Assembly (NCBI GenBank): GCA_013265495.1
Contig: MU057951.1
Coordinates: 93,118 to 157,117, forward strand
Source: Vicugna vicugna
Lineage: Eukaryota
Length of the DNA: 64,000 nt
Reading direction: 5' to 3'
Below, piece after piece: positions 1-64,000 of this stretch (positions within the stretch are counted from its first letter, which is position 1; the number at the start of each line of letters is the position of its first letter). A model generated the notes under the pieces. The model saw only the letters and a list, made by a program, of their open reading frames with translations. It was not told the DNA's origin and did not search any database. A program made the translations under genes and the position numbers.

Positions 1-668
1 ACCATATAATCAAATAATCCCACTTGTGAGTGTATATCTGGAAAAAAACCCCTCTAATTTAACGATACATGCATCTACCCCAGTGTTTATAGCAGCATTC
101 TTTACAACACCCAAGAAAATGAAGCAACCTAAATACCCATCAAAAAATGACTGGATAAAGATGTTGTGGTTTATATATACAATGGAATATTACTCCTCCA
201 TAAAAAAGGATAAAATAATGCCATTTGCAGCAACATGGATTGACCTAGAGATTATCATAGTAAGTGAAGTAAGTCAGAAACAGAAGAAAAATACTATATA
301 TATATAATGTGTATATATATAACATATGTAGAATCTAAAAGAAATGACACAAGTGAACTTACATAAAAAGAAACAGATTCACAGACATAGAAAATAAGCA
401 TATGGTTACTGGGGGGAAAAGAGATGTGGAGAGACAACTTGGGAGTTCAGGATTTGCAGATACTAACCACTATATAAAAAACAGATAAATAACAATCTCC
501 TACTGTATAGAACAGGGAACTATATTCAATACCTTGTAATAGCTTATAGTGAAAAATAGTGTGATAATGAATATATATGTATGTATGTATAACTGAATCA
601 CTATGCTGTACACTAGAAATTAACACAGCATTGTAAACTGACTGTACATCAATTAAAAACAAAAAGAC
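1..668 (+). mobile_element. L1 3' end (ORF2 C-terminus, 3'UTR, A-rich tail), inserted in an older L1
   Basis: Translation [33 protein letters not shown] matches the L1 ORF2p C-terminus. It ends in AATTAAAAACAAAAAG. Confidence 0.85.
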
Positions 669-2135
669 AAAGCTACAAAGCTGGAAGTATCATGCTCCCT
701 GACTTCTGAATATAATTCATAGCTACAGTAATCAAAACAGCATGATACTGGCACAAATACAGACACACTGATTAACATAAGAAAATAGAAATCCCAGAAG
801 TAAAACCACACAATCTACAACAAAGGTGGCAAGAACCTAAAATGGAGACAGCATCTTCTACTAGTAGTGCTTGGAAAACTGGACAGTTTCCTGTGAAACA
901 ATAAGATTAGAGCATTACCTCACACTATACAAAAATTTAAAATGGATTAAACACCTAAATGTAAGACCTGAAACCAGAAAACTCCTAGAAGACAACATAG
1001 GGAGAACATTCTTGGATAAAAATTGTAGCAATAATTTGGATCTATCTCCTAAGGCAAAAGGAACAAAATAAAAAAAATAAAGAAATGAAACCTAATTAAA
1101 CTTAAAAGCTTTTGCACAGCAAAGAAAATCATTGACAAAACAAAAAAACAACCGACTGAATAACAAAAAAAATTTGCCAATGGCATGATTGTTAAGGATT
1201 TCAAATCTAAAATATATAAACAACTCATACAAATCAAAATTTTAAAAAACTGACTAAAAATGGACAGAAGACCTAAATAATTTTTAAAGAAGATATACAG
1301 ATTCCCAAAAAGCACATGAAACAATGCTCAAAGTTGCTAATTATCAAAAAATGTAAATTAAAACTATGACGAATTACCATCTCACATCTGTCTGAATAAC
1401 TTCATCAAAAATATCTACAAATAACAAATGTTGGTGAGGATGTGGAGAAAAGGGAAGCTTAATACTATGAGAGGGAATGAAAATTGGTACAGTCATTATG
1501 GAGATTATGATAAAATTTCTTCAAAAAGTTAAAAATAGAAGCACCATATGATCCTATAACCTCACTTTTGGGTATGTATCAAAAGGATATAAAATCAGTA
1601 TTTCAAAGGTATATCTGTATGCCCATATTTATAGCAGCATTATTTACACTGGATGTGACATTGAAACAACCTAAGTGTCCATCAAGAGATGAATGATTAA
1701 AGAAGATATGCTATATATATATACACACACACATATACACACACACACACATATAATTATATTATCATGGTATAATGATATATTATAAAGATATAATTAT
1801 ATATATAATATATATAATGGAATATATTTCAACCTTTGAAAAGAAGTAAATCCAGCATTTGTAACAACTTGCAAATATAAATGAACTCAGGATATTATTT
1901 TACATGAAATAATACAGATAGAGCAAAATGAATACAGAATAAACTCACTTCTATGTAGAATAAAATTAAAAATACAAACCTCAACCTTATATTAACAGAG
2001 AATATAACAGGTGTTAAGAGCCTGAGTGGCTGGGGTAAAAGGGGAAATGGTGACAGTAGTTGAGTGGATTGTATGGTGGAAATTTAATAAGAAAGTAGAT
2101 TTCAAGATTTCAAAATTTCACCACACTTAAAAATG
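669..2135 (+). mobile_element. Older decayed L1: 3' part of ORF2 and 3'UTR
   Basis: aaagctggaagtatcatgctccctgacttc ([14 protein letters not shown]). ORF 871..1071 ENWTVSC..KWIKHLNVRPET. Many stops and frameshifts. Confidence 0.8.
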
Positions 2136-2145
2136 GTATCTTCAT

Positions 2146-3250
2146 AAGCTTTTGCAGTTCAAAGAAAACCATAAGCCAAAAAAAAAATGACAACCTATGG
2201 AATGGGAGAAAATACTTGCAAAAAATGAGACAGACAAGAGCTTAATTTTCAGAATATATAAAAAGCTTATACAACTTAATAACCAAAATAAACCCAATCC
2301 AAAAATGGGCAGAAGACCTAAACAAGCAATTATCCAATGAAGGCATTCAAATGGCCAATAAGTACATGAAAAATTGTTAAATATTTAATTTACATTTTTT
2401 GAGAATTTTCAGAGAAACACAAATCAAAACTGCAATGAGATATCATCTCACATCAGCCAGAATGGCCATCATTAAAAAATATACAAACAATAAATGATGG
2501 AGAGGCTGTGGAGAAAAGGGAACCCTCCTACATTGTTGGTAGGAATGTAGTTTGGTGTAGCCATTGTGTAAAACATTGTGGAGACTCCTCAAAAGTTTAA
2601 AAATAGACTTACCATAAGATCTGGCAATCCCACTCTTTAGCATATATCCAGAGGGAACCTTGATTCAAAAAGATACATGCACTCCAATGTTCATATCAGC
2701 ATTATTTACAATAGGCAAGACAAGGAAACAACCTAAATGTCCACTGACAGATGACTAGATTAAGATGTTGTAGTATATTTGTAGAAAGGAATACTATTTA
2801 GCCACAAAAATAATAAAATAATGCCATTTGCAGCAACATGGATGGACCTGTAGAATGTCATTCTCAGTGAAGTAAGCCAGAAAGAGATAAAAACCATATG
2901 ATAGCACTTACATGTGGAACCAAAAAAAAAAAGACAACTTATTTATAAAACAGAAACAGACTCACAGGCATAGAGAACAAATTTATGATTACTAAGGGGA
3001 GAAGAGGGTGGGAGGGGATAAATTGGGAGTTAGAGATGTGCATATACTACTATATATAAAATAGATAAACAAGCTTATACTTACTATATAGCACAGGGAA
3101 CTATATTCAATTTCTTGTAGTAACTTATGGTAAAAGGAATATGAAAATGAATATATGTATGTTCCTATATGACTGAAGTATTGTGCTGTACACCAGAAAT
3201 TGACACAACATTGTAAACTGACTATACTTCAAAAATATATTTAAAAAAGA
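2146..3250 (+). mobile_element. 5'-truncated L1 (ORF2 C-terminal region and 3'UTR)
   Basis: Colinear with about 33965-35050 of the intact element. Ends gactatacttcaaaaatatatttaaaaaag. Confidence 0.85.
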
Positions 3251-3269
3251 ATATGTTGAGGAGTAACAT

Positions 3270-4930
3270 CACCATCATGGTGGCACAAACTATTCCTTTC
3301 TTTTCTTTCCTTTTAAAACAACTAATTAGACATCCATAACCAACTAAATTACCTCTGCACATTAAAGCAAGGGACCCTGAAAATTTATACCCACCTGTGC
3401 ATCTGAAATAAAGAAAAAGGAAGTTAGTAAGATATGAGGATCCAAAAAAGTTAACAAACCTGTCCCACACCCACTTGGACCCGAATAGTGCAAAACTGGG
3501 CAGGTACCCACTGTTGAAAGAGAATTTGTTGAAATCCAGCATTCCAGATCAGAAATTTCCACATGCCATTGGGGTAGGATAGAGACATCACTGGACACAG
3601 CAGAGAGAGAGGAACTTGCTAAAATGATCTCTCCCTCCAGGGCCACACTGCATGAGGCTGGACTTTTGACAGACAGTGTGATCTCTCTGGGAGAGGAGGC
3701 AGAAAGCAGTGTCCTCTTCCAAAGAGGAAGTGAAAATGTGGATGTCTGCCTAGTTATCTCAGTTTTGTGGGTTGTGGCTGGAGAAACATTTTTCTCCTAG
3801 CAGCACCTACTTTTCTTTGAAGGGACTTACATAACAAGGGGGAAAAAAAGAAAGGGAATGAAACAGATAAGAATACCAAACAGCATTAAAGGAATGTTTC
3901 CTGCTGCCTGATTTAGGACTCCAGCAGGAACTCTACCCACAAACTTCTGGTAGCACTCCTCTCAAGGATTCCCCCACCAGACTTGTGGACACCCCCTAAC
4001 TCCAAGGGCAAAATCCATATCATCCCCATTCTGCTACTGGCTCCCTATTTGTGTTCCCAAGTATCTCTGCAAAAACAACCTCTGATAGACAAAGGGGGAG
4101 CTCAGGTAATTGGTAAACATTGGTGGGCAAGGAAGAAAACATAGACTTGAGCTATAATGCCACCTTCTAGAATACAAAATGAAGGTTTCTAATAGTCAGA
4201 CCATTGAGTTATAAAATCCAAACAAGACATAAAACCTTAGTTAAAGAGGTTACTGCTACTTCAAATGCAAAAGCAGACTTGCATACCTACAAACTATGAA
4301 AAATCAAGGAAATACAGTATCACAAAAGAAAATTATATTTCTCTACAACCAAACTGAAAAGCAAGAATGTTGTGATCTAACTACCAAAGATTTCAAAATA
4401 GTTCTCATTTAGAAATTCAAAGTATTACAAAAAATCTTAGACAGACAATTCAATAAACTCTGAAATAAAATTAATGAACAGAATGAGTTCTTTACCAGAG
4501 AGATTGAAAATATAAAAAAACAAATTCTGGAGCTGAATAATTCAATGAATGATATTTTTAAAAATGCAGTAGAGAGCATCAGTTAGAGGGAAGATCAGGT
4601 GGAAGAAAGAATATGTGACTTGTAGAATAAGAATATAGAAATAATTCAGTTAGAAAGTGAGAGAGAAAAATGATTTTTTAAGTAAAGAAAACATAGAGAT
4701 ATCAGATTTGATAACAGAAAACAAATGTGAAAATAATTAGTATATCAGCAGGAGAAGACAAGGGATCAGTGGCAGACAATTTATTTAAACAAATATGAGC
4801 TGAGAACTGTCCAACCTTGGGGAAAGTTTTTGACATACAAGTCCATGAAAACAATAGAACAACTTACTATCTCAATGCAAAAAGAGCTTCTCCAAAACAC
4901 AATAGAAACTGTCAAAAATCAATGCTATAG
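3270..4930 (+). mobile_element. Old L1: probable 5'UTR and decayed ORF1
   Basis: From about 4296, atgaaaaatcaaggaaat...caaattctggagctgaataattcaatgaatga...gaagaaagaatatgtgacttg resembles the ORF1 coiled-coil region of older mammalian L1s. The upstream part is GC-richer. Confidence 0.6.
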
Positions 4931-4934
4931 ACAT

Positions 4935-6650
4935 ATACATATATATATACAGTCAATTTACAATGCTGGGTCAATTTCTGGTGTACAGCATAATGCTTCA
5001 GCCATACATGAAAATACATTTATTCATTTACATATTATTTTCACCATAAGTTACTACCACATATTGAATATGGTTTCCTGTGCTGTACAGTATGAACTTG
5101 TTTATCTATTTTATACACATTAGTCTCTTCAAATCTTGAACTCCCAATTTATCCCTTCCCACTCCTTTCCCACCCTAGTAACCACAAGTTTATTTTCTAT
5201 GTCTCTGGATCTGTTCTGTTTTGTAAATAAATTTGTTCAGCTTTTTATTTCTGGATTCCACATATAAGTGATAACATATGGTATTTTTCTTTCTCCCATC
5301 CATGTTTCTGAAAATGGTGTTATTTTATTTTTATGGCTGAGTAGAATTTCACTGTGTACATATACCACAACTTCTTTATCCAGTCATCTGTTGATAGACA
5401 TTTAGGTTGTTTCCATGTCTTGCCTATTGTAAATAGTGCTGCTATGAATATTGGGGTGCATATATCTTTTTGAATTAAGGTTCATTCTGGATATCTGCCC
5501 AGGAATAGGATTGCTAGAACATATGATAAGTCTATTTTTAGTCTTTTGAGGAATCTCCATACTGTTTTCCATAATGGCTGCACCAAAATACATTCCAAAC
5601 GCCAGTGGAGGAGGGTTCCATTTTTTCACAGCCTCTCCAGAATTTATCCTTTGTGGATTTATGAGTGATGGCCACTTCAACTGGTGTGAGGCAATACCTC
5701 GTGGTAGTTTTGATTTACACTTCTCTGACAATTAACCATATTGAGCATTTATTCATGTATTATTGGCCATTGTTTGTCTTCGTTGGAAAATTGCTTGTTT
5801 AGGTCTTTGGCTCATTTTTGGATTTTTTTTTTGGTTATTAATTTATATAAGCTTTTTATCTATTCTGGAATTAAGCCCTTGTCAGTCTCATTTTTGCAAA
5901 TACTTTCTTTCATTCCATAGGTTGATTTTTGTTTTGCTTATGGTTTCTTTTGTTGTGCAAAGGCCTATAAGTTTAGTTGTGTGCCATTCGTTTATTTTTG
6001 CTTTTGTGTCTATTGCCTGGGTAGACTGTCCTAGGAGAACATTGCTAAGATTTATGTCAGACAAAGTTTTGCCTATGTTTTCTTCTAAGAGATTTATAGT
6101 GTCTTGTCCTATGTTTAATTCTTTAAGCCGTTTTGAGTTAATTTTTGTGTATGGTGTGAAGGAGTATTCTAACTTCATAGATTTAAATGCATCTGCCCAG
6201 TTATCCCAGCAGCATTTGCTGAAGAGACTATCTTCACTCCATTGTATATTATTGACTCCATTGTCAAAAATTAATTGACCAGAAGTCTGTGGGTTTATTT
6301 ATGGGCTCTCTATTCTGTTCCATTCATCCATATGTCTGTTTTTTTGTACCAATACCATACTGTTTTGATTACTGCATCTCTGTAATAGTGTCTGAAGTTT
6401 GGAATGGTTATTCTTCCAGCATCATTCTTTTCCTTCAATATTGTTTTGGCAACTCTGGGTCTTTTATGATTCCATATGAATTTTTAGATTATTTGTTTGA
6501 GTTCTGTGAAAAAATGCCCTGAGTAATTTAATAAGGAGACCACATTAAATCTGTACATTGTTTTGGGTAGTATAGTCATTTTAACAATATTAATTCTTCC
6601 AATCCAAGAACATGGGCTATCTTTCCATTTCTTTAAGTCATCTTTGATTT
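4935..6650 (-). mobile_element. L1 3' portion (late ORF2 and 3'UTR)
   Basis: ORF 5888..6178(-) [39 protein letters not shown] is homologous to ORF2p. Confidence 0.9.
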
Positions 6651-6980
6651 CTTTTTTTTTTTTACTTTTTCAAATTTATTTTTAATTGAAGTATACTCAG
6701 TTACAAAGTGTCAATTTCTGGTGTATAACATAATGTCCAATTCATGCATGTATATGTATATTCATTTTCATATTGTTTTTTATTAAAGGTTATTACAAGA
6801 TGTTGAATATAGTTCCCTGTGCTATACAGAAATTTTTATCTATTTCTATAACTAGTGGTTAACATTTGCAAATCTCAAACTCCCAAATTTATCCCTTTCC
6901 ACTCCCTTTTCCTCAGTAACCATTAATTTATTTATTATGTCTGCAAGTCTGTTTCTGTTTTGTAGATGAGTTCATTAGAG
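6651..6980 (-). mobile_element. Short L1 3'UTR insertion with poly(A) tail (poly-T on +)
   Basis: T-run followed by ttgaagtatactcagttacaaagtgtcaatttctggtgta. Same subfamily 3' end as 7046-7360. Confidence 0.8.
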
Positions 6981-7045
6981 TTAAAGGTATACTTTTGAAT
7001 TCTCTGCAGCTATTCCATTACAACATTAGGAATTTGATAGCCATC

Positions 7046-10000
7046 TTTTTTTTTTAATTAAGTATCATCAGTTGCAATGTGTCAGTTTCTGGTGTACAAC
7101 ACAATGTCCCAGTCATGCATATGCATACATATATTCATTTTTATATTTTTCATTAAAAGTTATTACAAGTTATTGAACATAGTTCCCTGTGCTATACAGC
7201 AGAATCTTTTTAAAATCTATTTTTATATATAGTGGTTAACATTTGCAAATCTCAAACTCTCAAATTTTTCCCTTCCCAACCCCTTTCCCTGGTAACTGTA
7301 ATATTGTTTACTATGCCTGCAAGTCTGTTTCTGTTTTATAGATGAGTTTATGGTGCCCTATTAAATTTAAATTTTTTTTTGGATTCCACAAATGAGTGAT
7401 ACAATATGGTATTTTTGTTTCTCTTTCTGTCTTACTTCACTTAGAATGACTATCACTAGCTCCACCCATGTTGCTGCAAATGTTATTATTTTATTATTTT
7501 TATGGCTGAGTAGTAGTCCACTGTATAAATATACCACAACTTCTTTATCCAGTCACCTGTTGATGGACATTTAGGTTGTTTCCATGTATTGTCCACTGTA
7601 TATATTTTTGCTATGAACATTGGGGTTCATGTGTCTTTTTGAATTAGAGTTCCCTCTCCATATATGCCCAGAAGCGGGATTGCTGGATTTTATGTTGTCT
7701 ATTTTTAGTTTTTTTAGGAATCTCCATACTGATTTCCATAATGGTTGCAGCAAACTGCATTCCTACCAACAGTGTAGGTGTGTTCCCTTTATTTCCACAC
7801 CCTCTCTGGAATGTATCATTCGTGGATTTCTGAATGATGGCCATTCTCACTGGTGTGAGGTGATACCTTATTATAGTTTTCATACACATTTATCTGATAA
7901 TTAATGATATTGAACATTTTTTCATGTGCCTATTGGCCATTTGTATAGGTTCGTTAGAGAATTGCTTGTTTAGGTCTTTTTCCCATTTTTGGATTGTATT
8001 GTGTTTTTTTTGTTTTTGTTTTTGTTTTTGTTTTTTGCTATTAAGTTGTGTGAGCTGTTTATATACCCTGGATATTAAGCCATTGTCAGTCGCATCATTT
8101 ACAAATATTTTCTCCCATTCTGTATATTGTCATTTTGCTTTGTTTATAGTTTCTTTTGCTGTTCAAAAGTTTATAAGTTTAATGAGGTCCCATTTGTTTA
8201 TTTTTACTCCAGTTTCTATTGCCTGGGTACACTGCCCTAGGAGAACATTGCTAAGATTTTCCCCAGATATTTTGCATATGTTTTCTTCTATGAAATTTAT
8301 CATGTCTTATTCTCATATATATATATATATATATATATACAAAGTACAGTTGGTTACATGTCTTGTCTTATATTTAAGTCTTTAAGCTATTTTGAGTTTA
8401 TTTTTGTGTATAGAGTGAGAGAGTGTTCTAACTCCATTGATTTATATGCTGCTATGCAGTTTTCCCAACAACACTTGCTGAAGAGATTATCTTTGCTCTA
8501 TTTTATATTCTTGCCTCCTTTGTTAAAATTTAATTGGCCATAGGCTTGTGGGTTTATTTCTGGGTTCTCTATTTTGTTCCTTTGATCCATATGTCTGTTT
8601 TTATGTCAGTACCATGCTGTTCTGATTACTGTAGCTCTGTAGTATGTCTTACATCTTGAAGGATCATTCTTCCAGCTTTGTTCTTTTACTTCATTGATGC
8701 TTTGACAATTATGGGTCTTTTGTTATTCCATATAAATTTTAGGATTAATTTTCCTAGTTCTGTGAAAAATGTCCTGGGTACTTTGATAGGGACCACATTA
8801 AACCTGTAGATGGTCTTCAGCAGTATGCTCATTTTAATGGCATTGATTCTTCCAATCCAGGAGCATTGGATTTCTTTCCATTTTTAAGTCATCTTTAGTT
8901 TCCTTAATTAATGCTTTGTAGTTATTCATGTATAAGTGTTTCAACTCTTTGATCAGATTTATTCCTATGTATTTGGTTGTTTTGAATGTCATTTTAAAAG
9001 GGATTGTTTCTTCACTTTCCTTTCCTCCTAATTCATTGTTAGTGTGAAGAAATGCAATTGATTTTTGTAAGTTAACCTTGTATCTTGCTGAATTTTTTTA
9101 TTAGCTTTAGTAGTTTTTCTGTGGAAAATTTGGTGTTTTCTATAAATAGTATCATATCATCCTTATATAGTGACAATTTTAATTATCTTCCAATTTGATC
9201 CCTTTTATCTTTTTCTTGCCTGATTTCTGTGGCTAGGAGTTCCAGTAGTATGCTGAATAATATTGGTAAGTGTACGCATCTTCATCTTGTTCCAGATTTT
9301 AGTGGGAAGGTTTTCAGGTTTTCACCACTGAGTATTATGTTGGCTGTAAGTTTGACATAAATAGCTTTTATTATGTTGAGATATGTTTCCTCTATACTCA
9401 CTTTGGTGGGAGTTTTTAATCATAAATTGGTGTTGAATTGTACAAATGCTTTTTCTGCATCTGTTGAGATGATCATGTGATTGTTTCCTTTCTCTTGTTG
9501 ATGTCATTTATCCCGCTGGCTGATTTGCATACGTTGAAACATCTTTGTGTCCCTGAGATGAACCTAACTTGTTCATGGTGTATAATCTTTTTTGTGTGTT
9601 GTTGGATTCTATTTGTTAATATTTTGCTGAAGATTTTGCATATATTTTAATCAATGACAATGGCCTATAGTTTTCTTTTTTGGTAGTGTTTTTGTCTGCC
9701 TTTGGTATCAGTGTGATGTGGCTTTACTGAATGAGTTTGGAAGTGTTCCCTTCTCTTCAATCTTTTGGAAGAGTTTGAGAAGGACTGCTGGGAGTTCTTT
9801 GTATGTTTGATAAAAAACCACAGTGAAGCCATCTGGTCCTGGACTTTTATTTATAAGGAGGTTTTTATTGCTGATTCTATTTCACTTCTAGTGATTGATA
9901 TATTCAAATGATCTATTTCTTCTTGATTCAGTTTTGGTAGACTGTATATTTCTAGAAACTTGTCCATTTCTTCTAATTTATACAATTTATTGCCATATTG

Positions 10001-11460
10001 TTGTTCATAGTATTCTTTTCTGATTGTTTGTATTTCTGTGATGTTGGTTGTAATTTCTCCATTTTCATTTCTTATTTTGTTTATTTGTGTCCTCTCTCTT
10101 CTTCTTGATGAGCCTGGCTAGAAGTTTGTCAATTTTGTTTACTCTTTCAAGAAACTAGCTCTCGCTTTGATTGATTGTTCCAATGTTTTAATCTCTATTT
10201 TATTTATTTCCTCCATAATCTTTATCATTTCTTTCCCTATGTTGTGTTTCGGTTTTCTTTTTTCTTCTTTTTCTAATTCTTTTAGGTGGTAGGTTAGGTT
10301 GTTCATTTGAGATTGTTCTTGTTTTCTGAGAAAGGCCTCTATCCCTAAGAACTTCCCTCTTACCACTGATTTTGCTGCATCCATAAATTTTGTGTGGTTG
10401 TGTTTTCACTGTCATTTGTCTCAAAGTATTTTTTAATTTCTTCTTTGATTTCATCCTTGACCCATTGGTTTTTTAGCTGCATGTTATTTAGTCTCCATGC
10501 CATCTTTTTTTTTCATTCATTTTTCTGTGTTTGATTTCTAGTGTTATGTCATTGTCATCAGAGAAGAGGCTTGAAATAATTTCTACCATCTTAAATTTAT
10601 TCAGGCTTCTTTTGTGCCTTAGTATGTGATCTATCCTAGATAAGTTCCATGTGCACTTGAAAATAATGTATATTCTGTTTGGGGGATGTAATGTCATAAA
10701 AATATCAACCAAGACCAACTGTTCTACTGGGTCAATTAGTGTTTCCATTGCCTTATTGATTTTCTGTCTAGAAGACATCTCATATGATGTTATGGGGTTT
10801 TATTGTTTCCTATTATTATTGTATTCTCATAATTTTCTCCCTTATGTCTGTTAATATTTGTTTTATATATTTAGATGCTCCTAAATTGGATGTATATGTT
10901 AATAAGTGTATTATCTTCATTTTGTATTCCTCCTTTAATCATTACATAAGGTCCTTTTTATCTTTCTTTATAACCTTTATTTTAAGGTCTATATTGTCTG
11001 ATATGAGAATTGCTATTCCTGCTATCTTATCACTTTCATTTGCATGAAATTCCTTTTTCCATTCTCTCACTGTCAATGTATATGAGTCCTTCACTCTAAA
11101 GTGGATCTCTTGTAGGCAGCATATTGTACACTTTTGCTTTATTATCCAATCTGCAATTTTACATCTTTTGAATGGAGCATTTAGTCCATTGACATTTACA
11201 GTAATTCTTGGTAGATGTGTTTATTGTAATTTTGATCATTGTTTTCCAGTTGACTTAGTATTTCTTCTTTGTTCCATTCTTTTCCTTTTTGTTTTTCTTT
11301 TTGTGGTTTGATAATTTTCTTTTGTATTAGCTTGGTTTCTTTTTGGTTTTTCTGATTCTATGGTATGCTTTTGATTTGTGATTTTCCTGTTTTATCAAGT
11401 ATGTTAACCTCTTACTCTATCCATTTGATTTAGACTACTAGTCATGTAGGCTCAAACACA
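7046..11460 (-). mobile_element. L1 part of the U6/L1 chimera: end of inter-ORF spacer, whole decayed ORF2, 3'UTR, poly(A)
   Basis: Continuous homology to about 30726-35050 of the intact L1, including the EN fragment [21 protein letters not shown] (10488..10778). The ORF2 ATG near 11230 is mutated. Confidence 0.9.
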
Positions 11461-11566
11461 AAAATTTGGAACCTTTCATGAAGAAATCTGTTATACTTTC
11501 ACAGGGGCCTTGCTAAACTTCTCTGCATCATTCCAGTTTTAGTATATGTGCTGCCAAAGAAAGAAT
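11461..11566 (-). pseudogene. RNU6 (pseudogene): Full-length U6 snRNA retropseudogene
   Basis: Minus strand reads ATTCTTTCTTTGGCAGCACATATACTAAAACTGGAATGATGCAGAGAAGTTTAGCAAGGCCCCTGTG...GTTCCAAATTTT. Ungapped 106-nt manual alignment to vertebrate U6 as I recall it gives about 24 mismatches (~77%). The ACAGAGA box is mutated to GCAGAGA. Confidence 0.93.
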
Positions 11567-12270
11567 GCCATAGACTTTTTGTTTGACAATTTTTTTCTCT
11601 TAGAGCTTTGAATATCTTACCCAACTGTCTTCCAGCCTCAATAATTTTGAATGGCATATCATTTGTTATTACTGAGGATTCTTCATGTAAGATGAGTCAC
11701 AATTCTCTTTCTGTATTCAAGGTATTTCTTTATCTTTGTGTTTTCATAATTTGCTTATGATGTGATCTAAGTGTGGATTCGCTATTCTACTTGAAATTCA
11801 TTAAGCTTTGTGGATGTGTAAATTAATGTTTTTCATCATATGTGGCAAGATTTTGGTCATTTTTTTCAAATTTTCTTTCTGCCTCTTTCACTCTCTCTTC
11901 TCTTATTTAGATTCCAACTATACAGTTTTTGATGTGCTTGATTTTTTTCACAAGTCTCTGATGCAATGTCATTTTTTCATTCTATTTATCTTCTGTTCCT
12001 CAGAACAATATCATTGACAAACATTTGAGTTTACAGATTCTTTATTCTGCCTGATCATACCTGCTATTCAGTCTCTGTGTTTTTTTTTTATTTCAGTTAT
12101 TGTAACTTTTATCTTTGGAATTTATTTTTTGTTGTTGTTGTTTCTTTTTTATTTATATATTTCATTTATATTATCTATCTGGTAAAACATCATTCCCACA
12201 CTTTAATTTGGTAAATGTGGTTTTCTCTAGTTCTATGAAATACTTGAAGTAATTGAGTTAAATAACTCAT
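11567..12270 (-). mobile_element. Ancient L1 ORF1 fragment
   Basis: agctttgaatatcttacccaactgtcttccagcctc...gaggattcttcatgtaagatgagtcac is typical antisense L1M ORF1 sequence. Confidence 0.65.
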
Positions 12271-12819
12271 TAATTTTGTACTATCCATGGAACTTGTCTA
12301 AAAAAATTTCTACTAGGATTTTGAAAAGCTGACTAAAAGATTTCACTCATTTCTTCTTCCTTAATTCATTGGAATTCTTCAATAAGGAGTAGCTGTTTCT
12401 CTTCTCTGATTTATTTATTCAATGATGTTTTCAATATCAGTATGGACTCATGGATACTGATTTTATTCTTTAGATTATGATCCATATTATTCTCATTTGT
12501 TTTATTACTCAAATTGTTTGAGGTTTGACTATTAGAATTTCTTTTATGTTGGCTCCTTTATCTTTTAAAATGTCTTTCTTCTTTTCTATATGCATTTCTT
12601 ACTTCTTGCTTTTTATCATAAGGTTAATGTCTCACATGGCTATATGCTCCAGGTTTATCTATTTGCATAGCAGTATATGTAGTATAAACCATTTCTGCAA
12701 GTGACATTTATGCTTTTTATATCTACTGAGGTTTTACTACCTTTAGATTCTCTCAGAGGACAGAACTACATGTATGCATTCTAACCCATGTATACATACA
12801 TATTTCTTTTCCATTGCTG

Positions 12820-14092
12820 ATTTAAAATTTTATTTTGGTAAGAACACTTAACTTGAGAGAAACCCTCTTAACAAATTCTAAATTTATCATACAGTATTAT
12901 TAACTATAGGCACACTATTATACAAAGAAAAATCTTTAGAAAATTTTCATCTTGTACAAGTGAAGTTTTATACCCATTGAAGACTAATTACCCACCTACC
13001 TGTCCCTGCAGACACTGCAAACCATGATCTTACTCTCTGACTCTATTAGTTTGACTATTTTAGATAACTTACATAATTGAAATCATGCAGTATTTTTCCT
13101 TATGTGACACAATTATTTCACTTAGCAAAATGTCTTCTTGATTCATTTAAGTGTTCACATATGGCAGGATTTTCTTCTTTTTAAGGGGTGGATAATATTA
13201 CATTATGTGTATATACCACATTTTCTTCTTTCATTCTTTTGTCAATGTGCATTTAGTTTGTTTCCACAACTTGGATATGTGAATATGTGAATAATGCTGC
13301 AGTGAATAAGGTTATGATACTAATTTCAATTCCTTGGAGGTATACATTTACTTTTTTATAAGATAATTTAAAAATATTATCCATTCTAACTGGTGTGAGG
13401 AGATAGCTAATTGTGGTTTTAACTTTAATTTATTTGATGATAAGTGATGTTGTGTATCTTCTCATATAACTGTTGACCATTTGTAAGTTTTATGTAAGGA
13501 AATATCCATTCAAATACTCTGCCCATTTGTTAATAAGTTACTTGTCTTGGGCTATTGACTTGTAGTTATTCCTTATATGTTTTTATATTAATTATTATAG
13601 TTATGATGGTTTATAGTATTGTAATTATTATTGTAATTGATCACCTATAGTTTGCACATACCATCTCCCAATGCATTGGTTGCTTTTTAAATTCTGTTTC
13701 ATGTTTCCTTTGCTTTATAGAAGGTTTTTAAGTTGATATAATTCCAATTGACTATTTTCTTCTGTGTTTCTAATATCATATGTAAGAAATTACTGCCTAC
13801 ACCAATGTCATGAAATATTTTCCATATATTTTATTCTAGGATTTTTCTAGCTTCAAAACTTGCTTATGTTAAACTCTTAATCTGTTTGAGTTGCTTTTGT
13901 GTAATGGTATAAAATAATGGTACAATTTATTCTTTTGCATGTAGATATCTATTTTTCTAGCACCATTTTTTCAGAGACTAACCATACTTCTCATGTATTC
14001 TTGGCACATTTATCAAAAAAAAACCTTATATGTGTGAGTTTATTCTGGTACTATTGGTAAATATGGCTGCTATTATGCCAGTAATATGCTGT
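12820..14092 (-). mobile_element. Old L1MA-like 3' end and late ORF2
   Basis: ggtaagaacacttaacttgagagaaaccctcttaacaaatt..., ccattctaactggtgtgaggagatagct. Confidence 0.75.
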
Positions 14093-15860
14093 TTATTTTA
14101 TTGAGTAATAGTCAGTTTACAATGTTGTCTCAATTTCTGGTGCACAGTACAATGTTTCAGTCATACATAAATATACATAAATTCATTTTCATATTTTTTT
14201 CACCATGAGCTACTACAAGATATTAAATATATTTCCCTGTGCTATATAGTATCAATTTGTTTACCTATTTTATACATACATGACAGTATCTGAAAATCTC
14301 AAACTCCCGGGTTATCCCTACCCAAACCCCTTCTCCCATAGCAAACACAAGTTTGTATTCTATGTTTGTGAGTCTGTTTCTGTTTTATATATAAGTATAT
14401 TTGTCTTCTTGTTTTTATATTCTACAGATGAGTGATATCATATGGCATTGTTCTTTCTCTTTCTGGTTTACTTCACTTAGAATGACATTCTCCAGGGCCA
14501 TCATTGTTGCTGCAAATGACATTATGTTGTCATTTTTATGGCTGAATAGTATTCTGTTGTATACATATACCACTACTTATTTATCCAGTCATCTGTTGAT
14601 GGACATTTAGGCTGTTTCCATGCCTTGGCTATTGTAAATAGTGCTGCTATGAATATTGGGAAGCAAGTGTCTTTTAAAGTTAGGGTTCTTTCTAGATGTA
14701 TGCCCAGGGGTGGGATTGCTAGGTCTTATGGTAAGTCTATTTTTAGTATTTTGAGTAGTCTCCATACTGTTTTCCACAATGGCTGCACCAAATTGAATAC
14801 CCACCAACAGTGTGGGAAGGTTCCCTTTTCGCCACAGCCTCCCAAAATTTATCATTTGTGGACTTTTGAATGATAGCCATTCTGACTGGTGTGAGGTAAT
14901 ACTTCATTGTAGTTTTGATTTGCATTTCTCTGATAATTAGTGATTTTGAGCATTTTTTCATGTGCCTATTGGTCATTCCTATGTCTTCACTACAAAATTG
15001 GTTCTTTAGGACTTCTGCCCATTTTTGGACTGGATTGTTTGGGGTTTTTTCTTATTAAATCATATTATCTGTTTATATATTTTGGAAATCAAGCCCTTGT
15101 CAGTCTCATATTTTGCAAATATTTTCTCACATTCTGTAGGTTGTCTTTTTCTTCTGCTTATGGTTTCCTTTGCTATGCAAAAACTTGTAGGTCTAATTAG
15201 GTCTCATTTGTTTAATTTTACTTTTTTTTTCTATTGCCTGGGTAGACTGTCCTAGGAGAACATTGCTGAGATATATGCGAGATAAGGTTTTGCCTATTTT
15301 TTTTTCAAGGAAGTCTGTTGTGTCTTGTCTTATGTTTAAGTTTTTAATCCATTTTGAGTTTATTTTTGTGTATGGTGTTAGGGAGTATCCTAACTTTATT
15401 GATTTACATGCTGCTTCTCAGTTTTCCCAACAACATTTGCTGAAGAGACTGTCTTTACGCCTTTGTATGTCCTTCCCTCTTTTGTCAAAGATAAATTGTC
15501 CAAAGTTTATGGTTTCATTTCTGCACTCTCTATTCTGTTCCACTGATGCATATGTCTTTTTCTGTACCAATAACATGCTATTTTGATTACTGTAGTTCTG
15601 TAGTATTATCTAAAGTCTAGAAGGGTTATTCCTCCAGCCTCATTCTTTTTCTTCAGTAATGTCTTGGCAATTCTGGGTCTTTTGTGGTTCCATGTACATT
15701 TTATTATGATTTTTTCAAGTTCTGTGAAAAATGTCCTGGGTAATTTGATAGGGATTGCATTAAATCTGTTGATTTCTTTGGACAGTATGCCCATTTTAAT
15801 AATATTGATTCTTCCATTCCAGAAGCGTGGGGTATCTTTCCATTTTTTAAAGTTTTTAAA
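14093..15860 (-). mobile_element. 5'-truncated L1 (late ORF2 and 3'UTR)
   Basis: ORFs 14743..14976 ([22 protein letters not shown]) and 15606..15794 ([19 protein letters not shown]). Confidence 0.9.
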
Positions 15861-15874
15861 AACTTAATGAAAGA

Positions 15875-16395
15875 ATTTTTTAATAGACTTTATAATTTTA
15901 GAGCAGTTTCAGGTTCACAACAAAAGTGAGCAAAAAGTAAAGAACTCCCACAAACCCCTCCCCACCCATACATATATATTCCCCTACCCTCAAGATTCCT
16001 CATCAGTGTGGCATATTTGGTACAATCAATGAACCAACATGGGCACATTATTATCAACCAAAGTCCATAGTTTACATTAGGGTTTACTCTTGATATTGTA
16101 CATTCTATGTGTTTTGAAAAATACATAATGACATGTAGGCAATATAGTATCATACAGAATAATTTTATTGCCCTAAAAATCACTTGTGCTCCATCTATTC
16201 ATTCTTCCCTACCTCCCTCTCCCCAAACCCCTAAACCATCATAATTTTATTGTTTCTGTAGCTGTGTCTTTTCCAGAATGTCAATTTGTTGGAATCATAT
16301 AGTTTTCAGCCTATTCAGACTGCCTTTTTTAATTTAGTAATATGTCTTTTAAGATTCTTCTGTCTTACGTGGTTAGATGGATCATTTTTTTAATG
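15875..16395 (-). mobile_element. Ancient L1MC-like 3' end
   Basis: tttttaatagactttataattttagagcagtttcaggttcacaacaaaa...caatcaatgaaccaacatgggcacattattatcaaccaaagtccatag. Confidence 0.7.
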
Positions 16396-16465
16396 CACAT
16401 TTATTTTTCATTTACATGTATGTACTATTCATTGTATCTAAGAATGTTAAAAGCTTCACTTTTTT

Positions 16466-16543
16466 ATATTTTTATTGATTTATAATCATTTTACAATGTT
16501 CTGTCAAATTCCAGTGTACAGCACAATTTTTCAGTCATACATG

Positions 16544-16637
<94 letters not shown>

Positions 16638-19600
16638 TTGTCACATTTTTTTCTCTGTGAGCTACCATGAGATCTTGTATATATTTCCCTGTGATATACA
16701 GTATAATCTTGTTTATCTATTCTACAATATTGAAATCCTGTCTATCCCTTCCCTCCCTCCACCCCCTTGGTAACTGCAAGTTTGTATTCTATGTCTATGA
16801 ATCTGTTTCTGTTATGTATTTATGCTTTGTTTGTTTTTGTTTTTGTTTTTTTAGATGCCACATATGAGCGATCTCATACGGTATTTTTCTTTCTCTTTAT
16901 GGCTTACTTCACTTAGAATGACATTCACAGAAGCATCCATGTTGATGCAAATGGCATTATGTTGTCGGGTTTTATGGCTGAGTAGTATTTCAATCTAAAT
17001 ATACCATTTCATCTTTATCCAGTTATCCATTGATGGATATTTAGGCTGTTTCCATGTCTTGGCTATTGTAAATAGTGCTGCTATGAACATTGGGATGCAG
17101 GTGTCATCCTGAAGTAGGGTTCCTTCTGGATATATGCCAAGGACTGGGATTCCTGGGTCATATGGGAAGTCTATTCCTAGTCTTTTGAGGAATCTCCATA
17201 CTGTTTTCCACAGTGGCTGCACCAAACTGCATTCCCGCCAGCAGTGTAGGAGGGTTCCCCTTTCTCCACAGCCTCTCCAGCATTTGACATTTGTGGATTT
17301 TTGAATGATGGCCATTCTGACTGGTGTGAGGTGATAGCTCATTGTAGTTTTGATTTGCATTTCTCTGATAATTAGTGATATGGAGCAGTTTTTCATGTGT
17401 CTATTGATCATTTGTAAGTCTTCCTTGGAGAATTGCTTGTTTAGGTCTTCTGCCCATTTTTGGATTGGGTTGTTTGTTTTTCCTTATTAAGTCATATGTG
17501 CTGTTTATATATTCTGGAGATCAAGCCTTTGTCTGTTTCATTTGCAAAAATTTTCTCCCAATCCATAGGTTGTCTTTTTGTTTTACTTCTGGTTTCCTTT
17601 GCTGTGCAGAAACTTGTAAGTTTCATTAGGTCCCATTTGTTTATTCTTGCTTTTATTTCTATTGCTTCAGTGGACTGTTCTAGGAGAACATTTTTGAGAT
17701 GTATTTCAGATAATGTTTGGCCTATATTTTCTTCTGGGATGTTTACTGTCTCTTGTCTTCTGTTTACGTCTTTGATCCATTTTGAGTTGATTTTTGTGTA
17801 TGGTGTAAAGGAGTGTTCTAGCTTCACTGATTTACATGCTGCTGTCCAGTTTTCCCAACACCATTTGCTGAAGAGACTGTCTTTATTCCATTGTATATTC
17901 TTGCCTCCATTGTCAAAGATGAGTTGACCAAAAGTTTGTGGGTTAATGTCTGGGCTCTCTATTCTATTCCATTGGTCTATATGTCTGTTTTTGCACCAAT
18001 ACCATGCTGTCTTGATGAATGTGGCTCTATAGTATTTTCTGAAAACTGGAAGAGATATTCCTCCAGCCTCTTTCTTTCTCTTCAGTAATGCTTTGACAAT
18101 TCTTGGTCTTTGATGGTTCCATATAAATTTTAATATAATTTATTTTAGTTCTGTGAAATATGTCCTGGCTAGTTTCATAGGGATTGCATTATATCTGTAG
18201 ATTGTCTTGGGCAGTGTGATCATTTTAACAATATTGATTCTTCCAATCCAAGAGCATGGAATATCATTCCATTTTTTAAATTCTTCTTTCATTTCCTTCA
18301 TCAAAGGTTTATAGTTTTCTGTGTATAATTCTTTCACCTTCTTGGTTAGATTTATTCTGAGGTATTTTATTTCTTCGGGTGTTATTTTAAAGGGGATTTT
18401 TCTTTACTTTCTTATCTGTTGATTCATCATTAGTGTAAAGAAATACAACTGATTTTTGAACGTTAATCTTGTAATCTGCTGCCTTGCTGAATTCTTTGAT
18501 CAGCTCTAGCAGTTTTTCTGTAGACCTTTTAGGATTTTGAATATATAGTAACATGTCGTCGGCATATAGTGACACTTTTACCTATTCTTTTCCAACTTGG
18601 ATGCCTTTTATTTCTCTTGCTTGAATGCTGTGGCTAGGACTTCCAAAACGATGTTGAGTTGGAGTGGTGATAGAGGGCATCCTTGTCTTGTCCCAGATTT
18701 TAGTAGGAAAGTTTTCAGTCTTCCACCATTGAGTAATATGCTGGCTGTAGGTTTGTCATATATAGCTTTTATGTTGAGATATACTCCCTCTGTACCCACT
18801 TTGGTGAGAGTTTTTATCATAAATGGGAGTTGAATTTTATCAAATGCTTTTTCTGCATCTATTGTGAGAATCATGTGGTTTTTGTCCCTTGTCTTGTTGA
18901 CGTGATATATTACATTTATTGATTTGTGTATGTTGAACCACCCTTGTGTCAAGGGACACCCTTGTGTCCCTGAACCCCTCTTGGTCATGGTGTATTTTTA
19001 TGTGTTGTTGGATTCTATTTGCTAATATTTTGTTGAGGATTTTGGCGTCTATGTTCAAGAGTGATTTTGGCCTATAATTCTCTTTTTTGGTAGTGTCTTT
19101 GCCTGGTTTTGGTATCAGGGTGATGGTGGCTTCATAGAATGAGTTTGGGAGTATTCCCTCCTTTTCAATCTTCTGGAAGAGTTTGAGAAGGACTGGTATG
19201 AGTTCTTCTTTGTATGTTTGATAGAATTCCCTGGTGAAGCCGTCTGGTCCTGGACTTTTATTTGTAGGGAGGTTTTTAATTGCTATTTTGATTTCATTTC
19301 TAGTTATCACTTTGTTCAATTGGTCAGTTTCTTCTTGATTCAGTCTTGGTGGACTGTATGTTTCCAGAAATTGTCCATCTCCTCTAGGTTATCCAATTTG
19401 GTTCCATATAGTTTTTCATACTATTCTCATATGATATTCTGTATTTCTGTTTTATTTGTTGTAATTGCTCCATTTTCCATTTTTATTATGCTAATTTGTG
19501 CTCTGTCTTTTTCTTCTTTCTGAGTTTGGCCAGAAATTTGTCGCTTTTATTTACTTTTTCAAAAAAACAGCCTTTGCCTACATTGATTTTTTTCTAGTTT

Positions 19601-22180
19601 ATTTTTAATCTGTATTTGAATTATTTCCTCCCAGATCTTAATAATTTCCTTTCTTCTGCTGCCTTTTGGGAATTTTTGTTCTTTTTCCAGTTCATTCAGG
19701 TGGTGGGTTAAATTGTTTGTCTGAGATTGTTCTTCTTTTTTGAGGAAGGCCTGTATCGCTATAAACTTCCCTCTTAGCACTGCCTTTGCTGTGTCCCATA
19801 GATTTTGAGTGGTTGTGCTTTCATTTTCATTTGTCTCAAGGTATTTTATAATTTCAACTTTGATTTCCTCATTGACCCATTGGTTATTTAATAGCATGTT
19901 GTTTAATCTCCATGCTTTCCCTTTTTTCTCCTTCCTTTCTCTGTTGTTGATTTCTGGTTTCATGGCATTGTCATCAGTAAAGATGCTTGATGTAATTTCA
20001 TCTTCTTAAATTTGTTGAGGTTTCTTTTGTGCCCAAGTACATGATCAATCCTAGAAAATGTTCCATGTGGACTTGAAGAGAATGTATATCCTACTTTTTG
20101 GAAGTGTAATACTCTGAATATAGTCACCAAATCTAATTGTTCTGTTGTATTATTTAGTTTCTCTGTTGCCTATTTTACTTTATGTCTGGAAGATCTGTCT
20201 AGTGATGTTAATGCAGTATTAAATCTCCAACAATGATTGTATTCCCATCAATATCCCCCTTTAACTCTGTTAGTAATTGTTTTAGGTATTTAGGTGCTCT
20301 GATATTGGGTGTATATATATTAATGAGTGTAATATCCTCATCTTGTATCACTCTTTTAATCATTATAAAATGTCCTTCTTTAACTTTCTTTATGGCCTTT
20401 GTTTTAAAGTCTACTTTGTCTGAAATCAGTACTGCAACACCTGCTTCATTGGCTTTTCCATTTGCATGGAATATCCTTTTCCATCCTTTCACTCTCAATC
20501 TATATGTGTCCTTCTCCCTAAAGTGGGTCTCTTGTATGCAGCATATTGAAGGCTCTTGCTTTTTTATCCAGTCTGCCATTGTATGTCTTTTGATTGGAGC
20601 ATTTAGTCCATTAACATTTACCATCATTGATGATAGATGTGTGTTTATTGCCATTTTGAACTTGTGTTTGCAGTTGATTTTGTATTTCCTCTTTGTCCCT
20701 TTCTTCTTCCTTTTGTGGTTTGGTAATTTTCCTTTGTATTATCATGGATTTCTTTTAGTTTTTGTGACTTTCTTGTAAGTTTTTGGCTTTTGCTTACCCT
20801 TTTCGGTATGTCTATTAGCCCATTACAATATCTTGAACCCATTCTGCCATGAAGAAAAAAATTAAAAAAGAAAAAGAAAAAAATACTCTTTATTTTCTTG
20901 CTTCCCTCTCCCACTCTTAATGATTTAGACGTCTTCATTAACAATTTCGTGTTTATTTTGTTTGTAATTCATGAGCTATCACCTTTCCAGTTCTTGTTTT
21001 CTCATTTCTGTAGCATCCTGCTGCTTTTCTGCTCAGATAAGACCTTAGACCTTTCAATATTCCTTTTAGCATGGATTTAGTGTTGGTAAACTCTTTTAGT
21101 TTTTACTTGTCTGTGAAATTCTTTATCTCTCCTTCTATTCTAAAGGATAGCCTTGCTGGAACGAGTATCCTAGGCTACATCTTTTTTTCATTCAGGACTT
21201 TGAATATATCTTGCCACTCACTTCTGGCCTGTAGTGTTTGTGTAGAGAAATCAGCTGAGAGCCTTATGGGGGTCCCCTTGTAACTCACTATTTTCTTTTC
21301 TCTTGCTGCCTTTAGGATCATTTCTTTATCCTTGTTTCTGGCCATCTTGATTATGATATGTCTTTGTGTGGGTCTGTTTGGGTTCTTCCTGTTTGGGACC
21401 CTTTAATCTTCCTGTATTGGATATCTGATTCCTTCTTTAAGTTTAGGAAGTTTTCAGTCATGATTTCTTCAAAAGCCTTTTCAATCCCGTTTGATCTTTC
21501 TTCCCCTTTGGGACCCCTATTATGCAAAAATTGGTATGCCTTATATTATCCTATAGGTCCCTTATGTTGCTTTCATTTGTTTCCATTTGTTTATCTTGCA
21601 GTTGTTCTGATTATGTGCTTTCTGTTGTCCTGTCTCCTAGGTCACTAATTCATTCCTCTGCATTATCTATTCTTCTTTGCACAGCCTTTATATCTGTTCT
21701 TTTCTCAGCCAATGTGTTTACCAATTCTACTTGGCTCTTCTTTATAGCTTCGATTTCATTTTTGACATAAACACTATGTCTTTTTGTTCCTTTAATTCTT
21801 TGATCACTCCTTTTTTGAAATCTTAGTCAAGTAAGCTATTGATGTCTATTTCATTAATCATTCTTTCAGGGGATTTCTCATTTTAATTGGGAATGGTTTC
21901 TCTGCTTCTTCATCTTGCTCATATCTCTCTGGCATTGTGGCTTATGGGGTACCAGTTATCTATTATGGTCATTAAAGAGTTCATTTATTTATCTATCTAA
22001 TGCCTATGTAGGAATAAAACAGATTTTTGGCATTTTTGTCTTTTGAAGAGGACAGTGTTCTGTCGGAGTTCTGTAGGTGCTCTGGTTGGCTGAGTGGGTC
22101 TTCGGATGTGAGTCTTGGTGTATCTGTGGCAGAGGGAGAGCCACGAGTGTCCTATACTCCACCATCTCAGCCTTGTTCTT
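16466..22180 (-). mobile_element. End-to-end L1 with a spliced 5'UTR (SpIRE-type); ORF1 and ORF2 disrupted
   Basis: 5' terminus GAGATGGTGGAGTATAGGACAC near 22170, ORF1 start near 21922, ORF2 start 20654 ([15 protein letters not shown]), YADD fragment 18387..18575, 3'UTR. Flanking repeat AGCTTCAC(C)TTTTT at 16452-16465 and 22183-22196. Confidence 0.92.
16547..16633. repeat. Perfect (AT)n microsatellite in an L1 3'UTR
   Basis: About 43 uninterrupted AT units. Confidence 0.97.
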
Positions 22181-22269
22181 AGAGCTTCACCTTTTTAAAC
22201 TTACATAGATATCAAAGAAATAAAACCAACCACAAAATTAGAATTAACTCAAAAACTTACATTCACCTT

Positions 22270-22752
22270 TCTATTAAAAGAAATATTTATAATTGCCACG
22301 CCATGGAAGCATCCTAAGTGCTCATCAATAGTTGAACAAAGAATGGAAATTCAGTATATATATTTGCATACAACTCACTCATAAAAAAGAAGGATAATTT
22401 GCCAGTGTTAGCCCTTCATTCTCTTTGTTTTCACTTCAAAAACCAGAACTTTATAATGGGCAGAGGCATTTCCATTACATCAAAAACAACAAAATACCCA
22501 GAAATAGACTTAATCAAAGATATTACTTATACTCTGAAAACTGAAATGACACAAAGAATTGGAAAGATTTCTTGTGCTCTTCGATTGGAAGAATCAACAC
22601 TATCAAAATGGCCACACTATCCAAGGCATTCCACAGATATAACAAAACCCCTGTCAAAACACTTGTGAGATTCCTCATAGAAGTAGAACAAACAAATCCA
22701 AAATTTATAAGGAACCACAAAAGACCCAGAACAGCCAAAGAAATCTTTTGTA
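22270..22752 (+). mobile_element. Old L1 ORF2 fragments
   Basis: ORF 22572..22826 IGRINTIKMATLSKAFHRYN...PKFIRNHKRPRTAKEI. Confidence 0.7.
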
Positions 22753-22759
22753 GGTCTCT

Positions 22760-25700
22760 CTCTTTTTTTTCTTTCTTTCTTGGTTTTGTTCTTTTTTCTT
22801 TTTTTAACATTTTTATTGATTTATAATCATTTTACAATGTTGTGTAAAATTCCAGTCTTCAGCACAATTTTTCAGTCATTCATGGACATATACACATTCA
22901 TTGTCACATTTTTTTTCTCTGTGAGTTATCATAACATTTTGTATATATTTCTCTGTGCTATACAGTGTAATCTTGTTTATCTATTCTACAATTTTGAAAT
23001 CCCAGTCTATCCCTAACCACCCTCACCCCCATGGTAACCACAAGTCTGTATTCTCTGTCTGTGAGTCTATTTCTGTACTGTATTTATGCTTTGCTTTTGT
23101 TTGTTTGTTTGATTTTGTTTTTGTTTTTTAGATTCCACATATGAGCGATCTCATATGGTATTTTTCTTTCTCTTTCTGGCTTACTTCACTTAGAATGACA
23201 TTCTCCAGGAGCATCCATATTGCTGCAAATGGCATTATGTTGTCGGTTTTTATGGCTGAGTAGTATTCCATTCTATATATATACCACTTCTTTCTCCAGT
23301 CACCTTTTGAGGGACATTTAGGCTGTTTCCATGTCTTGGCTATTGTAAATAGTGCTGCTATGGATATTGGGATGCAGGTGTCATCCTGAAGTAGGGTTCC
23401 TTCTGGATACAAGCCCAGGAGTGGGATTCCTGGGTCAAATGTTAAGTCTATTCCTAGTCTTTTGAGGAATCTTCACACTGTTTTCCACAGTGGCTGCACC
23501 AAACTGCATTCCCACCAGCAATTTGGGAGGGTTCCCCTTTCTCCACAGCCTCTCCAACATTTGTCATCTGTGGATTTTTGAATGGCCATTCTGACTGGTG
23601 TGAGGTGATAGCTCACTGTAGTTTTGATTTGCATTTCTCTGATAATTAGTGATATGGAGCATTTTTTCATGTGCTTATTGATCATTTGTATGTCTTCCTT
23701 GGAGAATTGCTTGTTTAGATATTTTGCTCATTTTTGGATTAGGTTGTTTGGTTGTTTCTTATTCAGTTGTAGGATCTGCTTATATATTCTGGAGATCAAG
23801 CCTTTGTCGGTTTCACTTGCANNNNNNNNNNNNNNNNNNNNNNNNNNNNNNNNNNNNNNNNNNNNNNNNNNNNNNNNNNNNNNNNNNNNNNNNNNNNNNN
23901 NNNNNNNNNNNNNNNNNNNNNNNNNNNNNNNNNNNNNNNNNNNNNNNNNNNNNNNNNNNNNNNNNNNNNNNNNNNNNNNNNNNNNNNNNNNNNNNNNNNN
24001 NNNNNNNNNNNNNNNNNNNNNNNNNNNNNNNNNNNNNNNNNNNNNNNNNNNNNNNNNNNNNNNNNNNNNNNNNNNNNNNNNNNNNNNNNNNNNNNNNNNN
24101 NNNNNNNNNNNNNNNNNNNNNNNNNNNNNNNNGTCTTTGATGGTTCCATATAAATTTTATTATGATTTGTTCTAGTTCTGTGAAATATGTCCTGGGTAAT
24201 TGGATAGGGATTGCATTAAATCTGTAGATTGCCTTGGGCAGTGTGACCATTTTAACAATATTGATTCTTCCAATCCAAGAGCTTGGGATATCTTTCCATT
24301 TTTTAAAGTCTTCTTTAATTTCCTTCATCAATGGTTTATAGTTTTCTGTGTATAATTCTTTCACCTCCTTGGTTAGATATATTCCTAGATATTTTATTAC
24401 TTTGGGTGCTATTTCAAAGGGGATTGTTTCTTTACTTTCTTTTTCTGTTGATTCATCATTAGTGTAAAGAAATGCAACTGATTTTTGAACGTTAATTTTG
24501 TAACCTGCTACCTTGTTGAATTCTTCAATCAGCTCTAGTATCTTTTGTGTGGACCTTTTAGGGTTTTCTCTATATAGTAACATGTGATCAGCATATAATG
24601 ACACTTTTACTTCTTCTTTTCCAATTTCGATCCCTTTTGTTTCTTTCTCTTGCCCGACTGCTGTGGCTAGGACTTCCAAGTCTATGTTCAATAGGTCCAA
24701 GTGGTGACACTGGACAGTCTTGTCCCACATTTTAGCGGCAAGGTTTTCAGCTTTTCTCCATTGGGTACTATGCTGGTTGTAGGTTTGTCATAAATAGCTT
24801 TTATTATGTTGAGATATGTTCCCTTTATACCCACCTTTCTGAAGGTTTTTATCAGAAATGGTGTTGAATTTTATTAAATGCTTTTTCTTCATCTATTGAG
24901 ATGACCATGTGATTTGTGTTCTTTCTCTTGTTGTTGTGGTTTATTACATTGATTGATTTGCATATGTTGAACCATGCTTGTATTCCTGGGCTGAATCCAA
25001 CTTGATCCTGGTTTATGATCTTTTTTATGTGCTATTCAATTCTGTTTGTTAATATTTTGTTGAGGATTTTTGCATATATGTTCAACAGTAATATTGGTCT
25101 GTAATTCTCTTTTTTGATAGTGTCTTTGTCTGGTTTTTGTATCAGGGTGATGGTGGCTTCACAGAATGAGTTTGGGAATAGTCCCTCCTTTTCAATCTTC
25201 TGGAAGAATTCAAGAAGGACTGGTATGAATTCTTCTTTGTATGTTTGTTTGAATTCCCCAGTGAAGCCATCCAGCCCTTGACTTGTGTTTGTAGGAATGT
25301 ATTTTATTGCTATTCTTTTTCATTTCTAGTGATTGGTGTTTTCAAGTGGTCTGTCTCTTCTTGATTCTGTTTGTGTGGACTCTATGTTTCCAGAAACTTA
25401 CCAGTTTCTTCTAGGTTATCTGGTTTGTTTCCAGAGTTGTTCATTGTATTCTTAAATGATCTTTTGTATTTTTCTGGTATTGATTGTAATTTCTCCATTT
25501 TCCTTTCTTATTTTTTTATTTGTGCTCTCTCTTTTTTCTTCTTCATGAGCTTGGCCAGAGGTTTGTTAATTTTGTTTGCGCTTTCAAAAAAACAGCTCTT
25601 GGTTTGATTAATTTTTAGTTGTATTTTTTTAAATCTATAGTTTATGTATTTCCTCCCTGATTATTATTTTCTTCCTTCTGCTGATTTTCGGTTCTGTTTG

Positions 25701-26497
25701 CTCTTCTTTTTCTAATTGTCTTAGCTGGTAGGTTCAATTGTTTCTTTGAGGTTGTTCTTCTTTTTTGAGAAAGGCCTGTATTTCTATAAAGTTCCCTCTT
25801 AGCACTGCCTTTGCTGCATTCCAGGATTCTGTGTGATTTTGTTTTCATCATTTGTCTCAAAGTATTTTTTAATTTCTTTTTTGATTTTATCATTGACCCA
25901 TTGGTTTTTTAGTAGCATGTTGTATAATCTCCATGCTGTCTTTTTATTTTCCTTTGTTTTTCTGTAGTTGACTTCTAATTTCAAGGTATTGTGGTCAGTA
26001 AAAAATTTTGAAATAAATTCTATCTTCTTAAGATCATCGAGGCTTCATTTGTGTCCAAGTACATGATCTGTCCTAGAAAATGCTCCACGTGCACTTGAAA
26101 AGAATGTATATCCTATTTTGGGGGGATGTAATGTTCTGAAAATATCAACCAAGTCTAATTGTTCTATTATATCATTTAATTTCTCTGTTGTCTTATTAAT
26201 ATTTTGTCTTGAAGATCTGTCCATTGATGTTAATCAGGAGTTAGTCACCTACACTGATAGCATTCTCATAATTTTCTCCCTTTAAATATGTTAGTAGTTG
26301 CTTTGTGTATTTAGGAGCTCCTCTATTTGATGCATATATGTTAATGAATGTAATACCCTCATCTTCTATTGCTTCTTTAATCTTTAAAATATCCTTCTTT
26401 ATCTTTATAGCCTTTGTTTTAAAGTCTATTTTTTCTGAAGTCTACTTTCTTGTCATTTCCATTTCTATTGAATATATTTTTCCATCCTCTCACTCTC
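22760..26497 (-). mobile_element. 5'-truncated L1 covering most of ORF2 and the 3'UTR; contains N-gap 23822-24132
   Basis: ORF 23813..24730 [40 protein letters not shown]. The C-terminal fragment 23128..23412 ends RSLICGI. Confidence 0.9.
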
Positions 26498-26499
26498 CA

Positions 26500-27560
26500 T
26501 AATATACTGTTTTAATTACTATAGCTTTGTAAAATGTTTTGAAATCAGAAGTGTAATATCTCCAGCTTTGTTTTCCTTATTCAGGATTTCTTAGACTATT
26601 TGGGATATTTTGTGGTTCAAAATTAATATTAAGTTTTTTTATACTTCTGTGAAAATGCCATTGGAATTTTGATAGGGATTGCTTTACATCTGTAAATCAC
26701 TTTGGGTATTGTAGATATTTTAACAATGTTAAGTATTCCAATCCATAAATACAGAATATATCTCCATGTCTATTGTTTTCATTAGTATTTTTATTAAATA
26801 TTTTGTAGTTTCCAGTGTAAGTCTTTTACCTGCTTGGTGATGTTTATTCCTAAATATTTTTGATGGTATTCCAAACAAGATTTTTTTTCTTAACGCCCTT
26901 TTCAGATGGTTTGTTACTAGTTTTTAGGAGCACAATTCATTTATTGTGTGTTGTTTTGGTACCTGTTACATAAATTTTTTATTAGTCATAACAGATTTTC
27001 ATGGTGTATTTAGGGTTTTCTACATATAATATGATGTAATATTAAAAACAAAAATTAATTTCTTTCCAATGTATATATCACTTATTTCATTTTCTTCTCT
27101 AGTTGTTGCAGCTAAGACTCCCACTAAATGTTGAATAGAAGTGATATGAGTAGACATCTTCATCTTCTCCCTAACATTAGAAGAAAAGCTTACAGGGTTT
27201 ATTTTATTTTATTTTATTATTTTATTTTGCCATTTATTTTAATAGTTCTAGGTTTTTCATATGTGGTCATTCTTTGTATACTTAGTTTTTTGAAAGTTTT
27301 TCATGAAAGTGTGTTGAATTTTTCAAATGCTTTTTATGCATCAAATGACAAAATAATGTTATTTTTAAATAATTATTTTTCTGTTCATATGCTGGTCATA
27401 TTAATTGATTTGTAAATGCTGAGACATTCTTGCATCCTAGAGGTAAGTAATGTTTGGACATGATAAATAATCTTTTAAATATGTTGTTGAATTAAGTTTA
27501 CTAGTATTTTATTGAGAAGATTTTTAATACATTTCTCAGGGATTTTGCCATCTATGTTTT
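26500..27560 (-). mobile_element. Ancient L1 ORF2 (RT region) fragment
   Basis: tctccagctttgttt..., gccattggaattttgatagggattgc, atgttgaatagaagtgatatgagtagacatctt. Confidence 0.75.
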
Positions 27561-27569
27561 TCATGGTTT

Positions 27570-27867
27570 CAATGAAGTATAGTTGATGTACAGTATTACA
27601 TAAGTTTCAGGTGTACAAAATAGTGATTCACAATGTTTAAAGGTTATATTCCATATATAGTTATTACAAAATACTGAACATATTCCTTGAGTTGTACAAT
27701 GCATCCTGGTTGCTTATTCATTTTACACTCAGTAGACTGTACCAATTAAACCTCTATGTCTGTCTTGCCCTCCTTCCTTCTCCCCACTGGTAATGACTAG
27801 TTTGTTCTCTGTATATGTGAGTCTGCTCCTTTTTTGTTACATTCACTTTATAAAAAAACTTTTTGGA
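27570..27867 (-). mobile_element. Older L1 3' end that is the target of the intact L1; continues at 35066-35190
   Basis: gaagtatagttgatgtacagtattacataagtttcaggtgtacaaaatagtgattcaca. It resumes after the insertion as ttacgcatat...ttatttcacttagaatac. Confidence 0.75.
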
Positions 27868-29636
27868 ATTCCGGGCAAGATGGCGGAGTAGAAGGACGCT
27901 TGCAAGTCACACTCTCCCACAAATACACCAAGACCCACATCTACAGACCCACTCAGACAACCAGAGCACCTGCGGAACTCTGAAAGAACATCGCCCTCTT
28001 CAAAAGATAAAGACGCCAAAAATCTGGTAGGAGAAAAGGAAAAAGAAAGAACAAAAGGCAAAGCAGCGTGGGACGGGTCCCGCGGGGAGGGAGCGGCAAA
28101 GGAGGACTGGCGCTCGCTCGCTGGGTCTCCCCTCTCCAACTGAGAGGCCAGCGGGAAGGAGGGGGAGCCTCCGAGGCTCGGATCTGTACAGAGCAGCCCT
28201 TGTCTGACAGAACTAAGTTAAACGGGCACAGAGCGTCCCCCCGACACCCAGCCTGAGANNNNNNNNNNNNNNNNNNNNNNNNNNNNNNNNNNNNNNNNNN
28301 NNNNNNNNNNNNNNNNNNNNNNNNNNNNNNNNNNNNNNNNNNNNNNNNNNNNNNNNNNNNNNNNNNNNNNNNNNNNNNNNNNNNNNNNNNNNNNNNNNNN
28401 NNNNNNNNNNNNNNNNNNNNNNNNNNNNNAAAGTTGATGTCGGGGGAAGGGTGCATAACCCCATCTCTGAAAACCCGCGGAAACTTTTCAGGGGAAGAGG
28501 GGCGGGGCCGAGGCAGAGCCGCCATATTCTCTGGCGCTTAGCACCCAGGCGGGGGCAGAGACAAAACCTGCGTCCGCACTGAAGGGCTTTGCAGCCTCAA
28601 GGGCCAGACTGAGACAGGCCTACAGCCCTGGGCAGATAAGATCCTTGCATTTTGGTCCCCCAGAGAACTTGCTCCACAAAGACAAACAAGCAGCTGGGTC
28701 TTGGCTCCGAGCAGGGAGGAGGCTGCCCCTCGGTCTTCCCCGAGCCCACCCGCGGAGCGCGACCAGGGCGGAGCGCCGATCAGGGCGGAGCGCGACCAGG
28801 GGGGAGCGCCGGCGCAGAACGCAAAGCCGCACAGAGCAGCGGAGCTACCGGCGGCGCAGGCAGGGGGAGAGCGGCCCCCCGCCTGTCGGGCAGGAACACA
28901 ACCCCTGACCGAGGTGCTGGGAAGGGACACGACCCGCCCTCCTGCCTGGCCAGTCTGCAACATCTGACTGCGGCATACGGAGGGGCAGTGACCCGCCAGC
29001 CCGCAGCAGAAGAGAGCTGCATCTGACCCCGGGTTAGGAGGAGGCGCGATCTGCTTGCCAACAGGTGCTGGGAGCAGCACAGAAGAACCTATGAAAATGA
29101 GCTTCCAAAACAGGACGAAGACAGAAGGACATCACAATAAAAGCACACACACTCCAGGAGAACACCGACAACCCCTTTTTTGTTTTGTTTAGTTTTTTTT
29201 GTTTGTTTTGTTTTTTTGTTTTTGTTTTTGTTTTTTTATCTGTTTTTACCTGTTCTATTTTCTATTACTCTCTTAATTTTTACTTTTTAATTCATTTCTA
29301 TTTCTCTTGGGTTTTGATGTCCTGTTATTGATTAGACACAGGCTTCAAACACATATATTCATCTCCCCACCCACTTTTTTTTAAAGGTTTTAAAAGGACG
29401 TCCCCACCCGATTAATACTCTGCTTCAACCCGCTATTCTATTATTCATTATACACTGTTTTCAAAGCCTCTTTCTCCCTTTTTTTAAAAATCTTTCTCTC
29501 TCTCTTATATTTTTCTCTTTTTTTCTTTTTTCTTTTTTTTTCCTAAGTTCTATTCCTAAATAGGCATTAGATAGATAAAATCCTTAAGATCCAAAATAGA
29601 CAACTGATACTCCATAAGCCACAGTGCCAGAGAGGT
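27868..29636 (+). promoter_or_regulatory. L1 5'UTR internal Pol II promoter (CpG-rich, 5' YY1 motif, GC boxes)
   Basis: CAAGATGGCGG YY1-type motif at 27876-27886, multiple GGGCGG, many retained CpGs up to about 29080. N-gap 28259-28429. Confidence 0.85.
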
Positions 29637-30539
29637 ATGAGCAAGATGAAGAAGCAGAGAAACCTTTCCCAATTAAAAGAACAAGAGAAATCCCCTGAAA
29701 GAAAGATCAATGAAATAGACATCGATAGCCTACTATATCAAGATTTCAAAAAAGGAGTGATCAATTTGCTGAAGGAATTAAAAGAGATAATGCTTAGAGA
29801 AATAAAATATGTCAAAAATGAAATTGAAGCTATAAAGAAGAGCCAAGCAAAATGGGAAAACTCATTGACAGAGATGAGGAATGATCTAAAAGCGGTGCAA
29901 AGCCGACTAGTTAATGCAGAGGAACGAATTAGTGATCTAGAAGACAGGGCAACAGAAAGCACCCATTCAGAAGAACTACAAGATAAGCAAATAAAAAATA
30001 ATGATAATAGCATAAGGGACCTATGGGATAATATAAAGCATCCCAATCTTCGCATAATAGGGGTCCCAGAAGGGGAAGAAGGATCAAAGGGGATTGAAAA
30101 GGTTTTTGAAGAAATCATGACTGAAAACTTCCCAAACTTAAAGAAGGAATCAGATATCCAAGTACAGGAAGCTCAGAGGGTCCCAAACAGGAAGAACCCA
30201 AATAGACCCACACCAAGACATATCATAATCAAGATGGCCAGAGTCAAGGATAAAGAAATGATTCTAAAGGCAGCAAGAGAAAAGCAAAGAGTGAACTACA
30301 AGGGAACCCCCATAAGGCTCTCAGCTGATTTCTCTACACAAACACTACAGGCCAGAAGGGAGTGGCAAGATATATTCAAAGCCCTGAATGAAAAAAAGAT
30401 GCAGCCTAGGATACTTTATCCAGCAAGGCTATCCTTTAGGATAGAAGGAGAAATAAAGAGTTTCACAGACAAAAAAAAGCTGCAGGAGTTTAGCAACACT
30501 AAACCCATGCTAAAAGAAATATTGAAAGGGCTATTCTAA
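29637..30539 (+). CDS. L1 ORF1p, RNA-binding nucleic-acid chaperone, 300 aa
   Basis: Coiled coil (LVNAEERISDLED), RRM (NLRIIGVPEGEE, ENFPNL, PRHIIIK), C-terminal motifs REKQ, QARREW, YPARLSF. Confidence 0.97.
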   Translation: MSKMKKQRNLSQLKEQEKSPERKINEIDIDSLLYQDFKKGVINLLKELKEIMLREIKYVKNEIEAIKKSQAKWENSLTEMRNDLKAVQSRLVNAEERISDLEDRATESTHSEELQDKQIKNNDNSIRDLWDNIKHPNLRIIGVPEGEEGSKGIEKVFEEIMTENFPNLKKESDIQVQEAQRVPNRKNPNRPTPRHIIIKMARVKDKEMILKAAREKQRVNYKGTPIRLSADFSTQTLQARREWQDIFKALNEKKMQPRILYPARLSFRIEGEIKSFTDKKKLQEFSNTKPMLKEILKGLF

Positions 30540-30936
30540 ATAGAAAAGCAGCAGGATGCTACAGAAATGAGAAACGTACAACTGGAAAGGTGATAACTCA
30601 TGAATTACAAATAAAGAAAACACGAAATTATAAAAGAAGACATACAAATCACTGAGAGTGGGAGAGGGAGGCAGGGAAATATAGAATTTTTTTTCTTTCT
30701 TTTTTAAATTTTTTTAACAGTAGGATGGGTTTGAGATCATGTTATTATCAGTTTATTAAAAACGGGTATAGGTTAATAGATTTACAAAAAAGGGTAACCA
30801 CAAGTCAAAAATTTACAAGGGAGTCACAAAAATTAAATAAAATCCATGATAATACAAAGGAAAATTACCAAACCACAAAAGGAAGAAGAAAGGAACAAAG
30901 AGGATATACCAATTCAACTGCAAAGATAAGTTCAAA

Positions 30937-33900
30937 ATGGCAATAAACACACATCTATCATTAATTACTGTAAATGTTAATGGACTAAATGCTCCAGTCA
31001 AAAGACATAGAGTGGCAGACTGGATAATAAAGCAAGAACCTTCAATATGCTGCATACAAGAGACCCACTTTAGGGAGAAGGACACATATAGATTGAGAGT
31101 GAAAGGATGGAAAAGGATATTCCATGCAAATGGAAAAGCCAAAAAAGCAGGTGTTGCAGTACTGATTTCAGACAAAATAGACTTTAAAACAAAGGCCATA
31201 AAGAAAGATAAAGAAGGACATTTTATAATGATTAAAGGAGTGATACAAGATGAAGATATTACACTCGTTAATATATATGCACCCAATATAGGAGCACCTA
31301 AGTACATACAAGAATTACTAACAGAGATAAAGGGGGATATTGATGGGAATACAATCATAGTTGGAGATTTTAACACTGCATTAACATCACTAGACAGATC
31401 TTCCAGACAGAAAATAAACAAGGCAACAGAGAAATTAAATACTACAATAGAAAAACTAGATTTGGTGGATATTTTCAGAGCTTTACACCCCCAAAAAATA
31501 GAATATACATTCTTTTCAAGTGCACATGGAACATTTTCCAGGATCGATCATGTACTTGGACACAAAAGAAACCTCAACAAATTTAAGAAGATAGAAATTA
31601 TCTCAAGCATCTTTACTGACCACAATGCCATGAAACTGGAAATCAACAACAGAGAAACAAAGGAGAAAAAAAGAAAAGCATGGAGATTAAACAATATGTT
31701 ATTGAAAAAACAATGGATCAATGAGGAAATCAAAGCTGAAATTAAAAAATACCTTGAGACAAATGATAATGAAAGCACAACCACTCAAAACCTATGGGAC
31801 ACAGCAAAGGCAGTGCTAAGAGGGAAGTTTATAGCGATACAGGCCTTCCTCAAAAAAGAAGAACAATCTCAAATAAACAAGTTAACCCACCACCTGAATC
31901 AATTAGAAAAAGAAGAACAAAAAGCCCCAAAAAGCAGCAGAAGGAAGGAAATAATAAAGATCAGAGAGGAATTAAATACAATAGAGATTAACAAGACCAT
32001 AGAAAAAATCAACCAAACCAAAAGCTGGTTTTTTGAAAAAGTAAATAAAATCGACAAACCTCTGGCCAAACTCACAAAGAAGAAAAAAGAGAGAGCACAA
32101 ATTAGCAAAATAAGAAAGGAAAATGGAGAAATTACAACAAACAAAATAGAAATACAGAATATCATACGAGAATATTATGAAAAACTATATGGAACCAAAC
32201 TGGATAACCTAGAGGAGATGGACAAGTTTCTGGAAACATACTGTCCACCAAAACTGAATCAAGAAGAAACTGAACACTTGAACAATCCGATCACTAGAAA
32301 GGAAATAGAAATAGCAATTAAAAACCTCCCTACAAATAAAAGTCCAGGACCGGATGGCTTCACCGGGGAATTCTACCAAACATACAAAGAAGAACTCATA
32401 CCAGTCCTTCTCAAACTCTTCCAGACGATTGAAAAGGAGGGAATACTCCCAAACTCATTCTATGAAGCCACCATCACCCTGATACCAAAACCAGGCAAAG
32501 ACACTACAAAAAAAGAGAATTATAGGCCAATATCACTGATGAACATAGACGCCAAAATCCTCACCAAAATTTTAGCAAATAGAATCCAACAACACATAAA
32601 AAAGATTATACATCATGACCAAGTGGGGTTCATCCCAGGGACACAAGGCTGGTTCAACATACGCAAATCAATCAATGTAATACATCACATCAACAAGAGA
32701 AAGGACAAAAACCACATGATCATCTCAATCGATGCAGAAAAAGCATTTGATAAAATTCAACACCCATTTATGATAAAAACTCTCGCCAAAGTGGGTATAG
32801 AGGGAACATATCTCAACATAATAAAAGCTATATATGACAAACCTACAGCCAGCATAGTTCTCAACGGTGAAAAACTCAAAAGCTTCCCACTAAAATCTGG
32901 GACAAGACAAGGATGCCCACTATCACCACTCCTATTCAACATAGTCCTGGAAGTCCTAGCCACAGCAATCAGGCAAGAGAAAGAAATAAAAGGGATCCAA
33001 ATTGGAAAAGAAGAGGTAAAAGTGTCATTATATGCTGACGACATGTTACTATATATAGAAAACCCTAAAAGGTCCACAAAAAAGCTACTAGAGCTGATCG
33101 AAGAATTCAGCAAGGTAGCAGGTTACAAAATTAATGTTCAAAAATCAGTTGCCTTTCTTTACACTAACGATAAATCAACAGAAAAAGAAAGTAAAGAAAC
33201 AATCCCCTTTAAAATAGCACCCAAAGTAATAAAATATCTGGGAATAAATCTAACCAAGGAGGTGAAAGAATTATACACAGAAAACTATAAACCATTGATG
33301 AAGGAAATTAAAGAAGACTTTAAAAAATGGAAAGATATTCCATGCTCTTGGATTGGAAGAATCAATATTGTTAAAATGGTCACACTGCCCAAGGCAATCT
33401 ACAGATTTAATGCAATCCCTATCCAATTACCCAGGACATATTTCACAGAACTAGAACAAATCATAATAAAATTTATATGGAACCATCAAAGACCTAGAAT
33501 TGCTAAAGCATTACTGAAGAGAAAGAAAGAGGCTGGAGGAATAACTCTCCCAGACTTCAGACAATACTATAGAGCTACAGTCATCAAGACAGCATGGTAT
33601 TGGTACCAAAACAGACATATAGACCAATGGAACAGAATAGAGAGCCCAGAAATGAACCCACAAACTTTTGGTCAACTCATCTTCGACAAAGGAGGCAAGA
33701 ATATACAATGGAATAAAGACAGTCTCTTCAGCAAATGGTGTTGGGAAAACTGGACAGCAGCATGTAAAACAATGAAGCTAGAACACACCCTTACACCATA
33801 TACAAAAATCAACTCAAAATGGATTAAAGACTTAAACATAAGACAAGATACAATAAACCTCCTAGAGGAAAACATAGGCAAAACATTATCTGACATACAT

Positions 33901-34734
33901 TTCAAAAATTTTCTCCTAGAAGAAATAAAAGCAAGAATAAACAAATGGGACCTAATGAAACTTACAAGCTTCTGCAGAGCAAAGGAAACCAGAAATAAAA
34001 CAAGAAGAAAACCTACGGAATGGGAGAAAATTTTTGCAAGTGAAACCGACAAAGGCTTGATCTCCAAAATATATAAGCAGCTCATACGACTCAATAAGAA
34101 AAAAATAAACAACCCAATCCAAAAATGGGCAGAAGACCTAAACAAGCAATTCTCCAAGGAAGACATACAAATGATCAAAAAGCACATGAAAAAATGTTCA
34201 ATATCACTAATTATCAGAGAAATGCAAATCAAAACTACAATGAGGTATCACCTCACACCAGTCAGAATGGCCGTCATTCAAAAATCCAAAAATGACAAAT
34301 GCTGGAGAGGCTGTGGAGAAAGGGGAACCCTCCTACACTGCTGGTGGGAATGCAGTTTGGTGCAGCCACTATGGAAAACAGTGTGGAGATTCCTCAAAAG
34401 ACTAGGAATAGACTTACCATATGACCCAGGAATCCCACTCCTGGGCTTGTACCCAGAAGGAAATCTACTTCAGGATGACACCTGCACCCCAATGTTCATA
34501 GCAGCACTATTTACAATAGCCAAAACATGGAAACAGCCTAAATGTCCATCAACAGGTGACTGGATAAAGAAGATGTGGTATATTTATACAATGGAATACT
34601 ACTCAGCCATAAAAACCGACAACATAATGCCATTTGCAGCAACATGGATGCTCCTAGAGAATGTCATTCTAAGTGAAGTAAGCCAGAAAGAGAAAGAAAA
34701 ATACCATATGAGATCGCTCATATGTGGAATCTAA
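30937..34734 (+). CDS. L1 ORF2p, APE endonuclease plus reverse transcriptase plus Cys-rich C-terminus, 1265 aa
   Basis: [31 protein letters not shown]-like [41 protein letters not shown]-terminal CWRGC..HCWWEC. No internal stops. Confidence 0.98.
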
Positions 34735-35347
34735 AAAACAAAAACAAACAAACAAACAAAAACAAAGCATAAATACAGGACAGAAATAGACTCATGGACA
34801 GAGAATACAGACTTGTGGTTACCAGGGGGGTAGAGGGTGGGAAGGGATAGACTGGGATTTCAAAATTGTAGAATAGATAAACAAGATTACACTGTATAGC
34901 ACAGGGAAATATACACAAAATGTTATGATAAATCACAGAGAAAAAAATGTGACAATGAGTGTGTATATGTCCATGAATGACTGAAAAATTGTGCTGAACA
35001 CTGGAATTTGACACAACACTGTAAAATGATTATGAATCAATAAAATATGTAAAAAAAATTTTGGATTACGCATATTACTTTATTGTATTTGTTAAATTAC
35101 ACATATATATGACATTATGAAATTTTTGTCTTTCTCTTACTTATTTCACTTAGAATACCCTCCATGTCCATCCATGTTGTTGCAAATGTTTGGCATCTGT
35201 TTTGTTTTGGTTTTTTTCTTTTTGTTTTTTCTTTTTGTAGTGGGTTTTACTGGCTTTTTTATCAAATTTATGTTGGTTTCATAAAATCATTTTGGAAATG
35301 TTCCATCTTGCTTAATTTTTGGAAGAGTCTGAGATGAATTCTATTAA

Positions 35348-35445
35348 TTTCTTCTCCTTCTCCTCCTCCTTCTCCTTCTTCTTCTGTGTCTTCTCCTTCT
35401 CCTTCTACTTCTCCTCCTCCTTCTCCTTCCTCTTCCTCTTCTTCT
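35348..35445. repeat. Polypyrimidine (CTT/CTC)n low-complexity tract
   Basis: ttcttctccttctcctcctccttctccttcttcttc... Confidence 0.9.
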
Positions 35446-36049
35446 GTTGTTGTAATGTAATAGTTACTTTTCTGAAATGGATCTGCAGTTCTGCTTGTCC
35501 ATGTTTTTCAGACTTTAAAGCACCCATACAGCTTTCACTTACCTTAGGGGAGAACAGAGGAATAATAAAATATCTTCACTTTTGCAATTTAATTTTCCTT
35601 TAAGAATCCATTCCAGAGACAGAAAATATTCCAATGCAGCTTTTGGAGGAAGAAACATAAATGAATGAATTTGAATGAATTAAGCTCTATAGACATACTT
35701 TTTTACATATAATATCATCTCTTTATTATGATACAGTATCAACTAACACTTGCTTTTTTCCCTTGGAAGGAGTTGAATTGGACCTTATGATTATGAAAGA
35801 AATGCTCCACCGTCTCAGACCACACATTCAAGAGATTTATATCTAGTCTAAAGAGAAAACTGACCTCATAAAGGGAAGTTGTGTTCATCTCTTCTAATTT
35901 ATGAATACATTACCTGAACACTTCCAAATTCAGTAACTACAGTCAAATTTCATGGAAGAGAAATTATTGCACTACTATCTTCCCCAATTAGTATTTTTTT
36001 CTAATTCTAAGTTCTGCTGTCATAAAACATTTTAACAATCCTGTTCTTG

Positions 36050-36630
36050 ACATGTTTGATAGAATTCACCAGTGAAACTATCTGGTCTTGAGCTTTTACT
36101 TTTTGTTAAATTTTTATTTTTATTAGTGATGAAATCTTATTCATTATTGGTCAGCTAAGATTTTCTATTTCCTTATGATTCAGTCTTGGAAGGTTGTATA
36201 TTTCTAAGAATTTATTATTTTTTCTATGGTATCCAATTTGTTGGTGTATAATTGTTCATAGTAGTATCCTACAATCTTTTTTATTTATGTGACTTCTGTT
36301 GTAATGTCTCCTCTTTTATTTCTGATTTTATTTACTTGAGTCTTTTCCCAGTTGGTCTAGATAAGGGAATTTCAATTTTGTTTACCTTTTCATAAAAACT
36401 AACTCTTAGTCTTATTGATTTTTTTCTATTCTCTTTTTGATTTATTTCTGCCCTAGTCTTTGCTATTTTCTTCCTACTGCTACTCTTATTTTTTTGTAAT
36501 ATCTTGATGCATAAAATTAGGTGATTAAAAATATTTTTCCCTTTTTTGTGTGGGTTTTTATGACTATAAACATCCACCTTAGTACTGCTTTTGCTGCATT
36601 CTGTAAGTTTTGTTATGTAAGTTTCCCAAA
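36050..36630 (-). mobile_element. Old L1 ORF2 fragment
   Basis: gatagaattcaccagtgaaactatctggtcttgagctttt. ORF 36332..36652 FYEKVNKIEIPLSR. Confidence 0.75.
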
Positions 36631-36969
36631 TCTTTCTTGTTACTGTGCACACATAGTCAGAGTGTGTTCTGTCACCAGAGAATGTGTTCAGTCACCTGAG
36701 AATCTTCTGATCTCTGACTAAATCTATAGTTTAAACAAAAAGTTGATTCTCAATACTTCAGATTCAGTGTTATCCTAAGGAACATCACTGTGAGGAAGGA
36801 ATTACCTAGCAATTCATCAGTGCAAAGAACAAAATAACATTATAACAGGGTAGCATTTACAAAAACTTTACTGTGATACATTATAACACGGGAGAAATTA
36901 ATTCTTACAGGAAACATTTATATGCACTTTGTGGCTGAAAATTTTGCTTCTACAAAAATTAAAAAACAT

Positions 36970-37197
36970 TTATTACTAAGAGAAAGAGGGTGAGAAAGGA
37001 TAAATTTGGGAGTTTGAGATTTGCAAATGTTAATCACTCTCTATATATAAATAGATAAAAAACAAATTTCTTCTGTATAGCACAGGAAACTGTATGCAGT
37101 AGCTTGTGATAACTTTTAATGAAAAAGAATATGAAAACCAGAAATTGACACATTGCAACTGACTATACTTCAATTTTTTAAAAGTTAAAAAATAAAG
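36970..37197 (+). mobile_element. Short L1 3'UTR copy
   Basis: ggataaatttgggagtttgagatttgcaaatgttaatcact...gcaactgactatacttcaat, the reverse complement of the 3' ends at 6.7-7.3 kb. Confidence 0.8.
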
Positions 37198-38862
37198 CAA
37201 TTCTTCCAAGGCCTTAAACATAATATTTTGTTTGTTTGCTTCATTCAATGTGTATTAGTGTGGTGAAGAAAGCCTGCATCTCTCAGGATTAGATTCAGGT
37301 ATGTGAAATATAGAACACTTAAATAGTCACTTAAACAGAGAGAGTTTCAGTCTTTTATGTAAAAAAAAAAACTGGTAATGGGAAGTCCACATTATTCCTA
37401 AAAATTAATAGGTATCCAGTTTCTTTTCAGCTTCATGATCCCTAATCCTTATAAGGATTCTCCCTAATCTTAATACATACAATATAAAAATCTTAATACT
37501 GCGAAATATAGAACTAAATTTCTTCATATATTTTCCCTTAATTTCATACATAAACAACTTGCTTTCTAAATTATATTGTAAGGTCATTGAGGTAAGGAAT
37601 CATATTTTATGATCTCTTAGTACCTTCTTGTACATATTTACACAGGCTTATCATAGGACTGTTTTGTGCCTAATTTCAGTATCAAGTACAGAATATAAAC
37701 TTAGAAAATATATTTTGAATAAAATTAGATATGAGACAACTGAGAAATAATTTATCTTACGAAGTAATTTTTTGATATCAGCTGTAATCCCGCTAACCAG
37801 GTGTTTGAATAATCTGAATCTCCTTCTGGACCCAACTTTATAGCAAAAGTTACAAAAAAATAATTAAAAGGACTTCCTTTAGTTTTTCTTCACCAAAATA
37901 TTATGTCCTCTAGATTCGATAGACATTAATCAATTCACAGAGTTCTACTAGTGAACAAATACATTGTAACTGGCATAAAATAACTGAATTCTTAGCCTAA
38001 ACTAAGGATTATTATGTTTTAAACAAAGACATCAAATTATGCTACTGGAACATGCAGTTTTCCTCTATATGATAAGCTCAGAGATTAACAAAACATCATT
38101 GTGTTCTTGATTGTTATCAAATTTTTTTTCTGAAGAACAATTTATGCTTACCATTCAGTTAATCATGCAATGTTGTTATCATGAACAGCATTTCCTGACT
38201 ATATTGGTGAATCTAGATATTAGTATATGGTCATAAATATTTTGATTAATATCTGGATAATCTGATGCCTTTTCAACTAATTTTGAATGCTGTTTTAATA
38301 TAGAGTTCTAAAAATTACTTCTGAGTAAAGCTGATATTTTCATGGGGTTTTATCTTTGAAAATTTAAAAAATGTATCCTAATAAAAAAGTTTTTAACTTA
38401 AAGCTGTATAGCTCTTCCTCATGCATAACCCACCTGTCTTCACTGTAATAGTGGTATGCTGTCACTGAATGTTGGAAGTAATTAAAATTGTAAAGTAGAA
38501 AAGAAGTTATGGAATGCCTTCTTTGTATAGTAGAGTAGAACAGTGGAGCAAGTGAACTTAACCTTGTTTAGAACACTGTTTTTGAAAACTCTAAGGATTG
38601 GGACATATTTGATCTCATTCAAAGTTTCCTTTCTTCTAAGTTACCCTTTAAAAAATTTATCTATCCCCTTTTTTGTTTTCCTGTAGTTTATATATTTTTC
38701 AAATGCAATTGAAAGGGACTTTTCATTACAAAATTACAATGAGGTACTATTCTATAGTGTCCTTTAATCATAAGTTGAAATTCCATTAGGGAAGAAATAC
38801 TTTCTCAATTGCTTTAATTTGCATTTCATACCTGGCTCTAGAAACAAATGTTTCCCAATGAT

Positions 38863-39060
38863 CCCTGGGTCCCAATCCTGGTTTCACTACATAGTATCCA
38901 TATAACTTTGGGCTGGTTACTTAAACTTTTTGCCTCAGTTTCTTTTAAAATTTGGCATACAATGATATCTACCTCCCTATGTTTTTGCACCATCTAAATT
39001 AGTTAAGACACGCAAAATAGAACAATACCTGTCACATAAAGTGGTACTTAATAAAGCTGT
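38863..39060 (+). mobile_element. MIR SINE relic
   Basis: ctgggtcccaatcctggtttcactac...aactttgggctggttacttaaactttttgcctcagtttc...tagaacaatacctgtcacataaagtggtacttaataaa (CORE-SINE pattern). Confidence 0.7.
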
Positions 39061-39094
39061 TTGAAAATATTCTGGCTTTCTCTTTCTAAGTCAT

Positions 39095-39381
39095 CTCTTG
39101 CCCTCTTGAAGTTATATGCAGCCATGAGACTTGTTCTGATAAATTAAAGGTGAACAGAGTGACATGTGTCACAGGAGGACAGATAATTTAAGAGCTAATT
39201 CAAAGTTTAACACATTATTTTTCCTCTGCCAAGGAGACTAACAATGTTCCTGATGGTGGCTGATTTTTCAAACTCACAGTAAACATACAGTGTGTCAGGC
39301 GATAAATCATTGTGGTTTTGAGATATTACGTTTTAGGGGTGCTTGTTATCACAGGACAACCTAACTATTATGACTAATACA
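39095..39381 (+). mobile_element. Old MaLR LTR relic (MLT1-type)
   Basis: gcagccatgagacttgttctg...agtgacatgtgtcac...gataaatcattgtggtttt...ttgttatcacaggacaacctaactattatgactaataca. Confidence 0.6.
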
Positions 39382-39727
39382 TATGTAAAGTTTTCAATCA
39401 AATAAAACAGTCAATGAATGTTATGACTGTATTCTTGTTAATGTATTGTAACTAATACGTACATAATGTAATTAATGAATGGGTTCATTCATTCACTTGT
39501 TTATTCAAACTCTTTATGCTTTAGTAGATTATTTAAGCACTTGAGAATTTTTTAAATACAATATTGCCATGTTAATTATAATAAAAATATGTGCCTCTGT
39601 TTTACTCTACACTCATTCAAAATTTATTTTTTCTTAACAGAATTTACATTCCTATGCTGTAATTTTCCTAGAGTTTTCATATGCTTATCACAGCTCCATT
39701 TGCCCTACATATTATGTATTTCATACT

Positions 39728-40102
39728 TGCATGGACTAAATTACATTTCTCCCCAAATTAATTTGTTGAAGCCCTCACCCCTAATGTGTAAGTATTTGGA
39801 GATGAGGCTTTGGGGAAATAAATAGATTTAAATGAAAATCATGAGGACGGTCCCCTCATGGTGACATTAGAGTTCCTGTAAGTAGAGATACCAAAGTTTT
39901 CTTTCTCTCTGTCTCTCACTTGTTCATGCAAAGACACAGCAAGAAGATGTCCAGCTGCAGGCAAGGAAGAAAGCCTTCAGAAGCTAGCCATGCTGCTACA
40001 CTGATCTTAGACTTGCCAGCTTCCAGAATTGAGATAAATAAATTTCTATTGTTTGTCACCCAGTTTGTGATATTTTGTTATGAGAGTCTGAGCTGAGTAA
40101 CA
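39728..40102 (+). mobile_element. MaLR solo LTR (MLT1A/MST-like)
   Basis: atggactaaatt..ccccaaattaatttgttgaagccctcacccctaatgtg..tatttggagatgaggctttggg...gacttgccagcttccagaattgagataaataaatttctattgttt...gctgagtaaca. Confidence 0.8.
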
Positions 40103-40749
40103 AAAAACCTTAATAGAAAATTGTATACAGATTCCAAAATAAAATTTGTATTTTAAGAATATTTTGCTTTAAACTTCCCAATCTCTCTTCAAATTACCAG
40201 TTTATCTTTACTACTATCATTCTTCATTCCTATGGCCCTTGAAATCATAACATGATCTGCTCAAGGGTAGAAATCACCAACTATATTTGAGTCAATGTGC
40301 ATGCTGAAATTCTGGGAATAATGATATACATTTAGCCAGACTTTTAGTTATATTACAAACCCTTCCTAAACACTGAAAGTAACATTAAGGATATAACCTT
40401 TGAAATACATTTTCTTTTCCTCTGATTTTTATGGCTGGGTAATTAAACAAAATGTATGCTTTCTCCACATGCACATTTTGTTTCTCTAATTATACCCCAT
40501 AATTCTACATTTTTGTGCTTCCATTTGTCATTTTCTATGAAATTTATTTCAATATAGATTAATGTTAGTTTTCACAAAGATTTTCATAAATGTATTTTTA
40601 TAGCCCATCAGTTCTCATGAGCTATAGATTTCCATGAGCAAAGAATCTAGGCAATGACTTAGCAGTTCAGACCTTTCTGTGTATTCCTGTTGACTTAAAC
40701 TCTCTCAGAGAAATTCCAGCTTCACCATGTTATCAAATCTCCTGATTGA

Positions 40750-41600
40750 GCAGCTGGACATCTTCTTCACTTGGGTTACTTTCATGTTTTGGCTATTATA
40801 AATAATGCAGCTGTGAACATGAGTGTACATATATTTATTTGAGTCAATGCTGTCAGTTCTTGTGGGTGTAAATCCATAGGTAGAGTTGCTAGATTATATA
40901 CTAATTTCATTTTTAATTTTTGAGGAATAGTCATACTTTTTTTAATAGGGCTAAAGCATACACTTCTGTCAAGAGTATATAAGGGTCCCAAATTCTCTAC
41001 ATCATTGCCAACACTTGTTATTTTCTGTTTTTAAGATAGTAGCCATACTAAGGGGTGTGAGGTAGTATCATTAGTGTTCTGATTTGCATTTCCCTAATGA
41101 TTACTGATGCTGAACATCTCTTAATTGCTTATTGCAATTTGTATATCTTCTTTGGAGAAATGTTTAACTTTTTTGCCCGTATTTGAATCAGGTTGTTTGC
41201 TTTTGTTGTTGTATTAATTTTCTTTATATTCTGGATATTACATATGACTTGCAAATATAGCATCCCATTCTTTGGGTTTTCTTTTAACAGTTGATATTTT
41301 CTTAATGCAAATATTTCTATATTTTCTAAATTTTTATGAAGTCAGTTTGTCTATTTTTTTTGTTACTTTTTCCTTTGTTATCATATTCAAGAAAACTTTG
41401 CCAAATCCAATATCATGAAGCACTTGCCCTATGTTTTCATTTAAGGGTTTTATGATTTTAGGTCTTACATTTAGGTCTTTGATCCATTTAGAGTTAATTT
41501 TTGTACTTCTTGATAGATATTGCTGTAACATCATTCTTTCACATGTGGATATTCATTTTTCCTAGCACCATATTTTGAAGAGGCTGTCCTTTTCCAGACA
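40750..41600 (-). mobile_element. Old L1 late-ORF2 fragment
   Basis: ORF 41334..41534 [26 protein letters not shown]. Confidence 0.8.
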
Positions 41601-42804
41601 TCAGTGTCATAATGGAATAAGACATTCCTTGTTTTTGCACTTCAAAAAATATCTTCAACAATAAATCTTCAAATACAAATATCTTCAACAAATATTTACA
41701 CATCAACAAATATCTGACATCCATTCATGAATTCATGAACATGAACTCTGTGAGAGTTGTGGGATATAGTACCATACACCAAGGGACCCAGGAGAAGTCT
41801 TGCTCACTTGTGAATCTAGCAATAGGAAGACTGACCTTAGTACAGACTGTGGAAGTGGCAGGACCTGTGATCCAGCTCTATCCTCTCATGTCTGTGGTAT
41901 GGGAACATCTGAGATCACTGACTTGGACAGATGTTCATAAACAAGAAAGCATTTGTGAAAGACCAGATTTTCAGGGAAGAATTTCCAGCACTCTGAGGGA
42001 GTGAAAATGAGTTTAGATGAAAATAAGTGTGTAAGAGGAACAAGCTGACTTTGTCAGGATCATCCCTCATTCAAAGGTGGCACAGCTTAGGACTAAACTA
42101 GCTGATTATCTCTCCCATAGGGGAAAGAAAGTGTGATAAGTAAGTGCTTGGCTTCCCCAGCTGTGAATAATTATAACTAGAGACAAAAAAAGATCATTGT
42201 ATATTGACAAGAGTGTAACTAGATCAAGAAGATACAGTGATCATAAATATATAAGTACTCGACTCTGGAACACCTACATATAGTAAGGAAACAACAATAG
42301 ATATGAAGGGAGAAACAGACAATACAAGAAGAGGAGGGGACTTCAAAACTTCACTTTCAACAATAGATAGATCACCCAGAAGAACAAAAAATCAACAAGG
42401 AAACATAGAACTTGAAATGTACTGTAGACTAAGTGGAATATATATATGACATTCTATCTAACTGAAGCAGAATACACATTCTTATCAAATGTGCACAGAA
42501 CATTCTCCAGAAAAGATCATATGATAGGACACAAGACAACTCTTAGCAAATTTATAAAGTTTGAAATCATACCAGGTAATTTTTCTAATCATAAAGGTAT
42601 AAAACTAGAAATCCACAAAAGGAAGCTGAAAATAATACAAGAATGTGGAAATTAAATAAAACATTCCTAATCAACCAGTAGGTCAAAAATTTTTAAAAAT
42701 TAAAAAATTTTTTTTAATCTGAAAAAAAATTGAAAATGGAAGCACAACATACAAAACTTACGGGATGCTGCAAAAGTAATTCTAACAGGGAAGTTTAAAG
42801 TGAT

Positions 42805-42917
42805 TATATATATATATATATATGTGTGTGTGTATATGTATATACACATATATATATAATACACACACATATATATGTGTGTATATATATATATACACAC
42901 ATACACACATATATATA
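42805..42917. repeat. Compound (TA)n/(TG)n/(CA)n microsatellite
   Basis: Directly visible. Confidence 0.9.
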
Positions 42918-43955
42918 AAATGAAAAAAGTGAGATCTCAGATAATAAACACAATAGCACATCTCGAGGAACTAGGAAAAGAAGAACAAAGTAAGCTCAAA
43001 GCTAATTGAAAAAAGGGAATGACAAATATCAAAGTAAATATTCAAATTAAAAAATCAAAAAAATAAATGACAAATATTAAGTAAAATTTAACCCAGAAAC
43101 TTAACAGAAAAAATCTGCATAACTAAGAGCAAGTTGTTTTTTTAAATAAAGAAAATTGAAAAGCCTTTACTTAGACTATGTGGGAAGACTGAAATAAATA
43201 AAATCAATACTAAAAAGAGACATTAAAATGAATACCAAAGACATCATAAGAAACTTCTATGAATCTTTATATCAGAACAAATAGGAAAACCTAAAAATGG
43301 ATAAATACTTAGAAATATATAATTACCAAGAGTAAATAATGAACAAAATAAAAAATACAAATGAACCAATACAAGTAAGGAGATTGAACCAGTGATCAAA
43401 AACATTCCAACTAAATAAATCTCAAGAACAGATAGATTTACCTGGCAAATTCTAACAAATATTTAAAGAATTAACACCAATCTTTTTCATCCTCCCCAAA
43501 AAAAATCAAAGGGAAAGGGATACACACAAAATCATTCTACAAGGCTAGGAATACCATTACATCAAAGCCAGATAGGAACATTACTAGAAAAGAAAGCTAC
43601 TGACCACTATCTCTTATAGTTGCAGATGCAAAAATTATCAAGAAAATATTAGCAAAGTGAATTCAACATTACATTAAAAGATTGCTCAACATACACAATT
43701 ATACACCACATTAATAGAATAAAAGATAAAAATCAGATAATCATCTCAATAGATGCAAAAAGAGAATTTGACAAAATGCAACACTCTTTCATGATAAAAG
43801 CACTCAGAAAATTGGTTATAGAAGGAACATAATTCAGCATAACAAAGATCATGAATGACAAGCCTTCAGCTGACATTACATACAACACTGAAAGGTACAA
43901 AGGTTTTTTTCCCTAAAATCAGGAGCAAGAAAAGAGTGCCCACTCTCAACACTCT

Positions 43956-46002
43956 TTCTTTTTCTTTGTTTTTGGTTTTTTGTCTCATGTTTGTTTGTTT
44001 TTTGTTTCTTTCAACATTTTTATTGATTTATTGTCATTTTACAATGTTGTGTCAAATTCCAGTGTAGAGCACAATTTTTCAGTTATTCATGAACATATAT
44101 ATATATTCATTGTCATATTTTTTTCTCTGTGAGCTACCATAAGATCTTGTGCATATTTCCCTGTGCTATACAGTATAATCTTGTTTATCTATTCTACAAT
44201 TTTGAAATCCCATCTATTCCTTCCTACCCTCTGCCCCCTTGGCAATCCCAAATTTGTATTCTATGTCTATGAGTTTGTTTCTGTTTTGTGTTTATGTTTT
44301 CTTTGTTTTTGTTTTTTGATTCCACATATGAGTGATCTCACACGGTATTTTTCTTTCTCTTTCTGGCTTACTTCACTTAGAATGACATTCTCCAGGAGCA
44401 TCCATGTTGCTGCAAATGGCGTTATGTTGTCTGTTTTTATGGCTGAATAGTATTCCATTGAATAAATATACCACCTCTTCTTTATCCAGTCATCCGTTGA
44501 TGGACATTTAGGCTGTCTCCATGTCTTGGCTATTGTAAATAGTGCTGCTATGAACATTGGGGTGCAGGTGTCATCCTGAAGTAGGGTTCCTTCTGGATAC
44601 AAGCCCAGGAGTGGGATTCCTGGGTCAAATGTTAAGTCTATTCCTAGTCTTTTGAGGAATCTCCACACTGTTTTCCACAGTGGCTGCACCAAACTGCATT
44701 CCCACCAGCAGTGTAGGAGGGTTCCCCTTTCTCCACAGCCTCTCCAGCATTTGTCATTTGTGGATTTTGGGATAATGGCAATTCTGACTGGTGTGAGGTG
44801 ATACCTCATTGTAGTTTTGATTTGCATTTCTCTGATAATTAGTGATATTTAGTATTTTCTCATGTGACCATTGATCATTTGTATGTCTTCCATGGAGAAT
44901 TGTTTGTTTAGGTCTTCTGCCCATTTTTTGGAGTGGGTTGTTTCGTTGTTTCTTATTAAGTCATATGAGCTGCTTATATATTTTGGATATCAAGCCTTTG
45001 TCGGTTTCATTTGCAAACATTTTCTCCCATTCCGTAGATTGTATTTTTGTTTTACTTATGGTTTCCTTTGCTGTGCAGAAACTTGTAAGTTTCACTAGGT
45101 CCCATTTGTATTCTTGCTTTTATTTCTATTGCTTCCATAGACTGTTCTAGGAGAACATTTTTGAGATGTATGTCAGATCATGTTTTGCCTATATTTTCTT
45201 CTAGGAGGTTGATTGTATCTTTTCTTCTTTTAAAGTCATTGATCCATCTTGAGTTGATTTTTGTGTATGGTGTAAGGGAGTGTTCTAGCTTCACTGATTT
45301 ACATGCTACTGTCAAGTTTTCCCAAAACTATTTGTTGAAGAGACTGTCTTTATTCCATTGTATATTCTTAACTCCTTTGTCAAAAATGAGTTGAGCAAAA
45401 GTTTGTGGGTTCATGTCTGGGCTCTCTATTCTGTTCCATTGGTCTATATGTCTGCTTTTGTACCAATACCATGCTGTCTTGATGACTGTAGCTCTATAGT
45501 ATTGTCTGAAGTTTGGGAGAGTTATTCCTCCAGTTTCTTTCTTTCTCTTCAGTAATTCTTTGGCAATTTTAGGTCTTTGATGGTTCCACATAAATTTTAT
45601 TATGATTTGTTCTATTTCTGTGAAATATGCCCTGTGTAATTTGATAGGGATTGCATTAAATCTGTAGATTGCCTCGGGCAGTGTGACCATTTAAACAATA
45701 TTGATTCTTCAAATCCAAGAGTATGGGATATCTTTCCGTTTTTTAAAGCCTTCTTTAATTTCCTTCATCAATGGTTTATAGTTTTCTGTGTATAATTCTT
45801 TCACCTTCTTGGTTAAGTTTATTCTAGATATTTTACTACTTTGGGTGCTATTTTAAAGGGGATTGTTTCTTTACTTTCTTTTTCTGTTGATTCATAGTTA
45901 GTGTAAAGGAATGCAACTGATTTTTGAATGTTAATCTTGTAACCTGCTACCTTGCTGAGTTCTTCGATCAGCTCTAGTAGTTTTTGTGTTGAGCTTATAG
46001 GG
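43956..46002 (-). mobile_element. 5'-truncated fairly young L1 (about 2 kb) with a 15-bp TSD
   Basis: ORF 44267..44827 ends [26 protein letters not shown] (43941-43955) / CACTCTTACCACTCT (46003-46017). Confidence 0.92.
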
Positions 46003-46612
46003 CACTCTTACCACTCTCATTCAATATAATATCAGAAGTACTGGCTAGAGCAACCAGGCAAATTTTTAAAATGACATCCAACTCAGAAATGATTGTATAT
46101 ATAGAAAATCCTAAAACCAAATTAAATTAATTATTAAATTCTGGAAAGTTTCAGATCAAAAAAATTAACATACCGATATCACTTTTATTTCTATACATTA
46201 ACAATGAAATATATTAAAATATTTAAAAAGCATTCTCATTTACAGCATTAAAAATAATACAATAATTTATAAACTTAAACAAGGAAGTGAAAGATTTATA
46301 TAGTGAAAAATACAAGACTTTAATTAAAGAAATTGAAGAAGACATAAACAAATATAAAGATATCCTGTGATTAAGGATCAGAATAATTAATATTGTTAAA
46401 AAGTCCATACTACCAAAAGTAATTACAGATTGAATAGCTCCTTATTAGGACTCCAATAACATTTTTCACACAAATAGAAAAAAAATCCTAACATTTATAT
46501 GGACCCACAAGTGTGATAAATGATACAAAGCAATCCTAAGAAAAACTGGAGGTATTACACTTCTTGATTTTAAACTATATAACAGAGTTTAAGTTTTCAA
46601 AACAGCATGCAA

Positions 46613-46907
46613 GTACACAGTATTTGCATAGAATACAGTACACAGAACATAGAATACAGAAAACAGAATATAGAATACAGAATACAGAACAGGGAATGTA
46701 GAATATAGAAAACAGAATTTAGAATAAAGAATACAGAATACAGAATGCAGAACACAAAATATAGAATATAGAAAACAGAATACAGTGTATAGAATACAGA
46801 ACACAGAATGTAGAATACAGATCACAGAACACAGAATGTAGAAACAGAAAGTAGAATTTAGAAATCAGAATGTAGAATATAGAACACAGAATACAGAACA
46901 TAGAAAA
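46613..46907 (+). repeat. Degenerate heptamer tandem repeat (AGAAYAY)n
   Basis: agaatac/agaacac/agaatat/agaaaac/agaatgt units, about 40 copies. Confidence 0.92.
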
Positions 46908-47439
46908 AAAACAGCATGCAAATAGAAAAAATTGTCATATTGATCAATTGAATAGTATTGATAGTCCATAAACAAACTCCCCTGTATATTGTCAACTAAT
47001 ATTTGACAAGGAAGTCATGACTAATCAATGGTGAAATGATAGTCTCTTCAGTAAATGGTGGGGAGAAAACTAGATTACCATGTGCAGAAAAATGAAATCA
47101 TATCCCTATCTTACACCACTAAGAAAAATCAACTAGAAATGGATTACAGATTTATTTGATACCTGAAACTTAAAACTCCTAGAAGAAAACAGGGAAAAAA
47201 CTTTAAGACATTGGCCTTGGGGAAAAACTGATTTGACATCAAATGCACAAGCAATAAAGGCAAAAACCAATAAATAAAATTACATCCAACTAAGAAGCTT
47301 CTGCACAGCAATAAAACTAATCAATACAATGAACTAGCATCCTACTTAATTGGAGAAAATATTTCCAAGTCATATATTTGACAAAGCATTATTATCCAAA
47401 GTATGTTTTTAAAAACTCAGACAGCCTTCAGCAAAGAAA

Positions 47440-50400
47440 AGACTAAGTGTCTTCACTGATGTATTCTACCAAACATTTAAGGAAGCATTAGTATCAATCC
47501 TTAAACTCTTCCATAAAACAGAATAGCAAGAAAATTTTTAACTCAATTTTTGAAGTCAGCATTACTCTCATACCAAATTCATACAAGAACACTGCAAGAA
47601 TACAAAAAATTATAGGTCAATATTCCTGATGAGCATAGATGCAAAGATTCTAAACAAAAGATAAAAATTTGAGTTTAACAATACATTAAAAATATCTTAC
47701 ACCATGATCAAGTGAGATTTATTTCTGCAATATTAGTCTGGCTCAAAATATTTAAATTGATAAGTGTGACATACTACATTAACAAAATAAACTATAAAAA
47801 TATTATCTAAATATATGCAGAAAAAAGCATTTGACAGAATTTAAGATCCTTCAATGACAAGAACTCTCAAGAAATAACCTTGAAGAAATAAACCTTAACA
47901 TAATAAAGGCAACATATGACAAGCCCAGATTTAACACCAAACTCAGTGTTGAAAAGCTGAAAGCATTTTTTCTAATATCAGAGCAAGACAAGGGTGAATA
48001 ATCTCATTCTTTCCATTAAACATTATACTGGAAATCCTAGCAAGAGCAATTAGAAAAGAGAAAGAAACAAAATACATCTAAATTGAAAATAAAAATGTAA
48101 AATTGTCTCTGCAGTTGTCATAATTTTATATATAGAATATCTTAAACATTCCACTAAAACACTGTTAAAACTAATAAACAAATTCAGCAAAATTCAGGAT
48201 GCTAAATCAACATTCAAGACAGTTTAATTTATATACACTAACACTATGTTATCTTGCCATATTAATAAAGCAAACCTATTTACTACAGCCTCAATAGCAT
48301 CGAAAATAATATAATAGGTAGTAATAAATTTAACCAAGGAGGTAAAAAAATCTGTAAATAAAAATTGTAAAAAATTGATTAAATAAATCTAGTAAGGCAC
48401 AAATAAATGGAAAAACATCTTGTGTTCATGAAATGGAAAAATTAATTTGTTAAATTTTCCATTCTACTGAAAACAATATACAGACTCAATGGGATCCTTA
48501 TGGAAATTTCAGGGGCATTATTTACAAAAATAGAAAAAAAGTAATTCTAAAATTTGTATGCAAAAATACACCTTAAATAACTAAGAAAATCTAAAGCAAG
48601 AAAGACAAATCCAGCAGCCTCACACTTTTTTCCCTTTGAAGTATATTACAAAACTATAGTAAATAAAAGAATAAAGTACAGAAGACATATAGATGACCAG
48701 CAGGTACAGGAAAAGATGCTCAACATTCCTAATTATTAGAGAATTGCAAATCAAAACTGCAGTGAGGTACCATATCACCCCAGTAAGAATGGGCATCATC
48801 AAAATGTCTACAAATAATAAATGCTGGAGAGGCTATAGAAAAAAGGGTATTCTGCTACACTGTTGGTGGGAATGTAAATTGGTGCAGCCACTATGGAGAA
48901 CAGTATGGAGGTCCCTTAAATAACTAAACACAGAGTTACCATATGCTCTAGCAATCCTGGGCGTAGAGTTGGAAAAGATGAAAATTCTAGTTCAAAAAGA
49001 TACACTCACCACAGTGTTCATAGCATCACTATTTGCAATAGTCAAGACATATAAACAACCTAAATGTCCACTGAAAGATGAATGGATAAAGAAGATATAA
49101 TATATATATTACACAATGGAATATTAGCCATAAAAAGAATGAAGTAATGTTATTTTCAACAACATGGATGGATCTAGAGATTATCATACTAAATGAAACC
49201 AAACAAAGACAGCTATTATATAATGTCTCTTATATGTGGAATCTAAAAAAAGGACATAAATGAACTTATTTACAAAACAGAAATAGACTTGCCAACATAG
49301 AAAACAAGCTTATTACTGAAGGGGAAAGTGGTGGATAAATTAGGGATTTGGGATTAGCAGATACACACTGCTATATATAAAATAGATAGACAATAAGAAC
49401 CTACCATATGGCACAGGAAGCTATATTCAGTATCTTGAAAGAACCTATCATGGGAAAGAATCTGATAATTATGAATCACTTTGCTGTGTACCTGAAACAT
49501 TGCAAGTCAACTATACTTCAATAAATTAGAAAAAAAGTATAGTACAGGCATAAAATCAAACCATTGGAATAAAAGAAGGAGTCTAGAAATAATATCTCAT
49601 ATATATGGTCAACTAATTTTTGACAAAGTTTCCAACAATACAAAATGGGGAAAGGATAGTGTCTTCAATAGCTGTTGCTGGGAAAATTGCATCTATAATG
49701 CAAAAATTAAAATAGGATCTTATTTCTATTCCATACAGAAAAAATCAACTCAAAATATATTAGCCTTGAAACTTTAAAACTCCTTGGAGAAACAGCAGAA
49801 AAAACTCCTTGACATTGTTCTTGGCAAAGAATTTTTTGGATATTATACCAAAAGCACAAACAACAAAAGCAAAAATAAACAAGACATCAGACTAAAAAAA
49901 CTTCTGCACAACAGAGGAAACAATCAACAAAACAAGAGGGCAACATATGGAATGGGAGAAAATATTTACAAACCCTATATCTAATAAGGAGTAAGTATCC
50001 AAAATGTATATGGAACTCATACAATTCAGTAGCATAAAAATTTAACCTTATTAAAAAATGGATGAAGGACCTGAAAAAAGACATTTCCAAAGAAGACATA
50101 AAAATAGTCAAAATGTATATAAAAAGACGTTCAACATTACAGTCATCAAGAAAATGCAGATCTCTACTATAATGAGATATCATCTCATACCTGTTAGGAT
50201 ACCTATTATTAAAAAGTCAAAAGATAAAATGTTTTAACCAGGATGAGAAGAAAAAAAAATACTTGTGTGTTGGTAGTAATATAAATTGGTACAGACATTA
50301 TGTAATACATTAAGGAATTTTCTCAAAAAATTAAAAAATAAAATTGCCATATGATCAAGATCACCTCTGGGTATTGTATTCAAAGGAAATTAAACCAGTA

Positions 50401-50845
50401 TCTTGAAGAGGTATCTGCACTCTCAAGTTTATTGTAACATTTTCACACTAGTCTAGATACATAAACATTCTAAATGTCTGTTTATAAATCAGTGGGTGAG
50501 AAAATATGGTATTACTAAATATGTCTATCTATCTATGTATCTATCTATCAATAGTAAAATATTACTCAGCCTTAAGGAAGAAGGAAACCCTGTCATTTGC
50601 ACCAACATGATGGAAACTGGTGAACATTATGCTAAGTGAAATAACCTAAATATAGAGAGACAGAATATCACATAATCTTACTTATATGTGGAATTTCAAA
50701 AGAAAGAGTCCATCTCATTGAAATAGAGAGTAGAAAGGTAGTTACCAGTATCTGGGGCTAATTTCATTTTGTTATGAAATTCTCAACCAGGTAAAATATG
50801 TACATGTTTTATTTGTCAATTTTACCTCAATAAAGCTAAAAAAGG
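47440..50845 (+). mobile_element. Old L1 from the RT region to the 3' end, with a nested L1 3' end at about 48682-49535
   Basis: RT-like tataggtcaatattcctgatgagcatagatgcaaagattc. Nested ORF 48693..48923 KCWRGY..LHCWWEC is flanked by AAAGTACAG / AAAGTATAG. Host ends cctcaataaagctaaaaaa. Confidence 0.8.
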
Positions 50846-50849
50846 AAAT

Positions 50850-52860
50850 ACAATATAACATATAATAAATGAAGTTACAATGAAAATTAAAAGATATCCT
50901 AGAAAATCTCCTTAATGCCTAAAATGCAGTAATGGGGCTATAAATGTATTTTAAAAATAAGACATTTAGAAATGCAATAACAAAATAGCAGTAAATATTA
51001 TCTTACCTATTATTGCATTACATGTTAATGGATAAAACACTCCAAGTTAAATATTGGTAGAATTGATTTTTGTAAAGGATTCAACTATATCCTATTTATA
51101 CAAAACATGATTTAGACTAAAAGACACAAATGGGTTGAAAGTAATAGGATGAAAAAATCATATCCAAAATCAAATGAGATTAACTGTACTAATAAAAGCA
51201 AAACTTTAAGACAAAAACCGATACTATAGACACAGGCGACATTGTATAATGACAAAATATTCAATATGAAATATGTAACACTTATAAACATATGTGAAAA
51301 TCACTTCAGGCTCCAAAGTACATGGAGAATAGAACTGTTGGAATGGAAGGGAAAAAAAGATAATTCAGCAATTATACTTAGAAAGTTAAATTTTATCATT
51401 GATTGTTACAGGAGATACAGGATATGTGCAGAGCCTCAAAGATTCTACCCCAAAATATTTATTAACTCCTATGAAGATTTTTAAATTCCTGAAATATTCT
51501 CCCTACAGGAAGTGGAGTTTAATTCCAGTCTCTTTGAATTCAAATTTGATTGAGGTCCTGGATTTCACATAAAATATTATAAAACTGGGGAAAGAAGTAA
51601 CTTCCAGTAGTGAAACCACCTTACCAAATGATCAGTGTTTGCATTATCAGTAATTAAATCATGTTAACATAATGTATCCCTTGATAATATGCAATGAGAA
51701 GGACACATCACCTCTGTGATATTCTTTTTATATATTACAGAATTATTGTTCCACTATTTTATTTTATTTTTTTCTGAAGTACAGTCAATTACAATGTGTC
51801 AATCTCTGATGTAAAACACAATGCCCAGTCATGCATATAAAGAAGTTATGGTACATATATACAATGGAATACCTCTGTGATATTCTCGCCAAAAATATAA
51901 AACTCCACTTGTTCACAAGAAAAACATCAGACAATCTTAAATCGATAGGTATTCTACAAAATACCTAATAAATACTCCTTGAAAGTTTCAAGGTCAAAAA
52001 AATAGAAAGCCTGAAAAACTCACTGAGGTGACTAAAAAGGCATAATAAATAATGGAACAAGGTACTGAATTGGGTCCTGACAGAAAACAAACAAAGAGTA
52101 TTCATTTTGCAAACAATAGGGAAAAATGAAGAAGAACAAAGTTGGAGTATTTACACTATCAAATTTAAAACGCTGTACAAATCTACACTAATTAAGATAA
52201 TATGCTAATATCACAAGGTTAGACAGATGTATATAACAGAATAGAGTACCAAAACATAACCACTATAGGCTAAATTAATTTTTATAAGAGACACCAGTAG
52301 AATATAGTGATGAAATAAATGTTTTTAAATAAATTTTGCTGGACTAATTGGGATAACACTATTGAAAAATTGCCTGTCTATCTATCTTGACTCATACATC
52401 ACACTCTAAACAAAAATTATCTCAAAGTGGATTAGGATGTAAACATAAAAGTCAAAACTGTTAAGTTTCTTTTTTTAACTATAAAATTTCTAGAAAACTT
52501 ATAGGATGATATCTTTGGGCTTTTGGGGTGTGATATCTCTTAAAATGAAAAAAAATGAATAAAGTGGATTTGCCTATTAAACCTTTTCCTCTTGAAATAA
52601 ATACAGCATTACAAAAGTAAATAAGTAACACAAAGACAAGGAAAAAATATACAATACATATATCTGATAAATAATTTGTCTTCAGAATATATATAAAAAT
52701 ATTTTACAACAAAGTTGTAGTAAGACAAAGAACTCAATAAAAATGAGAGAAAATACTTGAAAGAGACATTTGACAAAAAAAGAGCCACTAATCACATAAA
52801 AAAATGTGCTCAACATGGTTAGTTTTCAAGGAAATGTAAACTGAATCCTAATGAGAATGT
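50850..52860 (+). mobile_element. Mosaic of ancient L1 fragments (EN start, L1MC-like 3' region, late ORF2)
   Basis: cattacatgttaatggataaaacactccaa (NVNG-like); aagaagaacaaagttggagtatttacactatcaaattt. Confidence 0.6.
51726..51870 (-). mobile_element. 145-bp L1 insertion with a 5' inversion and a perfect 16-bp TSD
   Basis: ACCTCTGTGATATTCT at 51710-51725 and 51871-51886. Inside: antisense L1 3' terminus followed by a sense ORF2-end fragment. Confidence 0.85.
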
Positions 52861-53259
52861 GATATCAGCATTCTGGCAGAATAGGAGTCTCAAAGTTCTA
52901 GTTCCTCCATGGAAAGAAAGCAACAAGCAGAAATTGAGAAACAATTTCATTAGAACTCTGGAAAATAGTCAAAATGTACAATGATCAAGCAAATGCTAAA
53001 TCAAGAAAAAGGCTCTTCAAAACTTCAGAAATGTTTGTGTTTATTCTATTTGCCCTTACCAGACCCCTTTGAGGAACAAGAGTGGTTTAGTTTTGGAAGC
53101 CACAACAACTTGCATTTCCAGTGTGGGAAACAGTTCCTTTGTTCTGGAGGTATAACACCAAACTTCAATAAAAATTACTGTACTTGTCTGTTCTAAACTA
53201 GGCACTGCCCAAAGGACTAGCACAAGGGTTCAGGACAAAAAAGCAGGAAGAATTAAAAA

Positions 53260-56200
53260 GAGGTTTCTGGGAAGATGGTGGAATAAGAAGCATCACAAGT
53301 CTATCTCCACCTAAACATAATTGCACTAACAGAATCTGTCTGATGTGACTCTTTTGGAACTTCAGAGAATATTGAAAGTTTGCAATTTCCAGATAAAGTC
53401 TTGGGCAGTGAGCTGCGATACATTTTGTTTAATATAACTCTTAGGATTGGAGTTAGTATCCACCTCCTACCTCCATCCCCATGGAAGGAAGGAAGATGTG
53501 CATAATTTTCCATAGCAACTTGTATGACTCTGTCCTCCAAATATTCAGGAACTGTACTCTGATTGCTGCTGGTGATTATAGAGATAAAGAAATTATGCAG
53601 ATGATGATATCATTGTTGCAAGCTTCTTCCCATCAAGTTGAGTGACTTTCAGGATATTTAAAGAGTTACCACATTCCCTTCCCCCACCTTTTTTTTTCTC
53701 TTTTGGGAGCCAGACATTAAAGACCAGAGCATCACAATAAACTGTATATGCAAAAAATTAGGGCATGCCTCTGCATGCCCAGCAAAAGATTCAGAAACTT
53801 CTGAGAAGACATTAAATGTGCACCTCAGACTGATGCTCAGCACAGAGATAACCTATAAAAAAATTAAAGCCAATAATCAAAAACCATGAAAACCTCTAAA
53901 CCTTAGAGAAGGGATATAATCTGATCTCTAAATATATAATATTAGATTTAAATATCCAGTTTTCAACAAGAAAATCACAGGACATACAAAAAACAGGAAA
54001 GTATCACTCATTCAAAGGGAAAAATTAACTAAAACTGTCCCTGTAAAAGTTCTGATGGTAGCTATGTTTGACAAAAGACTTTAAACAACTGTCTGAAAGA
54101 TGCTCAAAGAACTAAAGGAAGGTGTGGAGAATGTCAATCAAACAATGTATGAACAAAAAGGGAATATCAGTAAAGAAATATAAAAATTAAAAAGAAATCA
54201 AAGGAAATTCTGAAGCTGAAATATACAATACTTGAAATAAAAAATTCACTAGAGGAAATATAAGGTAGATTTGTAAAAAGCAAAAGAAAGAATTCATGAA
54301 TTTGAAGGTAGGACAATGAATATTATCAAGCCCGAAGAACAGAAAAAAAAAAAGACTGAAGAACAATGAACAAAATATAAGGAAATTGTGGGAAGCCATT
54401 AAGTAAATCAATACACATATTGTAGAAGTCATAAAAAGGAAACAAGAAAGAAAGAGGAAGAGAATATTTGAAAAAAATAATGGATAAATTGAAAATTTTG
54501 ATGAAACACATGAATATAAACATTCAAGAACCTCAAAATTTATGAGTAAGATGAACTCAAAGAGACCCACAATGAGACATATTATATTTACTTCAAAACA
54601 CAAAGGCAGATACTCTTCAAAGCAGCAAGAGAGAAGAAAATTTTTACAACATACATGGGATCCTTCATAAGATTATCATCATATTTTCATCAGAAACTTT
54701 GGAGACTAAAATGTAATGGGTTGATATGTTCAAATTACAAAAGAAAAAAAATGTCAACAAGAATCCTATATCTGGTAAAAATTCCCTTCAAAAGTGGTGA
54801 AGAATTTAAGACATTTCTGGATAAACAAAAGCTGAGAGATTTTCTTACCACTATATTTTCCCTGCAGGGTGAAATAAAAGGATATTAAATAGTAGCTTGA
54901 ATGTGAGTAAGAAATAAAGACCTTGATAAAAGTAAATAGAGTATGTAAATAAAGGTAAAATCTAGTATTATTCTAACAATGGTTTGTAACTCCGCTTTTT
55001 GTTTTCTACATGATTTAAGGGATTAATACATTTAAAGACAAACTATATGTCTCAAAACTGATATTGCAAGTGTTGTTTGTGTTTTATATAAGAGACTAAA
55101 GCAATTAAAAGAATTATTAGTTTATATTTTTGGCCCCACAGTATATAATGATATAATAATGTGACATCAACTACTGAACTAGTGAAAGGGATGGGGTGAA
55201 ATTGTAAAAGGCCAGAGTTTTTGTAGTATTATTGAAATCAAGTTGGTACAAATTCAAATAAGAATGGTATAACTTTAGAATGTTAAAATATAATCCACTT
55301 GGTAACCAAAATGAAAAACACTATAGACTGCAGGGAAAATAAAATGAGAAAGAAATTTAAATATTTCACTACCCCAAAATCAACTGAACCCAAAGAACAC
55401 AGTAATGCAAGACATAATTAACAAGAAAGCTATTAGAAACAAATAGCACAAAAACAGAAGTAACTCCTTCCATAACAGAATTACCTTAATGTAAACACAT
55501 TTAATTCTTCAATTAAAAGACAGAGATTAACATATTGAATTAAGTCAGGTGATCCAACAATATACTGTCTACAAGTGATTTACTTGAGACTCAAAACACA
55601 AATAGATAAAAATGTAAAGGACAGAAAAAAGCTATTCCATGCAACTAGTAACCAAATGAGAGCAGGGGTTGCTATACTAATATTAGATGAAATAGATTTT
55701 AAATTAAAAAGACCACATGAGACAATGAATGTTATAAATTTTAAAAGACTTGAAAGATCAAGAATATATAAAATTGCAAGCATTTATGCACCTAATGGCA
55801 AACCATATAAATACATGAAGCAAAAAGGGACAGAATGAAGGAGAGAAATTGACAGGTCTACAGTAATAACTGGAGACTTCAATACTCTACACAATACTAG
55901 AACAACAGCCAGAGAGAGGATATTAAGGAAGTAGAAGAATTAACACATAAATTAGCTACATCTAGCAAACATATACAGAATATTCTACCCCAAAACAATA
56001 GCATGCCTTTCAAGTGTACATGGGACTTTCCCCAGGAGAGACAATGTTAGGCCATTAATTAAATCTTAATAGATTAAAAAAATAGATGTCATACCAAACA
56101 TCTTATCAAATCACAACAGGATAAAGTTAGTAATCAGTAACAGAAGTTAAACTGAAACATTCACAAATTCGTGAAAATTAAACAAAACATGCAATAACCA

Positions 56201-59200
56201 ATGGATTGAAAATGGAATAAAAAAATAAGAAAATATTTCAAGACAAGTGTATATGAAAACAGAACATGCCAAGGCTTATGGGACACAGTGAGTGCAGTGA
56301 GAGCTAAGAAATAAACTTTTTAGATTACATTTTAAAAAAGGAAGATCTCAAATCATGACCTAAACTTACTTGAGGAAATAGACCTAACAAGGAAATAGAA
56401 AGAAAGAGTAAACTAAACCCAAGTATAACATAATAAAGGAAATAAATATTAGGTTAGAGATAAAAGGGTATCAAATATCAGAAAAATTGATAGAAACAAA
56501 AGTTGATTTTTTGAAAGATTGACAATAATTTAATTATTATTAACAATAAACAACAAATTATTAGATAATAACAAATTATTAGAATAAGAGTAAAAGAGAG
56601 AACACTTATATTAGTAAACTTAGAAATGAAAATGGTGACTTATCTATGAATTCCACATGCTTAAGGAGGATTATGAGTACTATGAATAATTGTACACCAA
56701 AAAATTGGAAAACCTAGAAAAAATGGACATATTCCTAGAAACAGAATTCTTACCAAGACTAAATTATAAAAAAAATAGAATATCTGAGTAGACCTATAAC
56801 TAGCAAGGAGTTTGACTTAATAACAAACAAGTTGCTAAAAAAGAAGTCCTGAACCAGATGCATTAATTGAATGAAGTCAATCAAACATTTGAAAAAGAAT
56901 TAACACCAATCATTCTCAAACTTTTTCAAAAAATTGAAGAGGAAAAAACATTTTATAGCTCATTCTATGAGGTCAACATTATTCTGATGCCACCAGACAA
57001 ATTCACTAAAAGGAAAAAAAAACTATAGATCAATATCCTTTATGAATACTGAAGCAGAAATTCTAAGTAACATAATAGCAAACCAAATTCAGCAGCATAT
57101 TAAAAGGATTATACACCACAATGAAGTAACATTTGTTCCTGGAATTCAAAGATTGTTTAATATACAAAAATCAATGTAATTCACCACATTAACTGAATGA
57201 AGGAAAAATGACATAATATTCTCAAATGATACAAAAAAAAGGATTTGACAAAATTCAGCTTTTCATGATTAAAAAATGAACAAATTAGATATAGAAAGAA
57301 ACTATCTGAACATAATAAGAGCCATATCATGGAAAACCCAAAGCCTACAACATACTCAGTCTTAAAGCTTTTCCACTAAGATCAAGAACAAGGCAAGGAT
57401 GACTATTTTCACCAATTTTATTCAACACAGTAATGGAAGTTCAAGTCAGAGGAATTATGCAAGAAAAATAAATAAAAAACATACAAATTGGATAGGAACA
57501 AATAATTTTTTTCTGTTTTCAGATAATATGGTCCTATATGAAGAAAATCCTAAATATTTAGCCAAAAATCTGTTAGAACTAATAACTAAATTGAACAAAG
57601 TAGCAGAACAAAAAGTCAATGTCAAAAATCAGTTGCATTCCTTCACACAAACAATGAACAATCTGAAAAAACTTATGAAAATAATTCCATTTATAATAAT
57701 GTCAAAAAGAATAAAATATTTAGGAATTAACTTAACCAAGGAAATAAATGACTTGTATACTAAAAACCACAAAATATTGCTGGAAGAAATTAATGAAGAC
57801 ATAAGTAAACAAAACATCCCATGTTCATGCACTGGAAGACAAAATTAATAAGATGTCTATATTACCTAAAGTAATCTACAGACTTAATGAAATCTCTATA
57901 GAAAATTCCAATTACTTTTTGGCAGAAAAAAAAATCTTAAAATTCATACAGAATCTCAAAGGTCCTAAAATAGCCAAAACAATCTTGAACAGGAAGAACA
58001 AAGCTGGAGGTATCATACTTCCTGATTTCAAGTTATACCACAAAACAATAGTAATCAAAACAATATGTTACTGGCATAAAAATAGATGTTTAGACCAAAG
58101 TAATAGAATAGGGAGCCTAGAAAATAAACACACATATAAAGTCAAGTAGTATTTGATGCACTGTCATGAATACACAATAGGAAAAGGATAGTCTTTTTGA
58201 CATCTGATGCTGGGAAACCTGGATATCAAGGTCCAGTAGAATGAAGAGAGACTGATACATAAAAATCTACTGAAAATAGAATAACAAATTTAAAATAACA
58301 CCTGAAATCTTAAAATCATAAAAAGAGGGAAAAAGCTCCTTGATATTGGCCCTTGTAATGATTTCTTGATATGACACAAAATCACAGGAAAAAAAAATAA
58401 ACATATGGGACTACATAAATGAAGTCAATCCATGAATTGGGAGAAAATATTTGCAAACCATATTTCTCATAGTGTTTAATATCCAAAATATATAAGGAAT
58501 TTATACAACTGAATAGCAAAATCACAAATAACACAATTAAAATGAGCTAAGGACTTGAATAAATATTTTTCCAAAGACATACAAATAAGCAACAGGTATA
58601 TAAAATGGTTCTCAACATAACTAATTGTCAGGGAAATGCAAATCAAAACCATAGTGAGATATCACCTCACACCTCTTAAGATGGCTATTGTCAAAAAGGA
58701 AAATAAAGATAACAGGTGTTGGCAAGGACACAGAGCAAAGGAATCCTTGTACACTCTTGGTAGGAATGTAAATACATATAGCCATTATAGGAAAGGTCTT
58801 CTTTATATGGAGGGTCTTGAAAAAAATAAAAATATAACTACATTTTGATCCAGTAATTCCACTACTGGGTATATTTCCAAAGGGAAAAAAACACTATATT
58901 GAAAATATATATGCATTACTATGTTTATTGCAACATTACTCAGAGTAACCAAGGTATGGTAACAAACTACGTGTCTATTGATGGATAACAGGTAAAGAAT
59001 AAATTGTGACACACACACATAGTGGAATATTATTTATTCTCTAAAAAATTTAATCCTGCCACTTGCTACAACATGGGTAAATCAGAAGGGGATTATGCTG
59101 ACTGAAATAATCCAGTCATAGAAAGAAAAAACTGCAGACCTCTCTTATATGTAGAATCTACAATAGTGGAATTCAAAGAAATAGATGGTAAAATTGTGGT

Positions 59201-59500
59201 TGCCAGGGCCTGGGGAATGGGGAAAATGAGGATGCATTGGTCAAAGGATAAAGAGTTTTAGTTATGTAGAATAAATAAGCTGGAGAGTTTTAATGCACAG
59301 TATGGTACAATAGTTAACAATACTGTACTGCATAATTAAAATTTACTGAATGTAGATTTTAAGTGTTTTCTTAAAAATGATATGTATGTGAAGTGATGGA
59401 TATATTAATCAACTTGACTGGTAATAATCATCACAATGATTATATATCAAAATATGTTGTACATCATATATATATATACAAATTTTATAAAAATAAAATA
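53260..59500 (+). mobile_element. Near full-length old L1 (5'UTR, decayed ORF1 about 53970-54890, ORF2 about 55450-59150, 3'UTR); possibly composite
   Basis: 5' motif GAAGATGGTGGAATAAGAAG. ORF1-like RILYLVKIPFKSGEEFKTFLDKQKLRDF. ORF2-like [13 protein letters not shown] and MQIKTIVRYHLTP. Confidence 0.8.
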
Positions 59501-59584
59501 TTTCATAAATTTAAGGCAGCAATTGATAGTTTGCAATAATACTTGGGACAGACTTAAATACACAACATTAAAATGAATAGAACA

Positions 59585-61958
59585 GGGAAGAGAAGCAAGA
59601 TGGCAGAGTAGAAGGACACTTATAGCTCACCCTCTCCCACAAATACACCAAAACTCACATCTACGGACCCACTTAGCCAACCAGAGCACCTTTGGAACTC
59701 CGACAGAACATTGCCCTCTTTGAAAGATGAAGATGCCAAAAACCTGGTAGGAGAAAAGGAAAAAGAAAGAAGAAAAAGCAAAACAGTGCAGGATCGGCCC
59801 TGTGGGGAGGGAGTGGCAAAGAAGGTATAGTGCTTGTTCACTGGGTCTCCTCCCTTCAATGGAGAGGCCAACAGGATGGAGGGGGAGCCTCCGAGGCTCA
59901 GATCTGCCCCAAGCACCCCTTGACTGACAGAACTAAGTTAAGTAGGCACAAAGGTTCCCTGCGACACCCAGCCCGAGATGCAAGCCGGCAGCTGGGGGCT
60001 GGGGCAGGCTGCCTGAGCTGGGCAGAGGACTGGAGCGGCTGCATTGAGGCAGCCCCAGGGGACTACAGGGTACTGCATGCCATGGCTGGGAGGTGATAAA
60101 GAGCAGAACAACATCGGTCTTCGATAAATTGTGAAAATAGCAAAGCAACACGGCTGATGTGCCCTGGGGGGAGGGGCACCATAGCCTTTGTCTCCTCAGA
60201 CCCGAGGTGCCATTACTGGAGCTTCTAGCGAGTAGAGAGGTGGGGCCTAGCCACAGCCGCCATATCCTCCTGTGCAAAGTGCCTGGGTGGGGGCAGGGCC
60301 AAGACCTGTATCTGTATGGGGCAGAGGGACTCCTCAACCTCCTAGGCAAGACTGAGACATGTTTACAGCCCGAGGCTGAAAGAATCTTTCTGCCCTGGCA
60401 CCTCAGAGAACTCACACCGCCAAGACAAACAAGGAGCTGAGATTTCACACAGAGCAGGGGCGGGGCTGTTCCTGCAGTCTTCCCTGAGCCTGCCTAAGGA
60501 GCACCTACCTGAAGCAGAGCAGGCAGCTGCACAGAGCAGCAGAGCAACTGATGCCAGGAGAGGGCGGCAGCCACCTGCCTTCCTGGCAGGAATGCAGCAC
60601 CTGACCATGGTGCTGGTAGGGGGCATGATCCGCCCACCTGCCTCGCCCTAGCACAACATCTGAATGCGACACCGGGAGGGGGAGTGACCCACTCGCCCAC
60701 CTATGCCAGAGAGATATGAGCAATATGTAGAAGCAGAGGAACCACTCCCAAATAAAAGATCAATAGAAATCCCCTGAAAGCACAATCAAGGAAATAGACA
60801 TTGATGGCCTACTAGATCAAGATTTCACAAAAGGACTAATCAAAGTACTGAAAGAACTAAAATAAATAGTGTTTAGAGATATAAAATATGTCAAAAATGA
60901 AATAGAAGCTCTTAAAAAGAACCAACTAGAATTAGTAAACTCATTTGTTGAGATGAGAGCTGATCTAAAGGCTGTGCAAAGCAGAGTAGATAATGCAGAG
61001 GAACAAATAAGTTACCAGGAAGACAGGACTACAGGAAGCACCCAATCAGAACAACTGAGAGAAAAAAAAATAAAAAACAATGAAAGCAATATAAGGGACA
61101 TATGGGCTAAGATAAATCATGCCAATCTACACATAATAGGGGTTTCAGAAGGGGAAGAAAAAACTAAAGGGCTTCAAAAGGTATTTGAAGAAATCATGAC
61201 TGAAAACTTCCCAAACCTAAAAGAAGGAATCAAATATCCAAGTACAGGAGGCTCAGAGGGTCCCAAACAGGAAGAACCCAAACAGACCCACACCAAGACA
61301 TATCATAATCAAGATGGCCAGAGTCAAGGATAAAGAAATGATCCTAAAGCATTTAGCAACACTAAACCCATACTAAAAGAAATATTGACAGGTCTACTCT
61401 AAATAGAAAAGAAGCAGGACGCTACAAAAATGAAAAACTCATAACTGAAAAGGTGATAACTACCATGAATTACAAATACAATAAACACAAAATTGTAAAA
61501 GAAGGCATCTAAATCATTAAGAGTGGGAGAGGAAAGCAAGGAAAGCCACTGTGGAAAACAGTATGGAGAGTCCTTAAAAGGCTAGGAATAGTCTTACCAT
61601 ATGACCCAGGAATCCCACTCCTGGGCATATATCCAGAAGGAAGCCTACTTCAAAATGACACATACACCCCAATGTTCATAGCAGCACTATTTACAATAGC
61701 CAAGACATGGAAACAGCCTGTGCCCATCAACAGATGACTGGATAAAGAAGATGCGGTGTATTTTTAGAGTGGAATACTATTCAGCCATGAAAACTGACAA
61801 CATAAAACCATTTGAAGCAACACGGATGTTCCTGGAGGGTGTCATTATAGGTGAAGTGAGCCAGAAAGGGAAAGAGAAGTCCTGTGTGAGATCTCTTATA
61901 TGTGCAATCTAAAAAAAACAAAACAAACAACAACAACAACAAAACATAAATACAGATC
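59585..61958 (+). mobile_element. L1 of an older sister subfamily with three internal deletions (5'UTR, ORF1, nearly all of ORF2)
   Basis: 5' GCAAGATGGCAGAGTAGAAGGACAC. ORF1 start at 60716 has an early TAG. Junctions near 60703, 61350 and 61544 when compared with the intact copy. Confidence 0.88.
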
Positions 61959-64000
61959 ATTCCGGGCAAGATGGCGGAGTAGAAGGACGCTTGTAAGTCA
62001 CCCTCTCCCACAAATAAACCAAGACCCACATCTACAGACCCACTCAGACAACCAGAGCACCTGCGGAACTCCAACAGATCATCGCCCTCTTCAAAAGATA
62101 AAGACGCCAAAAATCTGGTAGGAGAAAAGGAAAAAAGAAAGAACAAAAGGCAAAGCAGCGTGGGACGGGTCCCGCGAGGAGGGAGCGGCAAAGGAGGACT
62201 GGCGCTTGCTCGCTGGGTCTCCCCTCTCCAATTGAGAGGCCAGCGGGACGGAGGGGGAGCCTCCAAGGCTCGGATCTGTACAGAGCAGCCCTTCTCTGAC
62301 AGAACTAAGTTAAACAGGTACAGAGCGTACCCCCGACACCCAGTCTGAGACGCGGGCCGGCAGCGGCGGGCAGGGCCAGGCTGCACAAGCCGGGTGGAGG
62401 ACGGGGGCGGCTGCACGGAGACAGCTCCAGGGGACTGCAAGGGGCTGGGGGCCGGGGCTGTGGGTGTACAGGACAGAACAACCTGGGCCCTCCATAAAAC
62501 AGCAAGGTTGATGTGCTCTCGGGGGAAGGGTGCATAACCCCATCTCTGAAAACCCACGGAAACTTTTCAGGGGAAGAGGGGCGGGGCCCAGGCAGAGCCG
62601 CCATATTCTCCGGCGCTTAGAACCCAGGCGGGGGCAGAGGCGAAACCTGCATCCGCACCGAAGGGCTTAGCAGCCTCAAGGGACAGACTGAGACGGGCCT
62701 ACAGCCCTCGGCAGATAGGATCCTTCCATTCTGGTCCCCCAGAGAACTTGGTCCACAAAGACAAACAAGCAGCTGGGTCTTGGCTCGGAGCAGGGATGAG
62801 GCTGCCCCTTGGTCTTCCCCAAGCCCACCCGCGGAGTGCGACCAGGGCGGAGCGCCGACCAGGGCGGAGCGCGACCAGGGCGGAGCGCCGACCAGGGCGG
62901 AGCGCCCGCGCAGAGCGCAAAGCCGAACAGAGCAGCGGAGCTACCGGTGGCGCAGGCAGGGGCAGAGCGGCCGCCCGCCTGTCAGGCAGGAACACAACCC
63001 CTGACCGAGGTGCTGGGAGGGGGCACGACCCGCCCTCCTGCCTGGCCAGTCTGCAACATCTGACTGCGGCATACGGAGGGGCAGTGACCCGCCCACCCGC
63101 AGCAGAAGACAGCTGCATCTGACCCCGGGTTAGGAGGAGGCGCGATCTGCTTGCCAACAGGTGCTGGGAGCAGCACAGAAGAGGGCGCCAACGGAGGGCC
63201 TATGAAAACAAGCTGAGCTTCCAAAACAGGACGAAGACAGAAGGACATCACAATAAAAGCACACACACTCCAGGAGAACACCGACAACCCCCTTTTTTTG
63301 TTTGTTTTTTTTTTGTTTTGTTTTTTTGTTTTTTTGTTTTTTGTTTTTGTTTTTGTTGTTTTTTATAATCTGTTTTTACCTGTTCTATTTTCAATTACTC
63401 TCTTAATTTTTACTTCTTAATTCATTTTTATTTCTCTTGGGTTTTGATGTCCTGTTATTGATTAGACACAGGCTTCAAACACATATATTCATCTCCCCAC
63501 CCCCCCTTTTTTTTTAAAGGTTTTAAAAGGACGTCTCCACCCGATTAATACTCTGCTTCAACCCGCTCTTCTATTATTCATTATACATTGTTTTCAAACC
63601 CTCTGTCTCCCTTCTTTTAAAAATCTTTCTCTCTCTTTCTTATTTTTTTCTCTTTTTTTATTTCTTTTTTATTTTTTTCTAAGTTTATTCCTAAATAAGC
63701 ATTAGATAGATAATATCCTTAAGATCCAAAATAGACAACTGATACTCCATAAACCACAGTGCCAGAGAGGTATGAGCAAGATGAAGAAGCAGAGAAACCT
63801 TTCCCAATTAAAAGAACAAGAGGAATCCCCTGAAAGAAAGATCAANNNNNNNNNNNNNNNNNNNNNNNNNNNNNNNNNNNNNNNNNNNNNNNNNNNNNNN
63901 NNNNNNNNNNNNNNNNNNNNNNNNNNNNNNAAATATGTCAGAAATTGAAGCTATAAAGAAGAGCCAAGCAAAATGGGAAAACTCATTGACAGAGATGAGG
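61959..64000 (+). mobile_element. 5' end of a second young L1 (complete 5'UTR, ORF1 start at 63772); runs off the window
   Basis: Near-identical to 27868-29880. ATGAGCAAGATGAAGAAGCAG at 63772. N-gap 63846-63930. Confidence 0.95.

What the first reader, a model, noticed from the sequence alone, without database searches (positions are those of the whole stretch)
21900..22180. Retrotransposed spliced L1 RNA: about 1.5 kb removed from the 5'UTR exactly at GT..AG (SpIRE-like)
Seen: on the minus strand this L1 reads ...GCCAAAAATCTG|TTTTATTCCTACATAGGCATTAGATAG... (junction 22020/22019). In the unspliced young copies the left side is followed by a donor, AATCTG|GTAGGA (GT at 28027 and 62118; also 59747). 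The right side is preceded by a long pyrimidine tract and AG, TTTTTTCCTAAG|TTCTATTCC (AG at 29546-47; 63682-83). The missing piece equals a canonical intron (62118-63683 = 1566 nt in the gap-free copy) holding most of the CpG-rich promoter. The element keeps both termini and a TSD-like repeat. Established: spliced integrated retrotransposed elements (SpIREs) with intra-5'UTR introns are described for primate L1s and have crippled promoters. Inference: a different, non-primate L1 5'UTR has its own usable intron, and the spliced RNA was mobilised in the germline.
Basis: partly seen in the sequence, partly recalled or inferred. Interest (0 to 1): 0.8.

Follow-up and report, generated by a model that had tools for sequence, protein, structure and literature searches.

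The report
Retrotransposed spliced L1 copies (SpIREs)
This L1 jumping-gene copy was made from an RNA whose leader had been spliced, and the same splice scar recurs at dozens of other places in this genome, so the phenomenon known from human L1 also happens in this unrelated L1 leader.

Summary
Window 22182..16466 (-) is a full-length L1 flanked by a 14-nt target-site duplication (13 of 14 alike). It lacks about 1.5 kb of 5'UTR exactly where unspliced copies read CTG|GT...(90% pyrimidine)...AAG|TT.

It is not a one-off. The junction 23-mer occurs at 43 places in the 2.03-Gb assembly (reversed control 0). All 30 loci I fetched have different 5' flanks and complete 5' ends.

Unspliced elements with the same subfamily markers exist and outnumber the spliced ones. 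The same exon-1 36-mer is followed by the intron at 177 places and by exon 2 at 28. A tree test rejects a single origin of the spliced state (AU p 0.0019).

A second junction uses the same donor with another acceptor (CCCCCAG|AG, 625 nt skipped). It occurs at 19-20 places, almost all in the youngest subfamily.

The best reading is recurrent splicing of L1 RNA followed by retrotransposition, as in human SpIREs. New points are an L1 whose leader is built differently from the human one, an older subfamily with a spliced share of about 14-22% (human about 2%), and a change of acceptor between subfamilies.

RNA evidence could not be obtained, and promoter loss is inferred. This is a new member of a known kind, of moderate interest.

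The parts
16466..22182 (-). The spliced L1 copy (class A SpIRE). It runs from the 5' end to a short A-rich tail and is about 88% identical to the neighbouring young copy. Its ORFs are broken.
   Evidence: blastn against the young copy: query 19-167 maps to 22167-22020, and query 1688-7109 maps to 22020-16625 at 88.3%. The longest minus-strand ORF is 159 aa.
22020..22182 (-). Exon 1: the first ~160 nt of the L1 5'UTR, including the AAGATGG-type box at the very 5' end. It ends ...AAAAATCTG.
22019..22020 (-). Splice junction CTG|TTTT (donor side 22020, acceptor side 22019).
   Evidence: The same 23-mer is at 43 genome places.
21923..22019 (-). Exon 2: the remainder of the 5'UTR, up to the ORF1 start codon at 21922-21920.
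   Evidence: In the young copy the ORF1 ATG lies 88-89 nt after the acceptor.
22183..22196 (-). 5' copy of the target-site duplication, AAAAAGGTGAAGCT.
16452..16465 (-). 3' copy of the target-site duplication, AAAAAAGTGAAGCT (13 of 14 alike).
27866..35060 (+). Young unspliced full-length L1 used as reference. The donor is CTG|GT at 28026/28027, acceptor A1 is CAG|AG at 28663/28664, and acceptor A2 is AAG|TT at 29547/29548. ORF1 is 29637-30539 and ORF2 is 30937-34734, both open.
62118..63683 (+). The intron of class A in the gap-free young copy (1566 nt, GT..AG). Class B removes only 62118-62742.
59595..61544 (+). Older unspliced L1 5' part with the same donor (CCTG|GTAGGA at 59746/59747).

Best explanation
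The L1 of this genome has a 1.8-kb 5'UTR that contains a working splice donor about 159 nt from its 5' end (CTG|GTAGGA). It also contains at least two acceptors. A1 lies about 625 nt further on (CCCCCAG|AG). A2 lies about 1.4-2.2 kb further on, behind a long pyrimidine tract, and 88 nt before the ORF1 start (AAG|TT).

Some L1 transcripts were spliced within the leader in cells of the germ line. This leaves both ORFs intact, so the spliced RNA could be reverse-transcribed into new sites by the L1 machinery. The result is full-length-looking copies with target-site duplications that lack the CpG-rich middle of the leader.

The window copy is one of at least 43 such donor-A2 copies. They arose repeatedly from successive older subfamilies. 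The youngest subfamily instead left about 20 donor-A1 copies.

Shown: the junctions, their number and independence, the presence of unspliced parents with the same markers, more than one origin, and intact ORF1 geometry. Inferred: that the deletion happened in RNA by the spliceosome, that it happened in the germ line, and that the copies have weak promoters.
For: 1. The junction lies exactly at GT..AG of the unspliced copies, with 90% pyrimidines before the acceptor. The chance of GT..AG for a random deletion is about 0.005.

2. The junction 23-mer (up to 2 mismatches) is at 43 places in the genome, with reversed control 0. All 30 of 30 fetched loci have different 5' flanks and complete 5' ends. 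The window copy has a TSD.

3. Unspliced parents of the same subfamily exist.
- TAAG plus the subfamily's exon-2 40-mer gave 232 places, 23 of them exact.
- The subfamily's exon-1 36-mer is followed by GTAGGA at 177 places and by TTTTAT at 28 (up to 3 mismatches). With up to 2 mismatches the counts are 63 and 18.
- Donor and acceptor hits pair up on the same strand 1.4-2.2 kb apart at 10 loci.

4. No marker is private to the spliced copies.
- The one candidate (GTATTG about 230 nt after the junction) has 32 exact places. Of these, 6 are spliced, at least 14 unspliced and 12 undetermined (cross-referenced).
- Of the 17 best exact or near-exact exon-1 5' 45-mers, 3 are spliced, 11 unspliced and 3 undetermined.

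5. On a tree of the 1 kb after the junction (66 rows), the spliced state needs 7 changes, at least 3 of them forced by well-supported branches. The AU test rejects the spliced copies as one side of a branch (28 against 21 rows, lnL difference 73, p 0.0019).

6. A second junction uses the same donor and another AG, and skips 625 nt.
- It was first seen as a joint in contigs of run X15.
- It is at 19 places in the genome.
- L085 shows one with a young-type exon 1 and a full 5' end.
- 19 of 20 carry the young-type marker.

7. Human SpIREs have the same architecture: one common donor, several acceptors, intra-5'UTR, and ORFs kept (PMC5860796, sections 7 and 17 read).
Against: - No RNA evidence was obtained. 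The two raw-read RNA runs laid no read at all. The RNA-run contigs (X2) showed no donor-A2 or donor-A1 joint. The tool skipped the repeat zone 63623-63681 right before A2, and the 93% likeness threshold shuts out the old subfamilies. This was no test rather than a negative.
- The acceptor A2 is AAG, which I recall to be the less common form of the YAG consensus. The donor matches the recalled consensus MAG|GTRAGT at 6 of 9 places. No splice-site scoring program was available.
- TSDs were checked for the window copy only. The 3' ends of the other loci were not fetched.
- The youngest subfamily has the same donor and an A2 site with a long pyrimidine tract, yet it has 0 donor-A2 copies against 1038 unspliced donors. 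I cannot explain this.
- All genome counts are lower bounds by the tool's own statement.
Confidence: 0.87

Rival explanations
1. A DNA-level deletion happened once in one element, by chance at GT..AG. That short element then acted as a master and amplified into the 43 or more copies.
For: The spliced copies cluster on the tree more than shuffled labels do (7 changes against a mean of 19.6). Most of them (25 of 30) carry one subfamily's markers. Their share in that subfamily is high, 18 of 81 or 28 of 205. Three weakly supported pairs of spliced copies appear (SH-aLRT 84-88).
Against: The AU test rejects one origin (p 0.0019). The spliced copies sit at several rungs of the subfamily ladder next to unspliced copies. 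No private marker was found, since the one candidate is shared with at least 14 unspliced copies. A second deletion class starts at the very same donor base and also ends at AG. The chance of GT..AG is about 0.005 for each class.
Confidence: 0.05
2. The short leader is the ancestral state, and the 1.5-kb segment was inserted into the 5'UTR later. On this reading the window copy is simply an old subfamily member.
For: The short copies belong to older subfamilies and none is of the youngest type. I recall that L1 lineages are known to replace or acquire 5'UTR sequence over time.
Against: Unspliced copies exist that carry the same oldest markers on both sides of the segment. The bipartition short versus long is rejected. 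An inserted segment would have to begin with GT and end with a pyrimidine tract plus AG by chance. Short copies also occur with later-subfamily markers (L008, L019, L022, L023, L025).
Confidence: 0.03
3. Splicing made the first short copies, but some of them kept enough promoter to be transcribed and to retrotranspose again. The high share in the older subfamily is then partly their own progeny.
For: The share is about 14-22% in that subfamily, against about 2% in human and about 1.9% for class B here (PMC5860796 section 7). Exon 1 keeps the 5'-terminal AAGATGGCGG box, which I recall matches the YY1 site type. Weak pairs of spliced copies appear in the tree.
Against: No marker private to the spliced copies was found in exon 1 or in the 1 kb after the junction. 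The copies lose 76 of 82 CpGs of the leader. The human precedent is that such copies are dead ends (PMC5860796 section 17).
Confidence: 0.2

Closest known systems
Human intra-5'UTR SpIREs (SpIRE97/622, SpIRE97/790; Larson et al. 2018, PMC5860796; earlier Belancio et al., cited there)
   Same: These are L1 copies with retrotransposition hallmarks that lack a leader segment bounded by GT..AG. They use one common donor with several acceptors. The ORFs are left intact. They are found in several successive subfamilies, and acceptor use changes as the 5'UTR evolves. Class B here has about the human share (about 1.9% against about 2%).
   Different: - The leader here is 1.8 kb, against a human leader with donor at 98/99 and acceptors at 620-975. 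The donor here is at about 159 and the acceptors at about 784 and about 1725.
- The intron removed in class A is 1.4-2.2 kb, against 0.5-0.9 kb in human.
- The share in one older subfamily is about 14-22%, against at most 3.4% in any human subfamily (section 7).
- There is no RNA, reporter or retrotransposition assay here.
Human 5'UTR/ORF1 SpIREs (SpIRE97/976)
   Same: They use the same donor logic and are retrotransposed spliced RNA.
   Different: Those splice into ORF1 and truncate ORF1p. Here both acceptors lie upstream of the ORF1 start (88 nt for A2), so no coding sequence is lost.
Processed pseudogenes and U6/L1 chimeras (other L1-mediated retrocopies)
   Same: They are made by the same L1 reverse-transcription machinery and have TSDs. 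The window itself holds a U6-like sequence fused to a truncated L1.
   Different: Those copy cellular RNAs or arise by template switching. Here the template is L1's own spliced mRNA.

Membership tests
SpIRE (spliced integrated retrotransposed element) | L1 copy with an internal gap whose borders coincide with GT and AG of the unspliced element. | tested here: met
   There are two possible registers because of 1 nt of overlap, and one of them gives GT..AG.
SpIRE (spliced integrated retrotransposed element) | Hallmarks of retrotransposition: target-site duplication, A-rich tail, independent genomic sites. | tested here: met
   The window copy has a TSD with 13 of 14 alike and a short A-rich tail. 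All 30 of 30 junction loci have different 5' flanks. TSDs of the other 29 were not examined.
SpIRE (spliced integrated retrotransposed element) | The contemporaneous unspliced subfamily contains the removed segment. | tested here: met
   Paired donor and acceptor hits lie 1.4-2.2 kb apart at 10 loci. The M2-type introns in L091-L098 are 1334-1459 nt long. One of them, L094, was compared with the young intron and is homologous to it.
SpIRE (spliced integrated retrotransposed element) | Recurrent origin rather than one deleted master. | tested here: met
   AU test p 0.0019. At least 3 changes are forced on the tree. No private marker was found.
SpIRE (spliced integrated retrotransposed element) | Common donor used with more than one acceptor. 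| tested here: met
   The donor-A1 junction is at 19-20 places. One example was read in L085.
SpIRE (spliced integrated retrotransposed element) | The spliced isoform is seen in RNA. | tested here: inconclusive
   In one search, 2 raw-read RNA runs laid 0 reads, and the contigs of one RNA run showed no such joint. The repeat zone before A2 was skipped by the tool.
SpIRE (spliced integrated retrotransposed element) | Reduced promoter activity of the spliced leader. | not testable with these tools
   The only indirect evidence is that 76 of 82 CpGs of the leader lie in the removed piece.
LINE-1 | ORF1p of the Transposase_22 type and a long ORF2, with 5'UTR, 3'UTR and A-tail. | tested here: met
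   The young neighbour has a 300-aa ORF1 whose nearest Atlas clusters are L1 ORF1p (score 0.97, PF02994 in 100% of members). It also has an open 1265-aa ORF2. ORF2 was not scanned against a family library.

The most novel reading that the evidence does not exclude
In one older subfamily of this L1, about one full-length insertion in five came from leader-spliced RNA, roughly ten times the human figure. The lineage then lost use of that acceptor entirely (0 copies against 1038 unspliced young donors) while keeping the donor. This would mean that leader splicing was a major drain on L1 or, alternatively, that a short leader keeping only the first 159 nt was still a usable promoter. In the second case these copies were not dead ends but a competing short-leader lineage.
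Probability: 0.25. Interest if true: 0.6.

Novelty: new member of a known kind. Interest (0 to 1): 0.45.

Why it matters
SpIREs have been worked out in human L1. Two full-text searches and the passages I read showed no report of them outside primates. Subscription-only papers are not covered by that library.

The same outcome in a leader with a different layout points to a general cost of carrying a long, GC-rich internal promoter in a Pol II transcript. That outcome is one donor, several acceptors, and acceptor choice that shifts as the leader evolves. It is not a quirk of the primate sequence.

For annotation, about 60 or more elements in this assembly that look full-length lack most of their leader. 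They should not be counted as potential source elements.

The contrast between subfamilies gives a natural experiment for what controls splice-site use in L1 RNA. The figures are about 14-22%, about 1.9% and 0.

Tried and rejected
- **More unspliced copies of the parental subfamily for the tree:** Only 8 M2-type and 4 S-type copies were obtained with smaller requests. The linkage of markers to junction state was therefore worked out from the coordinates of pattern hits.
- **RNA evidence:** one search found mostly small-share runs. In one search the two raw-read RNA runs (X22, X23) laid nothing and the X2 contigs showed no relevant joint. I treat this as no test.
- **Candidate marker private to the spliced copies (GTATTG):** not private.
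- **Possible cause of the acceptor switch:** I looked for gain of the A1 AG in the young subfamily. The A1 motif is already present in the 9 M2-type copies checked, so this does not explain the switch.
- **Host taxon:** the Atlas gave only 'Chordata'. Rfam at gathering threshold found only a U6-like hit, and ARAGORN found no tRNA-like SINE. 'Non-primate' therefore stays untested.
- **Earlier findings of this scan:** none for these words or this place.
- **Splice-site scoring:** MaxEntScan and SpliceAI were not available, so only consensus matching by eye was done.

Full report
**Observation**

On the minus strand the window reads ...GCCAAAAATCTG|TTTTATTCCTACATAGG... with the join at 22020/22019.

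In three other L1 copies of the window the left side runs on into GTAGGA, at 28027, 62118 and 59747. In two of them the right side is preceded by a long pyrimidine tract and AAG, with AG at 29546-47 and 63682-83. In the gap-free copy the missing piece is 62118-63683, which is 1566 nt.

One G fits on both sides of the join. The break therefore has two possible registers, and one of them is GT..AG. From the dinucleotide content of this leader, a random deletion would be GT..AG in either register about 5 times in 1000. The 60 nt before the acceptor are 90% pyrimidine, against 48% for the region.

blastn against the neighbouring young copy shows the element is otherwise colinear. Query 19-167 maps to 22167-22020 and query 1688-7109 maps to 22020-16625, at 88% identity. 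There is an (AT)n expansion in the 3'UTR.

The element has a complete 5' end and a 14-nt target-site duplication, at 22196-22183 and 16465-16452, with 13 of 14 alike. Its reading frames are broken.

**How often the junction occurs**

The junction 23-mer, with up to 2 mismatches, is found at 43 places in the window's own assembly (2.03 Gb). The reversed control gave 0. The tool states that such counts are lower bounds.

All 30 loci that were fetched, one of them the window itself, have different upstream flanks and a complete L1 5' end. They are therefore separate insertions and not duplications of one locus.

**Was the intron present in the parents?**

The copies fall into subfamilies that can be told apart by short markers on both sides of the join.
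- Most spliced copies (25 of 30) are of a type I call S.
- About five (L008, L019, L022, L023, L025) resemble a later type, M2.
- None is of the youngest type.

Unspliced S-type elements exist.
- TAAG followed by the S-type exon-2 40-mer is found at 232 places with up to 3 mismatches, 23 of them exact.
- The S-type exon-1 36-mer is followed by the intron start at 177 places and by exon 2 at 28 (up to 3 mismatches). With up to 2 mismatches the counts are 63 and 18.
- At ten loci a donor hit and an acceptor hit lie on the same strand 1.4-2.2 kb apart.
- In eight M2-type copies fetched whole the intron is 1334-1459 nt. The one I compared (L094) is homologous to the young intron along its length.

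**One origin or many?**

I built a maximum-likelihood tree of the first kilobase after the join. It held 66 rows: 30 spliced copies, 4 S-type unspliced, 11 M2-type unspliced and 21 others. Six loci had been left out for gaps or short length.

The tree is the ladder typical of L1, running from S through M2 to a young group with many identical rows. The spliced copies sit on several rungs next to unspliced ones. The spliced state needs 7 changes, at least 3 of them forced by well-supported branches.

I then dropped three long-branch rows and thinned the near-identical young rows to six. The AU test rejects the best tree that keeps the 28 spliced copies on one side of a branch (lnL lower by 73, p 0.0019). 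This speaks against a single deleted master. It speaks equally against a single later insertion of the segment.

I also looked for markers private to the spliced copies. One site seemed so: GTATTG about 230 nt after the join, in 21 of 23 spliced S-type copies and in 0 of the 4 unspliced S-type copies. It is not private. Its exact 32-mer occurs at 32 places.
- 6 are known spliced loci.
- At least 14 lie about 222 nt behind an unspliced acceptor or about 2 kb behind an unspliced donor listed.
- 12 could not be placed.

Likewise, of the 17 best matches to the S-type exon-1 5' 45-mer, 3 are spliced, 11 unspliced and 3 undetermined.

**A second junction from the same donor**

I laid contigs of public runs on the young leader. 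One joint appeared from the same donor to an AG 625 nt downstream (CCCCCAG|AG), in run X15, whose kind is not on record.

That junction is present in the assembly at 19 places, 9 of them exact. Locus L085 holds one, with a complete 5' end and young-type markers. With a longer probe, 19 of 20 places carry the young-type marker.

The young-type unspliced donor 44-mer is at 1038 places. This class therefore makes up about 1.9% of young 5' ends. No young-type copy has the long splice.

Two deletion classes that begin at the same base and both end at AG are hard to explain other than by splicing.

**RNA**

This could not be tested. The two raw-read RNA runs laid no read at all. The contigs of one RNA run showed no relevant joint. 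The tool skipped the repeat zone just before the distal acceptor, and the 93% likeness threshold shuts out the old subfamilies.

**What splicing does to the element**

- The long splice leaves a 247-nt leader in place of 1813 nt. It removes 76 of the 82 CpGs.
- It keeps the first 159 nt with the terminal AAGATGGCGG box. I recall that this resembles the YY1 site type, but I did not test that.
- It ends 88 nt before the ORF1 start, so both ORFs are untouched.
- The neighbouring young copy has ORF1 (300 aa, L1 ORF1p by the Atlas) and ORF2 (1265 aa) open.
- Ten sampled loci have identical sequence in the kilobase compared. The family has therefore been active very recently.

**Comparison with what is known**

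Larson et al. 2018 (PMC5860796; abstract and sections 7 and 17 read) describe human SpIREs.
- 131 of 6609 full-length L1PA1-6 copies are SpIREs (about 2%), with at most 3.4% in one subfamily.
- One common donor (98/99) is used with several acceptors.
- Acceptor use changes when the leader changes.
- Promoter activity is reduced, so the copies are mostly dead ends.

The case here has the same architecture in a leader of different length and layout. Class B here matches the human share. Class A in the S subfamily is much higher, at about 14-22%.

Two full-text searches and the passages read showed no report of SpIREs outside primates. The library lacks most subscription journals.

Whether the host is a non-primate could not be tested. 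The Atlas gave only Chordata.

**Verdict**

This is one member of a recurrent class of retrotransposed, leader-spliced L1 copies, with a second class from the same donor.

It is a new member of a known kind. The open points are RNA evidence, promoter activity, the unusually high share in one older subfamily, and why the youngest subfamily stopped using the distal acceptor.

Noticed in passing
window 11460-11566 (-), with L1 at 11410-7078 (-): A U6 snRNA-like sequence (Rfam RF00026, 72.4 bits, full model length) lies about 50 nt 5' of a 5'-truncated L1 body on the same strand. It looks like a U6/L1 chimeric retrocopy, the known kind made by template switching. TSDs were not checked.
   Followed up: partly
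L085 (G000:C3182), junction at locus position 609; window equivalents 62117|62743 and 28026|28664: A second class of spliced L1 copy: same donor, acceptor CCCCCAG|AG, 625 nt removed. It is at 19-20 places in the genome, almost all of the youngest subfamily.
   Followed up: yes
window 27866-35060 (+); loci L071-L089: The young L1 next to the finding has both ORFs open (300 and 1265 aa). Ten sampled loci elsewhere are identical over the kilobase compared. The family was therefore active very recently in this genome.
   Followed up: partly
window 62838-62905 (+) and 28750-28810 (+): Inside the intron there are 3-4 tandem copies of a GC-rich unit of about 17 nt (GACCAGGGCGGAGCGCC-like). Intron length varies from about 1.33 to 2.2 kb between subfamilies and copies. 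Whether unit number explains the length variation was not examined.
   Followed up: no
window 23822-24132, 28259-28429, 63846-63930: There are three runs of N. One lies in the GC-rich leader of the young L1 at 27866 and one just inside ORF1 of the copy at 61960. The assembly therefore seems to break in young L1 copies.
   Followed up: no
window 16551-16625 (-): An (AT)n microsatellite of about 75 nt has expanded inside the 3'UTR of the spliced copy, where the young copy has only a few such letters.
   Followed up: no
genome-wide: The youngest subfamily keeps the donor and a distal acceptor with a long pyrimidine tract. Yet it has no donor-A2 copy against 1038 unspliced donors, while the older S subfamily has about 14-22%. 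The proximal acceptor motif already exists in the older M2 copies, so simple gain or loss of an AG does not explain the switch.
   Followed up: partly
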